This document shows positions 1 to 64,000 of a stretch of DNA of 64,000 nucleotides, in pieces. Under the pieces are notes generated by a model, which was given only the letters and a program-made list of their open reading frames with translations, ran no database searches and was not told the origin of the DNA. The position numbers were made by a program, and so were the translations under genes. The DNA comes from an uncultured bacterium (lineage in GTDB: Bacteria > Patescibacteriota > Minisyncoccia > Phycocordibacterales > GCA-2401445). Within the stretch, counting starts at the first letter, position 1. Every line of letters begins with the position of its first letter. Where the stretch lies: positions 206,661 to 270,660 of the forward strand of contig CALFYW010000016.1 of the NCBI GenBank assembly GCA_937952265.1, in the 5' to 3' direction.

Positions 1-1
1 G

Positions 2-250
2 CGCACCATCACCGAAGCGCAGATACACGAAAAAGATACTGGTTCACCAGATGTTCAAATCGCGCTCTTAAGTAAGAGTATTGATGAACTTGCAGCACAT
101 CTTAAAAAACATCGAAAAGACGTGCATTCCCGTCGTGGACTCTTGCAGATGGTAGCCGATCGTCGAACCCATTTGGATTACCTTAAAAAGAAAGATCCAA
201 AACGTTACGACCGAATTACTAAAAAATTTGATTTAAAAAAGAAAAATTAG
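2..250 (+). CDS. rpsO: 30S ribosomal protein S15, 5'-truncated by the window edge
   Basis: Frame-2 translation ...[61 protein letters not shown] is S15-like. TAG stop at 248-250 is followed by a hairpin terminator. pnp lies downstream as in the classic rpsO-pnp arrangement. Confidence 0.85.
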
Positions 251-275
251 CGCATCATGCGCCGATTTTTCTTTC
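250..275 (+). terminator. rho-independent terminator after rpsO
   Basis: GCGCA-TCA-TGCGC stem-loop at 250-262 followed by CGATTTTTCTTTC. Confidence 0.6.
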
Positions 276-369
276 ATACGGATCTTTTTACCATAAAAAG
301 ACTCCCGTTTATTTATTCATAAAGGCAGTTTGCTTTTTCATAAGCACTGTTCACACACATACGATCGAT

Positions 370-906
370 ATGCCGGTAATTAAACACAAAGATCAGCGAG
401 TCGGTATTTTTATTGATACACAAAACCTCTACCACAGCGCGAAGAATCTCTACGGATCAAAAGTAAATTTTGGAGCCATTGTTAAAGATGCGCTTGCGGG
501 ACGTTTAGAAATCCGCACCATCGCCTATGTCATTACCACCGAGAGCGGGGAAGAGCGTAATTTTTTTGATGCGCTTGAGAAAATAGGGATTGAAACAAAA
601 ACAAAAAATCTCCAGGTTTTTGCTGGTGGCGCAAAAAAAGCAGATTGGGACGTTGGTCTCGCAATTGACGCGATCGCGCTCGCACCAAAACTCGATGCGG
701 TTATTATTGTCTCTGGGGATGGAGATTTTGTACCCCTCATTGAATATTTACAAATGCACGAAGGTTGCCAGGTAGAAGTAGCGGGATTTGGCCGATCAAC
801 CTCTCAGAGGCTCAAAGAACATACGGATGAATTCATGGACCTAGACGAAAATCCGAGAAAATATCTCATCGGTTATCGAACCGGTGGACACCGAAAGAAA
901 AAATAG
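370..906 (+). CDS. NYN-domain (LabA/DUF88-like) putative RNase
   Basis: N-terminus VGIFIDTQNLYHS and motif VIIVSGDGDF are typical of NYN/LabA-like PIN-related nuclease domains. It sits between rpsO and pnp. Confidence 0.65.
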   Translation: MPVIKHKDQRVGIFIDTQNLYHSAKNLYGSKVNFGAIVKDALAGRLEIRTIAYVITTESGEERNFFDALEKIGIETKTKNLQVFAGGAKKADWDVGLAIDAIALAPKLDAVIIVSGDGDFVPLIEYLQMHEGCQVEVAGFGRSTSQRLKEHTDEFMDLDENPRKYLIGYRTGGHRKKK

Positions 907-1058
907 TCATTCGAAACTGCCGCCTTCTGCGGCAGTTATGTTTCGGGTGCATCATAACCTTTAATCTGCTAAAGTGTACCCATATTACTCGCAATAACAT
1001 GGTCTTCAGATATGTAGATTTGCTTACGAGCATGTCTAACATCTGAAGATCAAAAAAC

Positions 1059-3197
1059 ATGGAAAAAAAAGAATATAGACTCACGTTAGGAAATGATGAG
1101 TTAGTGTGTGAATTTAGCGATTTAGCAGAACAAGCAAATGGTTCGGTTATGGTCAAATATGGCAATACCGTAATACTTGCTACCGCGGTCATGTCTCAGG
1201 AACCAAGGGACAACCATTTTTTTCCGCTTACCGTGGATTACGAAGAAAGATTCTATGCCGCAGGACAAATCCTCGGAAGCCGGTTTATGCGCCGAGAGGG
1301 AAGACCTTCGGACGAAGCAATTCTTACCGGACGAATCGTGGATCGAACGATACGGCCACTTTTTGATCAACACATTCGAAATGATATTCAAGTTGTTATT
1401 ACCGTACTTTCTCTTGGAACCTATGATCCTGATACACTCTCGGTGATTGGAGCCTCCCTTGCTCTCTCTACGTCAGATATTCCTTGGAATGGCCCCGTGA
1501 GCGCGGTTCGTGTTATTAAAAAAGACGAAAAAAGTGATTTCAGTATTAACCCGTCGCTTACCGAACGTTCAGAACAAGAAGAAGTAAAACCGCTGGTTGA
1601 TCTTATTGCGTGCGGAAAAGGCGGAACTATCAATATGATTGAGTGTGGCGGATATGAGGCGGATGAATCCCTTGTCGGAGACAGCCTTGATCGAGCACAT
1701 GAAGAACTGGAAAAAATAGGAGTGTTTCAGCAGAAAATTATTGCCGAGAGAGGAAAAAAGAAACGAGAACTCGTCTATGAAGAGGCGCCAAAAGAAGCAC
1801 TTGCATCTCTTTTTGAAGAGCATATCGGAGAAACACGTCTTCATGAGGCTTTATTTAGTGGACCTGGAAAAAAATATATTTCAGCACTCGAAAATGAGTG
1901 GATTTCCCTATTAAGCGAGACTCATCCTGAGATAAAAAAGTCGCACGCTTTGGAATATATCGAAGAGAAGATCAATGATCTCTTACATAAAGAGGCAATT
2001 GAAAATGGGCGCCGCCCTGACGGAAGAAGTGTAAATGAAGTGCGTCCGCTCTTTGCACAAGCAGGAAACATCTCTCCGCTACTTCATGGTTCTGGAATTT
2101 TCTATCGAGGCGGGACCCACATCCTCTCCGTTTTAACCCTTGGAGGGCCCGGGGACTCACTCATTATTGATGGTATGGAAATGCAGACCAAAAAGCGGTT
2201 CATACACCATTACAATTTCCCACCCTTCTCAACCGGGGAGACGGGGCGCATTGGGGGTACCAATCGGCGCATGGTGGGTCATGGCGCACTGGCTGAAAAA
2301 GCGCTTCTTCCCGTTATTCCTTCAAAAGAAAACTTTCCATACACCATTCGACTTGTTTCAGAAGCCTTCGCTTCTAACGGATCAACCTCGATGGGATCAG
2401 TGTGTGGAAGTAGCCTTGCGCTTATGGATGCGGGAGTGCCCATTACAAATGCGGTGGCAGGTATTGCTTCTGGATTGATGTTTGAACAAAATGACCGATA
2501 TCAACTATTAACTGACATCCAAGGTCCTGAAGATCATCACGGGGACATGGATTTTAAAGTTGCAGGAACACGAAAGGGAATTACGGCGATTCAAATGGAT
2601 GTCAAAGTAAACGGTATTCCTATTCCCATTCTTAAAGAAGCGCTCCTACGTGCAAAAGAAGCTCGGGAGACTATTCTTGAAAGAATGGATCAGGAAATAA
2701 AAACTCCACGTACTGATATTTCACCTTACGCGCCCAAAATTCTCGCTACCAAAATAAAAGTATCACAGATTGGTATGGTCATTGGACCAGGAGGAAAAAA
2801 CATCAACGAGATTAGGGAAAAAACAGAAACTGAAATTGATATTGAGGATGACGGTACCGTCTTTATCACCGGCAAAGGAGAAGGTCCGTTACGTGCAAAG
2901 CAGATTATTGAAGAAATGACCCACGAATACCGTCCGGGAGAGAAGATAGTAGGGACCATTACCCGTATTACCGATTTTGGAGCATTTGCAAAATTTGGAG
3001 CTGATACTGAAGGGTTGATTCATATTTCAGAAATTGCTCCATTTCGAATTAACGCGGTAAAAGAGGTTCTTTCTGAAGGGGAAACTGTTTCCGCGGTAAT
3101 TAAAGAAATTGATGAACGTGGCCGTATCCGGCTTTCTATTAAAGATTTAGATCCAGAATTTGCAACTAAAAAAGGAATAGCTCCTCCTAAGAAATAA
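1059..3197 (+). CDS. pnp: polynucleotide phosphorylase (PNPase)
   Basis: 712 aa, alignable along its full length to PNPase: two RNase PH domains plus KH (VIGPGGKNINEI) and S1 (GTITRITDFGAFAKFG) domains at the C-terminus. Immediately follows rpsO. Confidence 0.95.
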   Translation: MEKKEYRLTLGNDELVCEFSDLAEQANGSVMVKYGNTVILATAVMSQEPRDNHFFPLTVDYEERFYAAGQILGSRFMRREGRPSDEAILTGRIVDRTIRPLFDQHIRNDIQVVITVLSLGTYDPDTLSVIGASLALSTSDIPWNGPVSAVRVIKKDEKSDFSINPSLTERSEQEEVKPLVDLIACGKGGTINMIECGGYEADESLVGDSLDRAHEELEKIGVFQQKIIAERGKKKRELVYEEAPKEALASLFEEHIGETRLHEALFSGPGKKYISALENEWISLLSETHPEIKKSHALEYIEEKINDLLHKEAIENGRRPDGRSVNEVRPLFAQAGNISPLLHGSGIFYRGGTHILSVLTLGGPGDSLIIDGMEMQTKKRFIHHYNFPPFSTGETGRIGGTNRRMVGHGALAEKALLPVIPSKENFPYTIRLVSEAFASNGSTSMGSVCGSSLALMDAGVPITNAVAGIASGLMFEQNDRYQLLTDIQGPEDHHGDMDFKVAGTRKGITAIQMDVKVNGIPIPILKEALLRAKEARETILERMDQEIKTPRTDISPYAPKILATKIKVSQIGMVIGPGGKNINEIREKTETEIDIEDDGTVFITGKGEGPLRAKQIIEEMTHEYRPGEKIVGTITRITDFGAFAKFGADTEGLIHISEIAPFRINAVKEVLSEGETVSAVIKEIDERGRIRLSIKDLDPEFATKKGIAPPKK

Positions 3198-3198
3198 A

Positions 3199-3232
3199 TC
3201 AAAAGTCCCCGCAAAGGGACTTTTGATTTTTG
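3199..3232 (+). terminator. rho-independent terminator after pnp
   Basis: TCAAAAGTCCC-CGCAAA-GGGACTTTTGA stem-loop followed by a T-run, directly after the pnp stop (3195-3197). Confidence 0.7.
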
Positions 3233-3292
3233 AGCCGTGTCATAAATAAAACACACCACTGTAATTGATTCAAAATCAAAGAAACAGTATGC

Positions 3293-5080
3293 TTGATAAT
3301 AATGGATACTACTAACCCGCAGAGTGAGGCGAACTCTGCATCGCAACAACATTCTCCCGCATTGCGACACGGTATGCGACCGCGGGGCGGATCACGCGAA
3401 TACGCGCACACCCTTCCACGGGTACGCACCTTTGATCGAGACCTCAAAGCGCAACAGTCAACCGAACCTCGAGGCCAGTCCACCCCCAAACCAGAAATAG
3501 TGAAAGAAGCACCTAAACCTCTGCCAACGCCACCAAACCCCACGCTTAAAAGCTCCTCTGAGATAAAGCAGGCTCCGCAGAATCTACCAACTGGAGACTT
3601 CTCTCCTGATACCTTCATACGTACACACCCAATCCAAGAACCTCCGAGGCCTCAAAAACCAGAACCACCGAAAAATGCTCCTCCGAGGCCTCCTGACACT
3701 CATGAAGTGCCACAACCACCACAAAAGACAGGGAAAAGTTCTCCGCTTCCACATCTACATACCTATGAAAAAGATGTAATCAAAGCAGGGGGCACCTCTC
3801 CACACCCCCCGAAAAAACCTATTACGGTATCAAAAGAGCGTACTGCGGAGCCTGGAGCCGTGCCATTACCCCCAGTCGTAAAGAAAGACTCTCGAGAGCA
3901 AAAAACATCTTCTACTAAGGCGCCATTCCACACCTATACTCGTGATGTTGATCACGCGCAACGAAAACAAGATGTAGATGCTCAGAAACAGACAAACTCA
4001 AATATCGGAGAATCTCTAAAGAGGGAGGAGTTAAGCGCGCTCATTCAAAAAAAATATCACCAGCCAATCACTGAAAAAGCGCCTCTCGATCCCAAAAAGC
4101 GAATACTTCCTCGGCGACCGATTCCACAAACACCCCCTCCACAACCAGAAGTCCCTAAAAAACCTCCTTCCGCAAAAGGATCCTCAAAATTCTTTTCCCG
4201 TATTATGCACCCGCTTCGCACCTATGACGCTGATCTCGCGACACATGTTAAAAATGAAAAGGCGAGCCGAATTAAAATCGCGCTCACGGAACAAAGTATT
4301 CAGGCACGACGTGAAGCATACGCACAAAACAAAATCCCAATCCCACCACAAAAAAAGAAGAAAATTTCAGCTGATACCTACCCATTTGAGGTTATTGGAA
4401 ACCGAGAACAAAGAAAACGACACGCGATCTTACCAACACTTATCATAAGCATCGCGCTTATGGTCGTGGGAGGAGGTATTGCGTACGGGGGTTATCGTAT
4501 TGCGAACCGAATGCCACAAACCGTAACATTTGATACGGGGAACATCCTCATCACCGAAACAAGCAGGAAAATTCAAAACGAAAACCTCAAACCATCTTCC
4601 GTACAGGAAATTATTGAGAACCTCTCTATTGGAAATGACGCGATTGTTCACCTCTATAGCACACGTACCACCCCTGAAGGAGTTGAATTTTTCATGCCAA
4701 GTAGCACTTTTATCAGCACCCTCGCGCCAGAAATACCAGGTATCCTTGCTCGCTCCTTGAAACCAGAATTCACTTTTGGGGTCTACGGGCACGAGGGAGA
4801 TAAGGAAGCATTCCTGGTACTCAAGACCAACTCGTATCCCCATGCATTGGGTGGCATGCTCCAGTGGGAAGCATCTCTACCAAAAAGCATTTCGGGTTTG
4901 TTTGGAAACCTAACTACCACCCAAAATTCATTTACTGATATGTTCATCAAAAATCGTGATGTTCGCGTTCTTTATGGGGATAACGAGGAAATGATACTGC
5001 TTTATTCTTTTATCGATAAACAAACTCTGATTATTGCCCAAAGTGAATTGGTATTTCTTGAAATCTTAACCAGACAATAA
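3293..5080 (+). CDS. hypothetical membrane-anchored protein with a proline-rich disordered N-terminal region
   Basis: 595 aa. Residues ~60-300 are Pro/Lys/Gln-rich low complexity (PPRPQKPEPPKNAPPRPP). A single TM segment (ILPTLIISIALMVVGGGIAYGGY) precedes a ~200-aa C-terminal domain of unknown type. Confidence 0.45.
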   Translation: MIIMDTTNPQSEANSASQQHSPALRHGMRPRGGSREYAHTLPRVRTFDRDLKAQQSTEPRGQSTPKPEIVKEAPKPLPTPPNPTLKSSSEIKQAPQNLPTGDFSPDTFIRTHPIQEPPRPQKPEPPKNAPPRPPDTHEVPQPPQKTGKSSPLPHLHTYEKDVIKAGGTSPHPPKKPITVSKERTAEPGAVPLPPVVKKDSREQKTSSTKAPFHTYTRDVDHAQRKQDVDAQKQTNSNIGESLKREELSALIQKKYHQPITEKAPLDPKKRILPRRPIPQTPPPQPEVPKKPPSAKGSSKFFSRIMHPLRTYDADLATHVKNEKASRIKIALTEQSIQARREAYAQNKIPIPPQKKKKISADTYPFEVIGNREQRKRHAILPTLIISIALMVVGGGIAYGGYRIANRMPQTVTFDTGNILITETSRKIQNENLKPSSVQEIIENLSIGNDAIVHLYSTRTTPEGVEFFMPSSTFISTLAPEIPGILARSLKPEFTFGVYGHEGDKEAFLVLKTNSYPHALGGMLQWEASLPKSISGLFGNLTTTQNSFTDMFIKNRDVRVLYGDNEEMILLYSFIDKQTLIIAQSELVFLEILTRQ

Positions 5081-5106
5081 CCCCTACTTTCCCTTATTCC
5101 TACTCT

Positions 5107-5496
5107 TTGTTATCATTATCTATGATGGCACTTGATATTGAGAAATATAAAAAAATCCTTGAGGGAGAACAAGAAAAGCTGATTCAGGAACTTAAAACCG
5201 TTGGCCGTATTAACCCGACCAATCCAGAAGACTGGGAGGCTACTCCGGGGGAGAGCAATATTGATACTGCGGATAAAAACGATCGCGGAGATGTTATTGA
5301 GGCATTTGAGGAAAACTCCGCAATCTTAAAAGAGCTCGAAACTCGTTTACATAATGTGAAGCGGGCACTCTCAAAAATTGAGAAAGGAACCTATGGTATC
5401 TGCGAGGTATCAGGAGAGCCGATAGAAGAAAAACGGCTCGATGCCAACCCCTCCGCACGGACAAACATTGCTAACCGAGATGCGACACTCAATTAA
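5107..5496 (+). CDS. DksA/TraR-family (YteA/YocK-like) protein with a degenerate zinc finger
   Basis: N-terminal coiled-coil (KILEGEQEKLIQELK) and C-terminal GTYGICEVSGEPIEEKRLDANPSARTNI resemble Gram-positive DksA/TraR-like proteins. Only one Cys is retained. The start may be the internal Met at 5125. Confidence 0.45.
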   Translation: MLSLSMMALDIEKYKKILEGEQEKLIQELKTVGRINPTNPEDWEATPGESNIDTADKNDRGDVIEAFEENSAILKELETRLHNVKRALSKIEKGTYGICEVSGEPIEEKRLDANPSARTNIANRDATLN

Positions 5497-5507
5497 GATG
5501 GTAGCCC

Positions 5508-7049
5508 ATGAGCTTCGCGAAGGTTTATAGCGGACAAACACATCTCCTTTCAGCACATATCGTAACCATAGAGGTAGATATCTCTCGTGGACTCCACTCT
5601 TTCTCTGTTGTGGGTCTCCCTGACAAAGCAGTAGAGGAATCACGGGATAGGATTTCTGCTGCAATAAAGAATTCCGGCTTTACTTCACCAAAACATAAAA
5701 ATCAAAAGGTCGTTATCTCACTTGCCCCCGCGGAATTGAAAAAAGAGGGGGCTATTTTTGATCTCGGTATGGCACTCGTATACCTTCACGCATCCGGGGA
5801 TATCGTATTTGAACCATCAAAAAAATTATTTTTGGGAGAACTTGCGCTTGATGGAACCTTGCGCCCTACGCATGGCATACTTCCCATCGTACACGAAGCT
5901 AAAAAGCAGGGTTTCACTGAAGTCTTCGTTCCAGCGAACAACACTGCCGAGGCATCTCTCATTCATGGTATGCATATATATGGAGCCAACACCTTAAAAG
6001 AAGTCATTCGCCATATCGATACAAAAGAAAATTTCTCTCTTACGCGAGCTCCGCACCACAAGCACGAATGCTCGCACTACGCCCCGCTTATTGATTTTAG
6101 TGACATTCGAGGCCAACAATCGGCAAAACGAGGACTTGAAATCGCCGCTGCCGGCGGACACAATATTGCGCTTTTTGGGCCACCAGGAACTGGAAAAACA
6201 ATGCTCGCACGAGCATTTCCAGGCATTCTGCCACCGTTTTTATACGAAGACATTATTGAGGTAACGAGCATCCACTCAATCGCAGGGCTTCTTTCAGAGA
6301 AATCACTTATCACCACACCACCATTTAGAACCCCGCACCATACGGCATCTTATGTTTCTATCGTTGGAGGGGGAAATGCGCTTCGTCCAGGAGAAGTAAC
6401 ACTAGCGCATCGTGGGGTTCTTTTTCTTGATGAATTTCCTGAGTTTGACCGCCGTGTGATCGAAGCGCTTCGGCAACCGCTTGAAGATCGAACCGTCTCT
6501 ATTTCTCGCGCGCGAGGTTCAGCTACATTTCCAGCGCAATTTATGCTTATTGCATCAATGAATCCTTGCCCTTGCGGCTACCACGGCTCTTCAAACCGAG
6601 AATGTACTTGCGCACCCCACATGCTCCTCCGTTACCAAAAGAAAATATCTGGTCCTATTATCGATCGTATTGATCTGTGGATTGAAGTTCCTGAAGTCCC
6701 TCACCATCTCTTAAAAGAAACCGGTCGCTTGTCAGAGGGGAGTCTATGCATTAAAGAAAGAGTTGGGAGCGCACGCAAAATACAGTATGAGCGCTTTAAG
6801 GAGCACCCTCAGAATATTCGGCTTAACAGTGAGATGAATACGCGTGATCTCGAGCATCATGCGCATCTGGGGAATGACGCGAAACATACACTCACACAAT
6901 CTGCCCAAACATTAGGGCTTTCAGCACGGTCATATCATCGAGTCATTAAACTTGCCCGAACCATCGCTGATCTCTCCCAAAGCTCTACAATTACCGAAAA
7001 CCACATTCTCGAAGCCCTCCAATATCGCCCAAAATCTATTTCCCGATAA
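5508..7049 (+). CDS. comM: YifB/ComM-family Mg-chelatase-like AAA+ ATPase
   Basis: 513 aa. N-terminal Lon-protease-like domain, Walker A GPPGTGKTM, Walker B/arginine-finger region VLFLDEFPEF, C-terminal ComM helical domain. Confidence 0.9.
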   Translation: MSFAKVYSGQTHLLSAHIVTIEVDISRGLHSFSVVGLPDKAVEESRDRISAAIKNSGFTSPKHKNQKVVISLAPAELKKEGAIFDLGMALVYLHASGDIVFEPSKKLFLGELALDGTLRPTHGILPIVHEAKKQGFTEVFVPANNTAEASLIHGMHIYGANTLKEVIRHIDTKENFSLTRAPHHKHECSHYAPLIDFSDIRGQQSAKRGLEIAAAGGHNIALFGPPGTGKTMLARAFPGILPPFLYEDIIEVTSIHSIAGLLSEKSLITTPPFRTPHHTASYVSIVGGGNALRPGEVTLAHRGVLFLDEFPEFDRRVIEALRQPLEDRTVSISRARGSATFPAQFMLIASMNPCPCGYHGSSNRECTCAPHMLLRYQKKISGPIIDRIDLWIEVPEVPHHLLKETGRLSEGSLCIKERVGSARKIQYERFKEHPQNIRLNSEMNTRDLEHHAHLGNDAKHTLTQSAQTLGLSARSYHRVIKLARTIADLSQSSTITENHILEALQYRPKSISR

Positions 7050-7096
7050 GCTAGTATCAGTAAAGAGACGAGAAAAAATGATGATTCTATAAGTAA

Positions 7097-7125
7097 GCAA
7101 AACCCCTCAAAAGAGGGGTTTTGGG
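7097..7125. terminator. bidirectional rho-independent terminator between convergent comM and the M23 peptidase gene
   Basis: AACCCCTC-AAAA-GAGGGGTT stem-loop flanked by an A-run upstream and T/G residues downstream. Confidence 0.6.
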
Positions 7126-7208
7126 GTATTATCTAGCCCAGCGCGGTTCGTGCCAGGCGTATTAATTATATGTTTGATATAGAACCAATACGCCTGAAAC
7201 AAACGTTT

Positions 7209-8186
7209 TTAAAAAGGATTTTTTGCACCTCGAACTTCAAAGTGAAGGTGGGGGCCGGTTGATTTACCGGTTGAACCAACGTATCCAATAACTTGCCCTT
7301 GGACCACATATTGTCCTGAAACTACAATGTTGTTTGAATTATGGGCATACAAAGTCTGGGTGCCATTTTCATGTCTAATTACTACATAATTTCCATATCC
7401 GCCATTCCATCCATAATCTTTACTAATCAAAACTGTACCCGCCGCCGCGGCATATACTGGCGCACCAGTATAGGTTGCAAGATCAACTCCGTTGTACCCG
7501 TGCAATCCTTGTGTTCTCACACCTCCGCTAATAGGGCGTAAATAGTAGCCTTGATACTCTGGCCCGCTCGCGATGTTGCGCGGAGCAGTATTCTTTTGAG
7601 AAGCGGGGGTAGCTATCTTAGGCGCGGGTATTTCACCATCAGGAACTACTACAATCTCGCCAACTTTTAAAGAGACGCCGTGTAAACTGTTATATCGGAT
7701 AATTTCACTCAGATCTGCTTCATATTTCTTAGCAATACGCTCTAACGTATCTCCCTCTACGACAGTGTGTTGAACTCCTGAAATAGGAAGAATAACGAGT
7801 GTTTGACCAGGATTAATAACTCTGTTTTTAATATCATTAGCCCAGATAATGGTGTTTACATTTACATTAAACATTCGGGCAATTTGAGAAAGAGAGTCCC
7901 CCTCGCGTACCACATAAATACTAATCTGATCAGAAGCTTTCTTCTCTTCTACATCCACGATGGTCCCCACCGGCCCATTCTCTGAAAGCAGCGCAGCGCC
8001 CCCAACTACCGTAATATCTCCACCTCCAAGCGAAGGGTTAGGTGTAATTGCGGCGTGTAAGAGCGCCATGTTTTGCGAATTAAGCCCTCGTTGACGTTCG
8101 GTATCTTGGGATACCACCTCACTTTTGCCCGCAACTAAAGAAGAGAAGATGGAAAAAATCCCTGCATGTGCCGCATAAGGAAGCAA
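7209..8186 (-). CDS. LysM-domain M23-family peptidoglycan endopeptidase
   Basis: Two LysM-like repeats (GDSLSQIARMFNVNVNTIIWAN and GDTLERIAKKYEADLSEIIRYN). C-terminal M23 motifs HGYNGVDLA and GSTGKSTGPHLHFEV. The tracked start is a TTG; the hydrophobic signal region continues upstream, so the true start is uncertain. Confidence 0.85.
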   Translation of the reverse strand: MLPYAAHAGIFSIFSSLVAGKSEVVSQDTERQRGLNSQNMALLHAAITPNPSLGGGDITVVGGAALLSENGPVGTIVDVEEKKASDQISIYVVREGDSLSQIARMFNVNVNTIIWANDIKNRVINPGQTLVILPISGVQHTVVEGDTLERIAKKYEADLSEIIRYNSLHGVSLKVGEIVVVPDGEIPAPKIATPASQKNTAPRNIASGPEYQGYYLRPISGGVRTQGLHGYNGVDLATYTGAPVYAAAAGTVLISKDYGWNGGYGNYVVIRHENGTQTLYAHNSNNIVVSGQYVVQGQVIGYVGSTGKSTGPHLHFEVRGAKNPF

Positions 8187-8606
8187 AAATAAGCCTAAAA
8201 ATAGAGGTATGAGTACACCTGCACGAATATCTGATAGATAGTTTCGACGGGATCTTTTATGTCGTTTACCGTCAAATGTGTGACGAAGGGGTAAAATAAG
8301 CCAAAAAGTTAGGTGACGTACCGAAATACTAGATTAAAAGCTCAATAGAGCCGCGAAAACAGCCGTTACAGTAGTATCTTCCACTATACTAAACCCTCTA
8401 TTAAAGTCAACCGAGTTATAAACATCACCACACAAAAAATCCCTGGCAAGTATCATGAGATAATGGACCTGGTCCGATCACCTCCGATTACTTCGAGGCT
8501 CCGCGACATACACACCACGTGCGAATCAAAAATGTGTGGATTGGTGATGAGCCTACCTTAACGTTATAATAGAATAAATTTCTTCAGAGAAATATATTTC
8601 TTTTAG

Positions 8607-9053
8607 TTGGTGGTGGTGCCTTTCGGAAAAATCTTTTTTATTCTTATATTTATGAAATTTCAAGTTCCTCAATTCATCGAAGTAGAAGATCGAATCTTCG
8701 GACCATTAACGCTCTGGCAATTTCTCTACCTCATTGGAGGAGCGGGACTTTCAGTGGTCATTTTTCGATTTGTTCCCTCAACGGGGATCGCTTTCGTACT
8801 AATTGCGCCCGTAATCATATTCTCTTTAGCGCTTGCATTCTACAAAATTAATAACCGTCCTTTTATCAATGCGGTTGAATCCGCATTTAGATTTTTCACC
8901 AGAAATAAGCTCTATATTTGGAAACGAGAAAACAAGTCTCCTCAAACAACAACAGGGGAAGCGGGTGCGCGCGCATCAGACGCGCTTATTCCGCGACTTT
9001 CAAACAGTAAACTAAAAGATTTATCCTGGACCCTTGATATACACAAAAAATAA
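8607..9053 (+). CDS. PrgI-family (VirB3-like) conjugation/T4SS membrane protein
   Basis: QFIEVEDRIFGPLTLWQFLYLIGGAGL followed by hydrophobic segments and ...NRPFINAVESAFRFF match the PrgI family pattern. It immediately precedes a VirB4-like ATPase. Confidence 0.55.
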   Translation: MVVVPFGKIFFILIFMKFQVPQFIEVEDRIFGPLTLWQFLYLIGGAGLSVVIFRFVPSTGIAFVLIAPVIIFSLALAFYKINNRPFINAVESAFRFFTRNKLYIWKRENKSPQTTTGEAGARASDALIPRLSNSKLKDLSWTLDIHKK

Positions 9054-9058
9054 CAAGC

Positions 9059-9691
9059 ATGGCAAAAGCAACACAAGAATTTATTCCCATAAAAGAAATA
9101 CGCAACGGTATTGCGGTGATGAGAGACGGGTCTCTCAGAGGAATTGTTATGGCATCCTCACTTAACTTCGCGTTAAAATCAAACGATGAACAGATTGCGA
9201 TTCTTTCGCAGTTTCAAAATTTTTTAAATTCCCTTGATTTTCCAGTTCAAATCTTTATTGAATCAAGAGAGCTTGATATCCGCCCCTATCTTGCACTCCT
9301 TGAAACACGGTTTACCCAAGAAATGGAAGAGTTAATCAAAACACAAACACGAGAATACATTGAATTCATCAAAGCGTTTACCCGGGACACCAACATTATG
9401 ACCAAAAGTTTTTTTATCATTATTCCGTATTCGCCAGAAATTATCTCTTCTTCATCTCAAAACATTAAAGGGATCTTTAAAAAGAAAACGGCAGAGGAGG
9501 TTCAGTCCGCGCGTATTGAAGCATTTGAGGAAAATCGCTCGCAACTCGAGCAACGTATCGCGGTGGTAGAGCAGGGTCTTTCTCGAACCGGTATTCGTAT
9601 TGCGCGACTCGGGACCGAAGAAATTGTTGAGCTATTTTATCGACTATTTAACCCCGGGGACGCGGAAAAACCAATGTCAGTACATACATAA
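9059..9691 (+). CDS. VirB4/PrgJ-like ATPase, N-terminal segment (separate ORF)
   Basis: Sequence FIPIKEIRNGIAVMRDGSLRGIVMASSLNFALKSNDEQIAILSQFQNFLNSLDFPVQIF resembles the N-terminal domain of Gram-positive VirB4 homologues. The ORF stops 2 nt before the ATPase ORF, which is in a different frame. Confidence 0.5.
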   Translation: MAKATQEFIPIKEIRNGIAVMRDGSLRGIVMASSLNFALKSNDEQIAILSQFQNFLNSLDFPVQIFIESRELDIRPYLALLETRFTQEMEELIKTQTREYIEFIKAFTRDTNIMTKSFFIIIPYSPEIISSSSQNIKGIFKKKTAEEVQSARIEAFEENRSQLEQRIAVVEQGLSRTGIRIARLGTEEIVELFYRLFNPGDAEKPMSVHT

Positions 9692-9693
9692 TT

Positions 9694-11532
9694 ATGGGTA
9701 TATTTGACTTCTTAAAACCAAAAAAGGATCAAGGAAACCAAGAATCAGTACCGATTCTTCCACAAGAAATCATGGAAGCGGGTGCTTTAGAACTCAAAGA
9801 TGTTATTGCTCCATCAGCAATAAATATTACCCCTCGCGAAATTAATTTGGGAGAAAAAATTATTCGTACTTTTTTTGTTATTTCATATCCACGCTATCTT
9901 TCAGACAGTTGGTTTGCACCAATCATTAATCTCGACAAAGTATTTGATGTATCTATTTTCATTCACCCTATTGAAACCTCACGGGTATTACGCCAATTTC
10001 AGAAAAAAGTCGCGGAAGTGCAAAGCCAGATCAATACGCGGGAGGAGCGCGGTTTGGTCCGCGACCCAATGCTTGAGACCGCATACCGTGATCTTGAAGA
10101 ACTTCGAGACAATCTTCAACAAGCACAAGAGAAAATCTTTAACGTGGGTCTTTATGTCTCTATTCATGGCGAATCAAAAGAAGAGCTTGATAAAGCTGAG
10201 TCTGAAATTAAATCAATCCTTGAAGCTAAACTCGTGTATGTTAAACCCGCGCTTTTCCAACAAGAAGAAGCCTTTAAGAGTATTCTGCCCACCGCGACCG
10301 ACCTCTTGCAGGTGCATTCAAAATTAAATTCGTCTCCACTTTCAAGTATTTTTCCTTTTGTATCATTCGACCTTACTTCTGATCGAGGTATTCTCTATGG
10401 CATCAATCGACACAACGCGAGTTTGGTACTTTTTGATCGCTTTTCTCTAGAAAATTATAATTCTGTTACCTTTGCAAAATCAGGAGCCGGAAAATCTTAC
10501 GCTACAAAACTCGAAATACTCCGCACCCTCATGTTTGATACCGATGTGATTGTTATTGATCCCGAAAAAGAATATGAGTACCTTGCTGAATCAATTGGGG
10601 GCAGATATTTCAACATTTCTCTTAATTCAGAGCACCATATCAATCCCTTCGATTTACCAACCCCTCGTGAAGATGAATCTCCCGAAGATGTATTACGTTC
10701 AAATATCATTCATCTCGTTGGCCTTTTCCGAATCATGCTTGGAGGGCTCACTCCAGAGGAGGACGCGGTAATTGACCGTGCTATTACCGAAACCTATGCG
10801 CTTCGAGATATCACCCCGCATACTGATTTCTCTAACATCGAAGCGCCTTTAATGTCTGATTTTGAATTAGTGTTGCGGGGTATGAAAGGAGGGGAAGGGC
10901 TTGCGCAACGACTTTCAAAATACACCCAAGGCACTTGGTCTGGTTTTATTAACCGGCCATCAAATGTTGATATTAACAAAAAATTCGTGGTTTTCTCTGT
11001 TCGAGATATGGAGGATGAATTAAAACCAGTGGCAATGTATATTGTCATGAACCATATTTGGAATGCGGTAAGAAAAAATCTTAAAAAACGACTTCTGGTT
11101 ATTGATGAGGCATGGTGGATGATGAAGGCTGAAGATACCGCCTCATTCCTGTACGGACTTGCAAAGCGTGGAAGAAAATACTATCTCGGTATTGCAACCA
11201 TTACCCAAGACGTAGGGGACTTTCTTCGATCTCCTTATGGGCTTCCGATTATCACTAACTCATCTATTCAAATATTACTCAAACAATCACCGACTGCGAT
11301 CGATAACGTTCAAAAGACATTTAATCTGACTGATGAGGAAAAATACCTTCTGCTTGAGTCTGACGTGGGGGAGGGTATCTTTTTTGCAGGATTAAAACAT
11401 GTTGCGATAAAAATTATCGCGTCATATACGGAGGATCAAATTATTACTTCTGACCCATCGCAGATTCTTGCAATACGAGACGCGAAACAAGAAGTAAAAC
11501 AAGACTCAAAGGCTTCGCTCGATTCAAAATAG
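9694..11532 (+). CDS. VirB4/TraE/PrgJ-like T4SS ATPase (ATPase domain)
   Basis: 612 aa. Walker A FAKSGAGKSYATK and Walker B LLVIDEAWWMM, typical VirB4/CagE-family architecture. Confidence 0.8.
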   Translation: MGIFDFLKPKKDQGNQESVPILPQEIMEAGALELKDVIAPSAINITPREINLGEKIIRTFFVISYPRYLSDSWFAPIINLDKVFDVSIFIHPIETSRVLRQFQKKVAEVQSQINTREERGLVRDPMLETAYRDLEELRDNLQQAQEKIFNVGLYVSIHGESKEELDKAESEIKSILEAKLVYVKPALFQQEEAFKSILPTATDLLQVHSKLNSSPLSSIFPFVSFDLTSDRGILYGINRHNASLVLFDRFSLENYNSVTFAKSGAGKSYATKLEILRTLMFDTDVIVIDPEKEYEYLAESIGGRYFNISLNSEHHINPFDLPTPREDESPEDVLRSNIIHLVGLFRIMLGGLTPEEDAVIDRAITETYALRDITPHTDFSNIEAPLMSDFELVLRGMKGGEGLAQRLSKYTQGTWSGFINRPSNVDINKKFVVFSVRDMEDELKPVAMYIVMNHIWNAVRKNLKKRLLVIDEAWWMMKAEDTASFLYGLAKRGRKYYLGIATITQDVGDFLRSPYGLPIITNSSIQILLKQSPTAIDNVQKTFNLTDEEKYLLLESDVGEGIFFAGLKHVAIKIIASYTEDQIITSDPSQILAIRDAKQEVKQDSKASLDSK

Positions 11533-11534
11533 CT

Positions 11535-11882
11535 ATGAAAAAAAGAGAGAGAATCAGTGCCACGATGACCTTATTACTCATGATGACTGCGATTTTTTTT
11601 GATGTATTTCAGGCAATACTCACCTTTGCGGGAGGTATCGGATTGATCGCGAATCGTTTTATTTCTCTTTTTGCAATGCTTTCATTTGGATTTTGGTTTG
11701 TCATGCTTGGAGTAAGTCTCTTAAACACCCGTCGCTTAGCAGTAAGTATTACCACATCGCTTGGAGAAATGATTCCCTTTATTGGAACTCTTCCGCTTTG
11801 GACTATTGGTATTGCCGCTCTTATTGCTATGGTAAAATTAGAAGATAGGACGGGTGTTTCAATAACTCATAAATTTAAATAG
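11535..11882 (+). CDS. small polytopic membrane protein (T4SS-cluster associated)
   Basis: 115 aa with 3-4 predicted hydrophobic helices. Tightly packed, 2-nt spacing, after the VirB4-like ATPase. Confidence 0.4.
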   Translation: MKKRERISATMTLLLMMTAIFFDVFQAILTFAGGIGLIANRFISLFAMLSFGFWFVMLGVSLLNTRRLAVSITTSLGEMIPFIGTLPLWTIGIAALIAMVKLEDRTGVSITHKFK

Positions 11883-11883
11883 G

Positions 11884-12879
11884 ATGATACGATACTCTTT
11901 TTTTATTTATCTCTTTTGTATAAGCATGCTCGTAGCAGGGTACGCGCTTCCAGCGTCTGCGCAGGTATTTTCCGCAAATCACAATATCACGTCATCGATT
12001 ACACCCGAAACTCCCGCTCCAAACGAGGAGGTGTCAATTCGTATTCAGAGCTTTAATACGGATCTCGGTAGTGCGTTTATTACATGGTCGGTTAATGGGG
12101 TGGAAAAATTGAGTGGGACCGGAAAAACAGTATTTACGTTCACCACAGGAAATAATGGGTCTCTTAACGTGGTGCGTATGTATGCAAGGACCAAAGAAGG
12201 AGAGACTGTTACCAGAGATTATCGCATTGCTCCAGGAATTGTTTCGTTATTCTGGGAGGCAGAGACGTATACCCCTCCGCTCTATCGAGGAAAAGCTCAA
12301 TTTACTACCGACGCTTCGCTTCGAGTAATTGCGCTTCCAACCATTATTGAAAATGGGGTGGAAGTCTCTCCAGCAAACCTCTTTTACGCGTGGATGATTA
12401 ACGGGGAAGAAAAGCCCCTTCTTTCAGGTTATGGGAAAGAGAGTATCGTGATACCAGCGAAAGACACCGCGAAAAGAAGCGTGGTGATTTCGGTTAAGGT
12501 AACATCGAGGAGTGGGGGAGAAGCAGAAACTTCAACAACCATTGAACCTGTAAGGCCTGAAATACTCCTCTATGAAAAAGATCCGCTATTAGGAATCCTT
12601 TTCAACCGAGCAATTACGGGCGACTTTTTACTTTCTCAAAATGAAGTTCATTTTGAAGCATTTCCTTTCTTCTTTTCATCATATTCAAATCAAGACCCTC
12701 GTATCACCTATCAATGGCGCATGAATAATAAGATGATTGAAAATGAAGAGGGGTCTCATGCGATCACCTTACGGAATGAAAACCAAGAAGGGACTGCCTA
12801 TATCAGCTTGCAGGCGTCACATCAAGAAAACTTATTTCAAACCGCACAAAAGACCGTTCTCATCAATTTCAAAAATTAA
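11884..12879 (+). CDS. secreted hypothetical protein (T4SS-cluster associated)
   Basis: 331 aa. N-terminal signal peptide MIRYSFFIYLFCISMLVAGYALPASAQ. No recognisable catalytic motifs. Confidence 0.45.
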   Translation: MIRYSFFIYLFCISMLVAGYALPASAQVFSANHNITSSITPETPAPNEEVSIRIQSFNTDLGSAFITWSVNGVEKLSGTGKTVFTFTTGNNGSLNVVRMYARTKEGETVTRDYRIAPGIVSLFWEAETYTPPLYRGKAQFTTDASLRVIALPTIIENGVEVSPANLFYAWMINGEEKPLLSGYGKESIVIPAKDTAKRSVVISVKVTSRSGGEAETSTTIEPVRPEILLYEKDPLLGILFNRAITGDFLLSQNEVHFEAFPFFFSSYSNQDPRITYQWRMNNKMIENEEGSHAITLRNENQEGTAYISLQASHQENLFQTAQKTVLINFKN

Positions 12880-12880
12880 C

Positions 12881-13804
12881 ATGTCTTTTTCTTTTAAAAA
12901 AATCGCCCTTTCGCTTTCGAACATTATCGGAACAGGTATTATTGCTCTACACCCCAAACTCATCACTGCCCAAGAAGCAGGTGATTATGAATTACTCGCA
13001 CCACTTCCAATCGATGGAGTGAGTGAGGGGGTGGTTACTTCACTTCCCGCATACCTCTCAGGGCTCTTTGGTTTTGCAATTGGAATCGCGGCGGTTCTTG
13101 CGGTGGTAATGATCGTGCTTGGCGGTATTCAGTATATGACGGACGACGCGGTCTCTAATAAATCAGAGGGGAAAGAGAAAATCACTGCCGCGGTTGGAGG
13201 ATTGATTCTTGCCCTTGCTTCATGGTTAATACTTAACACAATCAATGAGAATATTATCAGTAGTAGCTCATTGGTGCTTGATAATGACGTGAGTGGCACG
13301 GCCTCGGAAATTGCTGAGATTGCCACTGGACCTCATTACCTTGAATATCAGCATGCAAGCTACTTACTTTCGGAGGTCGTTCCTCGTTACATTCTTGGAT
13401 ACCGAAACACTCCACAATCTGGAGAATTCCAGGAAGAATTTCCCACGCTCGAAGGATGCGGAATACGCCGACTCGATTTAGAAGCTCAAGGAAAAATAAT
13501 ATCCACTCGATGTAGAAGCATGCTCCGATTGGATGAAAATGGGGGCCCACTCATGCTTAATCGTCGCTACGAAAAAAGAGAGTTGTGTATCGAACAAGCA
13601 GAAAGAGTGGTAGCACTCAAGAAACCTGAGGTAATAAAAATATATTGCGAGCTCACCCCTGAAGAATCAGTATTTTTAGAGACTTTTGAAACGAAAGACT
13701 CCTGTCGAAATCGATCAAATGAATTAAAACAAAACACCAACAGAAGATCTATTATCGTTACGCAATGCACCCCTACCACTAACTTAGAATCACAGTATGA
13801 ATAA
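12881..13804 (+). CDS. hypothetical membrane/secreted protein with a VirB2/TrbC-like N-terminal hydrophobic hairpin and a Cys-rich C-terminal domain
   Basis: The true start is the ATG at 12881, immediately after the upstream stop; the tracked ORF start at 12737 overlaps the previous gene. Signal-like segment, then two hydrophobic helices (LSGLFGFAIGIAAVLAVVMIVLGG and AAVGGLILALASWLILNTI) reminiscent of T4SS pilin topology. C-terminus has 7 Cys. Confidence 0.4.
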   Translation: MSFSFKKIALSLSNIIGTGIIALHPKLITAQEAGDYELLAPLPIDGVSEGVVTSLPAYLSGLFGFAIGIAAVLAVVMIVLGGIQYMTDDAVSNKSEGKEKITAAVGGLILALASWLILNTINENIISSSSLVLDNDVSGTASEIAEIATGPHYLEYQHASYLLSEVVPRYILGYRNTPQSGEFQEEFPTLEGCGIRRLDLEAQGKIISTRCRSMLRLDENGGPLMLNRRYEKRELCIEQAERVVALKKPEVIKIYCELTPEESVFLETFETKDSCRNRSNELKQNTNRRSIIVTQCTPTTNLESQYE

Positions 13805-15056
13805 ATGGATATTAATTCTGATCACCATACTCGCCATACTTCTTGCTGGCGCTATGTTCCTCTTTTTTAATGGCACGCGTGTAAAACCTGAAGCGACGAG
13901 TGAGACACCTGGATCATTAAGTATCATTGACCGTATTCAAAATATTTTCTCTCAAACAGAAAATCCTCAAGACCCTCCAACTTCAATAATAGAGGGCGGG
14001 TCAACACCCCCACCTCCTTCAAACGAGAATTTAGCACTTCCGCTTGAACGTATTGGCAATAATCCAATTGCGGGATTTATGGTCCATGATGATACTTCAA
14101 ACAAGGTTCGATACATGGAAAGCGCCCTTGGACATATCTATGAAAAAGAGGAAGGGAAGATGTCGGAGCGTCTCACTAACACTACGATCGCGCATGTGCA
14201 GAACGTTTATTGGGCAGAAGCAGGAGAACGAGTACTTGCACAATTTCTGAGCACAAATACCAATCAACTTGTAGTAGCCACTTTCTCTGGAAAACTCCAG
14301 GAGAGTAATTCAGAGAATGAAACACCTTTTGTCGTCCGAGGATCTTTCCTTCCTGAAAATATTATTGATATGAGTGTCTCCCCCCGTGGAGAAAAAATAT
14401 TCTACCTTCTTAAAGATGGGGGAGAGTCTTTCGGGATTCGCGCCAATCCGGATGGGAGCAGTGCCCAGACTATTTTTAGATCGCTAATTACTGAATGGCT
14501 CACTTCATGGAAAGATGCTCGAATTACTCTCACCACAAAACCTGCATATAATATCGCTGGTATTGCCTATAGCCTCAACCCAGAGAGAGGGGTCTCCCAA
14601 AGGATACTTGCTCCTACTCCCGGGCTCACCACTAACGAACACCCTGAGGGTACCTATATTCTTTATGCGAAAAATGGAGAAGGGAATCTCATGACACTTG
14701 CAGCGCTTAATCAACGTACCAATGAAGTACTACCGTTATCTTTAAAGACACTCCCTGAGAAATGCGTCTGGAGTAAGGAAAAAGAGGATGTGCTCTATTG
14801 TGGAGTTCCAGAAACCATATTTCCCGGAAACTATCCTGATGATTGGTACCAAGGGAAAATTTCTTTTACTGACACCTTATGGGAAGTCAATCTCAACACA
14901 AAAACTACACTTAAAATTGCTGATCTTGAGGCCCTTTCCGGGGAAAGCCTTGATATTATTGATCTCGCATTAAGCAAAGACGAGGAATCGCTTTACTTTA
15001 AGGATAAAAGAGGGGGGATGTTGTGGCAATACCGCTTTACTACTCCAAACCGTTAA
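13797..15056 (+). CDS. membrane-anchored hypothetical protein, possible beta-propeller fold
   Basis: N-terminal TM helix (WILILITILAILLAGAMFLFF), then a Pro-rich linker and a ~330-aa domain with repeated hydrophobic/turn motifs (PDGS, KDGG). Confidence 0.4.
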   Translation: MNKWILILITILAILLAGAMFLFFNGTRVKPEATSETPGSLSIIDRIQNIFSQTENPQDPPTSIIEGGSTPPPPSNENLALPLERIGNNPIAGFMVHDDTSNKVRYMESALGHIYEKEEGKMSERLTNTTIAHVQNVYWAEAGERVLAQFLSTNTNQLVVATFSGKLQESNSENETPFVVRGSFLPENIIDMSVSPRGEKIFYLLKDGGESFGIRANPDGSSAQTIFRSLITEWLTSWKDARITLTTKPAYNIAGIAYSLNPERGVSQRILAPTPGLTTNEHPEGTYILYAKNGEGNLMTLAALNQRTNEVLPLSLKTLPEKCVWSKEKEDVLYCGVPETIFPGNYPDDWYQGKISFTDTLWEVNLNTKTTLKIADLEALSGESLDIIDLALSKDEESLYFKDKRGGMLWQYRFTTPNR

Positions 15057-15528
15057 GCACTGAGGGGTTATTTTCTCCTTGATAGCGAATAACTACCCGT
15101 CGATATTTTCCTTCTCCTGTTGATTCCGTTAAAATATCTTTCGTGTCTGCAAATAAAGAGTGGATGAGCATGCGCTCATAAGAACCCGCGGGGTCCATTT
15201 CTACATCATGTTTAAAAAAACGTGCCCGTTCAGCAAGAATTGAAGCTTTTGTCTTTACTGATTCATTCTTTTTATCGTAATAATCATTGATATCAATCAA
15301 TGTTTTTTTATCATAATTGAGATTTCGATGAGACAGAATGCGAGAAAAGAGGTGATTGAGTGCATGAAGGGTTTCTCCATGGTTTCCAATAAGAATCCCT
15401 GATTCATCTGTTTTTACCGAGAAACAGGTTGCTGGTGGCCACTCTCGTTCACTAACTTCAATCGTGTGAAAGGTGATGCCCATATTATCCAAAATTTGAG
15501 AGATGATGTTGTGAGCTTCTTCATGCAT
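15040..15528 (-). CDS. jag: Jag/KhpB-like RNA-binding protein (KH + R3H)
   Basis: 162 aa, KH-like and R3H-like motifs (IGNHGETLHALNHLFSRIL). Located directly downstream of yidC as in the conserved rpmH-rnpA-yidC-jag cluster. Confidence 0.75.
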   Translation of the reverse strand: MHEEAHNIISQILDNMGITFHTIEVSEREWPPATCFSVKTDESGILIGNHGETLHALNHLFSRILSHRNLNYDKKTLIDINDYYDKKNESVKTKASILAERARFFKHDVEMDPAGSYERMLIHSLFADTKDILTESTGEGKYRRVVIRYQGENNPSVLNGLE

Positions 15529-15536
15529 ACGTAATT

Positions 15537-16280
15537 TTATGATACCCCTTTAGCAAGCGCGCCTCGTTTTCGGCGTATTGCAAATTCTTGTCCAATGGTA
15601 AAGACATTGCTTGTTGTCCAATAGAGCGCGATAGCTGCTGAAATCTGCCATGCGATAAAAAATACAATTACTGGGAGCACATACCGCATTTGAACATTCA
15701 TACTCCGTGCTAAATCATCTTTCAATGATGGTTTTCCTGAGGTCTTTTTGGGGGGCATGGGAGGAATCATTAATTTCCCTTGAATAAACTGGGAAATACC
15801 TGCGGTAAGGGCGAGCAGAACGCTTTTTCCCGCAATATCAATAAATCCTAAAAATTGCATATTTACCATCTCTGGAGTAGGCACAAAGGCGTATAAAATA
15901 TCGGTATTGATGTCGGGAAGCCCACCACGCAAAAAAACAAAATAAAGCCCTAAAATAATCGGGATTTGAATAAGTATGAGAAAAATACTTGAAAATGGGT
16001 TTATTTTTTTATCACGATAGAGCGCCATGAGTGCTCGAGCTTGGGCTTCTCGGTCTGTTTTATGCTCTTCTCTTATTTTTTTAATTTCAGGGTCAATTTC
16101 TTTTACCTTCATCTGTGTCTCAACCGCGCTTTTAGATAGAGGAAAAATGAGCAACTTAACCAAAACGGTAAGCAAAAGTACCGCGAATCCAGCATTTGCG
16201 CCAGGAAGTATATCGATCAAAAAAATAAGCCCGTTGTAGAGGGGTTCGTAGATAACCGTGTTAAACAATGACCCAATCAT
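15537..16280 (-). CDS. yidC: membrane protein insertase YidC/Oxa1 (short form)
   Basis: 247 aa with the YidC core TM helices (LLTVLVKLLIFPLS, MKVKEIDPEIKKIREEHK, MALYRDKKINPFSS). Confidence 0.85.
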   Translation of the reverse strand: MIGSLFNTVIYEPLYNGLIFLIDILPGANAGFAVLLLTVLVKLLIFPLSKSAVETQMKVKEIDPEIKKIREEHKTDREAQARALMALYRDKKINPFSSIFLILIQIPIILGLYFVFLRGGLPDINTDILYAFVPTPEMVNMQFLGFIDIAGKSVLLALTAGISQFIQGKLMIPPMPPKKTSGKPSLKDDLARSMNVQMRYVLPVIVFFIAWQISAAIALYWTTSNVFTIGQEFAIRRKRGALAKGVS

Positions 16281-16336
16281 ATCTTGTATAATAGCTTATT
16301 ATTAGTGTTAATCAAAATTATCTTTTTCTAAGGTAT

Positions 16337-16675
16337 TTATTGGTGACCTTTGAAAATTTTGGCTAATTCTTGGGAAATAGCCTGAAAAGAGGCTTTGTTT
16401 GAGTCTTTTTTAAAGATTACCACCACCGCTCTTTTATGTTGAGTTTCTTTATTGTGCTTATAAATAATCGATTTGCATCGGCGTTTTAACTGATTTCTCT
16501 TTACCGCGCTTGAAAATACCTTGGTAGAAACCGTACATATTCCTTGAAGAGGAAATGGGGTAAATAACGGCAGGTGGTAAGCAGTAAATAAAAAGGAGTG
16601 TGTTGCCACCCCCTCAAAGCGCACTTTTTTGGAAAGGTCTTTTTTAAGAGGTTTTTGAGGCTTTATAGGTGCCAT
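16337..16675 (-). CDS. rnpA: ribonuclease P protein component
   Basis: 112 aa, basic, with the RNR-like motif (AVKRNQLKRRCKSIIY). Position between rpmH and yidC. Confidence 0.85.
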   Translation of the reverse strand: MAPIKPQKPLKKDLSKKVRFEGVATHSFLFTAYHLPLFTPFPLQGICTVSTKVFSSAVKRNQLKRRCKSIIYKHNKETQHKRAVVVIFKKDSNKASFQAISQELAKIFKGHQ

Positions 16676-16681
16676 TTTTCA

Positions 16682-16816
16682 TTAGACCGAAAGCTGATAA
16701 CGCCCTTTTCGCCGCCTTTTTAAAAGCACCTTTCTTCCGGTAGTGGTTCGCTTGCGCACCAAAAATCCGTGGGTTTTCTTTCTTTTTCTCTTTTTAGGCT
16801 GATATGTAACTGACAT
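16682..16816 (-). CDS. rpmH: 50S ribosomal protein L34
   Basis: Not in the ORF track because it is shorter than the track cutoff. Minus-strand translation [44 protein letters not shown] (44 aa) is canonical L34. Confidence 0.85.
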
Positions 16817-16957
16817 AATTAAAGACTGTAGCATAGTTTGATAAAAACGTAAATATATTCGTTTGAAACTGATTTATACACAGGTTATGAACATAGATAT
16901 CACTATACCGCAAGTGTTGGAAGTTTTTTTAATCGTTATAATAAGAAAACTAAACCT

Positions 16958-18304
16958 ATGAATGATTTAAAAGAACTTTGGGATAGTGCGCTCACTCAAA
17001 TCGAATTAAATGTTTCTAAGGCAAGTTTTAATACATGGTTTAAGAAGACCTCGGTAGTAAAAAGTGAATCAGGAGTAATTTATGTCGGTGTTCCAAATCA
17101 TTTCGTAAAAACATGGCTCGTTGATAAACACCATAAATTTATACTGAAAATACTACGTGATTTAAATGAACATGTGCGATCAATTGAATATATTGTGGTT
17201 CAAGGGAAAGAACAAGAAGTAAAACACCATGCTCCTGAATATCATGTGGTAAATGCTGAGCTCCCATTAAAAGACCTCTATATTAACAAAGAGGATAATC
17301 TTAATCCTCGATACACCTTTGACTCTTTTGTGGTGGGTCCTTTTAATGAATTAGCGTATGCCGCGTCACAATCAATTATTAAAAATCCTGGACTTTCTTA
17401 TAATCCTTTATTTATTTATGGAAATACTGGTCACGGAAAAACACATCTCATTCAAGCAATAGGAAATCAGATACAAAAAGACTACTCAAAACTGAAAGTC
17501 TTCTATGTTACTTCTGAAAAATTTGTTATTGATTATGTAAACTCAATACAAGAAAACAAAACCAACCTATTCAAGGAAAAATACCGAAAATATGATGTAT
17601 TAATCATGGATGATATCCAGTTTCTTTCAAAGAAAGACAAAACTCAAGAAGAGTTATTTCACCTTTTTGATAATCTTTACGAAAACAACAAACAAATTAT
17701 ATTTTCTTCAGATAAACATCCAAACTACCTTCCTAATGTCGAAGAGAGGCTTAAATCACGCTTTAGCGCTGGTATGATCGTTGATATTCCGTCTCCAGAC
17801 CATGAATCACGAATTGCAATTATTAAGAAAAAAATGTTGCTTCAAAATTTCTGGATTTCTGATGAAACTATCGACTTTCTTGCGGTTTCCCTTGAGGGAA
17901 ATGTTCGTGAACTTGAGGGAATTCTTAACAATATGATCTGCCAATCTCGGCTCAAAAATAAAGAACTCTCATTAAATGAAGTTAAAAATCTTATTAAAGA
18001 TAATGCTCGTCCACGAAAAATAGCTTCGGTAAAGGAGGTAGTTAAGTCAGTTGCGGATTTTTACAATATCGAAGAAGAGATTATTTATAAAAAAACACGA
18101 AGAAAAGAAGCAGTAAAACCTCGTCAGGTAATTATGTTTATCCTTCGTGAGGATTTTCATATTTCATACCCAACAATTGGACAAAAAATAGGGGGGAGAG
18201 ACCACACCACCGTCATTCATTCTTGTGATAAGGTGAAAAATGACTTAAAAACAGATAGTATTTTGTCCCAAGAAATCCATCAGATCAGATCAATGATTCG
18301 ATAA
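16958..18304 (+). CDS. dnaA: chromosomal replication initiator DnaA
   Basis: 448 aa. Walker A GNTGHGKTHL, sensor motifs, and the C-terminal DNA-binding domain (KEAVKPRQVIMFILRED...IGQKIGGRDHTTVIHS). Confidence 0.95.
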   Translation: MNDLKELWDSALTQIELNVSKASFNTWFKKTSVVKSESGVIYVGVPNHFVKTWLVDKHHKFILKILRDLNEHVRSIEYIVVQGKEQEVKHHAPEYHVVNAELPLKDLYINKEDNLNPRYTFDSFVVGPFNELAYAASQSIIKNPGLSYNPLFIYGNTGHGKTHLIQAIGNQIQKDYSKLKVFYVTSEKFVIDYVNSIQENKTNLFKEKYRKYDVLIMDDIQFLSKKDKTQEELFHLFDNLYENNKQIIFSSDKHPNYLPNVEERLKSRFSAGMIVDIPSPDHESRIAIIKKKMLLQNFWISDETIDFLAVSLEGNVRELEGILNNMICQSRLKNKELSLNEVKNLIKDNARPRKIASVKEVVKSVADFYNIEEEIIYKKTRRKEAVKPRQVIMFILREDFHISYPTIGQKIGGRDHTTVIHSCDKVKNDLKTDSILSQEIHQIRSMIR

Positions 18305-18518
18305 CCTGTGAACAACATGATGAAAAAACAAAAAATTACTAGGTATAAAATATTTTTTACAATCGAGGATTTTATAACCACCACGATATAATAAAGAAAT
18401 ACACAATAAACTAACAGTTCAATTTCTAAAAAATCCTTACATAAATCAATTAAATTAGTTTATCCACTTATCACCACCCCTAAGTATAAAAATAAATCTT
18501 TTAATTAAAAAAATACTT
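18305..18518. promoter_or_regulatory. putative oriC: AT-rich dnaA-dnaN spacer with DnaA-box-like 9-mers
   Basis: TTATCCACT (18460-18468) is 1 mismatch from TTATCCACA. Adjacent TTATCACCA and TTATAACCA (~18372) are degenerate boxes. An A/T-rich unwinding-element-like run covers 18481-18516. A further box-like TTATACACA lies upstream of dnaA at 16875-16883. Confidence 0.5.
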
Positions 18519-19613
18519 ATGAAGATAGAATGCTTAAATACAAACTTACGAGAAGCTCTTTCGAAAACAGAAAGAGCAGTAGGAAAAAATTTATCATTAC
18601 CGGTGTTGGGGTATGTATTACTTGAAGCAGTGAATAAGAAAATAATACTCAAAGCTACCAATCTTGATCTAGGTGTTGAGGTTGAAGTTCCTGGAAATGT
18701 TTCTTCTCATGGTGTTGTTGCGATTCCTAACACAACATTAGCATCAATTCTCTCTGGTGAGTCAGAAAAGGTTACTCTTGAGTCTTACGAGGAGAATTTA
18801 CTGGTAAAGACTAAAAACAGCTCTTCGGTGATTAAAACTGTTCCACATGATGAATTTCCAAATATACCGCGTATTACCAGTGCGACAAGGATTCTTATTC
18901 CCGTATCTGATTTTATTAATGGTATTCGATCAGTTTGGTATAGCGCTTCAATTTCAACAATTAAACCAGAGCTTGCAAGTGTTTTTGTGTATTATCATGA
19001 TAAACATATAGTGTTTGTATCGACCGACACCTTTCGTCTTGCTGAAAAAAAGATTCCTATAGAAAAAAATTCTGATTTTGACCCATTTCTTATTCCGGTT
19101 AAAAATATCCCTGAAATTATTCGAGCCTTCGATGGTTTTGATGGAGTTATGGATATTCAAATTACTAAAAATCAAGCTTCTTTTACTATCCCTGGTATCC
19201 ATATTTCTTCTCGAATTGTTGAAGGTACTTTTCCTGACTATCAACAAGTAATACCGAAAGATTTTACTACTCATGTGGTGTTGCTTAAGTATGATTTTAT
19301 CAACGCGCTTAAAAAAGCAACCTCTTTTTCTGGAAAATTTTATCAAATATATTTTTCTGTTGATACTGATAAAAAAAGATTTGAAATTACTTCAAAAAAT
19401 AATGATATTGGAGAACACTCCGATGTGTTTGATGCGGCAATTGAAGGAGATGATTTAATGATTAGTTTTAATTATCGTTACATTATTGATTGTTTCCAAT
19501 CTATCTCATCAGATAGTATCTCTTTGAACCTAGTAGGTCCATCAAAACCAATGGTTATTCGTGGAATTGGAGACGGAACATTCTGTTATTTGGTGATGCC
19601 TATGAATAAATAA
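18519..19613 (+). CDS. dnaN: DNA polymerase III beta sliding clamp
   Basis: 364 aa, three-domain clamp-like periodicity, N-terminus MKIECLNTNLREALSKTERAVGKN. Located directly after dnaA. Confidence 0.9.
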   Translation: MKIECLNTNLREALSKTERAVGKNLSLPVLGYVLLEAVNKKIILKATNLDLGVEVEVPGNVSSHGVVAIPNTTLASILSGESEKVTLESYEENLLVKTKNSSSVIKTVPHDEFPNIPRITSATRILIPVSDFINGIRSVWYSASISTIKPELASVFVYYHDKHIVFVSTDTFRLAEKKIPIEKNSDFDPFLIPVKNIPEIIRAFDGFDGVMDIQITKNQASFTIPGIHISSRIVEGTFPDYQQVIPKDFTTHVVLLKYDFINALKKATSFSGKFYQIYFSVDTDKKRFEITSKNNDIGEHSDVFDAAIEGDDLMISFNYRYIIDCFQSISSDSISLNLVGPSKPMVIRGIGDGTFCYLVMPMNK

Positions 19614-19617
19614 TTAC

Positions 19618-19884
19618 ATGATCCCTTTAAATAAATTTCTTGAAAAATTTTCTCGTATTACTCCTCCAGAGTTTTTTATTAAAGAGGCAATTATTACCGG
19701 TTTACATGAGATTCTTAATATTTCTCTTGAGCAAGACAAAGTTCGTTTTAATAAAAAACAACTATATGTTACGGTGGTAGCACCCTCGGTTATTAAGCAT
19801 GAAATTATGCTTCAACAAGACCGTCTCATAACGCACATTAATAAAAAACTTCCACGAAGCTCTTTTATTAAAAAAATTGTCTAA
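19618..19884 (+). CDS. DUF721/DciA-like small protein
   Basis: 88 aa. The pattern KKQLYVTVVAPSVIKHEIMLQQDRLITHINKKL matches the DUF721 core (L.V.v.s..w..eL......l...ln). Position after dnaN is typical. Confidence 0.4.
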   Translation: MIPLNKFLEKFSRITPPEFFIKEAIITGLHEILNISLEQDKVRFNKKQLYVTVVAPSVIKHEIMLQQDRLITHINKKLPRSSFIKKIV

Positions 19885-20846
19885 TCGAGAATATAATTCT
19901 TAATTATTTTTTTAATCGTATTACTAGGAATTGAGAAACCAATATTATTGGATCCTACTACTGTAGCAACATTAATACCAATTACTTCACCGTCAATATT
20001 TACGAGTGGTCCACCCGAGTTTCCTGGGTTGATTGCGGCGTCAGTTTGAATTACATTCTCAAGACGCTCAGTTTTATTTCCATTAGAAGCATCAATAGTT
20101 CGATTGAGTCCAGAAATAATACCAATTGATACTGAGTTGTTATATTCTCCCAATGCATTACCGATAGTTAATACCGTTTGTCCTAAACGAATCGTGCTTG
20201 AATCCCCAAATACTACTGTTGGTAAGGAATTTTTTGGAACCTTAAGTACCGCAACGTCGTGCTCCATGTCTCGGTACACCACTTGTGCTGGTAACTGCGT
20301 GCCGTCATAGAGAAGGACGGTATAAAGAGCCTCATTATCAGAGACCACATGACGATTAGTAACAATGTAACCATTCTTGCTTGCGATCACACCGGTACCC
20401 GCACCTACTTGTTGCGTCTCAACCCCTTTTTGTTGATAAACAGGAATTCGAAAACCAATATCTTTAAAAAACGGATCATCCCCAAAGGGGTTTCGATACA
20501 CCACTTCAAGTTTAGGCACATCTTTAGTAACCACAATTGAGACTACTCCAGGAGTTATACGCTCAACAGCGCTCGTTACCAACTCTTCTTGTGATTTTTT
20601 TCTAACAATTTCCCTGTTTTGAATCTCTTGAAGCGAAATAATATCTTCTGATATTTCACCAGTTACTGACGCAACCTCGTTTTTAAGTAGCGCGATCTGT
20701 TTCTGGAGAACTACTATTTTCTCATTAAGAATTTCTTCTTGGAGCACCAGAGCTTCTTTGGTGCTCGAGATTCCCTCAAAGGCGAAAAAGAACACCGCAA
20801 AGATAAAAAGTAGAAAAAGTACTTTTTTTATATAATGAAATGCCAT
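19881..20846 (-). CDS. trypsin-like serine protease, HtrA/Do (S1C) family without an evident PDZ domain
   Basis: N-terminal TM and coiled-coil. Catalytic His (TNRHVV), Asp, and Ser (GNSGGPLVNIDGEVIGINVA). Confidence 0.8.
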   Translation of the reverse strand: MAFHYIKKVLFLLFIFAVFFFAFEGISSTKEALVLQEEILNEKIVVLQKQIALLKNEVASVTGEISEDIISLQEIQNREIVRKKSQEELVTSAVERITPGVVSIVVTKDVPKLEVVYRNPFGDDPFFKDIGFRIPVYQQKGVETQQVGAGTGVIASKNGYIVTNRHVVSDNEALYTVLLYDGTQLPAQVVYRDMEHDVAVLKVPKNSLPTVVFGDSSTIRLGQTVLTIGNALGEYNNSVSIGIISGLNRTIDASNGNKTERLENVIQTDAAINPGNSGGPLVNIDGEVIGINVATVVGSNNIGFSIPSNTIKKIIKNYILD

Positions 20847-20849
20847 ACA

Positions 20850-23429
20850 TTAAAACCCAACACGAATGGTTTTTGTTATTTCTCCTCGATTATACACTGA
20901 GTCAGTAGCAACAACACGAAGCGTGTTTTCAGCTGATATGGTATCGATATCAGCAAGAGTAAATACAAAAGAAAAGGGATTTTGGCGTGCTGAACCGATA
21001 TAGTGCTCGTTGAAGAAGAAATCAACCTTAGAAAGTGGGTACACCCCTGTATTTTTTACTGTAACATGGATTTTTCCTGACACGGGGTACGTTACTCCTG
21101 TTTCGATACCACTTAGTTCAAGTTTTGGTTGTGTTTCTTTGGTATGGATATCATCCTTTTCAGTTGGGATAGTTGAAGGATCTCCTTGTGTGATATTATT
21201 TTCCGCCGCCCATTTCAAAACTCCATACTCCCACAGTAGAAACTGGGGTGAATCGTTAGGATCTTTTGGAGGATTACCACGGGGATCTTGTGGATCAACC
21301 CAATATAAAACGGAGTGTACGTCAGAAATCGCAAACTCTTTTTTTGTTTCTTCGGGAGTGTATTGGGTTGCGAGTTTCCCAGACATGGTATCGATGGTGT
21401 AAGTTACTCCTCCTTGCCAAATACCACGGAGCACTGGTTTGATGTTTTGATCAAGTAAAGGAGGTTCTTCAAATGATTCGTTTGGTAATTGTTCGAGAGC
21501 CGCATCCATAAATGCTCTCCATAAAGGTGAGATCCGGAGTCCGGCTACGTTATTCATCGGACTATTGTCATTGTTTCCAGCCCATGCTCCAACCGCAATG
21601 GTTGGGGTATAGCCAATAATCCACGCATCTCGATAGTCGTTCGTGGTACCTGTTTTAACCGCCACATCATGTTCGGTAAAATGAATTAATGAATTTGCTC
21701 CAAAGAGTGGTGTTCGTGCCACGTTATCAGAGAGAATATCTGATATTTGCCGTGCAACTTTTTCTGAAATTTCCCGACGCGGATCAAGAGATCTTTCCTC
21801 AATGATGTTTCCAGCCTGATCCTCGATTCTTAAAATACTTCGGTAAGGGTTTCTGATTCCATCATTTGCAAAAACACTGTACGCACTGGTTATTTCAAGA
21901 GGAGTTACCTCACCGCCTCCAAGTACTAAAGTGAGACCGTATTGATTCACATCTGAGAGTGTGCTGATCCCAAGATCCCGTGCTGTTTGGAGGGATTCTT
22001 GTAACCCTGAAAGGTAGAGTATTTTAATAGCGGGTATGTTTACTGATTGGGCAAGCGCATTCCGTAAATTGATAGGACCTCGAAATTGATTGTCGTAATT
22101 TTGCGGCATATAGCAGGATGCGTTGGGAGTAAGCGGTTCTCCGGTTGGGCTACATGAGGTTGAGAACTGTGTTTGAAGGTCGAAAAGTACTGTTTCTGGG
22201 GTATAACCTTTTTTAAAAGCGGTTGCATACACAAAAGGTTTAAATGCGGATCCGGGCTGCCTTTTTGCAAGCGCGACATTAAAATTTCCATCGATTTCTT
22301 GATCAAAATAGTCACGGGATCCAACCATAACCAAGATATCCCCATTTTTAGGATCTACGGCAACTAACGAAGCATTCTCGGCGTCAAAAGTTTCTGCGTT
22401 TTTGAGCGCAAAATCTTTCACGATTTCCTCCGCACGTTCCTGGAGAGGAAGATCAATGGTGGTAATCACTTTAAGCCCATCCTCCTCAATAGCTCGTTTT
22501 CCGTACTGCTGTTCTAATTGTTCGATAACATAGAATACAAAATGTGGCGCGCTAATTCCTGTTTTGGGGCGGGGGAGAAACACCACCTCTTCTGCTAACG
22601 CTTCTTCATGTTCTTTCTGGGAGATAAACAATTCTTCCTGCATTCTTGCCAAGACTAAATCTTTTCTGTCTTCAAGCGCTTCCCGGTTATTTCCGTAAGG
22701 TGAATAGAATGTTGGGGCTTGCGGAAGCGCCGCAAGGTACGCTGATTCCGCAATCGTAAGCTCTTTTGCTGACTTTCCAAAAAACATTTGGCTTGCTTCT
22801 TCAACCCCGTAAATATTTCCCCCATAAGGAACTTCATTGAGATATTGCGCCAAAATTTCTTCTTTACTTAGTAATTTTTCAAGTCGGAAAGCTAAAACCC
22901 ATTCTTTGAGTTTTCGAGAAATAGTTTTTTCGGTAGTGAGAAGCGCATTTTTAATCACCTGTTGCGTGATTGTTGAACCCCCCTGAACCCCTTTTCCTCT
23001 CAGTGGCTGGATAAATACCGCGCGAAAGGTGGCTATAGGGCGAATACCTTTATGTTCATAAAATTGGGCATCTTCGATTGCTACGGTAGCATTTTTGACG
23101 TGGCGTGAAATCTCATCGAAAGGGATTACAGTCCTTCTAATATCATCGTGCACATCATAGAGAAGGATTTCTCCCGTTCGATCATATATTTTAGTTGATT
23201 GTGTTATTTTTCGTTCATCAAAAGACTGTAGATCGGGCATTTTAAAAGACGCAATCCACAGGAAAAACACACCAGACCCGATCATTCCTGAAATGATGGT
23301 CCATAAAAATACTTTTTTGAAAAATGTCTTTTTTTTAGTACGGGGCATATTACCAAGCCTGGTGAGCATTAAACACCAGTAATGATCAAATAGTAACACA
23401 AACCATACTGATTTATGAGGAAAATGCAA
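20850..23429 (-). CDS. class A penicillin-binding protein (bifunctional transglycosylase/transpeptidase, PBP1A-like)
   Basis: GT51 motifs AIEDAQFYEHKGI and RGKGVQGGSTITQQ. Transpeptidase SxxK (GSAFKPFVY), SxN and KTG(T) (VAVKTGTTNDY). A C-terminal ~120-aa extension. Confidence 0.9.
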   Translation of the reverse strand: MHFPHKSVWFVLLFDHYWCLMLTRLGNMPRTKKKTFFKKVFLWTIISGMIGSGVFFLWIASFKMPDLQSFDERKITQSTKIYDRTGEILLYDVHDDIRRTVIPFDEISRHVKNATVAIEDAQFYEHKGIRPIATFRAVFIQPLRGKGVQGGSTITQQVIKNALLTTEKTISRKLKEWVLAFRLEKLLSKEEILAQYLNEVPYGGNIYGVEEASQMFFGKSAKELTIAESAYLAALPQAPTFYSPYGNNREALEDRKDLVLARMQEELFISQKEHEEALAEEVVFLPRPKTGISAPHFVFYVIEQLEQQYGKRAIEEDGLKVITTIDLPLQERAEEIVKDFALKNAETFDAENASLVAVDPKNGDILVMVGSRDYFDQEIDGNFNVALAKRQPGSAFKPFVYATAFKKGYTPETVLFDLQTQFSTSCSPTGEPLTPNASCYMPQNYDNQFRGPINLRNALAQSVNIPAIKILYLSGLQESLQTARDLGISTLSDVNQYGLTLVLGGGEVTPLEITSAYSVFANDGIRNPYRSILRIEDQAGNIIEERSLDPRREISEKVARQISDILSDNVARTPLFGANSLIHFTEHDVAVKTGTTNDYRDAWIIGYTPTIAVGAWAGNNDNSPMNNVAGLRISPLWRAFMDAALEQLPNESFEEPPLLDQNIKPVLRGIWQGGVTYTIDTMSGKLATQYTPEETKKEFAISDVHSVLYWVDPQDPRGNPPKDPNDSPQFLLWEYGVLKWAAENNITQGDPSTIPTEKDDIHTKETQPKLELSGIETGVTYPVSGKIHVTVKNTGVYPLSKVDFFFNEHYIGSARQNPFSFVFTLADIDTISAENTLRVVATDSVYNRGEITKTIRVGF

Positions 23430-23459
23430 TAGTAAGATTCGTGTGGTATTGTTGATACT

Positions 23460-24680
23460 ATGAAAGTTGAAAAGGACCCAGAAAAAATTGATGAACTTCT
23501 AACAAGAACTGTTTCCGGAATACTTCCGTCATCAAAAGAGCTTCGAGAGCTTCTCTTAAGCGGGAAGCGACTGCGGGTTTATTTGGGGCTTGATGCTACT
23601 GGTTCGGAAATCCATCTTGGGCACATGATTCCACTTTCAGTTTTGGAGCAGTTTCGTCTACTCGGACATGAAGCGATAGTGTTATTTGGTGATTTTACCG
23701 CTCAAATTGGAGATCCTGCTGATAAAAACGCGGTCCGGAAAGTTTTAACTAAAGATCAAGTTGAAGAAAACCTAAAAACATGGGAGGCTCAAGTTGGAGA
23801 AATTGTCTCTTTCGACGATCCTAAAAACCCAGCGATAATCAAGCGTAATAGTGAGTGGCTTTCTAAACTCTCATTTGATGAGCTTATTACGATCGCGTCT
23901 CAATTTACGGTTCAGCATATGATAGAACGTGATATGTTTGAAAAGCGCCTAACTGAAGGTAAGCCGATTTTTCTTCATGAATTTTTTTATCCCCTTATGC
24001 AAGGATATGACAGTGTTATGCTCCATGCTGATATTGAAATCGGGGGGAGTGATCAGTTGTTTAACATGCTCGCAGGAAGGACATTGGTGCGTATTTTTGA
24101 AAAAAAAGAGAAATTTGTTATTACCACACCTCTCATTTCGCATCCACATACGGGAAAGAAATTAATGAGTAAAAGTGAGGGGGATTATATTTCAATCACG
24201 GAAGATGCGCGTAATATGTATGGAAAAATCATGGCGCTCCCTGATGAAGTCATCATTCCTTTATTTACACACATTACCACCACACCGCTTTCAGTGATTG
24301 AAAAAATGAAGAGTGAGCTTTCTGGTGGCAAAAATCCTCGCGATATCAAGCATATACTCGCTCATGAGGTAGTTGCTCGAATTCATGGACCCGAGAAAGC
24401 GGGGGAAGCTCAAGAATCTTTCATTACTTCATTTCAGAAAAAAGGGGTCCCGGATGAAATACCAGAAATCTCAGTTCAGCAAGGCGCGCGGTTGGGAGAT
24501 GTACTCTGTGACAGTGGGCTTGTTGGCTCTAAAAGTGAGTTTCGCCGCTTAATTTTAGGAAATGCAATTCGGGAAGTGCCTGGGGATAGAGTCGTTCTTT
24601 CAGAGTATGCTATAATCTCGCAGGACATAGTTCTTCGAGTTGGAAAACATCGCTTTATTAAGGTGAAGGTTGTGTCATAG
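23460..24680 (+). CDS. tyrS: tyrosyl-tRNA synthetase
   Basis: HIGH motif as HLGH (GSEIHLGHMIPL), KMSKS (KKLMSKSEG), and a C-terminal S4-like domain. Confidence 0.9.
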   Translation: MKVEKDPEKIDELLTRTVSGILPSSKELRELLLSGKRLRVYLGLDATGSEIHLGHMIPLSVLEQFRLLGHEAIVLFGDFTAQIGDPADKNAVRKVLTKDQVEENLKTWEAQVGEIVSFDDPKNPAIIKRNSEWLSKLSFDELITIASQFTVQHMIERDMFEKRLTEGKPIFLHEFFYPLMQGYDSVMLHADIEIGGSDQLFNMLAGRTLVRIFEKKEKFVITTPLISHPHTGKKLMSKSEGDYISITEDARNMYGKIMALPDEVIIPLFTHITTTPLSVIEKMKSELSGGKNPRDIKHILAHEVVARIHGPEKAGEAQESFITSFQKKGVPDEIPEISVQQGARLGDVLCDSGLVGSKSEFRRLILGNAIREVPGDRVVLSEYAIISQDIVLRVGKHRFIKVKVVS

Positions 24681-24701
24681 TGATGTTTTTTAACCAGAGT
24701 A

Positions 24702-24746
24702 AGAAAAAACCTCCTCATGTGGTAATACATGAGGAGGTTTTTTCTT
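24702..24746. terminator. bidirectional rho-independent terminator between tyrS (+) and the ruvB-yebC-ruvC operon (-)
   Basis: AAAAAACCTCCTCATG-loop-CATGAGGAGGTTTTTTC, a 12-bp stem flanked by A-run and T-run. Confidence 0.75.
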
Positions 24747-24992
24747 AAATCTAGCGCTAATTATTCTTCATCCGTTTCTCCATCTTCATCATCAAACCCT
24801 TCTTCGTCTCCATCATCGATGACGCTTTCTTCCTCGTCTTCGTCTGATGAGGCGTTGTCGCCGTCAAATTCGTCTTCGTTCCACATGAACAAATATTTAA
24901 CTCATAATGTGATATGCGGTGCATATCAGACCTATTATGTCCCCGATTATTTTTTTTGCAATAGTATTTTTTTCGCTGTTTTGTGGAAAAGT

Positions 24993-25481
24993 TTAGGTTT
25001 TGAACTGGAACCCGTGTTCTGTTGCAAAGCAGGTAATACCAACGGCAATAGCATCATATTCGTCATCATAAGATACTGTTTTTTCGATGGTAATGAGCTG
25101 GTGTACCATGTGTTGGACCTGCTTTTTATCTCCACGCCCATACCCCACAATCGCATTCTTAACCTCAAGAGGAGTGTATTCAAATATAGAGAGCCCTGCT
25201 TTTTCTGCTTCATAGAGGATAACTCCTCGCGCGGATGCCACCAGTAGTGCTGTTTTCTGATTTTTATTAAAGAATAAATTTTCAATTGCTAATGCGTTTG
25301 GTTTATACACCGCAATTGTGTCGCTGATTGCTCGTCCGATATCAGTAAGGCGTTTTGGAAAATCATCCCCTTTTTTGGTGGTAACACATGATGAAAAAAG
25401 AAGCGTTTCTTTTTGGGAGATTTTTTCAATTATCGCAATTCCAAGACGGTCATATCCAGGATCAACCCCAAGTACGCGCAT
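24993..25481 (-). CDS. ruvC: crossover junction endodeoxyribonuclease RuvC
   Basis: MRVLGVDPGYDRLGIAIIE... RNase H-like fold with acidic catalytic residues. Downstream of yebC and ruvB. Confidence 0.9.
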   Translation of the reverse strand: MRVLGVDPGYDRLGIAIIEKISQKETLLFSSCVTTKKGDDFPKRLTDIGRAISDTIAVYKPNALAIENLFFNKNQKTALLVASARGVILYEAEKAGLSIFEYTPLEVKNAIVGYGRGDKKQVQHMVHQLITIEKTVSYDDEYDAIAVGITCFATEHGFQFKT

Positions 25482-25485
25482 ATTT

Positions 25486-26022
25486 TTATTGAGTCACGGC
25501 ATTAGTAAAAACATCCTGCACATCCTCGTGTTGATCGAGTTCTTTTATGAGCTCTTCGAGGGTAGCCCACTCTTTTTCTTTAATGGGAATAGTGGTTTCG
25601 GGTATCCATACCATGCCTTCTTTTTTAAAAGCCCACGTTGCGGCTCCTGGTGTTGCAAGTGCAAGTTGATAGGTTCCGAGCAAGTGTTTTATCTCGGCTG
25701 CTGTTTTGTTGCGATTATCAGATAATGCCTCAATAATGATTGCCACTCCTCCGGGGCCGTATGCTTCGTAGGTAATCTCAAAAGAGGCGCTTCCTTCATT
25801 TTGCATTCCTTTTTTGACCGCGCGATCAATATTTTCCTTCGGGATATTAAATGAGCGTGCTTTTTCTATCGCGGCACGAAGATTTGGAGAAGTGATATCT
25901 CCGTTGGCTGTTTTTGACTGCGCGGTAATAAGTCGTAGTATTTTTCCGAAGACATTACTCCGTTTTAGATCGGCAGTAGCCTTTTTATGCTTTATCTTTG
26001 ACCATTTATTATGCCCCGACAT
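25486..26022 (-). CDS. yebC: YebC/PmpR-family transcriptional regulator
   Basis: True start MSGHNKWSKIKHKKATADLKRSNVFGK... at 26020-26022. The tracked ORF runs further upstream into ruvB. Confidence 0.9.
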   Translation of the reverse strand: MSGHNKWSKIKHKKATADLKRSNVFGKILRLITAQSKTANGDITSPNLRAAIEKARSFNIPKENIDRAVKKGMQNEGSASFEITYEAYGPGGVAIIIEALSDNRNKTAAEIKHLLGTYQLALATPGAATWAFKKEGMVWIPETTIPIKEKEWATLEELIKELDQHEDVQDVFTNAVTQ

Positions 26023-26026
26023 AGTT

Positions 26027-27043
26027 TTAAAGTAATTTCTTTTGTATATCACCAGGAACTTCAAATCCCATATGGGTATATCCTTGTTCAGTAACCACTC
26101 GACCCTTCGGCGTTCGTTTAATAAGGCCGGTCTGAAGGAGGTACGGTTCATAGACTTCTTCGATCGTAGCATTTTCTTCAGAAGTAGCGGCGGCAATCGT
26201 GCTAATACCTACTGGCCCCCCGTTAAATTTAGAGATGATAGTTTCAAGTACGTGGCGATCTGCGCTGGTGAGGCCTAAGGTGTCGATATGAAGTAATTCA
26301 AGCGCGGCATTAACGAGTGTGGCATCGAGTGTCTTCGCTCCTTTAATTTGGGCAAAATCTCTGGAGCGCTTTAGAAGATAGTTTGCAATTCGGGGTGTTG
26401 ATCGGCTACGTTTTGCAATAGCTTCCGCGGATTCTTTATCTTTAAGCTCAATATCAAGTAACGAAGCTGAACGTGTAATAATTTTTTCTATTTCTTCGTC
26501 AGTATAATACTCTAAACGAAACACTCCTCCTGAAAATCGAGAACGAAGCGGGGCAGAGAGGAGCGCAATACGGGTCGTTGCAGCAATAAGCGTAAAAGGG
26601 GGGAGTTCAAGCTGGATGGTTCGGGCAGACGGCCCTTTTCCAATAATAATATCAAGTGATCCGGACTCCATTGCCGGATAGAGCACCTCCTCAACGGTTT
26701 TGTGTAATCGGTGAATTTCGTCGATAAATAAAATATCCCGTGGTTTCAAATTAGTGAGTATCGAAGCAAGATCACCCACCTTTTCAATTACTGGCCCGGA
26801 AGTTTGGCGAACAGATACTCCTGTTTCTTTAGCAATAAGATGCGCAAGGGTGGTTTTTCCAAGGCCTGGAGGACCATAGAAAAGAAGATGTTCAGGGGCG
26901 TGATCCCGTACTTTTGCAGCTTCCAGTAAAATCGATAGATTCTCTTTGATGTGTCGCTGTCCAATATAGTCGTTCCATGAGGTGGGGCGTAATGTTGAAT
27001 CAAGAGATTGATCACGAAATTCTTTTTTAATATCACTTGACAT
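26027..27043 (-). CDS. ruvB: Holliday junction branch migration ATPase RuvB
   Basis: Walker A GPPGLGKTTLAHLIA, Walker B ILFIDEIHRL, C-terminal winged-helix domain. Confidence 0.95.
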   Translation of the reverse strand: MSSDIKKEFRDQSLDSTLRPTSWNDYIGQRHIKENLSILLEAAKVRDHAPEHLLFYGPPGLGKTTLAHLIAKETGVSVRQTSGPVIEKVGDLASILTNLKPRDILFIDEIHRLHKTVEEVLYPAMESGSLDIIIGKGPSARTIQLELPPFTLIAATTRIALLSAPLRSRFSGGVFRLEYYTDEEIEKIITRSASLLDIELKDKESAEAIAKRSRSTPRIANYLLKRSRDFAQIKGAKTLDATLVNAALELLHIDTLGLTSADRHVLETIISKFNGGPVGISTIAAATSEENATIEEVYEPYLLQTGLIKRTPKGRVVTEQGYTHMGFEVPGDIQKKLL

Positions 27044-27312
27044 TAATATATTTTTATGCTAAGTTAACGCAAGATTTAGAGGCGATCCAGAGGATACGTC
27101 TCTAAGCAATGAAGCCTCTTTGAGGTTTAGCGGTGTTTCCTCGAGGACACTCTGGAGCCATCTTTCGATGGATTTCTGGGGTTATCCTTTAAGTCACACT
27201 CAACTTTTATTATTTCCAATGAAAGTATTGCTTAGAGATTTATCACCTGGATCGTTTTCTTTTTGCATTATACACTCTTTTTCCCTAAAAAAACCTTTAC
27301 AGAGGATTTAAT

Positions 27313-28977
27313 TTATTCTGGAAGTTCAATAACACGCTGGAGTTCTTCAAGGGATGTTTCTCCGTTCAAAACAGCGAGAACTCCTTCTTCTGCCATCGTT
27401 AAGATACCTTGATTTCGAGAAGCACGCGCGATCTCTCGCTCGCTCCCATGCTCTCTTACCACTTTTTCAATTTCATCATTAACGCGCACCGCTTCGAAAA
27501 TACCAATGCGCCCTTTAAATCCGGAAGGATTCTCGGGTGTTTCTGTTGGAACCCAATGGTGTTCAGTTTGTACTGGTCCGTAGTCGCTCGGAATACCGCT
27601 CAATATTTTTTCAATACGATTTTTCTCTGATTCTTTAAGAGGAACTTTCTCTTTAGATTCTGGATTAAGTCGTCGTACTAAGCGCTGCGCGAGCGCGATA
27701 TTAACTGCGGAACTAATAACTTTTGGATCAACCCCAAGATCGATTAATCGTGGAAATACTCCAGCGGCAGTGTTGGTATGGAGTGTTGAGAGTACGAGGT
27801 GCCCGGTGAGCGCGGCGTTGATAGCGATTTCAGCGGTTTCTTCGTCTCGAATTTCACCAACCATAATAATATCTGGATCTTGTCGGAGCGCTGCTCGTAA
27901 TCCGCTTGAAAAAGTGTAAGCATCGCCATCAGTTTGCGTTTGCACAATACCATCGAGGTGGTATTCAACGGGGTCTTCAATGGTGATGATTTTAATGTCG
28001 GGAGAATAAATTTTTTTTAGAAAGGCGTAAAGGGTGGTCGTTTTTCCTGAACCCGTTGGCCCTGTCGTGAGAATCATCCCGTTGGGCTTTTTAATTTCTT
28101 CACTGATGATGCTGAATAATGTATCAGGAATACCGAGCTCTTCAAGCGGAACCGATATGCTTTGGGGGTCAAGAATACGCATAACAATGGATTCTCCATA
28201 CGCATCCGGAATAATCGAGGTTCTAATTTCAAGTTCTCGTGTGTCAGTATTGATACTGAATCTACCGTCTTGGGCAGCATTTTCAATATTCAGTTTTAAT
28301 CCAGAGATAAGTTTAATTCGTGAAAGGATCAAACGGTATGTTTCTTGCGGGACTGTTTCAATATCGTTTAACACTCCATCAAGGCGGAACCGAAGACGGA
28401 CTTCCGACTGGTTTGGTTCAAAGTGAATATCTGACGCGGAAAGTGAAAGGGCTCCTGCAATAATAACCTCAACAATTTTGGAAGTCTGGGTGCGGTTTTC
28501 AACTGCGAGTACCTGACTGGTTAGTTTTTTAATATCATCAATAGTACGAACTTTCTTTGAGAGCGAGCTGATGTCTTCTTGCGCAATGTCGAGTATGCCA
28601 ATATCACTTTTTTTCTCAATGGTAATGTCTTTGTACCGAGCAAGCGCTCGTTCGAAACTCTTGGTTGAGACGAGATAGGGAGTTACGATATATTTCTCTT
28701 TCGCAAGGTTCCCTATCAATTTTTTTAGCGTCTCTTTTTTAGGATCTCGAATTGCAAGCCCTACTTTTTTACCGATAAGCGCAAAAGGTACCGCGGAGGA
28801 TGCCAGAGCTTCTTGGTGAGGTATCAATCGAAGCGCGTCTGCTTGAATAGGTGCTTGGGTAAGATTAATATATGCTAATCCGAGTGATTGAGCCTCGTGT
28901 GCCACCGCACGCTCCTCCGCGTTTTCCCGAATTTCTTTTAGTTGTTCCGCTTGCTCTTTATCGTTGAAGGTTACCAT
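27313..28977 (-). CDS. type IV pilus / type II secretion assembly ATPase (PilB/GspE family)
   Basis: Walker A GPTGSGKTTTLYAF, Asp box, Walker B IIMVGEIRDEETA, His box LVLSTLHTN. Confidence 0.9.
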   Translation of the reverse strand: MVTFNDKEQAEQLKEIRENAEERAVAHEAQSLGLAYINLTQAPIQADALRLIPHQEALASSAVPFALIGKKVGLAIRDPKKETLKKLIGNLAKEKYIVTPYLVSTKSFERALARYKDITIEKKSDIGILDIAQEDISSLSKKVRTIDDIKKLTSQVLAVENRTQTSKIVEVIIAGALSLSASDIHFEPNQSEVRLRFRLDGVLNDIETVPQETYRLILSRIKLISGLKLNIENAAQDGRFSINTDTRELEIRTSIIPDAYGESIVMRILDPQSISVPLEELGIPDTLFSIISEEIKKPNGMILTTGPTGSGKTTTLYAFLKKIYSPDIKIITIEDPVEYHLDGIVQTQTDGDAYTFSSGLRAALRQDPDIIMVGEIRDEETAEIAINAALTGHLVLSTLHTNTAAGVFPRLIDLGVDPKVISSAVNIALAQRLVRRLNPESKEKVPLKESEKNRIEKILSGIPSDYGPVQTEHHWVPTETPENPSGFKGRIGIFEAVRVNDEIEKVVREHGSEREIARASRNQGILTMAEEGVLAVLNGETSLEELQRVIELPE

Positions 28978-29167
28978 TTTTCTATCATACCCTGTTTTGG
29001 GTGCTATAAGAAGATATTCTTAACAAACAACATGGAGAAAAATGGTGAATAATTACTACATCGAGATATATAGGCTTGACGAAGGATCCTCAAGTATGTA
29101 GAGGTTGTGGCGTATTGATCTTATCGGACCCGGTCTAGTAGCCAATACTGGAAGAAAATCGTGCTAC

Positions 29168-29539
29168 TCAATATCTGCTCAAAGATAATAAAAAGGGAGT
29201 AAGCAAAAGGAAAGCAACGGGTGAAATAAGTCCCAAAGTCATTGCATCCTTAATATGGCGAATATCCTCTCCCTTTTTTGCAGTTCGTGAAAGGAGGTTG
29301 GATCCAGTAACTCCAATGACCACACAAACCGGCACCAAGATGAACAGCACAGCAGGCATTACAGCAAATGCTAGCCCTAACGTATATCCTTCCACTCCGG
29401 CCAGCGAACGATATGTTGCAATCGCGCCGAAAATGGTCAGAATAAATACAGTATATGAGAATACGATAAACGCTTGTTTTCCTGACATTCCTTCATGATA
29501 CAGTATTTGCTTTCCAAACAGCACTGTTGATAACCGCAC
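29168..29539 (-). CDS. hypothetical small membrane protein
   Basis: Three predicted TM helices and no motifs. The start may be an internal Met. Confidence 0.3.
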   Translation of the reverse strand: MRLSTVLFGKQILYHEGMSGKQAFIVFSYTVFILTIFGAIATYRSLAGVEGYTLGLAFAVMPAVLFILVPVCVVIGVTGSNLLSRTAKKGEDIRHIKDAMTLGLISPVAFLLLTPFLLSLSRY

Positions 29540-29596
29540 ATACCCGAGGTTCGACCTCAGGCATACTGTTTAAAAACCAGCAAATAAGCCTTCATT

Positions 29597-29623
29597 ACCA
29601 GTCAACCTGCCAGGTTGACTGGT
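29597..29623. repeat. perfect 13-bp-arm palindrome (ACCAGTCAACCTG-C-CAGGTTGACTGGT) in a divergent intergenic region
   Basis: Read directly from the sequence. No immediate T-run follows, so an operator or structured element is as likely as a terminator. Confidence 0.5.
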
Positions 29624-29695
29624 GGGGAGGGGATTTAATTATTTCGGTTATTAAATAGGCCGTATTGTTATTAGAACAGTGAACCATTAGGGGTA

Positions 29696-29725
29696 TTGAC
29701 AAAGTATATTATATTATGCTATAAT
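29696..29725 (+). promoter_or_regulatory. consensus sigma70-type promoter (TTGACA - 18 nt - TGcTATAAT)
   Basis: Exact -35 TTGACA at 29696-29701 and exact -10 TATAAT at 29720-29725 with an extended-10 TG. RBS GGAGGG at 29782-29787 precedes the ATG at 29792. Confidence 0.6.
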
Positions 29726-29791
29726 ATATGTAGGATTGAAAAATCAATAATTCAGTATCTGAAACCGTAAAAACAAAAACTGGAGGGAAAA

Positions 29792-30835
29792 ATGTCTGAA
29801 ACGAATAACCAGAAAAAAGAGGAACCGAAAAAAGAGGAAAAACCGCAAGCGCATCCTACACCTGCACCAGAGCGAGCGCACAAACAGCCTGAACAGACTT
29901 CGCCTGCTCCCGCATCACTCACTCAAGGTACAGAGCCCTATCAAATGGGGCGCCATATTGGAATGAGTGTTGGTATCGGGGTGTTGACCACTCTCGTGAT
30001 CCTCGCCGTGTTTTTTGCCGGTCAGTACTTTGAAAGAGGTAAGCAAGCCGAAACGGTGAATGCTCCTTCTTCCCAATTTTATGGAGGAGCATCACAACAA
30101 TCGCCACAACAACCGGTGGTAACGAGCAATCCGGGCTACGTTCGGGTAGAGATGCCCGCGCAACAGTCAGGAGCGCAACCGCTCAAAATCGAAATTCACA
30201 ATGTGAACGCGAATATCGGTGATACTCGTCGAGAAGCATGGGAAGGCGTTTTGGAAGATGACATTCCTTTGGTGGTTCCTGATGTAAATGAGGACACCAA
30301 TAGAAGCTCTTCCCAGTTTAACAACTTCAATGAAGATGTGACGCTGCAAAAACCTTCCGCCACTGTTGAGCCAAGGACAGAAGCGGAGCCATCTCAAGAA
30401 GAAAGCTCAGGTCAGTTTGTATACGACCAGAAACTCTATGGTCCGCAAACCGCGCATTATCCTTCAAGCCATTGGCCTGGAGGACGAGCTCATTTTGAGA
30501 AGGTTCCTCCGGTTTATGAAAGAGGAGTGGTTGTTGGAGCACCTGTGGTATTAGCACAAGCGGTACCAGGAGCTTCATGTGGCCACCCTTCAGGGCTCTA
30601 TCGGTATCAGCAGGCACCGACGTTTGGTGGTTACGGACATGGTGGGTATCATGCTCCCATTGTTCGACATCATTATCCGTTAGGAAATGTCTCCGCTGGA
30701 GCCTCGTTTGGTAGAAGTTATGCCTTCCCATCACGGGGGGCTGGTTACAATCCCCCGGTGTATCATGGGAGGGGTGTCATGACTTCTCGGTTGGTACTCA
30801 ATCCGCCGGGAGCAGTAAGCGCCCGAAGGTTTTAG
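29792..30835 (+). CDS. low-complexity single-pass membrane protein (Gly/Tyr/His/Pro-rich C-terminal region)
   Basis: 347 aa. Lys/Glu/Pro-rich N-terminus, one TM (MSVGIGVLTTLVILAVFFAG), Gln/Ser-rich middle, and a C-terminal GYGHGGYHAPIVRHHYPLG-type low-complexity region. Driven by the consensus promoter and followed by a strong terminator. Confidence 0.5.
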   Translation: MSETNNQKKEEPKKEEKPQAHPTPAPERAHKQPEQTSPAPASLTQGTEPYQMGRHIGMSVGIGVLTTLVILAVFFAGQYFERGKQAETVNAPSSQFYGGASQQSPQQPVVTSNPGYVRVEMPAQQSGAQPLKIEIHNVNANIGDTRREAWEGVLEDDIPLVVPDVNEDTNRSSSQFNNFNEDVTLQKPSATVEPRTEAEPSQEESSGQFVYDQKLYGPQTAHYPSSHWPGGRAHFEKVPPVYERGVVVGAPVVLAQAVPGASCGHPSGLYRYQQAPTFGGYGHGGYHAPIVRHHYPLGNVSAGASFGRSYAFPSRGAGYNPPVYHGRGVMTSRLVLNPPGAVSARRF

Positions 30836-30855
30836 TTCCTTATAAAACAAATCCG

Positions 30856-30892
30856 AAAAACACGCTACGATCAGTCGTAGCGTGTTTTTTTA
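30856..30892 (+). terminator. rho-independent terminator
   Basis: ACGCTACGA-TCAG-TCGTAGCGT stem followed by a T7 run. Confidence 0.75.
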
Positions 30893-30914
30893 TGCCTGTG
30901 TTACTATAACCGGT

Positions 30915-31367
30915 ATGTCTATTGAGGTGTCCGATCTTAATGAGCTTGAGCGCCACGCAGCAGATTTTTCTCAAAAATTAGCTACGACAGCGCATAAAGA
31001 GGCGTTGGTAGTAGGTCTCTCGGGGGAGCTTGGCGCCGGTAAAACTACTTTTACGCAAGCGGTTGCGCGTACTTTTGGGATTGAGGCTCGCATTACCAGT
31101 CCCACCTTTGTCATTATGAAAATTTACGATATTCCTTCTCATGGTAGATTTTCAAAATTTATTCATATTGATGCTTACCGTCTTCAAAACAGTAATGAGC
31201 TCATACATCTTGGTTTTAACGAATTGATTCGTGAGCAAGGAAATCTTATTTTTATCGAATGGCCAGAACGTGTACCTGAGGCCACCCCAAAAACCTCAAT
31301 TGGTGTAGAATTTGAAGTAGTTGGGGAAGCATCACGGATGCTTTCTTACCACAATACCCCATGGTAA
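30915..31367 (+). CDS. tsaE: tRNA threonylcarbamoyladenosine biosynthesis protein TsaE
   Basis: Start at the ATG at 30915 (MSIEVSDLNE...); the tracked ORF begins inside the upstream terminator. P-loop GELGAGKTTFTQ and ITSPTFVIMKIY are typical of TsaE/YjeE. Confidence 0.8.
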   Translation: MSIEVSDLNELERHAADFSQKLATTAHKEALVVGLSGELGAGKTTFTQAVARTFGIEARITSPTFVIMKIYDIPSHGRFSKFIHIDAYRLQNSNELIHLGFNELIREQGNLIFIEWPERVPEATPKTSIGVEFEVVGEASRMLSYHNTPW

Positions 31368-33748
31368 AAAACGTTAAAAAAGAAAAGTTAATCCTTCTTG
31401 ATACACACGCCATACTACACCGTGCTTTTCACGCGCTTCCTGATTTCTCTTCAAGTAAAGGAGAGCCCACCGGAGCGCTCTATGGTTTGGTTTCTATGTT
31501 GATCAAAATTATTCAAGACATCAATCCTGATTATGTAATCGCGTGTTTTGATCTTCCTGGGCCTACCTATCGGCACGAGGTATATAAAGAATACAAATCA
31601 AAACGCCCGAAAGCGGATGATGCGCTCGTCTCTCAAATCAAGCGCTCTCGTGATGTTATGAACGCGCTCAGTATTCCTTGCTATGATAGTCCTGGTTTTG
31701 AGGCGGACGATATTTTAGGCACTATTGTTGGGAAACTTAAAGACCGTGACGATCTTGAAATCATCATTGCATCAGGGGATATGGATACCTTGCAGTTGGT
31801 TTCAGGTAAAGCGGTTAAGGTATTTACGCTAAAAAAAGGTATCCGTGATACCGTTTTGTATGATGAGGACGCGGTGTATGCGCGTTTTGGTTTTTCTCCG
31901 TCATCACTCCCTGATTTTAAGGGGTTACGAGGAGATCCCTCGGACAATATTATCGGCATTTCAGGTATTGGTGAAAAAACAGCAACCACCATAATAAAAG
32001 AATTTCATACCATTGAAAATTTATACCAGGTGTTAAAGAAAGATCCTCAAAAAGTAAAAAAAAGTGGAATCACTGATCGTATTATAAAGTTATTGAACGA
32101 AGGGGAAGAGGAAGCACGTTTTTCAAAAGTTCTAGCTCAGATTCGTTATGATGCGCCGATTCAATTTGAATTACCTGAAAAATCGTGGCGCACGTCAGTA
32201 GATATTGATCAGGCCCAAGCGCTTTTTCAGGATCTTGAGTTTCGAACACTTGGTCCTCGACTGCGAACACTGCTTGGTGTTAAGGAAAATGAGGTAGTTT
32301 CTTCTGAAGATGTTGAAGTGACCATCGATCATGATGAGGATGACCCCGAAGAGCTTGAGCGCGTCGGTCTTGCGCTCTGGATTTTAGATTCAACCATTAC
32401 CAATCCAACAAAGGAGGATATAGTAACCTTTAGCAAAGAAAAGACGCTTCACCGTGCGAAAACCGTTATCTTTAATGAATTAAAAAAGCAGAATCTCTTT
32501 GGGGTCTATGATCGTATTGAGGAACCTTTGATTGAGGTAACGCACGCGATGGAAGCGCGAGGAATTACGCTCGATGTTTCGAAACTTCAAGTATTAAGTA
32601 AGAAATATCATCACAAACTCTCCGTACTTCAGAAAAAGATATGGGAACTTGCAGGAAAAGAATTTAATATCAACTCACCCAAACAAATTGGAGAAGTGTT
32701 ATTCGACACTCTCGGACTCTCCGCTAAGGGGTATAAAAAAACACAAGGAGGAGCACGATCAACACGAGAATCCGTATTACAAGAGCTTGTCGATGCCCAT
32801 CCGGTGGTACCGGTGATTTTAGAGTACCGTGAATTACAAAAGCTACTCTCAACGTATATTGATCCGTTACCCAAATTGGTTAAAGAAGATCATCGTTTGC
32901 ATACTGATTTTGTACAGACGGGCACCACAACAGGACGCATGGCGTCAAAAGATCCAAATTTACAAAATATACCGAATCGTTCAGAGATAGGGAAAGAGAT
33001 CAGGGATACTTTTGTAAGCGCACCGGGGTTTTCTTTAGTGTCTTTTGATTATTCTCAAATTGAGTTGCGCATCGCCGCATTCCTGTCAGGAGATGAGAAA
33101 TTAATCCATATTTTCAAGCATGGCGATGATGTGCACCGAGCCGTTGCGTCAGAGGTCTTCCATGTATCACCTGAAGCAGTAACACATGATATGCGACGTC
33201 GCGCGAAGGTAATTAATTTTGGTATTTTGTATGGTATGGGGGTGAATGCGCTCAAGGGAAATCTCGGGACCTCGCGTGCTGAAGCTCAGGAATTTTTAAA
33301 TAATTATTTTGAGACCTTTGTAACACTCTCGAGGTACCTTGAGGGGATCAAAGGGGATGTTCGAAGGCGAGGGTATACGGAGACCCTCTTTGGCCGACGA
33401 CGGTATTTTGAAGGCATTGATTCAAAGATTCCTTATGTACGGGCTGCTGCTGAGCGGATGGCAATCAACGCGCCTATTCAAGGGACAGAAGCGGATATTA
33501 TCAAACTTGCCATGATTCGTGTTGATTCTTTTTTGAAAGAAAAAGGGTGTCGAGATGATGCCCACCTACTGCTTCAAGTGCATGATGAATTGGTGTATGA
33601 GATCAAGACTTCAAAAGTTGATCCGCTTATTCCAGATATTGTTTCAATTATGGAACATGTCGTGCCAGAAACAGAGACGAAAGGCGTCCCTATTTTAGTT
33701 GATGTCGCCACCGGTTCAGCGTGGGGGAAACTTCAAAAACAAACCTAA
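31361..33748 (+). CDS. polA: DNA polymerase I
   Basis: 795 aa. N-terminal 5'-3' exonuclease domain (LLDTHAILHRAFHA, GIGEKTA). Polymerase motif A (DYSQIELRIAAFLS), motif B (RRRAKVINFGILYGM), motif C (LLQVHDELVYE). Its size suggests a reduced 3'-5' exonuclease domain. Confidence 0.95.
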   Translation: MVKNVKKEKLILLDTHAILHRAFHALPDFSSSKGEPTGALYGLVSMLIKIIQDINPDYVIACFDLPGPTYRHEVYKEYKSKRPKADDALVSQIKRSRDVMNALSIPCYDSPGFEADDILGTIVGKLKDRDDLEIIIASGDMDTLQLVSGKAVKVFTLKKGIRDTVLYDEDAVYARFGFSPSSLPDFKGLRGDPSDNIIGISGIGEKTATTIIKEFHTIENLYQVLKKDPQKVKKSGITDRIIKLLNEGEEEARFSKVLAQIRYDAPIQFELPEKSWRTSVDIDQAQALFQDLEFRTLGPRLRTLLGVKENEVVSSEDVEVTIDHDEDDPEELERVGLALWILDSTITNPTKEDIVTFSKEKTLHRAKTVIFNELKKQNLFGVYDRIEEPLIEVTHAMEARGITLDVSKLQVLSKKYHHKLSVLQKKIWELAGKEFNINSPKQIGEVLFDTLGLSAKGYKKTQGGARSTRESVLQELVDAHPVVPVILEYRELQKLLSTYIDPLPKLVKEDHRLHTDFVQTGTTTGRMASKDPNLQNIPNRSEIGKEIRDTFVSAPGFSLVSFDYSQIELRIAAFLSGDEKLIHIFKHGDDVHRAVASEVFHVSPEAVTHDMRRRAKVINFGILYGMGVNALKGNLGTSRAEAQEFLNNYFETFVTLSRYLEGIKGDVRRRGYTETLFGRRRYFEGIDSKIPYVRAAAERMAINAPIQGTEADIIKLAMIRVDSFLKEKGCRDDAHLLLQVHDELVYEIKTSKVDPLIPDIVSIMEHVVPETETKGVPILVDVATGSAWGKLQKQT

Positions 33749-33752
33749 TACT

Positions 33753-34466
33753 ATGCTCTACGTTATTTATGGAGATGATCGCGCACGGATTCTTAAAAAG
33801 GTGCACGAACTTAAAGAAAAACTATTGATAAAAAAGCCGGAGGCCTCAGTTTTTCAGCCGGATAGTTTTGAGTGGAACCCTGCGCTCCTTGAGTCTCTTA
33901 CGGGAGGGCAAGGTTTATTTGAGCGCAAGTATATTGTGGTGCTTGGAGATTTTCTTGAGAAAAAAGAGATCCGAGGAGAAATGCAAAACATGTTTCCTCG
34001 CATGAAAGACTCAGAGAATATTTTTATTCTTTTTGATGGATTGCTTGATAAAAAGACTGAAAAAGAACTTGAGAAGTATGCGAACCGTACACTGAGGTAT
34101 GAAAAAGTTAAAAAGGCGGTGCGGGCGCCATTCAATATCTTTTCATTGAGCGACTTCTTTGTTCACCGTGATTCGAGAGAGTTGTGGACTTGTTTTCATG
34201 TTGCCAAACGTATTGCCTCTATCGAAGAGATACACGGTATCCTTTTTTGGCAGTTAAAAACAATGTGGTTGGCAAAAGACGCGGAGACTCCAGAAGAGGT
34301 AGGATTGAAACCTTTTGTATTTCGAAAAGCGCGTATGGGGCTTAAAAAATTTACCGCGCAAGAGATTGAAGAGAAGACCTATACCTTACTAGAAATGTAC
34401 CATGAAGCACGAAGAGGGCGTGCTGATCTGGCAATAAGACTCGAGCGTTTTATTCTTTCTTTATAA
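33753..34466 (+). CDS. probable DNA polymerase III delta subunit (HolA-like)
   Basis: Start at the ATG at 33753 (MLYVIYGDDRARILKK...). N-terminal pattern and ~240-aa size are consistent with the clamp-loader delta subunit; similarity is weak. Confidence 0.45.
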   Translation: MLYVIYGDDRARILKKVHELKEKLLIKKPEASVFQPDSFEWNPALLESLTGGQGLFERKYIVVLGDFLEKKEIRGEMQNMFPRMKDSENIFILFDGLLDKKTEKELEKYANRTLRYEKVKKAVRAPFNIFSLSDFFVHRDSRELWTCFHVAKRIASIEEIHGILFWQLKTMWLAKDAETPEEVGLKPFVFRKARMGLKKFTAQEIEEKTYTLLEMYHEARRGRADLAIRLERFILSL

Positions 34467-34475
34467 TATAGGGTG

Positions 34476-34805
34476 CTATCGGTATGCGTGGAGAGGTACC
34501 GCGCGATAGTTTCTTATCGTATCCGCAATAATCAATCCGAGCATGAGTAATACCCCAAGAATAAGGAATTGCACCGAGGTTTCAGTGTTGAGAAATGCGC
34601 TGGTATAAAAGTGATACAAGGACGCTCCTTCAGCATGGGCCCCATTTTGGATTACGTTTCGTATTGATACGAGTGAGGCGAGCGAAAAGAGTAATGAGAA
34701 AAGCGCGATGATTTTAAATGAAACAAAGGTTTTCATCTTTCGCCATGCGTAGGAGAGATATACACCCCGCATAATTTTTTGTTTAAGTTTTTGCTCCGTT
34801 GTCAT
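34476..34805 (-). CDS. small membrane protein, putative anti-sigma factor
   Basis: 109 aa, 2-3 TM helices. Immediately downstream of, and co-oriented with, an ECF sigma factor gene. Confidence 0.3.
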   Translation of the reverse strand: MTTEQKLKQKIMRGVYLSYAWRKMKTFVSFKIIALFSLLFSLASLVSIRNVIQNGAHAEGASLYHFYTSAFLNTETSVQFLILGVLLMLGLIIADTIRNYRAVPLHAYR

Positions 34806-34816
34806 ACTTATAGTGT

Positions 34817-35389
34817 TTAAATAGAAAGCGTCGTAAAATCTATTTTTCGGAATTCTTTTTTTGCCCGATGCATTCTGGTGCGAATGACGCCTGCTGATAC
34901 ACCTTCTTCATCCGCAATTTCTTGGTGTGACTTTCCTTCAAGAAAATATTTTTTGAGGACGGTGCTAAAAACAGGATTCATTCGAACAAATACTGAGCTT
35001 AGATAGTCTGGTAAAAATTGGCTATTTTTCTCCCAACTATTTGTATCAGGAAGTCGCTCGCTTTCCTCAGGTTCTAGAGTTATGGTGCGCTCATTATGAC
35101 GTGAACTTTTCTGATACGCGGTAAATGCGGTGTTCATGAGTATTTTGTATGCCCATGATTTGAATGATGCTCCGGGCATTTTTTGAAAAGTGTGCGCGTG
35201 GCGATAAATCTTGATGAAGGTGTCTTGTACCACGTCTTCCGCGGTCTCCTCGGATCGAACTACCGGCAAAGCCTTTCGGAGAAAGGCTTTTTGGTAGCGA
35301 TCCACCAGATGAGCAAAAAGTGATGGTTTCTCTATCGATTGATGAAGGAGTGCTTCATCGGAGAGTGTGTTGAGGTTAATAGGTTGCAT
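34817..35389 (-). CDS. RNA polymerase sigma factor, ECF (sigma-70 group 4) family
   Basis: Region 2 (VVQDTFIKIYRHAHTF...FKSWAYKILMNTAFTAY) and region 4 HTH (SHQEIADEEGVSAGVIRTRMHRAKKEF). Confidence 0.85.
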   Translation of the reverse strand: MQPINLNTLSDEALLHQSIEKPSLFAHLVDRYQKAFLRKALPVVRSEETAEDVVQDTFIKIYRHAHTFQKMPGASFKSWAYKILMNTAFTAYQKSSRHNERTITLEPEESERLPDTNSWEKNSQFLPDYLSSVFVRMNPVFSTVLKKYFLEGKSHQEIADEEGVSAGVIRTRMHRAKKEFRKIDFTTLSI

Positions 35390-35473
35390 AGATATATCGT
35401 AGCATTAATCGACCTTCATTAAAGAAAACACGAATTATAGGTATTTTGTTACCAGAGTAATACAAGTTCTGTG

Positions 35474-35550
35474 TCCGCCCAGCAGGACTCGAACCTGCGA
35501 CCCTCTGCTTAAAAGGCAGGTGCTCTACCAACTGAGCTATGGGCGGTTAT
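35474..35550 (-). tRNA. tRNA-Lys (anticodon UUU)
   Basis: Manual fold: acceptor CCGCCCA/UGGGCGG, D-arm GCUC..GAGC, anticodon loop CUUUUAA, T-loop UUCGAGU. CCA is not encoded. Confidence 0.75.
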
Positions 35551-35606
35551 ATTATTCCACGGAGTCGTTCTGTACTATATCAAATAAGCCTCGAAAGTCT
35601 AATGTG

Positions 35607-36005
35607 TTATAAAGGGAGATCGATGGCGAAAAATCCAGCACCAGTTATTACTAAAGAAAGAGTTATTGCCTCGAGTGCAATAAAAAAGAGAGATTCAAAA
35701 TCTGGTTTTTGAGGCGCTTTATTTTTAAAACCACGGAGTATGATTCCCATTACGATGATGCTTAAAGCAAGCGCGGTGATCTGGGTAAAGAGCCCCAAGA
35801 TAAGGAATAAGCTACCAAGAATAAAAAGTGTCCCAACAGCATACCGATATCCAGGGCTCATTAGGCGCAAAAGGCGAGTTTGATTGAGGAGTGGGTCTCT
35901 AAAAGAGGAAAATCCAAGAAAGAGATAGCATAAACCACTTACCATACGAAACAGAAAAGGGGCGAGAAGCCCAAATGCAAGTAAGTCGGGAAAAGGATTT
36001 AACAT
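35607..36005 (-). CDS. DoxX-family-like small membrane protein
   Basis: 132 aa, four hydrophobic helices, composition typical of DoxX-like proteins. Weak call. Confidence 0.4.
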   Translation of the reverse strand: MLNPFPDLLAFGLLAPFLFRMVSGLCYLFLGFSSFRDPLLNQTRLLRLMSPGYRYAVGTLFILGSLFLILGLFTQITALALSIIVMGIILRGFKNKAPQKPDFESLFFIALEAITLSLVITGAGFFAIDLPL

Positions 36006-36059
36006 GCGTTACAGTATAACACATCTTGCATTACACACATCGCTTAGTACACTCTGATT

Positions 36060-36536
36060 ATGCAGATAATGCCACGCGTCGGAATTTTACATAACATTAG
36101 AAGTATTCATAATGTTGCTTCTATTTTTCGTACCGCTGATGCGGCTGGTTTTGATAAACTGTTTCTAACGGGGTACACGCCGGGGCCGATTGATCGGTTT
36201 GGAATGCCCGAACAGAAATTTATCAAGGTTTCTTTAGGTGCAGAAAAAAATATTGCCTGGGAAATGAAAAAAAATCTTTCGCCACTCCTCAATACGCTTA
36301 AAAAGAATGGGTATTCTGTGGTTGCGTTTGAGCAACATCCAAAAGCTCTCCATTATCGTACGGTGTCGTACCAGAAACCTTTCGCAATTATGTTGGGGAA
36401 CGAAAGAGTGGGGCTGTCTGCGCGAGCGCTTCAGCACGCAGACTATATTGCTCAAATTCCCATGCGCGGAAAGAAAGAATCACTCAATGTTTCCGTAGTC
36501 GCGGGTATCGCCTTTTTTGAGAGCCTAATAGATTAG
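36060..36536 (+). CDS. SpoU/TrmH-family (SPOUT) tRNA/rRNA 2'-O-methyltransferase
   Basis: LHNIRSIHNVASIFRTADAAGFDKLFL, MLGNERVGLS and SLNVSVVAGIAFFE are SPOUT-class motifs. Confidence 0.8.
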   Translation: MQIMPRVGILHNIRSIHNVASIFRTADAAGFDKLFLTGYTPGPIDRFGMPEQKFIKVSLGAEKNIAWEMKKNLSPLLNTLKKNGYSVVAFEQHPKALHYRTVSYQKPFAIMLGNERVGLSARALQHADYIAQIPMRGKKESLNVSVVAGIAFFESLID

Positions 36537-37493
36537 TGTATCGACCACTTTGCCGTTGTGATCAATGAGTTGTATTGCTTCGCGTTCATTTTTCCAAAGC
36601 TCGGTATCTCTTCCAAGGTAGACCCTCCATTCATTTCTATAAAATGAAGCATTTTCTTTATGCTCATTGATACAGGTATGGTAGTTTGCACGTTCATTGA
36701 TAAACGCTTTGCAGGCGGGAGAAAGTGTAAGAGGGAGTCCTCTTAGGGGCACCGTACAATTTGGAATACTTTGGAGGTAATCCAAGCAGGTATCATTAAA
36801 CGCATTTGGGAATTCAGGTAATGAGCTATCTATCAATCGTGGGCAGGTGCGGGCAAGCGGTGGGGTGAAGCTTTGGAATTGCGCGAAGTAGCCAGTGCAA
36901 AGGTTTGTACGAAAAGAAGATCCGATTGGTGACCTTCCGGTAGTAACATAGATGCGTGCCCCTGGATTTAGAAATATAGTCTCTTCAGTAATCCGCTCCC
37001 CAATAAAAGGCAGGTACGAACCTTTCTTGATGGTGCCTGATTTTCCGGTTACGAGGCTTCGAACCTCCCAGTTCGTCAGGGGGATTTTTTCAGATACGCG
37101 AGGAGAGACTGAAAGAAGCAGGTATTCTTGGTGTGGAGTGGTTGCATGTTTGGTAACAAGCTCGATTTCTACTAATGAGCGATATGGTGATGTTTCTGTT
37201 TGATCAATACGCGCGCCAATACGACGAAGCTCTGTTTCAAGGAGGTTTCGTTCTCGCTCTGAAAGTTCGGTATTTGCGCTGGGGGTGTTGGTCGGGGTGT
37301 TAAAGGTTCCTCGTGGTGTACGCAATGCTTGTACCTGGAATTTGAATTGCGGAGCTGAAAACACCGGAGCAGAAAAGAGTCCTCTGTCTTGAGATGAGGT
37401 ATTCATACCGCGCTCGGGACCTCCGGTGGCAAACCAAATAAGCCACATAGCGGCAAAGAAACCAACAATAATCGCAAGTTCTTTAAAGGGCAT
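36525..37493 (-). CDS. secreted/membrane-anchored hypothetical protein
   Basis: 322 aa. N-terminal TM/signal (LAIIVGFFAAMWLIWFATGG). Cys-containing C-terminal domain with no identifiable motif. Confidence 0.4.
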   Translation of the reverse strand: MPFKELAIIVGFFAAMWLIWFATGGPERGMNTSSQDRGLFSAPVFSAPQFKFQVQALRTPRGTFNTPTNTPSANTELSERERNLLETELRRIGARIDQTETSPYRSLVEIELVTKHATTPHQEYLLLSVSPRVSEKIPLTNWEVRSLVTGKSGTIKKGSYLPFIGERITEETIFLNPGARIYVTTGRSPIGSSFRTNLCTGYFAQFQSFTPPLARTCPRLIDSSLPEFPNAFNDTCLDYLQSIPNCTVPLRGLPLTLSPACKAFINERANYHTCINEHKENASFYRNEWRVYLGRDTELWKNEREAIQLIDHNGKVVDTLIY

Positions 37494-37508
37494 TATTATT
37501 ATTTTCGG

Positions 37509-38753
37509 TTATCTATTTTTGCTTGTCAAAACTGAGCGAAGGACATCCTGGGCAATACCATAATCGCTCCACGGTTCCTTACTTCCTTGTGGCCCCATAA
37601 TGTAAGGGTCGGTGCCTTTACCAGTAATAATTACCGCATCATGTGCTGATGATGCATAGTGTATTCCCGTACGGATCGCTTCTTTACGATCGATAATAAT
37701 TTGGGGTTTCTGTGAGGTGATACCTCCCGCAATATCATGGATAATTTTTTCTGGATCTTCATCATAAGGATCTTCATTGGTGAGAATAATGTGGTCGCAG
37801 TAGGTATCCGCAACATTTCCAAAAACCTCTCGTTTCCATTTATCCCTTCCTCCTCCTGTTGCTCCTAGAACACAGATTTTTCTTGAAGTTTTGAAGGTCT
37901 CATACACGGAAATAAGTGATTCTCGAGTATGCGCGTAATCAATCACCACGGTAAAAGGTTGCCCTTCTTGTACCAACTCAAAGCGCCCCGGAATATGTTC
38001 AAGTTTTTGAATACCTTTCGCAATGATATGTTCTGGAATATTGAAAGCTCTCGCAAGGGTAGCGCTTGCGAGAATGTTCTCAATCATTGGTTTTCCGCGA
38101 AGCACGCTCTTTATTTCTGTGTCGCAAAACGTAAGAGTGATACCCTGAGCATTCTCTGATGCTGATGTAAGACGAGTTACATCATACGTTCGAATATCTT
38201 GAATCGGAAGCTTCGTAAATCGGCGAACTTCTCCTCCTTGATTATTAACCACCAACACCTTCTTCTTTTTAGATGATCGCGCCAACGCCCACCCGATGGA
38301 AAGTTTTGCTTGGATATAGTTCTCGAATGATCCATGAGACTCAATATGTTCTGGTTCGATATTGGTAACGACGAGTGCGTCAAGGGAAATAAAGCGGTGT
38401 CGGAACTGCCGTGCGCCTTCAGAGGTCATTTCAATAATCGCGACGTTTGCTCCTTCTATGGCGGCACGGTTGAGAAAGTGCTGTAAAAAGAAACGTCCCG
38501 GCATGGTCATCTTTTTTACGTTGGGATTGTTGGTGTCCCCAATTTTAAATCGAATGGTGTTTGAGAGGGCAGTAGTGTATCCTGCGGCTTCAAAAATACT
38601 GTTGATCATTTCGGTTACACTTGTTTTGCCTTTGGTTCCCGTAACCGCGATTACTGGTATTTTGCGTGAAGGGAATCGGTACCAAAGTGCTCCGAAAAGC
38701 GCAAGTAAAAAATGGTATGGTGATCGGAATATTTTCTTAAATAACCTCATCAT
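37509..38753 (-). CDS. Mur ligase family protein (MurE-like UDP-MurNAc-tripeptide synthetase, short N-terminus)
   Basis: ATP-binding VIAVTGTKGKTSVTEM, motif VVIDYAHTRESL (MurE DYAHTP-type), GATGGGRDKWKRE and ILTNEDPYDEDP (DNPR-like). Confidence 0.75.
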   Translation of the reverse strand: MMRLFKKIFRSPYHFLLALFGALWYRFPSRKIPVIAVTGTKGKTSVTEMINSIFEAAGYTTALSNTIRFKIGDTNNPNVKKMTMPGRFFLQHFLNRAAIEGANVAIIEMTSEGARQFRHRFISLDALVVTNIEPEHIESHGSFENYIQAKLSIGWALARSSKKKKVLVVNNQGGEVRRFTKLPIQDIRTYDVTRLTSASENAQGITLTFCDTEIKSVLRGKPMIENILASATLARAFNIPEHIIAKGIQKLEHIPGRFELVQEGQPFTVVIDYAHTRESLISVYETFKTSRKICVLGATGGGRDKWKREVFGNVADTYCDHIILTNEDPYDEDPEKIIHDIAGGITSQKPQIIIDRKEAIRTGIHYASSAHDAVIITGKGTDPYIMGPQGSKEPWSDYGIAQDVLRSVLTSKNR

Positions 38754-38762
38754 AGAATAACA

Positions 38763-39344
38763 TTATCGCGTACCCCCTAGGATTCGAAGTGCTTCTTTAA
38801 TACGAGCTTGCGTCCCGTTTATCTCAGAGGGTATTTTTTTAAGGGTGTTTCGAGCGTCTTTTTGTGAATAACCCAGAGTGATGAGTGCTTCGAGTAGATC
38901 GTGGTGGTCTGAGTTAGAAATGTCCTCATCTGATCCTTTCTCTGTTTTTGGAACCTTTTCTTTAAGTTCAAGCACTATTTTTTCAGCATGCCGTTTCCCA
39001 ATACCGATTACTTCAGTAAGGTGTGTGGTATCTCCTGAGCGGATCGCGCGAATAAGGGTATCTGTCGATGCGGCGCTCATGACCCCGAGTGCTGATTTTG
39101 GCCCGATTCCTGAAACCCCAATAAGTAAAAGAAAAAAATCGAGATCTTCTTTATGTAAGAACCCATAGAGATCAAGAGAGGTTTCTCGGACTGATAAATG
39201 CGTCCATAGATTTGCTTCAGCGTCGTGTTTGAGTTGTTGTAAGGTCCCACTTGGTATCGCGAGTTTAAATCCAACACCGCCAACTGAAAGAACAATCGAT
39301 CCATGTTCAATATGGGACACCACTCCTTTAAGGCGCGAAATCAT
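38763..39344 (-). CDS. ruvA: Holliday junction DNA helicase subunit RuvA
   Basis: MISRLKGVVSHIEHGSIVLSVGGVGFKLAIP... OB domain, two HhH motifs (GIGPKSALGVM, GIGKRHAEKIV), C-terminal domain III. Confidence 0.9.
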   Translation of the reverse strand: MISRLKGVVSHIEHGSIVLSVGGVGFKLAIPSGTLQQLKHDAEANLWTHLSVRETSLDLYGFLHKEDLDFFLLLIGVSGIGPKSALGVMSAASTDTLIRAIRSGDTTHLTEVIGIGKRHAEKIVLELKEKVPKTEKGSDEDISNSDHHDLLEALITLGYSQKDARNTLKKIPSEINGTQARIKEALRILGGTR

Positions 39345-39422
39345 AGCTTATACTATAGCATATTGCACTCTACGGTGATATGTGTTACGATTTAGGCTCA
39401 TTAAATATAGTCAACATTAATC

Positions 39423-39692
39423 ATGCCCATTACTAAATCAGCAGGAAAAGCACTTCGTGGATCACAGAGAAAGCGCGTTTTTAATAATCGCCGAAAAGGG
39501 GCGCTTAAGGCGGTGGTAAAAGAGGTGCACGAACTCCTTAACACAGGAAAGATTGAAGATGCGGAGAAATTGCTCCCGCATGTGTATCAAACGATTGATA
39601 AAGCAAAGAAAACGAACGTGATTAAAAAGAATACCGCAGATAGAAAGAAATCACAGTTAGTACGTGCAATTAAAAGACAAAAAGCCGTGTAA
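39423..39692 (+). CDS. rpsT: 30S ribosomal protein S20
   Basis: MPITKSAGKALRGSQRKRVFNNRRKGALKAVVKEV... is canonical S20. Confidence 0.9.
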   Translation: MPITKSAGKALRGSQRKRVFNNRRKGALKAVVKEVHELLNTGKIEDAEKLLPHVYQTIDKAKKTNVIKKNTADRKKSQLVRAIKRQKAV

Positions 39693-39703
39693 CGGCTTTT
39701 TTC
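39681..39703. terminator. bidirectional terminator shared by convergent rpsT (+) and a pilin gene (-)
   Basis: AAAGCCG-TGTAA-CGGCTTT hairpin followed by TTTT. Confidence 0.65.
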
Positions 39704-40306
39704 TTAGAGTTCCCGTAGAAGCATTTGTGATTCACTATTGAGACATGCTTCATGGTCGAAGCCCTCGACCACCATCTTCTCTTCTGCTTTGAGAGGAATA
39801 CCATTTTCTCCGGCATAGTTTGGCTGTACTCCCGCGTAAATCCCCGGAGGCACACTACATCCAGAACGATTCGCCCCGCTCCCCCAGTAATTATAGTCAT
39901 ACTTTCCATCCCAAGGAGTAAATTGTGGCCATGTCATATATGGTCCATTCCATTGTGCCGCAACAATATCTTCCCAATCAGAAGGGCAGTGGTTGCAGTT
40001 GGTACCTGGATTTACATATGATCCTGAAGGAGGCTCTGCGGTTCCTTCATCAGGATTCCATGGAAGAGATTCCTCAAAACCAGGATCCCAGCCACGATTG
40101 ACGTCAGGAGGGTAAAATCCCATATCTGCATAGTAGAGTTCCGTAGCTTTTGTCATTTGCCGTTGGTGGAAGCCAGCTTTTGATACACGCGCAGATTCAG
40201 TTGCTCCCGAGATACTCGTAATAACTACTGAAGCGAGAATACCAATAATTGCAACCGCAATGAGTATTTCAAGTAATGAAAATCCTTTTTGGTGTAGCGT
40301 AATCAT
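39704..40306 (-). CDS. type IV pilin-like protein (prepilin-type N-terminal cleavage/methylation domain)
   Basis: N-terminus MITLHQKGFSLLEILIAVAIIGILASVVI (G|FSLLE motif). Trp/Pro/Gly/Asn-rich globular C-terminus with 4 Cys. Confidence 0.8.
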   Translation of the reverse strand: MITLHQKGFSLLEILIAVAIIGILASVVITSISGATESARVSKAGFHQRQMTKATELYYADMGFYPPDVNRGWDPGFEESLPWNPDEGTAEPPSGSYVNPGTNCNHCPSDWEDIVAAQWNGPYMTWPQFTPWDGKYDYNYWGSGANRSGCSVPPGIYAGVQPNYAGENGIPLKAEEKMVVEGFDHEACLNSESQMLLREL

Positions 40307-40350
40307 GAGAGGGTATCTGGTAGTAACTTCTTTACGATTATAGTATGTAT

Positions 40351-40426
40351 CGTAGCATATGTGGTGCTCTCGAGAGGAATCGAACCTCTATTACAAGCTC
40401 CGCAAGCTTGCGTCCTATCCGTTGAA
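40351..40426 (-). tRNA. tRNA-Arg; my manual fold reads the anticodon as GCG
   Basis: Acceptor GCUCUCG/CGAGAGC, T-loop UUCGAUU, CCA encoded. Anticodon stem CAAGC/GCUUG with loop UUGCGGA. Confidence 0.65.
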
Positions 40427-40480
40427 CGACGAGAGCGGCTGGTTTCCTATCATAAAAGATCACACACCGTCTGTCTACTC

Positions 40481-40948
40481 TTAAAAACCAATTCGCTCGA
40501 GTAATTTTTCAAACAAGGGTTCTTCATGATTTGCCACTTCAAGATGTTTTAAAAGAAAGTCATGCGCCACTTCAAGCATATGAGGGTCCATCGGAATGAT
40601 AAGGTACGGCATGAAAATTTTTTTTGATTTGACCACCAGTTTGGGAGGGTTGGTGTGGACGTCAATTCCAAAAGAAACCAAGCCTTGATACGGGTAATAG
40701 TTTTGGTTAATTCGTATCCCCTCTGAAGAGAGCTCCGTATAGATCTCTTGTGGCTTTCGAGCCGCGATAATAATGAAACTTGCAATACTTACCGCAAGCA
40801 CGAGCGCGAACAACACTTGTCCCACAATAATTGCAGTCGCAACAATTGAGATGCCGAGAATGGTAATAATAATATACCAGTCGGTTGATTTTTTTTGATC
40901 CGCATATTCTGGCGCGTACCAACTAACTTTCTCTTCCATAACCACCAT
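40481..40948 (-). CDS. hypothetical membrane protein
   Basis: Probable start at an internal Met (MVVMEEKVSWY...), which avoids overlap with the upstream SdpI-like gene. Two TM helices. Confidence 0.35.
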   Translation of the reverse strand: MVVMEEKVSWYAPEYADQKKSTDWYIIITILGISIVATAIIVGQVLFALVLAVSIASFIIIAARKPQEIYTELSSEGIRINQNYYPYQGLVSFGIDVHTNPPKLVVKSKKIFMPYLIIPMDPHMLEVAHDFLLKHLEVANHEEPLFEKLLERIGF

Positions 40949-40973
40949 TGTAGCACGAAGCACCGCTTGTATT

Positions 40974-41612
40974 TTAATGATTTCGAGCAAACAAAAAATA
41001 TGAGTAGAGTGCAGGGAAGAGGGAGGCAATCACTACCGGAATGACCACTGTGGTAATGAGGTGTACCTGAGTGGTAAAAAAATTAATAAGCGGAAAAACA
41101 GCCGCGAGTTTAAAGAGCGTACCACTTAATCGGTGGGTTTCATTCCAGATCTCTCGGTCATGGAGCGTCCAGGGGGTTCGGATCCCGATAAACCAATTTT
41201 GCTTCATGTGGGGCATCAAAAGACCAACAATGAAGAAAAGCACTGAAAGGGCAGGGATAAGCATGCGTGTGAATTCAAATGGTATATGAAGGTTCCATGC
41301 GAGCATGAGTATAAAGAGATAAAATGCAAAGATGAACGTAGTGATCCAAAAATAGTCATAGTGTTTTCGAAAAGCGTGAATATTTTTTTGTAAGGGATCA
41401 ATTTTGGGAATAAGTATATAAAGCCCCATGAGCACCATAAGGATTGCTGGTATTAAAAAAATACCAAAAAATTTTGGCATAAAACGTTGAGCTTCTCCCA
41501 GCGCATTCCAGTGGGATGCGATGTGGTTTGGGAGAGCGGGGTAGATGGCGACCCCAATCATGATACTGAGAAATACGGTACTCGCGAGAATCGTTAGTGT
41601 TGTGTTTTTCAT
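40974..41612 (-). CDS. SdpI/YhfL-family membrane protein
   Basis: Multi-TM protein containing the family signature NWFIGIRTPWTL. Start chosen at MKNTTLTIL. Confidence 0.55.
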   Translation of the reverse strand: MKNTTLTILASTVFLSIMIGVAIYPALPNHIASHWNALGEAQRFMPKFFGIFLIPAILMVLMGLYILIPKIDPLQKNIHAFRKHYDYFWITTFIFAFYLFILMLAWNLHIPFEFTRMLIPALSVLFFIVGLLMPHMKQNWFIGIRTPWTLHDREIWNETHRLSGTLFKLAAVFPLINFFTTQVHLITTVVIPVVIASLFPALYSYFLFARNH

Positions 41613-41755
41613 ACCACGATGAGAAGTGTGATACCAAAAACTAAGAAGATGCAAGAAAATGTTCCGAGCACTATTTTTTCTTTTTTTGTTAAGTATTTAA
41701 AAAAGAAAAACATATGGTACGTTCACTCATTCTAGCACACTACGTTTTGAACGTG

Positions 41756-42253
41756 TTATATCTTTCTTGAATCGTAAGCCCAGTGGAGGAGTGATTGTCG
41801 CTGTTTTGCTCTGCAGGAGAAATCTTTCGGACGGCAATTTTTTACAATTTGCGCGAGGTGTCTTTGATAGAAACGCCATCTTTTTATCTGTCGAAGATCA
41901 TCGGTGCTTCGTCTTCCGAGGTAATATCTGCAATACCACTGAAACCAACCTCGAGGATCTTGCGGGTGAACCCACCCCTTTTTCTGCCACACCTCAAGTG
42001 GTTGGCTCGCCTGTATTTTAAAATAATTGAGTTCTTTATATGCTTTTCCGTCGGGGGATAGTTTTGCGTTTTTAAACCATGAAGCAGGGAATTCAGAAGG
42101 TTTGTCGCTAAAATACGCTCCCCCAAATACACCCAACTGAAGCATCTCTGGTGGAGTGAGATCGGGTTTAAATGTTGGATCAAAGTTTTTTCCCACTGGT
42201 TCGGTGTAGGTGGGACGAGCTTCTTTTTTTTGGCTTTCGATACCAGCATTCAT
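41756..42253 (-). CDS. hypothetical protein (Trp/Arg-rich C-terminus)
   Basis: 165 aa. No TM and no recognisable motif. Confidence 0.35.
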   Translation of the reverse strand: MNAGIESQKKEARPTYTEPVGKNFDPTFKPDLTPPEMLQLGVFGGAYFSDKPSEFPASWFKNAKLSPDGKAYKELNYFKIQASQPLEVWQKKGWVHPQDPRGWFQWYCRYYLGRRSTDDLRQIKRWRFYQRHLAQIVKNCRPKDFSCRAKQRQSLLHWAYDSRKI

Positions 42254-42318
42254 AAGCTATTTTCTCAATGTAGGCCACGGAATCATAATGCTGGTTCTCT
42301 TCTTAATTGTCCCACTGG

Positions 42319-42404
42319 GCGGAGGGGGTGGGATTCGAACCCACGGTCCGGTTTCCCAGACTCCAGTTTTCAAGACTGGTACATTCGACCACTCTGTCAC
42401 CCCT
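42319..42404 (-). tRNA. tRNA-Ser (anticodon UGA)
   Basis: Acceptor GGAGGGG/CCCCUCC, anticodon loop CUUGAAA, long variable arm, T-loop UUCGAAU. Confidence 0.8.
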
Positions 42405-42501
42405 CCAATACACTCTAGGCTATCATATCAGAATGCATATATCTCGCAATTAAAATAAGGCACGCAGTACTTTTTTAATTAGTTTAGGGTAAGATAGCAG
42501 T

Positions 42502-42885
42502 ATGCGATTGATTGGTATTGATTATGGGACAAAACGTGTCGGTATCGCACTTTCTGATCCAGGGAGCACCTTTGCTTTGCCGTATAAGGTGATTCCTCGA
42601 GATGTGAATTTGGTAGCATTCCTTTTGGAATTGTGTAAGGAGAAGGAGGTTTGGCATGTGATACTCGGTGAATCTCTCAACCAGGAAGGAGTTCCAAATT
42701 CGGTAATGAAAGGTATTATAGAGCTTAAGCGGGAGCTTGAAGAAAAAGGGCTTACGGTGTCTCTGGAGAGCGAGGGTTTTACTTCATTTGAAGCAGAACG
42801 GTATCAGGGTAAACATGAGTATACGGACGCGTCTGCGGCGGCACTTATTTTACAACGGTATCTTGATAAAAATAATACCTTATGA
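42502..42885 (+). CDS. ruvX: YqgF/RuvX-like putative pre-16S rRNA nuclease (RuvC-like resolvase fold)
   Basis: MRLIGIDYGTKRVGIALSD... is the canonical YqgF N-terminus. Confidence 0.85.
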   Translation: MRLIGIDYGTKRVGIALSDPGSTFALPYKVIPRDVNLVAFLLELCKEKEVWHVILGESLNQEGVPNSVMKGIIELKRELEEKGLTVSLESEGFTSFEAERYQGKHEYTDASAAALILQRYLDKNNTL

Positions 42886-43086
42886 ATTTTGTTTGACGAA
42901 TTCAAAAATAATAAATTCTCGTATGTTTAGGGAGCGCCTCGGTAATATAATGCTTTAAATAGAGCTCATTTTGACTATTGACTTCAAATAAATAATATGC
43001 TATTCTACAAATAGAAACGGAAAATCGGTCACCAGGACCAACTTCGACCGTTCTTTGGTAAAACCTATAAAGAAGAAAGAATTGTT

Positions 43087-43899
43087 ATGGCGACAAAGCA
43101 CGTTGTTACTGGCGAGCATGCATTGAAGATCGGAAACAGGTTGGCGGAGATTCAACGGCAAGTATTCCTTCAAAAAGAATACGCCCACGACCCCGAAGAT
43201 TTGATTCGGCATCTCCAATGCGCGACTGAAGGTGAGTTTGTCGGAAATGAAGCAAAGAGTACCGTGGGGATCGCGGAACCGCAAATCATCATCCCCAACC
43301 TCCGCTCTATCGCCCCCACTCTCGCCGACTGGCTCAAAGCCCGTGAAGAACTTCACAAGTTTTTTACCGGCGAAACGATAATCTTGCGGGACATCTTCGC
43401 CTTTGAAGAGGCTGATCTTGACCGCACCGACATTATGCCCGCTTTCCGTCCAGCCGGTGCCACAAACCGTGATGTTGTAGACTGGAAGAAAAAGCTCGGT
43501 GTTGTGGTGTATGAAGAAGCTGACGTGATGAAGTATTCAGGTAGTACAGGTTCAAAAGAATCCGAACTTCTCCTCGTCAATCGTTCCCTTTGTCCGGACG
43601 ACGACACTTTGGACGATAATGCCAAAACACCGGATCAATTGATCCAAGTTCCAAACAGACTTTGGCTCCACCTCTTCGACTGGTGCGATGCCGACAACAT
43701 TCATTTTGTGGTAACAGATGAACATCTGGATCTGCAAACATGGACCTGGTTTCCACATGACCGCCTTCCCGGCGGCGCGGTCGCGTGTGGTGGCTGGGGT
43801 CCAGTCAACCGCGGGGTTTACCTCTACTGGGGCTGTCGCGGCTACCGCGGCGGCCTCTACGGTGCTCGTTCAACAAAAAAGGTTCCCCTCAAAACTTAA
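43087..43899 (+). CDS. DGR target (variable) protein with a C-terminal C-type-lectin-like VR-encoded region
   Basis: 270 aa. C-terminal FPHDRLPGGAVACGGWGPVNRGVYLYWGCRGYRGGLYGARS parallels the TR-encoded RLPGGGVAYGNWNPDNRKVYLNWNYRDNRNGNYGARS; the ...GARS ending resembles known DGR CLec-fold VRs. No signal peptide or TM is evident. Confidence 0.75.
   Translation: MATKHVVTGEHALKIGNRLAEIQRQVFLQKEYAHDPEDLIRHLQCATEGEFVGNEAKSTVGIAEPQIIIPNLRSIAPTLADWLKAREELHKFFTGETIILRDIFAFEEADLDRTDIMPAFRPAGATNRDVVDWKKKLGVVVYEEADVMKYSGSTGSKESELLLVNRSLCPDDDTLDDNAKTPDQLIQVPNRLWLHLFDWCDADNIHFVVTDEHLDLQTWTWFPHDRLPGGAVACGGWGPVNRGVYLYWGCRGYRGGLYGARSTKKVPLKT
43761..43872 (+). repeat. DGR variable repeat (VR)
   Basis: Aligns base-for-base with 44129-44240. 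Differences are concentrated at positions where TR has A. Confidence 0.8.
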
Positions 43900-43922
43900 A
43901 CCTTGTTTTCTTAACCCTTACC

Positions 43923-43950
43923 AACACCACTCTGGGAACAGAGTGGTGTT
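43923..43950 (+). promoter_or_regulatory. 12-bp GC-containing hairpin with GGAA tetraloop downstream of VR (DGR homing-associated stem-loop / target-gene terminator)
   Basis: AACACCACTCTG-GGAA-CAGAGTGGTGTT followed by TTGTTG. It lies 50 nt past the VR end. Confidence 0.55.
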
Positions 43951-44128
43951 TTGTTGTACAATAACAACGGCTGTTAAATTGGTCCGCCTATAGCAAGATA
44001 ACAATTTGCCGATATGTAGAAATTGCTTGTCGCGTCTTTACACTATGCCCGCTCTGCCACGGAGGAAACGCAGAAAATCTTCCCAAAAGATTTTTGGTGA
44101 AATGGACAAAGCGCGACAAAATGAGCCT

Positions 44129-44240
44129 CCGCCTTCCCGGCGGCGGGGTCGCGTACGGTAACTGGAATCCAGACAACCGCAAGGTTTACCTCAACTGGAA
44201 CTATCGCGACAACCGCAACGGCAACTACGGTGCTCGTTCA
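44129..44240 (+). repeat. DGR template repeat (TR)
   Basis: Non-coding copy of VR, rich in AAC codons in the VR reading frame (NWNPDNR...NWNYRDNRNGNY). 26 adenines, 18 of them substituted in VR. Confidence 0.8.
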
Positions 44241-44263
44241 GAAATTTCTTGCAAAAAGAGCCG

Positions 44264-44638
44264 TTACGGCTCTTTTTGTTGTGTTTGGGAAATAAACCAG
44301 CCACTTAACATTCTTCCAATTTCTACAGTTTGTGATGACAGGTATAAATATTGTTTCTCGGCGAGTATTTTAAGCTCAAATTCCGTTCTGATTAAATTAG
44401 CTAAAGTTTGCTGAAGAGTCCTAGTGGCCGATATGAACTCAATCTTTCTGACATCTCTTTTATTTGTTAGTGTGGCTTTTATAGAGTGTTTGAGCAAAGT
44501 CAGGCACTCTTTTTCAATATCCGCATGTATCCCCAGCTTATCCCTTTTCGACAGTTTCTGTCCTATAGTATAAATATCTTTATGCAAAATCCTAATCTTA
44601 TGAATAACAGCGGGAGTCTTGTCGGGGGGGGTACTCAT
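44264..44638 (-). CDS. Avd-like four-helix-bundle protein (DGR accessory variability determinant candidate), opposite strand
   Basis: 124 aa, basic. C-terminal ...FISATRTLQQTLANLIRTEFELKILAEKQYLYLSSQTVEIGRMLSGWF matches the four-helix-bundle / 23S-rRNA-IVS protein family pattern. Lies between TR and RT but on the minus strand. Overlaps the RT 5' end across a G8 homopolymer. Confidence 0.45.
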   Translation of the reverse strand: MSTPPDKTPAVIHKIRILHKDIYTIGQKLSKRDKLGIHADIEKECLTLLKHSIKATLTNKRDVRKIEFISATRTLQQTLANLIRTEFELKILAEKQYLYLSSQTVEIGRMLSGWFISQTQQKEP

Positions 44639-45688
44639 AGTTTGAATTTTTATGATGTAATTTGTCTTGAAAACCTCTTTAGAGCTTGGCGTAATTTCAG
44701 CAGAGGGAAGAGAGATAAAAGGGGAATTGGGGAGTTTGAGTTAAGAGTTGAAGAAAACCTTTTTTCTTTACATGAATTTTTAAAATCTGGAAATTGGACA
44801 CATGATCCTTACGTTCAAAGAAAGATATCAGATCCGAAACCTAGAATCATACATATTGCATCTGTTCGGGATAGGGTTCTCTTTCAAGCCACATACCAAA
44901 AATTGTATCAGATTTTCGATAAAACATTTATCCACGATTCCTATGCTTCTCGCAATTTCAAGGGCACTCACGCGGGTGTAAAGAGGTTTGAAGTTTTTGC
45001 AAGAAAAGTTTCTGAAAATCATACAAAGCCGGCTTTTGTCCTAAAATGCGACATCAGAAAATTCTTTGACAATATTGACCATGAGATTCTTTTTGATTTT
45101 ATAAAGGGAAGGATCAAAGACGGAAGACTGTTGAAGCTTATTTGGAAGATAGTTTCCTCCTTTGAAGCATCGCCCCACAAAGGATTGCCGCTTGGAAACG
45201 TAACCAGCCAGCTTTTTGCAAATATTTATTTAAACGATTTGGATCAATTGGTTAAGCACGAGCTTAAGCAAAAATATTATATCCGCTACTGCGATGATTC
45301 CGTTATGTTGAGCAACGACAGAGATGAAATTGAAAAAGTGGTCAGCACATTACGGAATTATCTAAAAGGAAACTTAAAACTTGAGCTTCATCCAAACAAA
45401 ATTACGATAAGAAAATTGAGACATGGAACTGACTTTCTCGGGTATGTTTCATTGCCTCATTACAGAGTTTTGCGAACAAAAACAAAAAAAAGAATGCTGA
45501 AGAGGTTGCGAGCTTTGGCAAACACTATAAAAACTAAAGATAATTTAGAAAAAATTCTGCCTATTATACGATCATATTTGGGAATGTTGTCCCACTGTAG
45601 GTCAGAAAAGGTGGTTAAAAGACTGAAAAATTATTGGCCTAGTAATTTAAATGGTATGATTATGGAACAATTTTATGATAACTTTTGA
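44600..45688 (+). CDS. DGR-type reverse transcriptase
   Basis: The tracked ORF starts at 44486; the likely start is the ATG at 44600 or 44582. N-terminus NFYDVICLENLFRAWRNFSRGKRDKRGIGEFELRVEENL..., motif GTHAGVKRFEVF, finger/palm LPLGNVTSQLFANIYLNDLD (the SQ motif replacing QG is characteristic of DGR RTs), catalytic RYCDDSVML. No maturase or endonuclease domain. Confidence 0.85.
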   Translation: MNNSGSLVGGGTHSLNFYDVICLENLFRAWRNFSRGKRDKRGIGEFELRVEENLFSLHEFLKSGNWTHDPYVQRKISDPKPRIIHIASVRDRVLFQATYQKLYQIFDKTFIHDSYASRNFKGTHAGVKRFEVFARKVSENHTKPAFVLKCDIRKFFDNIDHEILFDFIKGRIKDGRLLKLIWKIVSSFEASPHKGLPLGNVTSQLFANIYLNDLDQLVKHELKQKYYIRYCDDSVMLSNDRDEIEKVVSTLRNYLKGNLKLELHPNKITIRKLRHGTDFLGYVSLPHYRVLRTKTKKRMLKRLRALANTIKTKDNLEKILPIIRSYLGMLSHCRSEKVVKRLKNYWPSNLNGMIMEQFYDNF

Positions 45689-46001
45689 CGAATTCAATAA
45701 ACTAAATCTCGTGGTTGCAACAGTGACACATGTTGCGCGTGTTCCTGATACCGATCGCTTACTCAAACTTACCCTTAATATCGGCCAATCTGAACCACGG
45801 ATTGTCGTATCAGGCATCGCAGAACACTTTCCCAATGAAACAGAGCTTGTGGGTAAACAAGTGGTAGTACTCGCCAATCTTGAACCGCGGACTATTCGAG
45901 GTATTGAGAGCCAGGGAATGATTTTAGCGGTATCAGGGGATGATTCTTTTGCGCTCATTACCCCCACATCTTCAGTACCTCCCGGGAGCACCATTAGTTA
46001 A
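45675..46001 (+). CDS. tRNA-binding domain protein (Trbp111/CsaA-like, MetRS C-terminal-domain fold)
   Basis: KLNLVVATVTHVARVPDTDRLLKLTLNIGQSEPRIVVSGIAEHFPNETELVGKQVVVLANLEPRTIRGIESQGMILA matches the tRNA-binding OB-fold family. Confidence 0.75.
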   Translation: MITFDEFNKLNLVVATVTHVARVPDTDRLLKLTLNIGQSEPRIVVSGIAEHFPNETELVGKQVVVLANLEPRTIRGIESQGMILAVSGDDSFALITPTSSVPPGSTIS

Positions 46002-46600
46002 TGGAACCATATCTTTTAAAATACAAAGTGCGTGTACGGGAATGGGTGTTACGACACGCACGGGGGAAATACGCACTGGTCTGGTTGAGTGTGGTGTCAT
46101 TTACGGAGTCTTCTTTTTTTCTTATTCCACCCGACATCTTGCTCATCCCTCTTATCTTAGCGGGGACTCAAAGATGGTATTACTACGCAAGCATTACCAC
46201 GATCACCTCGGTCCTCGGGGGGGTGTTTGGATATCTCATCGGAGCCTTTTTCTTTGAGCTTGTTGGAAGGGAATTGGTTGAACTGTATCATCTAGGGGAG
46301 GAATTATTGATTGTTGAAACATGGTTTCAATCAAACGCTTTTCTGGCAGTGTTTCTTTCAGCGTTTACTCCCATACCCTATAAGATTTTTACTATTGGAG
46401 CGGGACTTTTTGGTGTGTCTTTCTTTGTGTTTCTCATCGCGTCTCTTCTGGGGCGCGGATTGCGCTACTTTCTTTTTAGTTACCTGTTCCATGTTTTTGG
46501 AGAACGTATCGGAAAAATTATTTTTCGTTACTTCAACATACTTTCATTGCTCGGAGCGCTACTCCTCATCGCGTTTCTCATCATTCGTTTCGCCGCTTAA
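46001..46600 (+). CDS. YqaA/DedA-like (SNARE-associated) membrane protein
   Basis: 199 aa, multi-TM, FLIPPDILLIPLILAG motif typical of the family. Start overlaps the upstream stop (TAATG). Confidence 0.55.
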   Translation: MEPYLLKYKVRVREWVLRHARGKYALVWLSVVSFTESSFFLIPPDILLIPLILAGTQRWYYYASITTITSVLGGVFGYLIGAFFFELVGRELVELYHLGEELLIVETWFQSNAFLAVFLSAFTPIPYKIFTIGAGLFGVSFFVFLIASLLGRGLRYFLFSYLFHVFGERIGKIIFRYFNILSLLGALLLIAFLIIRFAA

Positions 46601-46657
46601 CCCACAGGAGATGTAGTCTCTGTGTGCTATACTATAAAATATTAAGGGAGCTTTTTT

Positions 46658-47755
46658 ATGAGCGAAGCATCAGGACTTCTTAAATTATTTCCTCCACCAA
46701 AATTTTTAGAAATGCCAAGTGTGGGGTTAGACCTTTCTGATAACTCAGTTCGGTTTATTGATCTTGCGCGAAATAAAGAAACATTTTCAATTCTACGGCA
46801 CGCGCGCGAAGCGCTTCCCAAAGGTGCGATTGTAGGTGGAGAAATTAAAAATCCTGCGGCGCTTACTGAAAAATTAAAAACATTTAAGGAAAAACATGAT
46901 CTGCACTTTGTCCGCACCGCGCTTCCTGAAGAAAAAGCATATCTTTTCATGCTAGAACTCCCGCGCATGCCACACGAAGAAATCGGGAGCGCAATTCAAT
47001 TTCGACTTGAGGAGAATGTCCCGATTGAGCCACAAAATGCAATGTTTGATTATTGCATACTCAAGCATGTAGATACGGTATCACCCAAAGCGCTCCCCGT
47101 GGCAGTATCGGTATTTGATCGAAGCCTTATTGACCAGTACGTCGCGGCGTTTCTTTCTGCGGGATTAGTACCGCTTTCTTTTGAGCTTGAATCACAGGCG
47201 GTGGCACGATCAATTATTCCGCATAATAATCCGGCGACAACGATGATTGTTGATTTTGGGCAAACCAGGACCACGCTGGCTATGGCAAACGGGCATGTCA
47301 TTTCTTTTACTTCCACGGTTGAGATGGGGGGGAGTATGCTTACCAGCGCAATCCAAGAACACTTCTCTGTTTCTTTTGAGGAAGCAGAACGTATGAAGCG
47401 CGATCGAGGGCTTATTAAAAGCAGAAATAATAAAGAATTATATGAATTGCTACTTGAAAAAGTGGCAGTAATTAAAGAGGCAATCAACCGGCATTATGAG
47501 TATTGGCATACTCGACACGAATCTTCTGGTGCGGCACACGTGAAAGATCACTTAACAAAGATAATTTTGTGTGGCGGTGATTCATGTCTACCTGGTTTTT
47601 TTGAATATCTATCAGGCAATGTACCAATACCCGTTGAGATGGCAAATGTATGGATCAATCTCTTTTCGCTCGATGAACATATTCCTGATATTTCATTCAA
47701 TGATTCGATGGGGTACGCAACGGCAATTGGTTTAGCGCTCGATGAACATTTATAG
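46658..47755 (+). CDS. pilM: type IV pilus assembly protein PilM (actin-like ATPase fold)
   Basis: VGLDLSDNSVRFIDLARN (the GxDIG-like motif), MIVDFGQTRTTLAMA, and a C-terminal actin-fold region. Confidence 0.8.
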   Translation: MSEASGLLKLFPPPKFLEMPSVGLDLSDNSVRFIDLARNKETFSILRHAREALPKGAIVGGEIKNPAALTEKLKTFKEKHDLHFVRTALPEEKAYLFMLELPRMPHEEIGSAIQFRLEENVPIEPQNAMFDYCILKHVDTVSPKALPVAVSVFDRSLIDQYVAAFLSAGLVPLSFELESQAVARSIIPHNNPATTMIVDFGQTRTTLAMANGHVISFTSTVEMGGSMLTSAIQEHFSVSFEEAERMKRDRGLIKSRNNKELYELLLEKVAVIKEAINRHYEYWHTRHESSGAAHVKDHLTKIILCGGDSCLPGFFEYLSGNVPIPVEMANVWINLFSLDEHIPDISFNDSMGYATAIGLALDEHL

Positions 47756-47772
47756 AAAATTATAACAATGGC

Positions 47773-48309
47773 ATGTTGAGTTTTTTACCTGAGGTTACAA
47801 AAAAAGAAATCATTATGGCATACCGCTTTCGTGTGGGGGTGGTTGCCTCGATACTTCTGAGTGTGGTGGTGTTGTTTGCATTAGCGATGCTGATGCCCGC
47901 GTACCACCTTATTTTAGTTGAGGAAGAGATTGTTCAAGCCCGCGAAAAACAACTGAGTGAATCAGTAGTTGCTAAACAAATTGAGGCAGCGGAGAAACTT
48001 TTTTCAAGGGTATCGGAGCAGGCAGTGCTTCTTTCGGGTTTTGAACAAGCTTCTGTCGCGAGCGACATGATCTCTCGTATTACGGGGCTTCGGGGAGGGG
48101 ATGTTGCGGTTGAAAGTATTCGTTTTGAGCCAGGAGATGAACACAATACGCTTATCCTGCGGGGTGTTGCGGTGTATCGTGACGCGCTTCTTGTGTTCAA
48201 GGAGCGCTTAGTGGCACTCGATGACTTTAATGAGGTGGTTCTTCCTATTAAAGATCTGGCGCGTGATCGAGATCTTGAGTTTACCATTACCATTCAAGGT
48301 GATTTTTAA
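47773..48309 (+). CDS. PilN-like pilus assembly protein (single TM + coiled-coil)
   Basis: N-terminal TM (VGVVASILLSVVVLFALAMLM) followed by a coiled-coil and periplasmic domain. Follows pilM. Confidence 0.5.
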   Translation: MLSFLPEVTKKEIIMAYRFRVGVVASILLSVVVLFALAMLMPAYHLILVEEEIVQAREKQLSESVVAKQIEAAEKLFSRVSEQAVLLSGFEQASVASDMISRITGLRGGDVAVESIRFEPGDEHNTLILRGVAVYRDALLVFKERLVALDDFNEVVLPIKDLARDRDLEFTITIQGDF

Positions 48310-48315
48310 TAACGT

Positions 48316-48882
48316 ATGCAGGATATTACCACATTACGAAAACTTTTTACCTTATTTTTCCTCGGTTTCCTCTTGGTGGCTGGTGGGTATGTGGGAGCCT
48401 GGTTATTTTTGATGCATAAAATTGATGGTGTGTTACTCGGTCGAGCATTGATTGAGCGTCGACTTGCCCAAGAGGAAGATTTTCCTTCGGTTCGTGAACT
48501 ACAGCTTCGAGTTGGATCACAAGCAGGGGATCTTAATGAGCAGTTCGTGGTCCCTGGAAATGAAGTTGAGTTTATTGAGGGAGTAGAGTCGCTGGCACGA
48601 ACAAGTGGTGTGGCGATTGAAATTAAAGCAGTGAATCCTGAATCTGAAGAGATTGAAGGATCTTCATTTGATCGAGAAGTAATTACACTTGATGTGCTCG
48701 CCATTGGCTCATGGCGGGGACTCTTTCATTTTCTCTCCCTTTTAGAAAATGCGCGACCATATATGCGTATTGATCGTTTTCAGTTTGAATACGGCTCGCT
48801 CCCGGGAGATTCTGAAGCAGAAGGATGGCGAGGACTTTTTGTTATTAGTGCGATAATGTATGAAGATGCTACATCGTTATGA
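48316..48882 (+). CDS. PilO-like pilus assembly protein
   Basis: N-terminal TM (LFTLFFLGFLLVAGGYVGAWLFLM). Position third in a pilM-N-O-like series with 4-nt overlaps. Confidence 0.4.
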   Translation: MQDITTLRKLFTLFFLGFLLVAGGYVGAWLFLMHKIDGVLLGRALIERRLAQEEDFPSVRELQLRVGSQAGDLNEQFVVPGNEVEFIEGVESLARTSGVAIEIKAVNPESEEIEGSSFDREVITLDVLAIGSWRGLFHFLSLLENARPYMRIDRFQFEYGSLPGDSEAEGWRGLFVISAIMYEDATSL

Positions 48883-49232
48883 AAAAGATCTCTTTTAAAA
48901 AACTATTAGTATCTAGCAAGACTTTTCTAAAGAGGAAAGAGTCTCCAATTAATCCTCGGCGCGACTGGTTGCTTATGCTCACCGTGTCTGTACTCCTGTT
49001 TCTTGGTGGGATGGTTGGGGGTGCTAAACTATACCTTGATGTTGAGCGCGGGACTCATGGTGGGCAAAACGTGGGGCTCGGAGCAAATCACGAGGTTGTA
49101 GTCCACACCGGAAACACTTCGCCGGTTGATTTAGCCCGACTTCAAAAAATAGTGGATTCAATTATCATGCGAGGTGAACGTTTTTCTGAATTACAGCGAT
49201 CAGCACCTTCGGTCATTGACCCTCGCATCTAG
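48879..49232 (+). CDS. small single-TM protein, last gene of the pilMNO-like operon
   Basis: 117 aa with TM LLMLTVSVLLFLGGMVGGAKLYL. Start overlaps the upstream stop. Confidence 0.35.
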   Translation: MKKISFKKLLVSSKTFLKRKESPINPRRDWLLMLTVSVLLFLGGMVGGAKLYLDVERGTHGGQNVGLGANHEVVVHTGNTSPVDLARLQKIVDSIIMRGERFSELQRSAPSVIDPRI

Positions 49233-49253
49233 TCTGTATATCATGCTGACATT

Positions 49254-49325
49254 GCTCCCGTAGTTCAATGGATAGAACAGGGGACTTCTAAGCCTCTAAT
49301 GTAGGTTCGATTCCTGCCGGGAGCA
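49254..49325 (+). tRNA. tRNA-Arg (anticodon UCU)
   Basis: Acceptor GCUCCCG/CGGGAGC, D-arm GUUC..GAAC, anticodon loop CUUCUAA, T-loop UUCGAUU. Confidence 0.7.
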
Positions 49326-49486
49326 CCGCATCAAGTCTGATTTTACTGATGGTATGGTATTCTTGCGCTATATTATAATATGGTAAGAGGAATCAAGATG
49401 GCACATTCATGAATCACGCTTATTACTGGTTACTCCGAGTATTAAAGTTGGCAAAAGGCAATAACACCTTAGAAACGTAAATTTGT

Positions 49487-51271
49487 ATGGAACACACTAC
49501 AGAGCTCGAGCATATTCGCCATTCATTATCCCATATCCTTGCAATGGCGGTTTTGGCATATGACCCAGAAGCACGCCTCGGTATTGGCCCCGTTATAGAT
49601 AACGGTTTTTATTATGATATTCAGTTCTCAAAAAAATTTTCAGATGAAGCACTGCCCTTATTAGAGGAATCTATGCGAAAGATCATCGCGCAAGACTTAC
49701 CGTTTAGAGGGAAGGAGGTAACTCCAGATGAAGCTCGAAATCTTTTCGCTCACCAGCCTTTTAAGTTGGAATTGATTCAGGAATTAGAAACAGATAAACA
49801 AAAAATCAGTGTGTATCATACCGGAGATACGTTTATGGACCTTTGTCGTGGTGGCCATGTTGGATCCACAAAAGAGATTCCGATCGATGGATTCGCTTTA
49901 ACCCATAGTGCTGGTGCGTATTGGAAGGGGCATGAGAGAAACCCAATGCTCACGCGTATTTATGGTCTCGCATTTCATTCGGCGGAAGCATTAGAGGCAT
50001 ACCGTAAAACACAAGAGGAAGCAAAAAAACGAGACCATCGCGTGCTCAATGAAAAGCATGATTACTTTATGATTTCTGAAGAAGTAGGGAAAGGTCTCCC
50101 TTTATACCTCCCGCACGGCGCCTATATTCGAAAAAAATTGGAAGATTTTATGTATGAGAAAGAGCTTGCGCACGGATATCAATATGTTTATACCCCACTA
50201 CTCACCCATAAACGACTTTATGAACAGTCAGGACATTTAACCCATTACCGCGATGATATGTACAACCCTCTTGAGATAGAGGGTGAGGAATACTATATTC
50301 GGCCAATGAATTGCCCGCATCACCATCAGATTTTCAAACATAAACCCGTTTCGTATCGTGATCTCCCGTTACGGCTTGCGGAATTTGGTCTGGTGCACCG
50401 ATTTGAGCGCTCGGGCGTACTCACGGGGCTTATTCGTGCCCGTTGTTTTACACAAAATGACGCGCACATTTATTGCGCGAAACAAGATTTGAAAAAAGAG
50501 TTGCGTGGCGTACTCGAACTTTTTAAAGAAGTATATGATAACGTGTTTGATATTAAAGATTATTGGTTTCGTCTTTCATTGCCTGATTTCTCAAATACGG
50601 AGAAATTTGGGGATCTTGAGAATAAAGCGATGTGGGATGAGGCGACTGAAGCAGCGCGCGCGGCACTCAATGAGTTTGGCGCGCGTTATGTTGAAGGTGG
50701 AGGTGAGGCCGCATTTTATGGTCCCAAAATTGATGTAGAGATACGTAATGTAAACGGAAAGGAAGACACCATTGCGACGGTACAAGTTGATTTTTATTCT
50801 GCAGACCGATTTAATCTCGAATTTACCAACAATCAAGGACAAAAAGAAAAACCAGTCATTATTCATCGCGCCATCATGGGTTCTTTTGAACGATTTTTTG
50901 CGTTTCTTATTGAGCAATATGCAGGCGTATTTCCAACATGGCTTTCACCGGTGCACGTCATGGTGCTCCCCATAAGCGAGAAACATGGTGCGTACGCCGA
51001 AGAGGTTACGGAGACGCTTCGTAATGGAGGTCTTCATGTACGTCTTGATAATTCAAAAGAAACCCTTGGGAGGAAAGTGCGTACCGCAAAGAATCTCAAA
51101 GTCCCTTATTTTATTGTTGTGGGTGACCAAGAGGTAAAACTAAAAACAATTACTGCTGAAGATCGTCATGGAGACAAAATCGAAAATACTTCGGTGGGCG
51201 AGTTTCTCTCGTTAGTGCAAGAGGAGATTAAGACACGTAAAAATTTTAATTTAAAAAGCAAGGCTGAGTAA
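49487..51271 (+). CDS. thrS: threonyl-tRNA synthetase (no N-terminal TGS domain)
   Basis: Editing-domain HxxxH (HIRHSLSH), class II motifs (FRLAEFG...HRFERSG; GFGLERL-like region), and an anticodon-binding domain. Confidence 0.95.
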   Translation: MEHTTELEHIRHSLSHILAMAVLAYDPEARLGIGPVIDNGFYYDIQFSKKFSDEALPLLEESMRKIIAQDLPFRGKEVTPDEARNLFAHQPFKLELIQELETDKQKISVYHTGDTFMDLCRGGHVGSTKEIPIDGFALTHSAGAYWKGHERNPMLTRIYGLAFHSAEALEAYRKTQEEAKKRDHRVLNEKHDYFMISEEVGKGLPLYLPHGAYIRKKLEDFMYEKELAHGYQYVYTPLLTHKRLYEQSGHLTHYRDDMYNPLEIEGEEYYIRPMNCPHHHQIFKHKPVSYRDLPLRLAEFGLVHRFERSGVLTGLIRARCFTQNDAHIYCAKQDLKKELRGVLELFKEVYDNVFDIKDYWFRLSLPDFSNTEKFGDLENKAMWDEATEAARAALNEFGARYVEGGGEAAFYGPKIDVEIRNVNGKEDTIATVQVDFYSADRFNLEFTNNQGQKEKPVIIHRAIMGSFERFFAFLIEQYAGVFPTWLSPVHVMVLPISEKHGAYAEEVTETLRNGGLHVRLDNSKETLGRKVRTAKNLKVPYFIVVGDQEVKLKTITAEDRHGDKIENTSVGEFLSLVQEEIKTRKNFNLKSKAE

Positions 51272-51279
51272 GTTTCAAA

Positions 51280-52866
51280 TTATTCACTTTTCTTGATATT
51301 AGAATTTTGTTTTACCCATTCAAGAAGCAGTCGAGTATCCTTTTCTCGATTTTCTGAACCAAGTACAATAATCGCAACAGGGACTTCACCAGTAGGAGTT
51401 TTGAGGTTCCATACCGTTGCCAACGTTTCTCCCGCAGCACTCGTTTTTCCGTTTTTTACTCCAACAAGTTCTGGTTCGTAGATGAACTCATTTACGTTTT
51501 TTAAGCTCGTAAGGTTGATGGTTCCTCCAATTTTAAGGAGTCCGATGTCGTCGAATACTCGCCCTCGAGTGATCTCAAATAGGAAGGGTCGTTTGTAATA
51601 AATGTATGCCAAAAGTTGTGAGAGGTCTTCGGCAGTAGATATGTTTTGAGCACTGATCCCTGAGGGGTCGCTAAAGCGGGTTTCTTCCATAAGAAGAGAT
51701 TCCGCTTTGCTATTCATCTGGGCTACAAAATGGTTTCCTCCAACAAATCCAGCCAGTAGGTTTGCTGAGGTGTTTGATGACTGCATTAAAAGAGGGTAGA
51801 GAAGATCAACCCCAGCATAGTCGCTCCCAGTCGTAGGTGTGAAGATCTCTTGTATTGCGGCAAGTAGGTTGGGGGTTGCGTGGATTGACCGGCCAAGATA
51901 AATAACTTCATGTGCTACCACCGCGGTCATGAGTTTGGTAAGGGATGCAATAGGGAGTGCGACTGATGCGTTTTTCTCAAGTATGGTTTTTTGAGAGTGG
52001 ATCTCTGAAATCAAAAATGCTTCCGCGGTAACTTCAGGTGGTGCCGAAGGCGCCGGTGTTAATAGAAAGTCTCCATAATGAATATTTTCATTTCTATCCT
52101 CAAGCACCAAAATTGGCATGTCTTTCGGGCCAAAATCAAAAACTTTTTGCGCATCTTCATTTGAGAGTCGTATACAACCGCCAGAATAGTCCGAGGATAC
52201 GGGAGCTCCATCATCATAATGGGGCCAACCGTGTACAAAATAGTTTCCATAAAATTGCATACTATATGGCATCCATACATGCCCTATAGATGAATAGTGG
52301 TTCCTTTTTTTGCCAAGGATGTGATAGCTTCCGGTCGGAGTTTCCCACCAACTTCCTGGCTTTCCTTTACTTAAGATTTTAAAGGTTTCTTTGGCCACCC
52401 CGTTTTCATACAGTGTAATCGTCATACTACGAAGATCTGCTTCAATAAAGCTGATCTTCTCTTCAATATAAGAGCTTCTTTGTTCAAGTACTTTTTCTTT
52501 ATCTGGAAGCACGAGTGTTTGTGTATCAGTGAAAACCTCCTCTTTAATGTCGGGTGTATTTTTTGTTTCTATAACCTGATGACGTTCAATATGCTGAGGT
52601 GTGGTCGCACGGCTCTTTAAAAGATAAGCTATTACCCCAATAAGTATGAGCGCAATGAGGAGCAATATGAAGTATACGAACCACTTTCTCGGATATTTCC
52701 CAAATGCACTCTTATGATGAGCGGGTATATGTTTCCCGTGCTTGAACGCGCGACGGATTTCTTCAGTATCCCACCCTGCACGACGGAGATTTTTTACGAT
52801 TTCTTTATGGCTTAGACCAAATCGTGTTGCTTGTGAGATATATTCTTCGAGTCGCTCGGTATCCAT
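51280..52866 (-). CDS. fusion protein: L,D-transpeptidase (YkuD) domain + serine-type D-Ala-D-Ala carboxypeptidase (S11, PBP5-like) domain
   Basis: N-terminal TM. Ldt catalytic region SIGHVWMPYSMQFYGNYFVHGWPHY...SGGCIRL. C-terminal S11 motifs SxxK (IASLTKLMTAVV), SxN (MQSSN) and KTG-like (VKNGKTSAAG). Confidence 0.8.
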   Translation of the reverse strand: MDTERLEEYISQATRFGLSHKEIVKNLRRAGWDTEEIRRAFKHGKHIPAHHKSAFGKYPRKWFVYFILLLIALILIGVIAYLLKSRATTPQHIERHQVIETKNTPDIKEEVFTDTQTLVLPDKEKVLEQRSSYIEEKISFIEADLRSMTITLYENGVAKETFKILSKGKPGSWWETPTGSYHILGKKRNHYSSIGHVWMPYSMQFYGNYFVHGWPHYDDGAPVSSDYSGGCIRLSNEDAQKVFDFGPKDMPILVLEDRNENIHYGDFLLTPAPSAPPEVTAEAFLISEIHSQKTILEKNASVALPIASLTKLMTAVVAHEVIYLGRSIHATPNLLAAIQEIFTPTTGSDYAGVDLLYPLLMQSSNTSANLLAGFVGGNHFVAQMNSKAESLLMEETRFSDPSGISAQNISTAEDLSQLLAYIYYKRPFLFEITRGRVFDDIGLLKIGGTINLTSLKNVNEFIYEPELVGVKNGKTSAAGETLATVWNLKTPTGEVPVAIIVLGSENREKDTRLLLEWVKQNSNIKKSE

Positions 52867-52963
52867 CCTTGTTATTTTATGTGTTTTTTAACACAAAAAG
52901 AACAGAGAATGTGGTGATAAGTTAGAATAGGCAAATATGATTTTTGTGAGGGTATCTCTACTG

Positions 52964-53039
52964 TGGTGGGCGCTGAGGGACTTGAACCCCCGACCTTCTC
53001 GGTGTAAACGAGTTGCTCTACCAACTGAGCTAAGCGCCC
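52964..53039 (-). tRNA. tRNA-Val (anticodon UAC)
   Basis: Acceptor GGGCGCU/AGCGCCC, anticodon loop UUUACAC, T-loop UUCAAGU, CCA encoded. Confidence 0.8.
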
Positions 53040-53105
53040 ATATTAAAAACATACTCTATTTTAATGCATTTTTCAATAAAAGCAGTATAGTAGGGAATAT
53101 CATTT

Positions 53106-53831
53106 ATGCAAGCAGAAATTACGCTTCTTTATGAAGATCAGGACGTCTTGGTGATTAATAAACCAGCGGGGATTCCGGTGCATGCCGATGGGAGAAATGA
53201 GACGCAGTCTACGGTAGCTGACTGGGTGCTTACTCAGTTTCCAAAGATGAAGGGGGTAGGTGAGCCGATGGAGCTTTCAAATGGGATGATGATTGATCGT
53301 CCAGGCATCGTACATCGAATCGATCGCGATACCTCAGGAGTATTGGTGCTCGCGCGCCATCAGGAGTCATTTGCTTTTTTGAAGAAGCAGTTTCAATCGC
53401 GAGAAATTAAAAAGAAATATCTCGGCTTTGTTTATGGAAGCATGAACACAAAAGAAGGAATCGTTAACCTACCTATTGGAAAGAGCGCGCGTGATTTTCG
53501 AAAATGGTCTGCGGAGAGGGGCGCAAAGGGGGTTCTACGTGATGCAGAAACTTTCTTTCGGGTGATAGAGAGTTCTCACGAGGCTTCATTTATTGAGCTT
53601 TTTCCCACCACGGGGCGCACTCATCAGCTCCGTGTTCATTTGAAAGCAATACATCACCCCATTGTGTGCGATAAGCTGTACGCACCAAAACGGGCCTGTA
53701 TATTAGGTTTTAATCGACACGCACTCCATGCGAGTATGATCACCTTTAAGAGTAGTTCGGGAGGGATGCATTCAGTTGAAGCGCTCTTGCCACAAGATTT
53801 TATTGATGCGAAGCGCGTCTTGCTCGGATAA
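53106..53831 (+). CDS. RluA-family pseudouridine synthase
   Basis: Catalytic motif HRIDRDTSGVLVLA and conserved RTHQLRVH. Confidence 0.85.
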   Translation: MQAEITLLYEDQDVLVINKPAGIPVHADGRNETQSTVADWVLTQFPKMKGVGEPMELSNGMMIDRPGIVHRIDRDTSGVLVLARHQESFAFLKKQFQSREIKKKYLGFVYGSMNTKEGIVNLPIGKSARDFRKWSAERGAKGVLRDAETFFRVIESSHEASFIELFPTTGRTHQLRVHLKAIHHPIVCDKLYAPKRACILGFNRHALHASMITFKSSSGGMHSVEALLPQDFIDAKRVLLG

Positions 53832-53846
53832 CCGGCTTATGGTAAG

Positions 53847-54341
53847 GTGTTCTCTAATATGTCATACGCAGTAAAAGCACTTGCCGACGTTTCGATTTCA
53901 TCAGTAAATAGAGAGGCTCGAGCTAAGCTCGGCATTCGTTCTGGTGATACGGTACGTGTTTGGCAGAAAATTCAAGAAAAAGGAAAAACTCGACTTCAAG
54001 CTTTCGAGGGATTAGTGCTTGCCGTAAAACACGGAAGTGAACCAGGTGCTCGTTTTGTGGTTCGCCGTGTCTCTGGGGGCATGGGCATCGAAAAGAATTT
54101 TCCACTTTATTCTCCGATGATTGATAAGATTGAAATCTTGCGCCGTTCAAAAGTCCGTCGCGCGAAACTTTATTTTGTGCGTGAGAAGGTCGCAAAAGAA
54201 ATTCGCCGGCAAATGCGCAATATGCGACAGATGAATATTTCAGTAAGTGAGAGCGAAGCGCAGGAGGAAGTTTCTAAAGAAGAAGAAAAAAAGACAGAGC
54301 ATGCCGAACCAACGCCAGAAAAAGTAGAAGAAAAGGAATAA
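53847..54341 (+). CDS. rplS: 50S ribosomal protein L19 with a ~45-aa C-terminal Glu/Lys-rich extension
   Basis: GDTVRVWQKIQEKGKTRLQAFEGLVLAVKHGSEPGARFVVRRVSGGMGIEKNFPLYSPMIDKIEIL is canonical L19. The extension (...SESEAQEEVSKEEEKKTEHAEPTPEKVEEKE) is not part of the L19 core. Confidence 0.9.
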   Translation: MFSNMSYAVKALADVSISSVNREARAKLGIRSGDTVRVWQKIQEKGKTRLQAFEGLVLAVKHGSEPGARFVVRRVSGGMGIEKNFPLYSPMIDKIEILRRSKVRRAKLYFVREKVAKEIRRQMRNMRQMNISVSESEAQEEVSKEEEKKTEHAEPTPEKVEEKE

Positions 54342-54354
54342 TAGCTGTTCAACT

Positions 54355-54380
54355 AAAAAAGCTCCAGAGGAGCTTTTTTA
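54355..54380 (+). terminator. rho-independent terminator after rplS
   Basis: GCTCC-AGA-GGAGC hairpin preceded by AAAAAA and followed by TTTTTT. Confidence 0.75.
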
Positions 54381-54419
54381 GTTGAAAGATGATACGTACT
54401 CGTGCATAATACCCGATAT

Positions 54420-54506
54420 GCGCAGGTGCTGAAACTGGTAGACAGGCTAGCTTGAGGGGCTAGTGCTCATTAGAGCGTGGAGGTTCAAGTCCTCTCCTGC
54501 GCACCA
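54420..54506 (+). tRNA. tRNA-Leu (anticodon GAG)
   Basis: Acceptor GCGCAGG/CCUGCGC, anticodon stem CUAGC/GCUAG with loop UUGAGGG, long variable arm, T-loop UUCAAGU, CCA encoded. Confidence 0.8.
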
Positions 54507-55393
54507 AAACTAACTTTGTTGGAATTGATTGCTCCGCTCGCCACCCCAAATAAAAGTTTTGTTCGCTTTTTCTGATTTGCGCGCCGGATTTTTTCTTCTA
54601 AAAGGAAAACAAAACTTTTCTTTGGGGCTCTGCTCTGAACGAGCAGGCGGCGGGGCGGGTCAGTTTTCCCGCTCAAAAAAGGTTCGCGCAAAGTGTATAA
54701 TTACAGCACCAGAACAGAACTTAACGGTTTTTCAGAGACCGAATTGTGGGCGGCACAAAGCGCCGCCCACTGATTTCCTCCCCCATTTTTCCAAACGAAT
54801 TTGGAGCGTCGCCTTCGGCGACGCGCACTTTTCTTTCGGCGAGGAGGAGGTGCGAATCAGAAGCAATTTTAACTCATAGTATTTGCTTTGGATACAAAAA
54901 GAATTTTTGCTATAATGAATTTGCGCTAACTTGTGGAAGGCCTATTTTAATGGCCGTATCGGACTTATCTAGGTCTTCTATTGAGCGCAAGCACAATAAG
55001 ATTTGATTGCGCGTAGCGCAAACCAAAGGGTAGAATTCAGAGCACTAACTACATTTCCGCGCGCTTTTTGCGGAATGGTTGTTGATTTTGTAATCTCCCA
55101 ATACTTTACAAGAAGAGTGTTTTTAGGGTATAGTTCGGATGTTCAAATAGTAACCTCTATTTATAGTTCAATAATATGAATAATCAAGATTTATCTAAGG
55201 GTGGAGATTTTGATCCAGGATCGTTATCCTCGCCGCTGGCGTTGCCAGGGGCGATCTCTCTTTTTTTGTAGAAGCGTTTTCAATTTACGTTAAACGTTTT
55301 TGGGTTTTCTCGGGTATCGCAACAATTCCTTTTGTCACCTTTTTTATTTTTGATCTTTTATTTTCGCTACTCCCATCAGGAAACCAGGGGGTA

Positions 55394-56290
55394 TTGATTA
55401 CGATAGAGCTTTTTACCCTAATAGGTTTTATCGTTATCGCACTTTGGAGTCAAATTGCATTGATTGTTGCGGTTAAAGACTATCAGGAGAAAATTGGAAT
55501 TATTGAGTCGTACCGTCGTGCTTGGAAATACAATCTTTCGTATTGGTGGATTGAACTACTCATAGCTATTATTACAACCGGAGGCTACCTCCTCTTTATT
55601 ATTCCAGGTGTTATTTTTAGCCTATGGTTTCTATTTTCACGATTTGTCTTGGTCGCTGAAGGAGAGAGGGGAATGTCAGAGCTTCTTAAGAGTAGAGAGT
55701 ATGTTAAGGGGAGGTGGTTCAAGATCTTCTTTAGACTTCTTTTTATTGGTGTGATAATACTTGCAATCGTATTTACGCTTTATTTTGATTTTGGATCAGG
55801 TCTGCCATTCCTACCTGATTCAACCATGCAAGAGGTGCTTGCTCTCATAATGCAAATTCTCCTTTACCCATTTGTTATGAGCTATCTCTTCCTCTTGTAT
55901 TTTTATAGCAAAAAAGCAAAGGGGGATTTTTCTTTCTCACCAACTCGTGGCCAAAAGGCAACCTTCTTGTCTATCGGTTTTGCAGGAGTACTCATTCCAA
56001 TTGTTCTTGCGGGGGTAGTATTTTTTAGCTTGAACACGGCTCGAGAAAAGGCAGCTCAGCGCGTTGCGGATATACAAACAATACAGACTGGATTAGCACT
56101 TTACTATGAAGAAAATAGTACATACCCGGTTTCTCTCGAAGAGCTTACCCCTCACTATGTGCCAGCAGTTCCTTTTGATATTACAACCGGTCAGCCCTAT
56201 CAGTACGAACAATTTGGAGATTCTGATTACGCGCTTTGTCTTGAGGTCAACAGAGAGGTGAAATGCTTGTCCGCATGGGCTCTCAATTGA
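55394..56290 (+). CDS. polytopic membrane protein with a C-terminal type IV pilin-like globular domain; probable N-terminal extension from 55176 disrupted by a frameshift
   Basis: Several TM helices, then ...TAREKAAQRVADIQTIQTGLALYYEENSTYPVSLEEL...QPYQYEQFGDSDYALCLEV, which resembles the pilin/pseudopilin head domain. An upstream ORF (ATG 55176, stop 55269-55271) falls into this frame if one T is added to the T7 run at 55261-55267. Confidence 0.5.
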   Translation: MITIELFTLIGFIVIALWSQIALIVAVKDYQEKIGIIESYRRAWKYNLSYWWIELLIAIITTGGYLLFIIPGVIFSLWFLFSRFVLVAEGERGMSELLKSREYVKGRWFKIFFRLLFIGVIILAIVFTLYFDFGSGLPFLPDSTMQEVLALIMQILLYPFVMSYLFLLYFYSKKAKGDFSFSPTRGQKATFLSIGFAGVLIPIVLAGVVFFSLNTAREKAAQRVADIQTIQTGLALYYEENSTYPVSLEELTPHYVPAVPFDITTGQPYQYEQFGDSDYALCLEVNREVKCLSAWALN

Positions 56291-56340
56291 TCAGGATAAA
56301 ACTTTATCGCGGTTTTTTCTGAGATGGTATAATAATCGGT

Positions 56341-56901
56341 GTGGATTTTTTTTCATTCTTTTCTTATAAACAGACACGAGGGTTTACGCTACTTGAGTTG
56401 CTTGTCGTGATTTCAATTATTGGATTTTTATCTTCCACGGCACTTGTTTCTCTTGGAGATGCTCAGACTAAAGTTCGAAATACTGCTCGGCTTCAAATTG
56501 CCAAAGAGTATGAAAAGGCGATTATATTAGCTCGCGAAACGTATGATACCTACCCGGTTACTCCTGATACGAACCGCTACTACTGCTTGGGAGATTTTGA
56601 TGATGATGCGTGTGGGTCTGGAGGAATTGGTAATCAAGAGTATGGGCCATTGCTTACGACCATAGGTGAATTTTATCCGGGATTACCAACACTTGAGCAG
56701 GTACCTATTGGTCGGTCGGGTCGTATAACCCCATGGGAGGGGCCGTTATATCAGTGCTCAGAAATTATTGGAGGAATTTGTACACGAGTCGAAATGATGT
56801 GGTTTACTGAAGGGCTTGATACGATATTTTGTGGAAATGCTGAAGCGACAGCGCGTGCCAGTTTGGGTGCAACTCGGTGTCTTCTTACCTTTGAAATTTG
56901 A
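56341..56901 (+). CDS. type IV pilin-like protein, Cys-rich (prepilin-type N-terminus)
   Basis: N-terminus ...TRGFTLLELLVVISIIGFLSSTALVSL. 8 Cys in the C-terminal domain. Confidence 0.75.
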   Translation: MDFFSFFSYKQTRGFTLLELLVVISIIGFLSSTALVSLGDAQTKVRNTARLQIAKEYEKAIILARETYDTYPVTPDTNRYYCLGDFDDDACGSGGIGNQEYGPLLTTIGEFYPGLPTLEQVPIGRSGRITPWEGPLYQCSEIIGGICTRVEMMWFTEGLDTIFCGNAEATARASLGATRCLLTFEI

Positions 56902-56968
56902 GTAGTTTATCCACCCATACGCATCGTTTTTGATAAACGTGCATGATAAAGTGATAGTATAAACCACT

Positions 56969-58525
56969 ATGGTTACTGAAGCACTTTTAAGTTATATTCG
57001 GGCGCAGCGAAAAAGCGGCGTTTCAAAAGAGGAAACAGAAAGAGTTTTGCTTGCTAATGGATGGGAGCGTTCGGATTTATTGCAAGCCTATCGTGTGCTG
57101 GGTGAGGTGCCGGTTGCACCTCAGAAAATGAATCAGGTGAAAGAAAGTGCTCCCGTAGAAGAAAAAGTTGTGGAGGCGAAGGCGGTAGAGAAAAGCGGTT
57201 CGACTTCTTCCGAGCCTACACAGCCAGAAAATTCAGGAGGAGTGAAAGGCGCTATTGAAATTGAGCGGGCCGCGCTCAATAAGCCGATCGCGCAAGTTAA
57301 GAAACAAGAACAGACCTCTCCGCTTCAGGTGCACATTTATCCTGAAGCAAGAAAACATTCATCCAGTAAATTACTCCTCACACTTACCATCGCTTTCTTA
57401 GTGCTCATGTTTGGCGGAGGGGGTGCCTATGCGTATTTTTACTACATCGCTCCTTCGCCACAACGAGTCATTCAAAGCGCGATTCAAAATATGATTTCGC
57501 TCGATACGATTGCCTATCAAAGTAGTTTTCAGTATGAGTCTTCTTCTACACAAATCTGGCCTTCATATGACGATCCTGATAGTTCAATATTGTATGAAAG
57601 TGAACATGTAGGATCACTCGGAATTTCCGGAAAGAATGATTTTACCAATGTTGATGCGTTAAGTGGTTCACAAAAGTTCTCATTTGAGTTGGAGGGCAAA
57701 ACCAAGATTCAAAGTAGTGGGGTAGGAGATGATTTTGATAATGAAGAAGATGAGCACTCTCTTGAACTTGAAGGGGAATGGCGTTTTGTCGACAATACGC
57801 TTTACGTGGTATTAACCAAAATACCAGAGCTTTTTCTTTTATCTCCGGAGATGATTGATTATCTTGAGGGAATGTGGGTTTCTTTTTCTACTCAAGGTAT
57901 TGAAGAAGTTGCGGAAACACAAGGCGTTGATCTTGAGGTTCTCGAGAATGGGTCCATGCTTACAGATGAAGAACGTGCCTTACTGCGTCGTGAATTTTTT
58001 GAAAATAGTGCCCGAATATTTGAAATTACTGAGGTCATGCCGCGCGAGAAGATCGGAGAAACTTCAATGTATCATTATCGGTTCACGCTAAGTAGGGAAG
58101 GGATCAAGGAATATTTTGCTACCCTCGAAAAAATAGCGCTTTTTAGTGAGGAGGAAAGTTATGAGGTAGAGGAATTAAAAAAACAGGCTGAAGAGAGTTA
58201 TCTCTTGATTGATAAGATGCAGGAGATGCCAACCGGTGAGCTCTGGATTGGGCAGTCTGATCGGATGCTCCACCAATTCTCCCTCAATCTTTCAACAGAT
58301 ATGCTTCCCCTTGAGGTACTGGGAAATACTGATGATTCGCAAACTCATGGATCACTCAATATTGAAGTAAAATTTTTTGATTTTAATAAACCGGTGGTGG
58401 TGCCTATCCCACCTGACGCAAAGAGCTTTGAGGAAGTTCTCGAAGGGATTTTCTCTGATGAGTTACGTACTGAAAAAAATTTCATTTTTCCTGATTCTCC
58501 CCCTGAAGAATCGTGGTTTGAATAG
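56969..58525 (+). CDS. hypothetical membrane-anchored extracytoplasmic protein
   Basis: 518 aa. Soluble N-terminal ~130 aa, one TM (LLLTLTIAFLVLMFGGGGAYAYFYYI), and a large acidic C-terminal domain. Confidence 0.4.
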   Translation: MVTEALLSYIRAQRKSGVSKEETERVLLANGWERSDLLQAYRVLGEVPVAPQKMNQVKESAPVEEKVVEAKAVEKSGSTSSEPTQPENSGGVKGAIEIERAALNKPIAQVKKQEQTSPLQVHIYPEARKHSSSKLLLTLTIAFLVLMFGGGGAYAYFYYIAPSPQRVIQSAIQNMISLDTIAYQSSFQYESSSTQIWPSYDDPDSSILYESEHVGSLGISGKNDFTNVDALSGSQKFSFELEGKTKIQSSGVGDDFDNEEDEHSLELEGEWRFVDNTLYVVLTKIPELFLLSPEMIDYLEGMWVSFSTQGIEEVAETQGVDLEVLENGSMLTDEERALLRREFFENSARIFEITEVMPREKIGETSMYHYRFTLSREGIKEYFATLEKIALFSEEESYEVEELKKQAEESYLLIDKMQEMPTGELWIGQSDRMLHQFSLNLSTDMLPLEVLGNTDDSQTHGSLNIEVKFFDFNKPVVVPIPPDAKSFEEVLEGIFSDELRTEKNFIFPDSPPEESWFE

Positions 58526-58564
58526 TGCTTGCATTCTTGGAGGGGCGCCGGCTATACTCTCGGT

Positions 58565-59131
58565 ATGCTCTATACCAAAAAAGGAGATGGCGGAACCACA
58601 AAGACGTTTGGCCCGGGCAAACCCCGCATTTCAAAAAATTCGCAAACCGCGCACGCGCTCGGCTCCCTCGATGAACTCAATGCTTTTTTAGGACTGGTTA
58701 AAATTCGCGCGGGAAGTGATGGATATCAAAGTATACGCGTTGGAAAGAATTTGTTTTTGAAAGACATTGTGTTTCAGATACAGCAGAGTCTTTTTATTGT
58801 TCAAGCAGAGCTTGCGGGAGCAGAGAAAACAATTACTGAAAAAAAGGTGAGGAATATGGAACAGCTTATTGATGTTATTGAAGCATCAATGCCACCAATT
58901 AAAACTTTTTTTATTTCAGGAGGTACCGAGCTTTCAGTGTTGTGTGATATCGCTCGAACCATGGCTCGCCGTGCTGAACGCGAAATAACGGGAGCAATTG
59001 ATTTGGGAGAGGTTACCGTCGGAGTACACACGCAGGCATACGTAAATCGGCTTTCCTCGCTGTTGTATGCGTTTACTCGACTCGTGAACCATGAATCTGG
59101 TATAACAGAAGAGCCGCCCACGTATGTATAA
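58565..59131 (+). CDS. PduO-type ATP:cob(I)alamin adenosyltransferase family protein
   Basis: Start chosen at MLYTKKGDGGTTKTFG, the family-typical N-terminus. Conserved ...SLDELNAFLGL... and ...ISGGTELS.... Confidence 0.7.
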   Translation: MLYTKKGDGGTTKTFGPGKPRISKNSQTAHALGSLDELNAFLGLVKIRAGSDGYQSIRVGKNLFLKDIVFQIQQSLFIVQAELAGAEKTITEKKVRNMEQLIDVIEASMPPIKTFFISGGTELSVLCDIARTMARRAEREITGAIDLGEVTVGVHTQAYVNRLSSLLYAFTRLVNHESGITEEPPTYV

Positions 59132-59148
59132 TGTGTGCACGGCAGGAT

Positions 59149-59221
59149 GGTGTCTATGGTGTAATGGTTAGCACTAGGGCCTGTGGAGCCCTCAGTTCCG
59201 GTTCGAATCCGGATAGACACC
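59149..59221 (+). tRNA. tRNA-His (anticodon GUG) with an encoded G(-1)
   Basis: Extra 5' G pairs with discriminator C73. Anticodon stem AGGGC/GCCCU with loop CUGUGGA. T-loop UUCGAAU. Confidence 0.8.
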
Positions 59222-59539
59222 CATTTTATTTCACTCAGTTGTTTTGTTTAGAAAGCTCTTTTACAATAAAGGTTGTGGTAAAGCGTATCCAATTTGATAA
59301 TGAGGCGGAAGCAGATCTCGGTATTGATGCTCCTTTTGAGATTTCTCGAGGAAGGAGGTTCTCTCGCTGGGTGAGCGAGAAGCTTAATTATCGAATAAGA
59401 GAAGATGAGGTGATGCAATGGATTGCTGGATCAGCCCTTTTTATCACCTCGGTTGCGTTACTCGCGGTATTTTTTTCTCCACGTGTCGGAATCAGCGAAG
59501 AGAGCTCGCGCCAAATTGAACATCTTGAGTCACAAATAC

Positions 59540-60127
59540 ATGTTGAAACATTCCGTTTTTAAATTTTCGTCAAAAGGTTTTACGCTCCTTGAATTATTGG
59601 TTGTCGTTGCAATCATTAGTATTCTTGTTTCAGTGGTGATTACCAGTATTTCATCTGCGCGTATTAGGGCACAGGAAGTGCCACGCGTTGCGGCGCTACG
59701 CGCTATTGCCTACGCGTTAGAATTATATGAGCTTGACCATGAAGAATATCCACATGCTCCTGATATAGCGTCAGAGAGCGATATTATTGTCTCTGGAACA
59801 CTCGATTGGACGGAGGGTCTCTCGGGTGTATTGGATCCTTATTTTGATACTGAATTTCCTAATGCGGTGTATGTGCCGGAAAGTGGACGGTGGGCTCACT
59901 TGAATTTATACCGATACACCGGTTCAAACGGTTCACGGTTCATAGCAATAAGTCTTCCGGGAGCATGTATCCAAATCTTTAATGGCTATTATCTCTGGAC
60001 ACTTCCGCTCATTTATCCCAATTATTTTTCCATGAATGATAATGGGGTAAGCCCGTACCTTTTTGAAATTATTGGTGGGGATTATCGTATCGTAAATCCT
60101 TCCGACTGTGGAAATTTTGATAGATAA
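59540..60127 (+). CDS. type IV pilin-like protein (prepilin-type N-terminus)
   Basis: Start at the ATG at 59540: MLKHSVFKFSSKGFTLLELLVVVAIISILVSVVI.... The tracked ORF start at 59423 lies upstream of this. Confidence 0.75.
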   Translation: MLKHSVFKFSSKGFTLLELLVVVAIISILVSVVITSISSARIRAQEVPRVAALRAIAYALELYELDHEEYPHAPDIASESDIIVSGTLDWTEGLSGVLDPYFDTEFPNAVYVPESGRWAHLNLYRYTGSNGSRFIAISLPGACIQIFNGYYLWTLPLIYPNYFSMNDNGVSPYLFEIIGGDYRIVNPSDCGNFDR

Positions 60128-60148
60128 GGGATCATTATTTTGCATTTT

Positions 60149-60220
60149 GCCCACATAGCTCAATGGATAGAGCGTAGCCCTCCGGAGGCTGAAATCGAGG
60201 TTCGAGTCCTCGTGTGGGCA
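60149..60220 (+). tRNA. tRNA-Arg (anticodon CCG)
   Basis: Acceptor GCCCACA/UGUGGGC, anticodon loop CUCCGGA, T-stem CGAGG/CCUCG with loop UUCGAGU. Confidence 0.7.
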
Positions 60221-60234
60221 CTGCACACTTTATC

Positions 60235-60996
60235 TTATGCGTGTTCGTGGCCAATTGTTACAAGGATCAGGCTGATAAGGATTGCCCCAAATAGAATCAT
60301 AAGAAAATGAATAAGGAATTCCTTGCTTGTGCCACGCCCCATTTTATTTCCGATGATATTTGGAAGCAGGTCAGATGACGCAAGATAGAGGAGGTTTCCA
60401 GCGGCAATGCCGATTAGAGGCGCCATAAAAAATTCACTTATTTGAATCGAGACGTAGCCAATAAGCGCGCCAATGATGATAGTTCCTGATATAAAGAAGT
60501 TAAATAGTAAAGCGCGTATTTTTGAATATCCAGCATGCGTGAGTACAAAAAACTCTGCAATTTCTTGAGGTAGCTCGTGCGCAGCGATACCGATTGCGGT
60601 TGCGATACCAAGTGTGGTATCGACGGCAAATGCGGTGGCAATAACGATACCATCAATAATGTTGTGTACCGCATCACCTAAAAGCACCATACTGCCCGCA
60701 TGGGAGTGTTCGTGGCTACACAAGTGGTCATGGTGATGATGATAAAGAGATGCGGTATGTGAAAAGAGAAGGAATATAAAGAAACCTCCTAAAATAAAAA
60801 TAGGAGCGTGTTCAGGATTGAGCTCAAATGCTTCTGGCACCAGATCAAAAAAGACAACCGCGAGAAAAGCGCCGATCGAGATACTCACCAAGTAGCTTAT
60901 TTTCTGTTGAATTTTCTCAAATCGGGAGAAAAAAATAACTCCCGTCAGAGAAAGTATCATAATCAAAAAGGTAGTAAGAAGTAGTTGCCACAACAT
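60235..60996 (-). CDS. ZIP-family (ZupT-like) divalent metal transporter
   Basis: Multi-TM. His-rich loop HHHHDHLCSHEHSH. Conserved HELPQEIAEF motif. Confidence 0.8.
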   Translation of the reverse strand: MLWQLLLTTFLIMILSLTGVIFFSRFEKIQQKISYLVSISIGAFLAVVFFDLVPEAFELNPEHAPIFILGGFFIFLLFSHTASLYHHHHDHLCSHEHSHAGSMVLLGDAVHNIIDGIVIATAFAVDTTLGIATAIGIAAHELPQEIAEFFVLTHAGYSKIRALLFNFFISGTIIIGALIGYVSIQISEFFMAPLIGIAAGNLLYLASSDLLPNIIGNKMGRGTSKEFLIHFLMILFGAILISLILVTIGHEHA

Positions 60997-61063
60997 AGCG
61001 CGCTGTCATCTTACCATATCATGGGAATAGTTTGCTATACTAAGTACAGTATTTTAAATAACC

Positions 61064-61414
61064 ATGTATTCACCTGAAATTATTTTTCTTGCGGGACTTC
61101 TAAGTATTTTTTCTTCGCCGGGGATCACTATTTTAATAATCGGATTCCTTTTGGCTGTGGTAGGAATGTATACGAAAAATAGAATTTTTTCTTTATGTTT
61201 TATCTTTTTCTGCTTCTTTTTATTTGCGAGTAATTTAAGTGACGCTGCGTTTATCGTGTTTCCGGAAACCGAAATATCTCTCTTTCTTCAGGATATGGGG
61301 AGTCGCGTAGAGCTTCTGTTGCATAACGCAGGTTTAATAGCGATTCCACTACTTCTTGGATTTTTGGGATTACGGTTTTCAACTCGCAAAATTGGACATC
61401 CGGATATTATTTAA
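61064..61414 (+). CDS. hypothetical small membrane protein
   Basis: 116 aa, 3-4 TM helices. Confidence 0.3.
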   Translation: MYSPEIIFLAGLLSIFSSPGITILIIGFLLAVVGMYTKNRIFSLCFIFFCFFLFASNLSDAAFIVFPETEISLFLQDMGSRVELLLHNAGLIAIPLLLGFLGLRFSTRKIGHPDII

Positions 61415-61438
61415 CCCTCGGTAATCCCCAGGTGATTT

Positions 61439-62458
61439 TTGAAAAAATGTTACACTGTAGGTTGTATGGAGATTTTTTTTAAAGGGCTGGTACTTCTCCT
61501 AGGTATTAGCGGGTTGCTTTTGTCACGGTACATTTTTCAAAAGAAAAGAGCGGGCAGTAAAATGGTGTGCCCCCTTGATTCTGATTGCGAAACTGTCGTA
61601 CACAGCGAATATTCAAAACTGCTCGGAGTCCCGCTTGAGGTTATCGGGATGGTCTACTACAGTTTTATTTCAATAAGCTACGTGGTATTTTTGTTTTCGC
61701 CGGAATCAGCAACAGAATTGTGGGTCTTCTCGGCTATTGCCATTACCACCACCGCGCTACTTTTTTCTTGTTATCTGGTAGGAGTGCAGGCATTTGCTAT
61801 TAAAGAGTGGTGTACGTGGTGTTTAACCTCGGCGTTTTTCTGTTTACTCATTTTTATTTCAATGTTGCTTGGTCTTGATGGTGGCTTACGCGGTATCTTA
61901 TTAGAGAATAAATTTTTGATCGGGATCATCCACACTCTTTCACTTGCGGTAAGTGTTGGGGCAATTAGTATGAGCTCGTTTCTCTTTTTTACTTTCTTGA
62001 AAGACCTACGAATTGCCGATTGGGAATCGGAAACCATGCGGACAACAGTTCAATTTGTGTGGTTTAGTATTGCGGTTGTGATTATGAGCGGTATCGGGGT
62101 ATATCTTCCGCATTGGGGGATTTTTCTTGCACAGGGTAAGCTCCCGGTGCTCCTCATCGCGTTTGTGGTTTTACTCGCGAGCCTGATCTGCGTTGATTTT
62201 TTAATTACTCCAACTTTAACGAGGATTTCGTTAGGAGAAAACCACACACATCAAAAAGGAGAACTCCTCTTTCTTCGCCGAGGGGCTTTTGTAGCGAGCG
62301 CGGTAGCGTGTGTTTCTTTTTATTTTATTTTTTCCGTAACATTTCTTGGTGGTGTGCTCATTTCATTTTCAACCTTAGTGTTAGGATACCTCGTGCTCCT
62401 TTTGTGCGCGATTGCGGGAGCTCTTATTTTCGAGAGGATTTTTAATACCCGCTCATAG
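61439..62458 (+). CDS. VKOR (vitamin K epoxide reductase)-family disulfide-bond-forming membrane protein with an extra C-terminal membrane domain
   Basis: Loop cysteines (CPLDSDCE) and the active-site CxxC (WCTWC) in a TM helix, preceded by the SKLLGVPLEVIGMVYY pattern typical of VKOR. Confidence 0.6.
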   Translation: MKKCYTVGCMEIFFKGLVLLLGISGLLLSRYIFQKKRAGSKMVCPLDSDCETVVHSEYSKLLGVPLEVIGMVYYSFISISYVVFLFSPESATELWVFSAIAITTTALLFSCYLVGVQAFAIKEWCTWCLTSAFFCLLIFISMLLGLDGGLRGILLENKFLIGIIHTLSLAVSVGAISMSSFLFFTFLKDLRIADWESETMRTTVQFVWFSIAVVIMSGIGVYLPHWGIFLAQGKLPVLLIAFVVLLASLICVDFLITPTLTRISLGENHTHQKGELLFLRRGAFVASAVACVSFYFIFSVTFLGGVLISFSTLVLGYLVLLLCAIAGALIFERIFNTRS

Positions 62459-62527
62459 TAGAGGTGTTAGTTGACACAATATATTTTGTGGTATAATGGG
62501 TTCCTCATTATTATATTTTTGTAATTT

Positions 62528-63316
62528 ATGAACCACACATTGTTTGATCGATTAGTCGGGCCATCACGTTTATTGATTGCTGGTGCGGGGATCTTAATGG
62601 TTGTGCTTGCGGTAAATCATATTAAAGCGTTTCGTTATATTGGAAAAGATACTTCTTTTGCAAATACTATTTCGGTGAGCGGAGAAGGGGAGGCGATTGG
62701 TATTCCAGATATTGCCACATTCAGTTTCGGCGCGAGTGCGACTGACTTAGCGGTAAACAAGGCGCAAGAAAAAGTAACCACGACGATTGATAAGGCACTC
62801 GACTTTTTATCAGCGCAAGGCATTGAAGATCGCGATATTAAAACCACCAATTATTCTATCTACCCTCGATATGAATATACCCAGAGTCTCTGTGTTCAGG
62901 GGAATTGTCCTCCTTCTGGAAGGCGAACCCTTGCCGGGTATGAGGTTACCCAAACAATTGGGGTAAAGGTTCGGGACACTCAGAAAGTAGGTGCGCTTCT
63001 TGGTGGTCTGGGAGAACTCGGCGTTTCAAACGTGAGCGGTGTTTCCTTTAGTATTGATGATGAAGATGTGCTTATTCGAGAAGCGCGCAAGGAAGCAATT
63101 CAAGATGCACGTGAGAAAGCAGAAGCGCTTGCTCGAGATTTAGGGGTTCGTTTGGGTTCAGTGGTTAGTTTTTCTGAAGGGGGAGGAATTCCATATTATG
63201 CAAAGGCAGAAAGTTTTGATAGCGCTATGGGGAATGCTTCACCTGCGGCGCCCTCAGTTCCCGCAGGCGAGAGCACGATTACCTCATACGTGAACATTAC
63301 CTACGAAATCCGTTAG
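62528..63316 (+). CDS. SIMPL/DUF541-domain periplasmic protein
   Basis: ISVSGEGEAIGIPDIATFSFGAS... and the C-terminal ...ESTITSYVNITYEI match the family. Confidence 0.7.
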   Translation: MNHTLFDRLVGPSRLLIAGAGILMVVLAVNHIKAFRYIGKDTSFANTISVSGEGEAIGIPDIATFSFGASATDLAVNKAQEKVTTTIDKALDFLSAQGIEDRDIKTTNYSIYPRYEYTQSLCVQGNCPPSGRRTLAGYEVTQTIGVKVRDTQKVGALLGGLGELGVSNVSGVSFSIDDEDVLIREARKEAIQDAREKAEALARDLGVRLGSVVSFSEGGGIPYYAKAESFDSAMGNASPAAPSVPAGESTITSYVNITYEIR

Positions 63317-63408
63317 GGTATTGTATGAGTAGTATGTCTCAATTACTTGACTTTTAACGGAGTTTTAGTAGTATAAAAACATGCCCGAGAGGGCTGTTTT
63401 TAATAACC

Positions 63409-63588
63409 ATGAAATTAATAGAATATTTTAAAGATGTGCGGGGTGAATTACGGCATGTCTCATGGCCAACTCGACGACAAGCAATGGTTTTTACCCTTGC
63501 GGTGATTGTGGTGTCAGTACTGGTTTCGCTCTTTTTAGGTTTCTTTGATTTCATTTTTACCTATTTGCTCGAAACATTTATTCTCTAG
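63409..63588 (+). CDS. secE: preprotein translocase subunit SecE
   Basis: 59 aa: MKLIEYFKDVRGELRHVSWPTRRQAMVFTLAVIVVSVLVSLFLGFFDFIF.... Not in the ORF track, presumably because it falls below the length cutoff. Directly upstream of nusG. Confidence 0.75.
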   Translation: MKLIEYFKDVRGELRHVSWPTRRQAMVFTLAVIVVSVLVSLFLGFFDFIFTYLLETFIL

Positions 63589-63594
63589 TTTGTT

Positions 63595-64000
63595 ATGAGT
63601 AAACAACATACTGATCAAGAACGACATTGGTATGCGATTCATACGTATGCCGGATACGAAAATGCAGTAGTGCGTAATTTAAAACAACGCATTGAGTCAT
63701 TAGGTATGGAGGATAAAATTTTTAATGTTTTAGTTCCTACTGAGAAAAAGATTAAGATAAAGAGCGGAAAACGTGTCGAAGAAGAAGAAAAGATTTACCC
63801 GGGGTATGTATTGGTTGATATGATTGTTACTGATGATTCATGGTATGTAGTGCGCAATACGCCTCGAGTTACGGGGTTTGTAGGTTCTGGGGTGCATCCA
63901 GTACCGCTTGATCAAGGAGAAATCGATGCGTTATTTGGACGAATGAATACTGATACCGTAAAACATAATATCGATCTTGATGTCAATGATGCGGTAACCA
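63595..64000 (+). CDS. nusG: transcription termination/antitermination factor NusG (3'-truncated by the window edge)
   Basis: MSKQHTDQERHWYAIHTYAGYENAVVRNLKQRIE...: NGN domain. Canonical secE-nusG order. Confidence 0.85.
   Translation, partial: MSKQHTDQERHWYAIHTYAGYENAVVRNLKQRIESLGMEDKIFNVLVPTEKKIKIKSGKRVEEEEKIYPGYVLVDMIVTDDSWYVVRNTPRVTGFVGSGVHPVPLDQGEIDALFGRMNTDTVKHNIDLDVNDAVT

Follow-up and report, generated by a model that had tools for sequence, protein, structure and literature searches.

A probable non-conjugative T4SS operon of the Patescibacteria kind beside the replication origin, with predicted folds for accessory envelope proteins

The VirB4 ATPases of Patescibacteria form a clade that nests within MPF-FATA. 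They are accompanied by TrsD, PrgI and VirB2-like pilins, occur without a relaxase, and in Paceibacteria lie near dnaA (PMC12102498). In Southlakia epibionticum, which belongs to Saccharimonadia, a class other than Paceibacteria, epibiotic growth requires the T4SS and its pilins but not comEC (PMC10633639, PMC12857230). Among the MPF-FATA prototypes, only the staphylococcal Trs system of pGO1/pSK41 has a separate TrsD, equivalent to the VirB4 N-terminus and encoded beside a VirB3-like protein and VirB4 (PMC12102498). Function without a relaxase, and in some cases without VirD4, is also known for Helicobacter ComB, Bordetella Ptl and Brucella VirB (PMC12102498, PMC12857230).

In the window, the 64-kb stretch of DNA that was analyzed, we found an operon (8652-15056, + strand) that is best explained as the published, origin-proximal and non-conjugative T4SS of Patescibacteria (CPR), descended from the MPF-FATA conjugation machinery of monoderms. 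We put the probability of this reading at about 80%. The operon encodes a VirB3-like anchor, a VirB4 divided between a catalytic and a TrsD-like protein, a VirB2-like pilin and envelope proteins whose order is conserved throughout the class; it contains no DNA-processing or substrate-coupling genes. With the systems described by Quinonero-Coronel 2025 (PMC12102498) and Wang 2023 (S. epibionticum SEML1_0006-0019, PMC10633639) it shares the clustering of TrsD, PrgI, VirB4 and pilin, the lack of a relaxase or T4CP nearby, and the chromosomal location beside dnaA/dnaN/rnpA. Because of this match, we consider the system already known. Some features set the window apart. It has one long pilin with a hypervariable tail, whereas an array of short pilins is reported for the T4SS of Saccharimonadia and Microgenomatia. 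Unlike in the published systems, no VirB6-like gene adjoins the operon, and three neighbours of that gene are missing there as well. Finally, its Ig-triplet, propeller and 3-TM proteins are undescribed in PMC12102498 and PMC10633639.

Table 1. Features of the operon and its surroundings (window coordinates)
Feature	Position	Strand	Basis or remark
LysM x2 + M23 peptidoglycan peptidase	7209-8186	-	Pfam; divergent from operon
Intergenic region, 465 nt	8187-8651	+	Upstream of operon; direct reading of sequence
PrgI/VirB3-like membrane protein, 133 aa, two TM helices	8652-9053	+	PF12666
TrsD-like soluble protein, 210 aa	9059-9691	+	NF041427 match; equivalent of the N-terminal domain of unsplit VirB4
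VirB4-family ATPase, 612 aa, monoderm/MPF-FATA type	9694-11532	+	NF045971
Small polytopic membrane protein, 115 aa, 3-4 TM helices	11535-11882	+	Slot directly 3' of virB4
Secreted three-Ig protein, 331 aa	11884-12879	+	Sec signal peptide and AlphaFold2 fold
VirB2-like T4SS pilin, 307 aa	12881-13804	+	PF18895
Membrane-anchored surface protein, 419 aa	13797-15056	+	AlphaFold2 7-bladed beta-propeller
jag, yidC, rnpA	15040-16675	-	Neighbours of operon
dnaA	16958-18304		Origin neighbourhood
dnaN	18519-19613		Origin neighbourhood

The ORF check bore out the seven co-directional genes of the preliminary description. Their junction spacings, in order, are 5, 2, 2, 1, 1 and -8 nt, so that the tight packing reported earlier stands but its range of 0-4 nt does not (-8 to 5 nt measured, with one gap of 5 nt). 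All seven ORFs are intact, and their lengths are normal and their conservation typical in comparison with orthologues. For the first gene, that of PrgI, an alignment with 75 orthologues makes ATG 8652 (MKFQVPQFIEVED...) the most likely start, and not TTG 8607, where the region as first delimited begins. The intergenic region upstream contains a perfect TATAAT at 8565-8570. The operon promoter can only be inferred, since a consensus scan of the + strand of this region found no full sigma-70 match.

The TM profile of the 133-aa protein peaks at residues 19 and 45, and the protein matched the PrgI family PF12666 with 33.1 bits (gathering score 27), in agreement with its earlier description as PrgI/VirB3-like. 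Of 80 related loci, 76 encode it (median identity 51%), and it is probably the membrane anchor of the VirB4 ATPase. The 210-aa gene product, found in 78 of these loci (median identity 60%), aligned to positions 16-200 of the 201 positions of the NCBIfam TrsD profile NF041427 (E = 8.5e-7). At 29 bits, this match is remote and below the cutoff of 200, but it spans the full profile length. The protein also matched positions 103-258 of the Mbov_0397 VirB4 profile (E = 8.2e-12) and positions 1-136 of the CD1110 VirB4 profile. Its gene, second in order, is the one of the seven that the preliminary description had left undescribed.

The ATPase itself scored 379 bits against the CD1110 VirB4 family NF045971 (cutoff 325) and carries the Walker A motif GAGKSY (residues 264-269, nucleotides 10483-10500) and the Walker B motif DEAWWMM (residues 471-477, nucleotides 11104-11124), which confirms it as the VirB4 ATPase that had been described with these motifs. 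It aligned to profile positions 178-733 and therefore picks up where the TrsD-like protein stops; jointly, the two proteins span positions 1-733 of the 752-position CD1110 profile. VirB4 also matched PF19044 (1.1e-26), and its closest solved relative is the VirB4 of Thermoanaerobacter (PDB 4AG5, E = 9.6e-41). No FtsK or T4CP family matched it among the Pfam and NCBIfam profiles. Of the two outcomes that had been named as speaking against a T4SS, an ATPase that groups with FtsK/TraG and a loss of the PrgI similarity, neither was observed. The proposed Gram-positive type of the system is likewise in line with the placement of VirB4 in the CD1110/Firmicute ICE family and with PrgI and TrsD as MPF-FATA markers.

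The best curated family for the ATPase is the CTn2/CD1110-type VirB4 of Clostridioides ICEs, but the VirB4s of Clostridioides CD1110 and Thermoanaerobacter pseudethanolicus (4AG5) are unsplit, full-length and located on mobile elements, whereas in the window the first ~177 positions are a separate gene. Trs of pGO1/pSK41 differs in being plasmid-borne, in having a relaxase and a T4CP, in conjugating, and in lacking a VirB2-like pilin. The Mycoplasma ICE (Mbov_0395 pilin-like, Mbov_0397 VirB4) is a T4SS of a wall-less monoderm that pairs VirB4 with a small two-helix pilin-like protein. The window VirB4 reached 264 bits against the Mbov_0397 family, and all Mycoplasma matches were under their cutoffs; the Mycoplasma ICE is mobile and conjugates. 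ComB, Ptl and Brucella VirB are diderm systems with VirB7/VirB9/VirB10 outer-membrane cores and show no specific sequence kinship to the window VirB4.

The family assignment of VirB4 also bears on the idea that the operon is a competence-type T4SS, like Helicobacter ComB or archaeal Ced, which would take up DNA from the host or the environment to supply nucleotides to a cell unable to make them. The absence of a T4CP and relaxase is indeed reminiscent of ComB, the VirB4 has a weak partial match to CedB (NF041017, E = 3.9e-10), and ComM is encoded ~1.6 kb upstream (5508-7049). DNA uptake has been raised as an idea for Saccharibacteria (PMC11665869), and comF, recG and radA lie beside the T4SS in class ABY1 (PMC12102498). 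We nevertheless regard this explanation as quite unlikely. By family, VirB4 is a conjugative ATPase of the CD1110/MPF-FATA kind and not a ComB4 or CedB (the CedB match scored 39 bits, with the cutoff at 700). A gene in the opposite orientation stands between ComM and the operon, in canonical relatives together with ~8 kb of other genes, and the operon has no DNA-binding or nuclease component. Moreover, genes for a type IV pilus system (PilB, PilM, pilins) are also present in the window, and in Saccharibacteria it is type IV pili that have been shown to serve competence (PMC12857230).

The secreted 307-aa protein matched the T4SS_pilin family PF18895 at residues 53-121 with 35.9 bits (cutoff 26.6) and, below cutoff, the Mycoplasma ICE pilin-like family NF045849 (1.7e-4). 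It has a signal peptide, two hydrophobic helices closing on "TIN(P/E)", and a C-terminal extension of ~185 aa with 6 Cys, as expected from its initial description as a VirB2/TrbC-like protein with a Cys-rich tail. In the alignment of orthologues (188-474 aa), the core was conserved, and the C-terminal extension was present but hypervariable, with zero conserved columns. A pilin with such a C-terminal domain may polymerize unlike canonical VirB2. HMM and Pfam scans of the 64-kb window detected no second pilin.

Only three of the seven products, the 115-, 331- and 419-aa proteins, are without a family, not four as originally counted, and their possible roles are suggested by synteny and generic folds. 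The small polytopic membrane protein, seen as such from the start, has a conserved Asp in TM1 and the motif "ExIP...LPxWT". It belongs to a family of 41 members (E = 2.9e-42 for the window copy against the family HMM), had zero matches in Pfam, NCBIfam and PDB, and was unrelated to the pilin, PrgI and VirB6-like families in profile comparisons. In most relatives, the slot after virB4 is occupied by a protein of 110-300 aa with 2-5 TM helices, and this synteny makes the 115-aa protein a candidate for a small channel or assembly subunit.

For the other two, structure prediction was informative. The 331-aa protein starts with a Sec signal peptide (...ASA/Q, the slash marking the cleavage site), followed in the AlphaFold2 model by a tandem array of three Ig/FnIII-like beta-sandwiches (residues ~35-115, 119-220 and 226-329), each with a "W-x-x-N" motif (W68, W170, W278). 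The model, obtained with a 77-sequence alignment (pLDDT 92.4, pTM 0.80), thereby answers the call of the preliminary description for a structural look at this protein. Foldseek searches of the PDB retrieved generic tandem-Ig proteins only (SbsB S-layer protein, Hoc, SiiE adhesin, NCAM), and no sequence family or solved sequence relative was found in Pfam, NCBIfam or PDB. The protein was present in 76 of the 80 loci (median identity 33%).

The 419-aa protein, present in 62 of 80 loci (median identity 30%), is predicted to consist of an N-terminal TM helix (3-24), a disordered Pro-rich linker (~25-80) and a 7-bladed beta-propeller (83-413); its sequence shows the motif "YPDDWYQG" and an invariant pair of cysteines, Cys323 and Cys335. 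The AlphaFold2 model (119-sequence alignment, pLDDT 90.2, pTM 0.81) and Foldseek agree with the membrane-anchored beta-propeller that had been proposed as possible; matches in the PDB were generic 7-bladed propellers (oligogalacturonate lyase 3C5M, DCAF1 WD40, TolB 7MX5), and Pfam and NCBIfam contained no sequence family for it. VirB8-like (NTF2-fold) proteins such as PrgL or TraM gave no sequence hit in the operon, and the modelled Ig-triplet and propeller folds are not NTF2-like. VirB8 is seldom detectable in Patescibacteria (PMC12102498).

A VirB6/TrbL profile check had been proposed earlier, and the HMM of the VirB6-like family (c8) found no match in the 64-kb window. Six of the 35 members of this family link it to PF04610 (best E = 6.5e-7). 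In 54 sequences (the window and 53 relatives), the DNA upstream of VirB4 extends for 6 kb or more; of these, the window is the sole one without the UvrD-KsgA-c13-c12-VirB6-like-c4 block, while c8 and three other conserved genes are directly upstream in all 53 relatives. UvrD, KsgA, c13, c12, c8 and c4 are absent from the entire window and from ~6 kb past each of its ends; the intergenic region upstream of the operon is the junction where the block is missing. The operon copy in the window could be incomplete, as the VirB6-like gene and c4, c12 and c13 are absent from the window.

We considered whether the VirB6-like block was lost by deletion instead of being relocated, leaving seven genes that are either heading for loss or forming a VirB6-independent pilus or adhesion machine. 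The uniqueness of the window in the 54-sequence set fits such a decaying or reduced system, but we judge it very unlikely given the intact and typically conserved ORFs. The M23-PrgI junction is also found in a distinct species (VirB4 81%, M23 62% identical), which makes it an old arrangement whose genes have nonetheless not decayed. The missing block also bears the housekeeping genes uvrD and ksgA. Furthermore, in 6 of 38 metagenomic loci an intact upstream block (...c12-VirB6-like-c4) is followed by the rpsL-fusA-tuf operon in place of PrgI-VirB4. Because such split loci occur, the block has probably been relocated elsewhere in the genome.

In five canonical relatives, the gene for the divergent peptidase lies upstream of UvrD-KsgA-c13-c12-c8-c4-PrgI. 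The protein has Peptidase_M23 (8.4e-32) and LysM (2.3e-25) domains in Pfam; domains of the lytic transglycosylase and CHAP types are absent. M23/LysM domains are reported for part of the VirB1 homologues, and VirB1 homologues go with virB4 in Paceibacteria (PMC12102498). The peptidase might fill the role of VirB1, and its membership in the system is uncertain.

At its other end, the operon adjoins jag-yidC-rnpA/dnaA-dnaN, beside the replication origin, the 419-aa gene overlapping the convergent jag/khpB (15040-15528, - strand) by 17 nt. The synteny comparison called for in the preliminary description revealed that the order PrgI-TrsD-VirB4-...-yidC-rnpA/dnaA-dnaN is common to 80 Paceibacteria species genomes, with the dnaA/dnaN/rnpA neighbourhood seen in 53-59 of the 80 loci. 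VirB4 was present in all 80 (identity 75-81%), and its median identity of 79% exceeds that of DnaA (61%) and DnaN (44%), suggesting strong purifying selection. The relatives with ~80% VirB4 identity, and all close ones in the range of 75-84%, are Parcubacteria/Paceibacteria MAGs, which strongly implies membership of the window VirB4 in the monophyletic Patescibacteria clade. At 0.40-0.43, the GC content of the operon agrees with the 0.39-0.46 found over most of the window; lower values (0.32-0.34) occur only at 16-20 kb, around dnaA and dnaN. A Pfam scan of the ~50 larger ORFs of the window identified no VirD4/TcpA coupling protein, relaxase or integrase, ~6 kb past each window end contained no relaxase or coupling protein, and no meaningful repeats were found to flank the operon, as reported at the outset for the surroundings of the operon. 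The nearest tyrosine recombinase is XerC/D-like and located next to rpsO, ~1 kb before the window start and ~9 kb from the operon. The view already favoured before, that the apparatus is fixed in the chromosome and not part of a mobile element, is strongly supported by the conserved order and by the conservation of VirB4. An ICE remnant or component with its relaxase and coupling protein outside the window is highly improbable on these grounds and in view of the lack of att-like repeats and cargo genes in the window, even though the recognizable components all descend from Gram-positive conjugation genes and VirD4 homologues are present in most Patescibacteria genomes, usually far from virB4 (relaxases in about 3%; PMC12102498). 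A T4CP may still be encoded elsewhere in this genome.

If the operon is the non-conjugative T4SS of Patescibacteria, PrgI would tether the TrsD/VirB4 motor to the membrane, and ATP hydrolysis by VirB4 would power both the extraction of the pilin from the membrane, into which Sec had inserted it, and its polymerization into a pilus-like fibre or a conduit through the cell wall. The hypervariable pilin tail, the secreted three-Ig protein and the tethered propeller would be the exposed, host-contacting part. Such an apparatus may serve contact-dependent exchange with a host cell, by effector export or import of host molecules, and not conjugation; the VirB6-like channel subunit and the three conserved upstream genes would be encoded elsewhere in this genome. 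A bolder version, which we consider unlikely, is that the VirB4-driven pilus is an import/exchange conduit, that the variable pilin tail confers host specificity, and that the Ig-triplet and the propeller dock to the host so that the auxotrophic CPR bacterium draws host molecules; the seven-gene half-operon might then even work without an adjacent, or any, VirB6-like subunit.

The system is thus of a known kind, thought to aid the life of ultrasmall Patescibacteria on a host cell. This copy adds detail to it, with predicted folds now given for three accessory proteins.

The operon consists of seven co-directional ORFs, which as first called extend from 8607 to 15056. Alignment of 75 orthologues placed the start of the first gene at the ATG at 8652 (MKFQVPQFIEVED...), not at the TTG at 8607. 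The intergenic gaps are, in order, 5, 2, 2, 1, 1 and -8 nt, and the genes therefore form one tightly coupled operon. The preliminary description was right about the number, direction and tight spacing of the genes, but not about the range of 0-4 nt that it gave for gaps and overlaps. The last gene, encoding the propeller, overlaps the convergent jag/khpB by 17 nt. The GC content of the operon (0.40-0.43) is usual for the window, in which only the dnaA-dnaN stretch is lower. A sigma-70 scan upstream of the operon did not find a convincing promoter.

Features of the operon, its surroundings and other parts of the window. The last column gives matches in the best 80 loci of the species scan; contig ends lie behind many of the misses.
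Feature	Position (nt)	Strand	Identification	Loci with match
PrgI family protein	8652-9053	+	PF12666, 33.1 bits (gathering score 27); two TM helices	76/80
TrsD-like protein, 210 aa	9059-9691	+	TrsD profile NF041427, E = 8.5e-7	78/80
VirB4, 612 aa	9694-11532	+	CD1110 family, 379 bits (cutoff 325), profile positions 178-733	80/80
3-4-TM protein, 115 aa	11535-11882	+	no family in Pfam, NCBIfam or PDB	
Ig-triplet protein, 331 aa	11884-12879	+	signal peptide, three Ig/FnIII-like domains; AlphaFold2 pLDDT 92.4	76/80
VirB2-like pilin, 307 aa	12881-13804	+	PF18895, 35.9 bits (cutoff 26.6)	61/80
Propeller protein, 419 aa	13797-15056	+	TM anchor, disordered linker (~55 residues), 7-bladed beta-propeller; AlphaFold2 pLDDT 90.2	62/80
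jag, yidC, rnpA	directly downstream of operon	-		YidC 59/80
dnaA, dnaN	beyond rnpA (dnaA 16958-18304)	+		DnaA 54/80
LysM+M23 peptidase	upstream of operon	-		
ComM/YifB, DksA/TraR-type zinc-finger protein, 595-aa protein, PNPase	further upstream of operon			
595-aa protein	3293-5080	+	no family	
M23/PrgI junction	8187-8651			
Diversity-generating retroelement	43087-45688			
270-aa ORF	43087-43899		no family	
Variable repeat, 112 nt	43761-43872		82% identical to template repeat	
Template repeat	44129-44240			
Reverse transcriptase	44486-45688		RVT_1, 6.9e-26	
Type IV pilus genes	27313-28977, 39704-40306	-		
Type IV pilus genes	46658-49232, 55394-56901, 59423-60127	+		
VKOR-family protein, 339 aa	61439-62458	+	~9 predicted TM segments	

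A VirB3-like PrgI membrane protein, above the gathering score of its Pfam family, adjoins the VirB4 module. The second gene, which the preliminary description left without an identity, encodes a protein that aligned over the whole TrsD profile, and also with N-terminal stretches of the profiles for full-length VirB4 (CD1110 1-136, Mbov_0397 103-258). Since VirB4 itself occupies the later CD1110 profile positions listed in the table, the two proteins jointly correspond to one canonical VirB4. Both Walker motifs of the ATPase, A (GAGKSY) and B (DEAWWMM), are intact, and its best solved relative is the C-terminal domain of Thermoanaerobacter VirB4 (4AG5, E = 9.6e-41), with R388 TrwK far weaker. 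A profile search of the PDB with the TrsD-like protein returned nothing significant. The possibility raised earlier, that the ATPase would classify with FtsK/TraG and the likeness to PrgI would be lost in profile searches, falls because VirB4 matched neither the FtsK/SpoIIIE nor the T4CP families, and because the Pfam "TraG P-loop" model that does match it (PF19044) is one we take to represent VirB4-type proteins and not the coupling protein; the CD1110 and PF12666 matches both exceed their cutoffs.

The pilin match to PF18895 bears out the VirB2/TrbC-like double hydrophobic hairpin proposed from the sequence. The Cys-rich tail noted there is a C-terminal extension of ~185 aa with six cysteines. 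Among orthologues, whose total lengths range from 188 to 474 aa, the two-helix core is conserved and the extension is always there, with 0 conserved columns. Extra pilin genes were not found among the small membrane ORFs of the window. Structure prediction, proposed earlier for the 331- and 419-aa proteins, gave three Ig/FnIII-like domains for the former, each with one W-x-x-N motif, and turned the possible membrane-anchored beta-propeller of the latter into one with seven blades, supported by AlphaFold2 and Foldseek. The propeller protein also contains the motif YPDDWYQG and an invariant pair of cysteines. Foldseek returned generic tandem-Ig matches only for the Ig-triplet and generic propellers for the other protein, and profile searches of the PDB with both families and the pilin gave nothing significant. 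The VKOR-family protein encoded elsewhere in the window is likely an extracytoplasmic disulfide-forming enzyme, which would agree with the many cysteines of the pilin tail and the invariant pair in the propeller.

Most relatives encode a small polytopic homologue of the 115-aa protein in the position after virB4. The protein shows a conserved Asp in its first TM helix, together with an "ExIP...LPxWT" motif. A Pfam scan of 47 orthologues produced scattered noise alone, and a profile search of the PDB with the family nothing significant. Comparisons of the protein with a second pilin, a mini-VirB6 or a PrgI-like protein all gave hhalign probabilities below 30%.

In T4SSs, VirB3 anchors VirB4, and VirB4 provides the energy to extract pilins and assemble the pilus. 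The operon combines a VirB3-like anchor with a split VirB4 motor, a VirB2-like pilin and four envelope proteins; it is free of DNA-processing genes and fixed in its chromosomal position. From the established VirB3/VirB4 biology we infer that the motor would assemble pilin into a fibre or conduit that crosses the monoderm wall, that the parts exposed towards the host would be the tethered propeller, the Ig-triplet and the variable tail of the pilin, and that the VirB6-like channel subunit would come from elsewhere in the genome. Exchange upon host contact, be it export or import, is rated well above DNA uptake, reduction or decay of the system, and conjugation. Of these three, DNA uptake, the competence reading, fares best and is still unlikely; both it and the ICE reading, conjugation, were rejected or down-weighted.

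Reduction or decay has to be weighed against the gene content of related loci. Relatives carry a co-directional block ahead of PrgI, UvrD-KsgA-c13-c12-c8-c4, in which c13 (~299 aa, anchored), c12 (~538 aa), c8 (~745 aa, polytopic) and c4 (~208 aa) denote protein families. Six of 35 c8 members matched PF04610 (TrbL/VirB6; best E = 6.5e-7), and by this profile evidence c8 is VirB6-like. Of 16 c12 members scanned, four had domains of the discoidin type (F5/8 type C, galactose-binding) and four had bacterial TSP3 repeats, the finding concerning ~800-aa members from L003, L005, L008, L014 and similar loci; this suggests that the upstream half of the canonical locus may encode, in c12, an adhesin that binds carbohydrates. 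Neither Ig-triplet nor propeller appeared to be kin of c12 or c13 (all hhalign probabilities <30%). Of the 54 sequences that reach 6 kb or more upstream of VirB4, 53 have the c8 gene; the window is the exception. The VirB6/TrbL component sought on the earlier suggestion was missing, as the c8 HMM had no match in the 64 kb; six-frame searches of the window (tblastn and family HMMs) were equally negative for UvrD, KsgA, c13, c12 and c4. Profile comparison of unannotated membrane or secreted proteins of the window (298, 186, 518, 595 and 347 aa) with the missing families revealed no relation; at least the 298- and 186-aa proteins are type-IV-pilus-like.

Loci such as L062 and the metagenomic L150 have the fuller order (595-aa)-DksA-ComM-M23(-)-UvrD-KsgA-c13-c12-c8-c4-PrgI..., and the window therefore lacks exactly the UvrD...c4 block between M23 and PrgI. 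L001, a Wolfebacteria MAG and the closest relative, has the same junction. Scanning metagenomes with the c8 alignment recovered 32 canonical loci and six (6/38) in which ...c12-c8-c4 is followed by rpsL-rpsG-fusA-tuf-rpsJ and not by PrgI-VirB4, so the two half-clusters are separable in nature. Because all seven window genes are intact, the block is more likely to have been relocated than lost in this genome, and reduction or decay is quite improbable.

Conservation and surroundings bear on conjugation. VirB4 relatives at ~80% identity number in the thousands, and where a source is named, the label is Parcubacteria, Paceibacteria or a related candidate phylum. A scan with one genome per species yielded 590 relatives, of which the best 80 loci were kept for synteny and identity counts. 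These keep the order PrgI-TrsD-VirB4-(3-TM)-Ig-triplet-pilin-propeller-(jag) yidC rnpA/dnaA dnaN. In them, median identity to the window was 79% for VirB4, 60% for TrsD, 51% for PrgI and 30-33% for the surface proteins, against 61% for DnaA, 49% for YidC and 44% for DnaN; VirB4 is thus conserved above DnaA, DnaN and YidC of the same loci. A motor conserved above the replication initiator argues for vertical inheritance of the operon under strong purifying selection and disfavours a mobile element, in line with the earlier proposal of a chromosomally fixed apparatus. In two relatives (L001, ~2500-3000; L062, 8860-9255) an ORF of 126-142 aa interrupts the PrgI-TrsD-VirB4 core, which is therefore not contiguous in every locus; the family of this ORF has 20 copies in 16 loci, some with more than one.

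With jag-yidC-rnpA and then dnaA-dnaN adjoining it, the operon lies beside the replication origin. The absence of VirD4, relaxase, integrase and repeats, noted from the start, was upheld: none of the genes (VirD4/T4CP included) was detected in a Pfam scan of the ~50 larger ORFs of the window, and direct or inverted repeats flanking the module were limited to short, chance-like matches. Look-ups from the first and last window genes found no T4SS genes in ~6 kb past each window end, where the sole recombinase is XerC/D-like and adjoins rpsO. Conjugation is very hard to sustain.

Other elements were observed in the window. The N-terminal ~370 aa of the 595-aa protein are rich in Pro and Lys and probably disordered; a single TM helix lies near 378-400, and the C-terminal domain measures ~195 aa. 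By tblastn, a homologue was detected in the matching upstream neighbourhood of L150. The variable repeat of the retroelement sits in the 3' end of the 270-aa ORF. When the two repeats were compared, each with 10 nt of unrelated sequence included at either side, 23/38 mismatches had A on the side of the template, a bias of the kind that diversity-generating retroelements are expected to show. Among the scattered type IV pilus genes, a second surface-filament system beside the T4SS, are those for the PilB ATPase and for PilM, the latter with three small single-TM ORFs behind it, and those for several proteins whose N-termini are pilin-like or bear methylation motifs.

The overall interpretation in the preliminary description was right; the system, however, has already been published, and the window operon belongs to it (PMC12102498, PMC10633639, PMC12857230). 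VirB4 occurs in ~80% of 3,035 Patescibacteria genomes and makes up one monophyletic clade within MPF-FATA, with TrsD as its commonest companion, PrgI/VirB3, VirB6 and VirB2-like pilins close by, and relaxases almost absent; in Paceibacteria the locus lies near dnaA, dnaN, rnpA and ksgA (Quinonero-Coronel et al. 2025, PMC12102498). In Southlakia epibionticum, the T4SS cluster and pilins are essential to epibiotic growth, and coupling and relaxase proteins are lacking (Wang et al. 2023, PMC10633639). The pilus as a conduit for host exchange is a speculation in PMC12857230. The Ig-triplet, the propeller, the 3-TM family and the long hypervariable pilin tail find no mention in these three papers; the data on them are incremental annotations, and the added detail leaves the type of system unchanged.

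The practical gains are a defined seven-gene operon with a corrected start, confidently predicted folds of two conserved surface proteins, a 3-TM family conserved in the position after virB4, a hypervariable pilin C-terminal domain and two separable half-clusters. The window is one more Paceibacteria example, clean though with an unusual split locus, of the Patescibacteria T4SS, the sole monoderm T4SS with VirB2-like pilins.

What the first reader, a model, noticed from the sequence alone, without database searches (positions are those of the whole stretch)
43087..45688. Complete diversity-generating retroelement (DGR): target gene with VR, template repeat, Avd-like gene and DGR-type reverse transcriptase
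All hallmark parts are present within 2.6 kb. (i) A 270-aa target protein ends in a Gly/Trp/Tyr-rich ...GARS region. (ii) A non-coding 112-nt repeat lies 256 nt downstream and is packed with AAC codons in the VR frame. (iii) A basic four-helix-bundle-like ORF (Avd-like) lies between TR and RT. (iv) The RT has the DGR-specific ...LPLGNVTSQLFANIYL... finger motif and a Brt-like N-terminus (…ENLFRAWRNFSRGKRDKRG…, …KGTHAGVKRFE…) with no maturase or endonuclease domain. This is a hypermutation system actively rewriting the C-terminus of a host protein. The target has no signal peptide or TM segment, so the diversified protein may be cytoplasmic or exported by another route. The target N-terminal domain is unrecognised by me. 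Note: the window is ordinary compact chromosome around it (ruvX upstream, a tRNA-binding protein gene overlapping the RT stop), so the DGR looks chromosomal rather than prophage-borne.
Basis: partly seen in the sequence, partly recalled or inferred. Interest (0 to 1): 0.85.

Follow-up and report, generated by a model that had tools for sequence, protein, structure and literature searches.

The report
Diversity-generating retroelement with structured template RNA
This is a genuine, complete diversity-generating retroelement of the type already known to be common in ultra-small (CPR/Patescibacteria) bacteria; it rewrites the tail of one C-type-lectin-fold protein, and its template sits inside a conserved folded RNA that I could not find described.

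Summary
The target ORF 43087-43899 carries a 112-nt VR (43761-43872). A non-coding TR lies at 44129-44240. They differ at 20 positions, 18 of them at TR adenines (Fisher p = 9e-13). The RT (44600 or 44642 to 45688) has the DGR signature LGNVTSQ, and its best solved relative is the Bordetella phage bRT. This TR-(avd)-RT layout is the published "B3" architecture that makes up 90% of CPR DGRs. The target family (40 homologs, all Parcubacteria-like, no Pfam) models as a divergent C-type-lectin/FGE fold. Relatives show VR-restricted variation in natural populations. Synteny shows a chromosomal, non-phage element. The DGR itself is therefore an ordinary new member of a known kind.

The added value is a roughly 315-nt structured RNA around the TR, supported by covariation (72 pairs, 91% paired, 46 with compensatory changes) and present in 48 of 56 related loci. 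Its bridging strand pairs with both flanks of the TR, as the Bordetella Spacer does, but it lies 5' of the TR. It matches no Rfam family, and I found no description of it in the held literature.

The parts
43087..43899 (+). Target (variable-protein) gene, 270 aa. Residues 1-65 form a poorly conserved helical N-terminus. Residues ~70-270 form a confidently modelled divergent C-type-lectin/FGE-like fold. No TM segment or signal peptide.
43761..43872 (+). Variable repeat (VR), encoding residues ~226-262 of the target.
   Evidence: 112-nt repeat with 20 mismatches to the TR, 18 at TR adenines. The last 16 nt (43857-43872) are identical to the TR (IMH-like block).
43923..43950 (+). GC-rich hairpin plus T-run, 24 nt after the target stop codon. 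It is the target-gene terminator and the likely counterpart of the DGR hairpin downstream of IMH.
   Evidence: Terminator scan. An equivalent hairpin plus T-run is present in nearly all related loci.
43957..43962 (+). -10-like box TACAAT, the putative promoter of the template RNA.
   Evidence: A TATAAT/TATACT/TACAAT box, often with a TG extension, ends 6-9 nt before helix P1 in nearly all of 37 aligned loci. Its role as a promoter is inferred.
43968..44011 (+). RNA helices P1 (43968-71/44008-11 and 43976-81/44002-07) and P2 hairpin.
   Evidence: Covariation. Coordinates.
44018..44039 (+). 'Bridge' strand. Positions 44018-44026 (AGAAAUUGC) pair with the 3' flank of the TR. The directly following 44027-44039 are the 5' strand of P3 and pair with the segment just 5' of the TR.
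   Evidence: RNAalifold finds both helices unaided. The pair 44023/44244 covaries: C-G 17, U-A 15, U-G 2, other 1. P3 has 9 of 12 pairs with double changes.
44040..44119 (+). RNA domain holding P4 (44048-51/44060-64), the P5 hairpin (44068-82/44087-98) and the P3 3' strand (44108-44119). It ends 9 nt before the TR.
   Evidence: P5 has 6 of 9 outer pairs with compensatory changes.
44129..44240 (+). Template repeat (TR), non-coding. It has 26 adenines and 7 AAC codons in the VR frame.
44241..44249 (+). 3' strand of the long-range helix (GAAAUUUCU), starting exactly where VR/TR identity ends in the window.
44251..44279 (+). 3' stem-loop with an A-tract, GC stem and U-tract, giving the shape of a bidirectional intrinsic terminator. 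The avd stop codon sits in its loop. It is a candidate counterpart of the Avd-binding stem-loop just 3' of the TR in other DGRs.
   Evidence: Terminator scan, 13 pairs. Compensatory changes across loci. Comparison with bioRxiv 10.1101/2023.10.23.563531.
44264..44638 (-). avd (accessory variability determinant), 124 aa, pI 9.75, divergent from the RT.
   Evidence: Pfam bAvd above its cutoff. NCBIfam DivGenRetAVD E = 4e-12, below its cutoff. Same position and strand in L003, L004, L008 and L009.
44600..45688 (+). DGR reverse transcriptase. The start is ATG 44600 or TTG 44642. It carries LGNVTSQ, YCDD, and equivalents of bRT R74, D138, I181 (as L) and Q187.
   Evidence: Motif definition from PMC7826257.

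Best explanation
This is a chromosomal diversity-generating retroelement of the CPR/Patescibacteria clade, with architecture target(VR) - TR - (avd, reverse strand) - RT.

Proposed mechanism:
1. A roughly 315-nt non-coding RNA (about 43968-44280) is transcribed from its own promoter, directly after the target-gene terminator. It ends at a stem-loop/terminator that overlaps the avd stop codon.
2. This RNA folds so that one 5' 'bridge' strand (44018-44039) pairs with the 3' flank of the TR (44241-44249) and with the segment 9 nt upstream of the TR (44108-44119). The TR is thereby closed into a loop.
3. The RT-Avd complex binds this RNA. It primes cDNA synthesis in cis at the inner end of the 44018-26/44241-49 duplex.
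4. It copies the TR (44240 towards 44129) with random misincorporation opposite the 26 adenines. It stops at helix P3.
5. The cDNA replaces the VR (43761-43872). This recodes about 17 codons on the ligand-binding face of a C-type-lectin-fold protein, with up to 4^26 DNA variants.

What is shown: the repeat and its A-specific differences; the RT, Avd and target identities; the RNA secondary structure, by covariation; the conserved layout in dozens of loci; and VR-restricted variation in relatives.

What is inferred: transcription start and end; cis-priming from the bridge strand; stopping at P3; present-day activity in this genome; and the ligand and cellular location of the target.
For: TR/VR pair: 18 of 20 differences are at TR adenines, p = 9e-13.

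RT: LGNVTSQ fits the DGR signature [I/V/L]GxxxSQ. Bordetella bRT is the best PDB match at E = 2.5e-43, against 6.6e-24 for group II intron RTs, and R74, D138 and the YxDD aspartates are conserved.

Avd: Pfam bAvd above threshold.

Architecture: TR-(avd)-RT equals published architecture B3, which is 90% of CPR DGRs. The same order and strands occur in L003, L004, L005, L008 and L009. In 31 of 31 related loci with enough DNA, a VR lies 342-460 nt upstream of the TR. There, 490 of 871 TR adenines differ against 9 of 2341 other bases.

Natural diversification in the target family: in 90%-identity clusters 2, 4 and 6 most or all differences fall in the last 50 residues (24 of 27, 26 of 36 and 13 of 13 variable columns). 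The one relative whose DGR is decayed (L005) has an invariant VR.

RNA: 72 pairs, 91.1% of cells paired against 39-50% when the partners are slid. 46 pairs have double changes. The covariation score is 0.446 against at most 0.137, and 0 of 500 shuffles reach it. The long-range helix was predicted independently by RNAalifold. Abundant G-U pairs fix the strand as +. The element is found in 48 of 56 RT loci with enough upstream DNA. The topology matches the Bordetella TR:Sp and avd:Sp duplexes.

Chromosomal context.
Against: - There is no population or read data for this genome. Its target protein cluster has a single sequence, so current activity is unproven.
- Two VR/TR differences are not at adenines. 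Such differences occur in 23% of published DGRs.
- NCBIfam Avd and group-II RT models hit below their cutoffs.
- The priming site and RNA ends are inferred by analogy only.
- The long-range helix has just two varying pairs; the other six are invariant or depart only by unpaired cells.
- If the 3' stem-loop terminates efficiently, how the RT mRNA is made (antisense through avd) is unexplained.
Confidence: 0.92

Rival explanations
1. This is a fossil DGR. The cassette once diversified the target but is now inactive, and the VR is frozen.
For: Only one VR sequence is known for this genome. A relative at the same chromosomal site (L005) is decayed: avd is frameshifted, the RT has lost the LGxxxSQ region, and the VR is invariant across its 4 cluster members, the representative alone being seen on 15 contigs.
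Against: In the window the RT and avd ORFs are intact, with all catalytic and signature residues. The TR keeps 26 adenines and 7 AAC codons. The RNA helices are intact. The target ORF is open.
Confidence: 0.15
2. This is not a DGR. A group II intron-type or retron-type RT happens to lie next to a tandem duplication of a gene's 3' end.
For: The best NCBIfam hit of the RT is the group II intron RT/maturase model (164 bits), and retron models also hit weakly.
Against: All those hits are far below their cutoffs (300 and 235 bits). The RT has SQ, not QGxxxSP. bRT is the best structural relative by 19 orders of magnitude in E-value. No group II intron or retron RNA is found in Rfam scans. Avd is present. 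The mismatches are A-specific at p = 9e-13. The same pattern holds in 31 related loci.
Confidence: 0.01
3. The DGR is carried by a prophage or other mobile element, and the target is a phage receptor-binding protein.
Against: The flanks are ruvX, tRNA-Ser, a tRNA-binding protein, DedA/VTT, pilM, thrS and rplS. The same ruvX...pilM site is occupied in L005 and is empty in L010. The RNA core motif has 0 hits in 2.9 million IMG/VR contigs but occurs in 13 held cellular loci. The CPR DGR clade is reported as cellular.
Confidence: 0.03
4. The conserved structured region 5' of the TR is not a priming scaffold. It could be a promoter or leader, a regulatory sRNA, or a stability element. In that case priming would use downstream sequence antisense to avd, as the Spacer does in Bordetella.
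For: The priming site is inferred only by topology. Handa et al. report stem-loops and up/downstream duplexes in CPR DGRs from just 40 nt upstream and 100 nt downstream of the TR. The sequence 3' of the stem-loop shows some conservation (ATCCAGCC), although it is avd coding sequence on the other strand.
Against: The bridge strand pairs with both TR flanks, in the same 5'-to-3' order as Sp47-56 and Sp59-70. The duplex begins exactly where VR/TR identity ends. A terminator-shaped stem-loop follows at once. The region downstream is constrained by avd coding on the other strand.
Confidence: 0.3

Closest known systems
CPR/Patescibacteria DGRs: architecture B3, TR-(avd)-RT, of Wu et al. 2018 (PMC5758913); DGR clade 2 of Roux et al. 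2021 (PMC8144416); Paul et al. 2017
   Same: Same gene order and strands. Cellular and chromosomal. The host lineage is CPR. The target has no TM segment or recognisable domain apart from a C-terminal VR. The RT belongs to a very large CPR RT family (7336 hits).
   Different: Nothing essential differs; this is a further member. The target family (40 proteins, no Pfam) could not be matched to the published VR classes (UVR1-6, CLec) because the supplementary data were not available.
Bordetella phage BPP-1 DGR (mtd-avd-TR-brt) and its DGR RNA (avd 3' end - TR - Spacer; PDB 8ub7)
   Same: The RT is homologous, with conserved R74, D138, [I/L]GxxxSQ and YxDD. Avd is present. The TR/VR pair is A-specific. 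The target has a CLec fold. There is a hairpin after the VR. Two adjacent RNA duplexes clamp the two ends of the TR through a single bridging strand.
   Different: Here avd is on the opposite strand and lies 3' of the TR. The bridging strand and most of the structured RNA lie 5' of the TR instead of in a 140-nt 3' Spacer, which amounts to a circular permutation. Only about 40 nt follow the TR before a terminator-like hairpin. The element is chromosomal, not phage-borne. The Rfam RT-10 motif (the BPP-1 Spacer) does not match.
Retron msr-msd RNA (a1/a2 duplex with a branching G)
   Same: A 5' strand pairs with the sequence immediately 3' of the template. This places an internal nucleotide next to the first templated base, and structured RNA lies between the primer strand and the template.
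   Different: There is no sequence or Rfam similarity. The RT is DGR-type, not retron-type. The product is expected to be recombined into the VR rather than kept as msDNA. The resemblance is topological only.
DGR variable proteins of solved structure: Mtd (1yu0), TvpA (2y3c), TaqVP (5vf4); also FGE/EgtB-type CLec folds and the Legionella Lcl C-terminal domain
   Different: Sequence identity is 6-19%. There is no Pfam FGE-sulfatase or DUF1566 hit even at E = 10. Foldseek is not significant. The C-terminal motif is G-A-R-x-A rather than the usual ...GFR...

Membership tests
Diversity-generating retroelement (DGR) | TR/VR repeat pair whose differences fall at adenines of the TR | tested here: met
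   18 of 20 differences are at 26 TR adenines, against 2 at 86 other bases; p = 8.8e-13.
Diversity-generating retroelement (DGR) | VR lies in the 3' end of a protein-coding gene; the TR is a separate copy rich in AAC codons | tested here: met
   The VR covers codons ~226-262 of a 270-codon ORF. The TR is intergenic and has 7 AAC codons in frame.
Diversity-generating retroelement (DGR) | RT with the signature [I/V/L]GxxxSQ in place of QGxxxSP, and closest to DGR RTs | tested here: met
   LGNVTSQ aligns with bRT IGSLTSQ. bRT (8ub7) is the top PDB hit at E = 2.5e-43. Motif definition from PMC7826257. No phylogeny against a curated RT set was run.
Diversity-generating retroelement (DGR) | Accessory protein Avd (in most DGRs) | tested here: met
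   Pfam bAvd 43.2 bits, above its cutoff of 40. NCBIfam equivalog 46.3 bits, below its cutoff of 80. Basic, pI 9.75.
Diversity-generating retroelement (DGR) | Variable region displayed on a C-type-lectin (or Ig) fold | tested here: met
Diversity-generating retroelement (DGR) | IMH-like identical block at the 3' end of the VR, followed by a GC-rich inverted repeat | tested here: met
   16 nt are identical (43857-43872 = 44225-44240), then the sequences diverge. A hairpin lies at 43923-43950. It sits 50 nt downstream and also looks like the gene's terminator, so its DGR role is inferred.
Diversity-generating retroelement (DGR) | cis-acting RNA flanking the TR that pairs the up- and downstream flanks (DGR RNA) | tested here: met
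   The covariation-supported helices 44018-26/44241-49 and 44027-39/44108-19 clamp the TR. The arrangement is permuted relative to Bordetella.
Diversity-generating retroelement (DGR) | Demonstrated mutagenic retrohoming (VR variation in a population, cDNA) | not testable with these tools
   Only one VR sequence is known for this genome. Relatives of the target family do show VR-restricted variation.
CPR DGR architecture B3 (Wu et al. 2018) | Order TR - avd on the reverse strand - RT, with the target upstream | tested here: met
   Coordinates and strands. Definition.
Group II intron | Intron RNA domains flanking the RT ORF; QGxxxSP motif; maturase score above the family cutoff | tested here: not met
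   No group II intron RNA is found in Rfam scans. The motif is SQ. TIGR04416 scores 164 bits against a cutoff of 300.
Retron | Retron-type RT and an msr-msd RNA family match | tested here: not met
   Retron RT models score 65 bits or less against cutoffs of 235 or more. There is no retron RNA match in Rfam.
Rfam RT-1..RT-19 motifs (Weinberg 2017), including RT-10 = BPP-1 Spacer RNA | Covariance-model match | tested here: not met
   No Rfam family other than tRNA gave a credible match in 42000-47000 at E <= 1 with permissive filters. The whole-window scan at gathering thresholds found only tRNAs.

The most novel reading that the evidence does not exclude
The CPR-clade DGRs use a template RNA that has not been described. 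It would be a discrete, roughly 315-nt transcript with its own promoter and terminator. The priming/stop 'bridge' strand and most of the protein-binding structure lie 5' of the TR, which is a circular permutation of the Bordetella avd-TR-Spacer RNA and is topologically retron-like. [quoted passage not shown] If it holds, it gives a compact, covariation-defined RNA family that marks thousands of CPR DGRs. It also gives a second, independent architecture for testing how DGR RTs are cis-primed.
Probability: 0.45. Interest if true: 0.6.

Novelty: new member of a known kind. Interest (0 to 1): 0.4.

Why it matters
The DGR itself adds one more example to a class already known to be abundant in CPR bacteria, so it changes little.

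Two things are useful:
- It defines a small, Parcubacteria-restricted family of apparently cytoplasmic, or unconventionally exported, CLec-fold proteins that are hypervaried in nature. The ligand is unknown. The question of what ultra-small episymbionts diversify, and why, remains open.
- The covariation-supported RNA around the TR gives a concrete, testable model of how the reverse-avd (B3) DGRs organise priming and termination. It could serve as a sensitive marker for finding TRs, and as a minimal scaffold for engineered DGR mutagenesis.

Tried and rejected
- Pfam (also at E <= 10) and NCBIfam on the target gave nothing.
- A PDB sequence search with the target profile gave only chance hits.
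- Foldseek against the PDB found nothing significant. The top hit, at E = 2, was Mtd.
- A PDB sequence search with Avd gave nothing.
- The first genome scan with the 27-sequence alignment failed because it had no conserved stretch. It was redone with 11 sequences.
- Paul et al. 2017 (PMC5436926) is not held, and the supplements of Wu et al. are not held. I therefore could not check whether this VR class or this RNA is listed there.
- A loose three-block RNA pattern in IMG/VR gave 120 hits. All were chance, with none confirmed by nhmmer. A specific 22-base core pattern then gave 0 hits.
- A second VR elsewhere in the window was searched for and not found.
- I considered whether the upstream conserved block might be coding (ORFs 44006-44161 and 44094-44414). 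I rejected this because of non-triplet indels, compensatory pair changes and G-U pairs.
- I did not build a covariance model, because nhmmer plus pair counts answered the question.
Full report
**1. Observation**

The region holds a 270-aa ORF (43087-43899, +). A 112-nt direct repeat lies at 43761-43872 and 44129-44240. In register (offset 368 nt) the two copies differ at 20 positions. Eighteen of these are adenines in the downstream, non-coding copy, which has 26 A among 112 nt. Two are not at adenines (43778 C against G, and 43788 T against C). Fisher's exact p is 8.8e-13. In the reading frame of the ORF the downstream copy carries seven AAC codons plus AAT, AAG, GAC and TAC/TAT codons. The substitutions fall in first and second codon positions. 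A scan of the whole window that ignored TR adenines found no further VR on either strand. The repeat is therefore a textbook TR/VR pair.

**2. Proteins**

- **RT.** The RT matches Pfam RVT_1 (E = 5.7e-26). Among solved structures its best relative is the Bordetella phage DGR RT bRT (8ub7, E = 2.5e-43). The best group II intron RT reaches 6.6e-24.
  - In that alignment LGNVTSQ matches bRT I181-GSLTSQ187. This fits the DGR signature [I/V/L]GxxxSQ, which replaces QGxxxSP in other RTs (PMC7826257).
  - bRT R74, D138 and the YMDD aspartates are matched by R, D and YCDD.
  - NCBIfam group II, retron and DRT models all score far below their cutoffs.
  - The start is either ATG 44600 or TTG 44642. Homology to bRT begins five codons after the latter.
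- **Avd.** Avd is real (Pfam bAvd 43.2 bits against a cutoff of 40; pI 9.75). It is on the minus strand (44264-44638), head to head with the RT. The public gene calls for this locus miss it.
- **Target.** The target has no Pfam or NCBIfam hit, even at E = 10.
  - It has 40 homologs, all from Parcubacteria-like CPR genomes or metagenomes, such as Candidatus Taylorbacteria.
  - The family shares a conserved core (residues ~70-225), a variable N-terminus, and a C-terminus of the form VAxGxWxxxxxxVxLxWxx...GARxA.
  - With this alignment AlphaFold gives pLDDT >94 for residues 70-270.
  - Foldseek is not significant. The fold assignment is therefore moderately, not strongly, supported.
  - There is no hydrophobic segment.

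**3. Architecture and relatives**

The order target(VR) - TR - (avd, reverse) - RT is the 'B3' architecture. Wu et al. found it in 90% of CPR DGRs and almost nowhere else (PMC5758913). Roux et al. describe a CPR-restricted, cellular DGR clade whose targets typically lack TM or other recognisable domains (PMC8144416).

- The same order and strands recur next to target homologs in L003, L004, L005, L008 and L009. VR/TR differences there are 17/0, 16/0, 14/1 and 21/0 (A against non-A) in the four aligned loci.
- A metagenome scan with an RT alignment returned 80 loci. In all 31 loci holding the RNA element (metagenome and genome loci together) with enough upstream DNA, a VR lies 342-460 nt upstream of the TR on the same strand. 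Across them, 490 of 871 TR adenines differ, against 9 of 2341 other bases.

**4. Activity**

For this genome only one target sequence is on record, so current activity cannot be judged.

- Within the family, 90%-identity clusters 2, 4 and 6 contain proteins whose differences fall mostly or entirely in the last 50 residues. The counts are 24 of 27, 26 of 36 and 13 of 13 variable columns.
- The cluster belonging to L005 shows no VR variation at all. The L005 cassette is decayed: avd is frameshifted, and an internal RT deletion has removed the SQ motif. This serves as a natural negative control.
- The window's RT, avd, TR and target are all intact.

**5. Genomic setting**

The flanks are ruvX, tRNA-Ser, a tRNA-binding-domain protein (14-nt overlap with the RT stop), DedA/VTT, pilM, thrS and rplS.

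- L005 has the DGR at the same ruvX...pilM site.
- L010 has ruvX directly followed by the tRNA-binding gene, with no DGR between them.

The element is chromosomal and has been kept vertically in at least two lineages.

**6. The template RNA**

The 160 nt between the target terminator and the TR are non-coding, yet strongly conserved. An nhmmer profile finds this stretch in 48 of 56 RT loci that have more than 720 nt of upstream DNA. It is always on the + strand, 490-606 nt before the RT.

RNAalifold on 35 non-identical sequences (alignments A5 and A6) gives the following elements:
- helices P1/P2 (43968-44011);
- a long-range helix, 44018-26 with 44241-49;
- P3, 44027-39 with 44108-19;
- P4 and P5;
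- a 3' stem-loop, 44251-79.

Counting these 72 pairs gives the following:
- 91.1% of cells are paired, against 39-50% when the partners are slid by 1-3 columns.
- 46 pairs have changes on both sides.
- The covariation score is 0.446, against at most 0.137 for the slid controls.
- None of 500 shuffles reaches the observed values.

The long-range helix is mostly invariant, but its pair 44023/44244 switches between U-A (15 sequences) and C-G (17 sequences), with one exception. Frequent G-U pairs place the structure on the + strand RNA.

A -10-like box, often TG-extended, ends 6-9 nt before P1 in nearly all loci, directly after the target terminator hairpin and T-run. The 3' stem-loop has an A-tract, GC stem and U-tract, which is the shape of a bidirectional terminator. 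The avd stop codon lies in its loop. The simplest reading is a discrete RNA of about 315 nt.

**7. How it likely works**

In the Bordetella RNP one Spacer strand forms two adjacent duplexes (bioRxiv 10.1101/2023.10.23.563531):
- Sp47-56 pairs with TR117-129. This is the template:primer duplex, and the 2'-OH of Sp A56 primes.
- Sp59-70 pairs with the avd segment just upstream of the TR. This is the 'cPRT stop'.

Here one strand (44018-44039) does the same two things, in the same 5'-to-3' order.
- It first pairs with the 3' flank of the TR. That duplex begins exactly where VR/TR identity ends in the window (44240/44241).
- It then pairs with the segment 9 nt upstream of the TR.

The difference is connectivity. 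The bridge strand lies 5' of the TR, and only about 40 nt follow the TR. I therefore infer several steps:
- cis-priming occurs near C44026/U44027;
- synthesis runs from about 44240 to about 44129;
- synthesis stops at P3;
- the 3' stem-loop may be the counterpart of the Avd-binding stem-loop reported just downstream of TRs.

This is a topological argument, not a demonstration. Handa et al. surveyed only 40 nt upstream and 100 nt downstream of TRs, so they would not have seen the bridge strand 105 nt upstream. No Rfam family matches, including Weinberg's RT-1..19 motifs, of which RT-10 is the BPP-1 Spacer (PMC5737381; Rfam scans). My literature searches found no description. Paul et al. 2017 could not be read. 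The specific core motif is absent from IMG/VR but present in 13 distinct held cellular loci.

**8. Verdict**

The DGR is a new member of a well-known, CPR-typical kind. The most interesting by-product is the covariation-supported, apparently permuted template RNA, which deserves a dedicated test. How the RT mRNA is transcribed, through or past the terminator-like stem-loop and antisense to avd, remains unexplained.

Noticed in passing
window 43968-44279 (+); alignments A5/A6; loci L003-L091: There is a conserved, covariation-supported structured RNA around the TR, with 72 pairs, 46 of them with compensatory changes. A single 5' bridge strand pairs with both TR flanks. It matches no Rfam family and I found it in no held paper. 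It is present in 48 of 56 related RT loci.
   Followed up: yes
L005:5180-6393 (Candidatus Taylorbacteria MHSA01000011): A relative at the same ruvX...pilM chromosomal site has a decayed DGR. Its avd is frameshifted (the longest ORF is 69 aa), and its RT has an internal deletion joining ...KKFF to ANIYL..., which removes the LGxxxSQ motif. Its target cluster (P0014) shows no VR variation, unlike clusters 2, 4 and 6.
   Followed up: partly
L002:4001-4819, L010:4001-4801, L011:4001-4609: These target-family homologs have no TR, avd or RT within the DNA held. In L002, ruvA and rpsT follow the gene. Yet the L002-type cluster (P0002, P0161-P0164) varies almost only in the VR, which suggests either a DGR acting in trans from elsewhere in the genome or strain-specific loss.
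   Followed up: partly
L001:1582-2208 (public gene calls for the same locus, Logan SRR7515932): Automatic annotation calls no gene for avd. It calls the RT from an upstream GTG (387 aa) that runs antisense through avd. DGR accessory genes of this reverse-strand type are probably under-annotated.
   Followed up: no
window 44600-44642: The avd start (ATG at 44638, minus strand) and the RT start are head to head. They overlap by 39 nt if the RT starts at ATG 44600, or are separated by 3 nt if it starts at TTG 44642. There is no intergenic promoter region for either gene. How the RT is transcribed is unclear; read-through of the TR RNA stem-loop is one possibility.
   Followed up: no
window 43923-43962 and the equivalent position in 37 loci: The target-gene terminator hairpin, its T-run and a TG-extended -10 box for the TR RNA are packed into about 40 nt. 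The arrangement is conserved, so the terminator T-run may double as the promoter's upstream element.
   Followed up: partly
window 46658-48309: pilM and downstream small membrane-protein genes (pilN/pilO-like by position) lie 1 kb from the DGR, as they do in L005. There is no evidence of a functional link to the target.
   Followed up: no
P0164 (cluster 2 of the target family): One natural variant has a frameshifted C-terminus starting inside the VR (...CGSARFPKNLVLVPFG). This is consistent with the indels next to AAC repeats reported for DGRs, or with an assembly error.
   Followed up: no

Follow-up and report, generated by a model that had tools for sequence, protein, structure and literature searches.

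The locus comprises a gene for a protein of 270 residues (the target), a variable repeat (VR) at the 3' end of this gene, the non-coding template repeat (TR) of which VR is a mutated copy, a gene on the opposite strand for an accessory variability determinant (Avd), and a gene for a reverse transcriptase (RT). These genes, together with several hairpins and short motifs, are listed in Table 1; throughout, "the window" denotes the whole 64-kb stretch of DNA that was analyzed.

Table 1. Features of the target-TR-avd-RT locus (coordinates are those of the window)
Feature	Position	Strand	Description
Target (variable-protein) gene	43087..43899	+	270 aa; VR is its 3' end
VR	43761..43872	+	Encodes target residues 226-262
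Hairpin, 12-pair stem then TTTTGTTG	43923..43950	+	Terminator-like site; 51 nt past VR, 24 nt past target stop
TACACT, -10-like hexamer	44038..44043	+	TATACT in closest relatives; ~30 nt upstream of P1
Hairpin P1, TR RNA leader (GAAAATC / GATTTTT)	44073..44095	+	Covariation
Conserved non-coding motif GGTGAAATGGAC	44096..44107	+	Consensus YGGTGAnAYGGAY; between P1 and TR
TR	44129..44240	+	Non-coding, 26 adenines
Hairpin GCAAAAAGAGCCG TTA CGGCTCTTTTTGT	44251..44279	+	A-run and T-run at flanks; 11 nt past TR
avd (accessory variability determinant)	44264..44638	-	124 aa; strand opposite to TR and RT
G8 run	44624..44631	+ (letters)	Only G run of at least 8 in the 64-kb window
DGR reverse transcriptase	44600 or 44642..45688	+	RVT_1, E = 7e-26

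VR and TR form the only family of direct repeats in the window, with two ungapped copies of 112 nt that are 82% identical. Base-by-base realignment reproduced the 92 identities and 20 mismatches of the preliminary description and, as had also been claimed, placed 18 of the 20 mismatches at adenines of TR; a recount gave the same 26 adenines in TR, of which 8 are unchanged and 69% are replaced in VR. The enrichment at A positions, for which Fisher's exact test had been proposed as a check, is highly significant by this test (p = 8.8e-13), and the binomial probability that at least 18 of 20 mismatches fall on a base making up 23% of TR is 4e-10. The mismatches are thus not distributed over all four bases of TR: 90% of them fall on A, and, viewed from the VR side, they are spread over G, T and C. 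Because the mismatches concentrate on A of one copy and spread over G, T and C of the other, the A-rich copy can be identified as the template. The substitutions at the 18 adenines are 13 A>G, 4 A>T and 1 A>C, and all 18 lie at codon position 1 or 2 of the open reading frame 43087-43899.

The two exceptions listed previously, TR G versus VR C (43778) and TR C versus VR T (43788), were both recovered. The change at 43788 is synonymous (third position, TGC/TGT) and adjoins an A>G change. The mismatch at 43778 sets GGG in TR against GCG in VR; the matching TR codon is AAG in two related loci (L003 and L016), and the respective residue is hypervariable in the target family (3.0 bits). The simplest reading of these sequences is that TR formerly had adenines in this codon and later lost them, in which case the mismatch would be a relic of adenine mutagenesis.

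The first 17 nt of the two copies are identical, as described previously. At the 3' end, the quoted identical 16-mer, CTACGGTGCTCGTTCA, is correct, but the length of 22 nt given for the identical run is not: the last mismatch is at 43856, which leaves 16 nt (56% GC). Directly past this 16-mer, the copies diverge (ACAAAA after VR, GAAATT after TR); weak VR homology may extend to about 43877. The label "IMH-like" for the 3' end of VR is plausible for a candidate of this kind, which is the same in VR and TR and differs from the GC-only block of the Bordetella IMH. Among known DGRs, IMH and IMH* can be identical, and no more than 34% possess the GC-rich inverted repeat (Wu et al. 2018, PMC5758913).

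Read in the frame of VR, the adenine-containing codon equivalents of TR are eight AAC, one AAT, one AAG, three TAC/TAT and two GAC, and a stop codon can be reached from only one of these, AAG. The theoretical repertoire of TR amounts to 4^26 DNA variants and ~1.4e14 protein variants. Searching both strands of the 64-kb window with the TR pattern (A = N) revealed no further VR.

Target, Avd and reverse transcriptase

No Pfam domain was found in the 270-aa target, comparison of its sequence with PDB chains yielded no significant match, and neither a signal peptide nor a hydrophobic segment was evident by eye. Structure modeling assigned residues ~70-270, with confidence, to a C-type-lectin/FGE-like fold; the N-terminal ~70 aa are variable and were modeled with low confidence. 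VR is predicted to encode the C-terminal part of the C-type-lectin-like domain, and, in the model, the variable residues are displayed on this fold. The target belongs to a family of about 40 members that carries no name in the databases searched and in which its own 90% cluster has a single member. Across 36 members of the family, the Shannon entropy was 2.75 bits at TR A-codons versus 0.97 at the other positions of VR (Mann-Whitney p = 2.5e-6), and hypervariability was confined to TR A-codons. With the structure model, this small, unannotated family of CPR targets gains a C-type-lectin-like fold, by prediction.

The avd product matched the bAvd family (PF22296) with 43.2 bits against a gathering cut-off of 40 (E = 6e-11) and the DivGenRetAVD model (NF033474) with E = 4e-12, in the latter case with 46 bits against a cut-off of 80; its sequence had no significant match among PDB chains. 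The closest relative of the RT among solved structures is bRT of the Bordetella phage DGR (8ub7, E = 1.3e-43), compared with 7e-24 for the best group II intron RT, and the alignment retains the catalytic D, the YxDD motif (YCDD here), Arg74 of bRT and the (I/L)GxxxSQ motif (LGNVTSQ). None of the NCBIfam RT models reached its cut-off with this RT. By these sequence comparisons, we assign the RT to the DGR clade.

The distance from TR to the RT gene is about 400 nt, with the Avd homologue in between, and avd (ATG 44638, minus strand) and the RT gene (ATG 44600 or TTG 44642, plus strand) overlap head to head. There are four candidate starts of the RT, namely 44525 (the public gene call), 44582, 44600 and 44642; the protein comprises 362 aa from ATG 44600 and 348 aa from TTG 44642. 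The exact sequences beginning at these two starts are not on record in public databases, and, within the closest group of relatives, no conserved canonical RT start was found 3' of the G run discussed below.

An RT-based scan of species-representative genomes yielded 80 loci. The closest relatives of the RT (45-66% identity) come nearly all from genomes labeled as CPR (Taylorbacteria, Paceibacterota, "Saccharibacteria"), with a few MAGs labeled otherwise. VR/TR pairs biased toward A, with at least 75% of the mismatches at TR-A, were identified in 54 of 84 loci, a count that includes the window's own copies. Across 27 loci with minus-strand avd, 456 of 489 mismatches (93%) fall at TR-A, and A>G accounts for 59% of the substitution spectrum across the clade. 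The comparison with related genomes that the preliminary description had called for yielded relatives that share both the adenine bias and the arrangement. The CPR loci have the order VR, TR, avd (minus strand), RT, whereas the Firmicutes-like loci, which are more distant, carry a plus-strand avd that separates VR from TR. A minus-strand avd adjoining the RT gene was found in 94 related loci, 27 of which were confirmed to have the complete TR-(avd)-RT order.

The genes flanking the cassette encode RuvX, a tRNA-binding protein, VTT and PilM, with scattered tRNAs, a gene content that marks the neighborhood as cellular and chromosomal. The same neighborhood, RuvX-target-TR-(avd)-RT-PilM, is present in a contig of Ca. 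Taylorbacteria (L016), which suggests vertical inheritance of the cassette. Together, the labels of the RT relatives and the synteny with Ca. Taylorbacteria place the host among CPR/Patescibacteria genomes.

RNA-level elements around VR and TR

The hairpin that follows VR is likely the terminator of the target gene and might, in addition, correspond to the inverted repeat located downstream of IMH in other DGRs; comparable hairpins follow VR in the relatives.

Upstream of TR, the TACACT hexamer could, judging by its conservation, serve as the promoter of a TR RNA; a scan for consensus sigma-70 promoters made no call upstream of either TR or the RT gene. The P1 hairpin is backed by compensatory changes: in an alignment of ten loci, 94% of cells are paired, 4/5 pairs have changes on both sides, and the covariation score exceeds those of all 500 shuffles and of every slid register. 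The adjacent GGTGAAATGGAC motif contains invariant G columns in the alignment and was found also in more distant loci with minus-strand avd. It is complementary to CCAGCC at 44297-44302, with pairs that never vary on both sides.

The hairpin past TR encloses the avd stop codon (44264-44266) and, from its sequence, looks like a bidirectional terminator. In position, it matches the "Avd-binding stem-loop" of other DGRs: stem-loops directly past TR have been reported from several phyla, CPR among them, and have been read as Avd-binding (Handa et al. bioRxiv 10.1101/2023.10.23.563531). The 60 nt past TR have a folding z of -4.4 in the window, and a stem of at least 6 pairs within 60 nt past TR was detected in 24 of 28 related loci (mean z = -2.8). 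The post-TR stems of the relatives are unrelated in sequence, and a T-run usually comes next. P1, the GGTGAAATGGAC motif and the post-TR stem support the existence of a discrete TR RNA, which may end at the post-TR hairpin or run on as antisense avd. If the hairpin and T-run past TR terminate transcription, the RT gene needs its own promoter.

The two flanks of TR additionally share a 19-bp complementarity, which is specific to the window and competes with the post-TR hairpin. The idea of a "cPRT stop", in which the 60 nt before TR would pair over a long range with the 100 nt after it, was not taken further: such a duplex is strong in the window (z = -3.9) and in L009 (z = -4.4), but the mean z over 27 loci is only -0.6. 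An Rfam search of 42000-46500 at E <= 1 returned only tRNA and chance matches, and no RNA family over the TR region.

Identity of the element and proposed mechanism

The reading of the two copies as the template/variable pair of a diversity-generating retroelement (DGR), put forward in the preliminary description, is borne out by the bRT-like RT, the Avd homologue, the fold of the target and the relatives. We are highly confident that the locus is an intact chromosomal DGR of the CPR/Patescibacteria type, with the order target/VR - TR - opposite-strand avd - RT. DGRs of CPR were reportedly first surveyed by Paul et al. 2017. The core order TR - reverse-strand avd - RT, as apparent from the gene arrangement, is that of architecture B3, and 90% of the DGRs in CPR are of this B3 type, TR-(avd)-RT (Wu et al. 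2018, PMC5758913). DGR clade 2 is cellular and restricted to Patescibacteria, and the clade 2 targets of CPR are without recognizable domains (Roux et al. 2021, PMC8144416). The element shares with CPR DGRs (B3 / clade 2) the gene order and strands, with avd inverted between TR and RT, the chromosomal, cellular setting, the short target with neither a recognizable domain nor a transmembrane segment, the C-terminal VR and the AAC-rich TR codons; it differs in that the target family is assigned a CLec/FGE-like fold, by prediction only. The cassette is a further example of the described class, with nothing essential different: one more well-formed member of a large group of CPR DGRs, with an adenine signature that is recognizable from sequence alone.

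The DGR of Bordetella phage BPP-1 (mtd-avd-TR-brt) is the mechanistic prototype, which operates by mutagenic retrohoming. Compared with this phage-borne element, the present one is chromosomal, and its avd is inverted and located downstream of TR, such that a "spacer" RNA after TR would be antisense to avd. It lacks the GC-only IMH block of Bordetella, the hairpin after VR is 51 nt away and terminator-like, and substitutions to G prevail in its spectrum (59% A>G across the clade).

The mechanism that we infer for the element is taken over from the BPP-1 paradigm. A short RNA would be transcribed from a promoter upstream of P1 and would hold P1, the GGUGA motif, TR and the downstream hairpin. 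An RT-Avd complex would bind this TR RNA and copy TR into cDNA, misincorporating opposite adenines. The cDNA would then replace VR, with the identical 3' 16-mer and 5' 17-mer as the boundaries of homology. Up to 15 codons could be recoded in this manner, which corresponds to about 1e14 possible proteins, and the changes would fall on the ligand-binding face of the target.

Two other accounts of the repeat pair have to be weighed. An ordinary tandem duplication could have diverged by point mutation or under a mutational bias such as deamination, with an RT gene adjacent by coincidence, and the prevalence of A>G transitions (13/18) superficially resembles a transition bias. However, a single template base accounts for 90% of the differences (p about 1e-12), with transversions making up five of these; the A-mismatches are all at codon positions 1 or 2, and the divergence has a clear direction, the copy that keeps its adenines being the non-coding one. 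Moreover, bRT is the nearest solved relative of the RT, the locus includes an Avd gene, and the same pattern recurs in dozens of independent loci. A duplication next to a chance RT was accordingly ruled out by the A-specific mismatches, the bRT-like RT and the recurrence in relatives; we regard its probability as negligible.

The other account concerns activity: VR might have been diversified in the past and now persist as a frozen allele in a quiescent cassette. The exact 270-aa target, and with it the same VR allele, was found in 4-5 contigs from NCBI, ENA and Logan, all of them consensus assemblies, and a search of JGI metagenome contigs with the degenerate VR/TR pattern retrieved no further VR alleles of the strain. 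This single allele in every assembly with the target protein is what a relic would show, and the two non-adenine differences (43778 and 43788) would have accumulated since the last homing event. The 5' end of TR has lost adenines relative to L003 and L016, and, in the syntenic copy from Taylorbacteria (L016), avd is split and the match to the RT is shortened. Against decay of the present cassette, the RT is of full length with its catalytic residues intact, avd is in frame at G8, and TR keeps 26 adenines in AAC-type codons; minority VR alleles are, furthermore, invisible in consensus assemblies, and the assemblies may share one site. We therefore consider a relic unlikely and retain the reading of an intact DGR.

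The G run at the avd/RT junction

The overlapping 5' ends of avd and the RT gene contain an uninterrupted run of eight G, which corresponds to codons 3-5 (T-P-P) of the minus-strand avd. With ATG 44600 as the start, this run lies inside the RT open reading frame, and with TTG 44642 it lies 10 nt upstream of it. Uninterrupted runs of G7-G14 occupy the same position in 54 of the 94 loci with minus-strand avd, representing 44 lineages, with modal lengths of 9 and 10. The junction runs constitute about half of all G/C runs of at least 7 in the first 1.16 Mb of loci. For comparison, CCC makes up 19% of the proline codons in the long open reading frames of the window. Four lineages without a G run have (GA/CT)5-11 at the same position. 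No earlier mention of a G run at the avd/RT junction was found in the DGR literature searched by full text, which did not include Paul et al. 2017.

At the assembled length of the run, an avd start codon is in frame 5' of it in 24 loci, including the window, and in none of the other 30. Of these 30 out-of-frame loci, 16 regain the frame on removal of one G and 5 on addition of one G; another 8 are ambiguous. Three of eight sets of near-identical loci (at least 99.7% identity over 600 nt on each side) differ only in the length of the run (9/10/8, 14/12 and 11/10), differences that could also be sequencing errors. In the window's strain, the run has 8 G in all four assemblies.

As judged from these assembled sequences, the length of the G run sets the reading frame of avd, and the G8 shared by the 5' ends of avd and the RT gene probably makes expression of the machinery dependent on slippage. 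More generally, the DGRs of CPR could be under stochastic on/off or slippage-dependent control via a conserved, uninterrupted poly-G:C tract (7-14 nt; (GA)n in some lineages), a proposal for which we see the case as evenly balanced. Production of Avd, and possibly of the RT, would then hinge on a length change of one base or on a +1 slip of the ribosome or of transcription. The hypermutator would itself act as a contingency locus, silent in most cells and active in a few. The G8 tract of the window, in which avd is in frame, would represent the "on" register. The excess of loci with one G too many (16 versus 5) is compatible, too, with programmed +1 frameshifting on CCC.CCC.C or with slippage during transcription.

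Contingency loci with phase variation by poly-G/C tracts are a feature of Neisseria, Haemophilus, Campylobacter and Mycobacterium. The junction resembles such simple-repeat (SSR) loci in the presence of an uninterrupted G/C run of 7-14 within the first codons of an open reading frame, in the determination of the frame by the length of the run, with lengths that differ between otherwise identical sequences, and in the occupation of the same site by another type of repeat, (GA)n, in other lineages. In contrast to them, the gene that would be regulated here belongs to the hypermutation machinery and not to a surface structure, the run is located in the overlapping 5' ends of two divergent genes, and the length differences are between loci and known from assemblies. 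Should the proposal be true, gating of Avd by the tract would be a simple answer to how cellular DGRs avoid continuous mutation of their targets, and one that applies to the clade in which DGRs are most enriched. The control of RT activity has been discussed by Roux et al. 2021 (PMC8144416). Whereas the cassette itself is an ordinary, complete CPR-type DGR, the slippery tract at the avd/RT junction is of wider interest.

The G run might instead be no switch at all, being kept for the N-terminal Pro-Pro-Pro of Avd or as a G-rich ribosome-binding element of the RT gene, with the varying lengths due to sequencing or assembly errors; we lean against this explanation but take it seriously. It draws on three loci (L006, L085 and L087) that encode PPPP by mixed codons, without a homopolymer, and on the position of the run 9-10 nt before the TTG/GTG that aligns with the N-terminus of bRT in the window and in L084. 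Short reads, besides, make it hard to size runs of 8-14 G, and the four assemblies of the window's strain all have 8 G. Against this explanation, the run is uninterrupted in 44 lineages although CCC represents only 19% of proline codons in the long open reading frames of the window, and 30 of 54 loci lack an in-frame start codon 5' of the run at its assembled length. The (GA/CT)5-11 repeats of the other lineages encode neither PPP nor a G-rich element, and a distance of about 20 nt or more separates the run from the RT ATG in many loci.

Mononucleotide and dinucleotide tracts at the avd/RT junction

The genes avd and RT diverge from overlapping 5' ends; in 54 of the 94 CPR-type DGR loci (those with avd on the minus strand), an uninterrupted run of 7 to 14 guanines is located there. 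The loci counted were the window, 19 related loci (L003-L005, L009-L011, L015-L017, L020, L021, L023-L025, L030, L032, L034, L035, and L040), and 34 metagenome loci. In 24 of these loci, avd has its start codon in frame; in the other 30, it is out of frame. Near-identical loci vary in the length of the run: 9, 10, and 8 in L030, L131, and L132, 14 and 12 in L097 and L098, and 11 and 10 in L140 and L141, respectively. In four lineages without the G run, a (GA/CT)5-11 dinucleotide repeat, a second repeat type at this site, occupies the corresponding position.

Repeat tracts at the avd/RT junction
Feature	Locus	Coordinates	Position
G run	window	44624-44631	overlapping 5' ends of divergent avd and RT
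(GA/CT)5-11 repeat	L019	923-944	avd 5' / RT-upstream
(GA/CT)5-11 repeat	L126	218-239	avd 5' / RT-upstream
(GA/CT)5-11 repeat	L147	691-708	avd 5' / RT-upstream
(GA/CT)5-11 repeat	L160	936-945	avd 5' / RT-upstream

Two loci from genome collections, L013 (~9968-9992) and L040 (~8935-8972), contain N runs, reflecting either masking or gaps in the assembly, where the G run would be expected or immediately next to that site. The flank of L013 is matched by L097 and L098, in which this position holds G14 and G12. Assemblies may break or become masked at the G tract.

Adenine substitution and adenine content of TR

The substitution spectrum at TR adenines is clade-dependent. In 27 CPR-type loci, A>G accounts for 59% of the substitutions, A>T for 23%, and A>C for 18%, whereas in 18 Firmicutes-like relatives with the canonical architecture, A>T prevails (49%), followed by A>G (35%) and A>C (16%). 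In the window, A>G reaches 72%.

The 5' part of the window TR (44129-44160) lacks adenines at positions that hold them in the TRs of the closest relatives (GGC, GGG, and TAC vs GAC, AAG, and AAC in L003:4814-4845 and L016:9493-9525). Positions open to diversification thus seem to have disappeared from the window TR itself; the missing adenines would account for the non-adenine VR/TR mismatch at 43778.

Potential RNA pairing around TR

The segment immediately upstream of TR (44108-44128) is complementary over ~19 bp to part of the hairpin that follows TR, namely its 3' half together with the T-run (44268-44287; duplex z = -3.9 in the window). Such pairing would close around TR, in competition with the local hairpin. 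Among the relatives, this duplex of the TR flanks was reproduced in L009 but not in the others.

The CCAGCC motif conserved 3' of TR (44297-44302) is antisense to the conserved Gly-Trp codons of Avd and complementary to a conserved non-coding GGTG...TGG motif preceding TR (44096-44107); these pairs are invariant and hence outside covariation testing. CCAGCC may be under dual constraint, at the protein and RNA levels.

Possibly disrupted cassette copies

One contig, L001 (ENA ERZ869946 NODE_40179, coverage 1.4), is 100% identical to window positions 43946-44787, with the identity breaking off within the RT 5' region; its positions 1-422 have no counterpart in the window, and an N_methyl (prepilin-type) domain is encoded by the gene called over the break. 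Either the contig, at its low coverage, is a chimera, or it represents a structural variant in which RT is disrupted. In the syntenic cassette of Ca. Taylorbacteria (L016, same as L102 and L104), avd is divided between two reading frames (9633-9990) and the RT match (10001-10786) is only 786 nt long. This cassette may be a decaying copy; the adenine bias of its VR/TR pair is still 93%.
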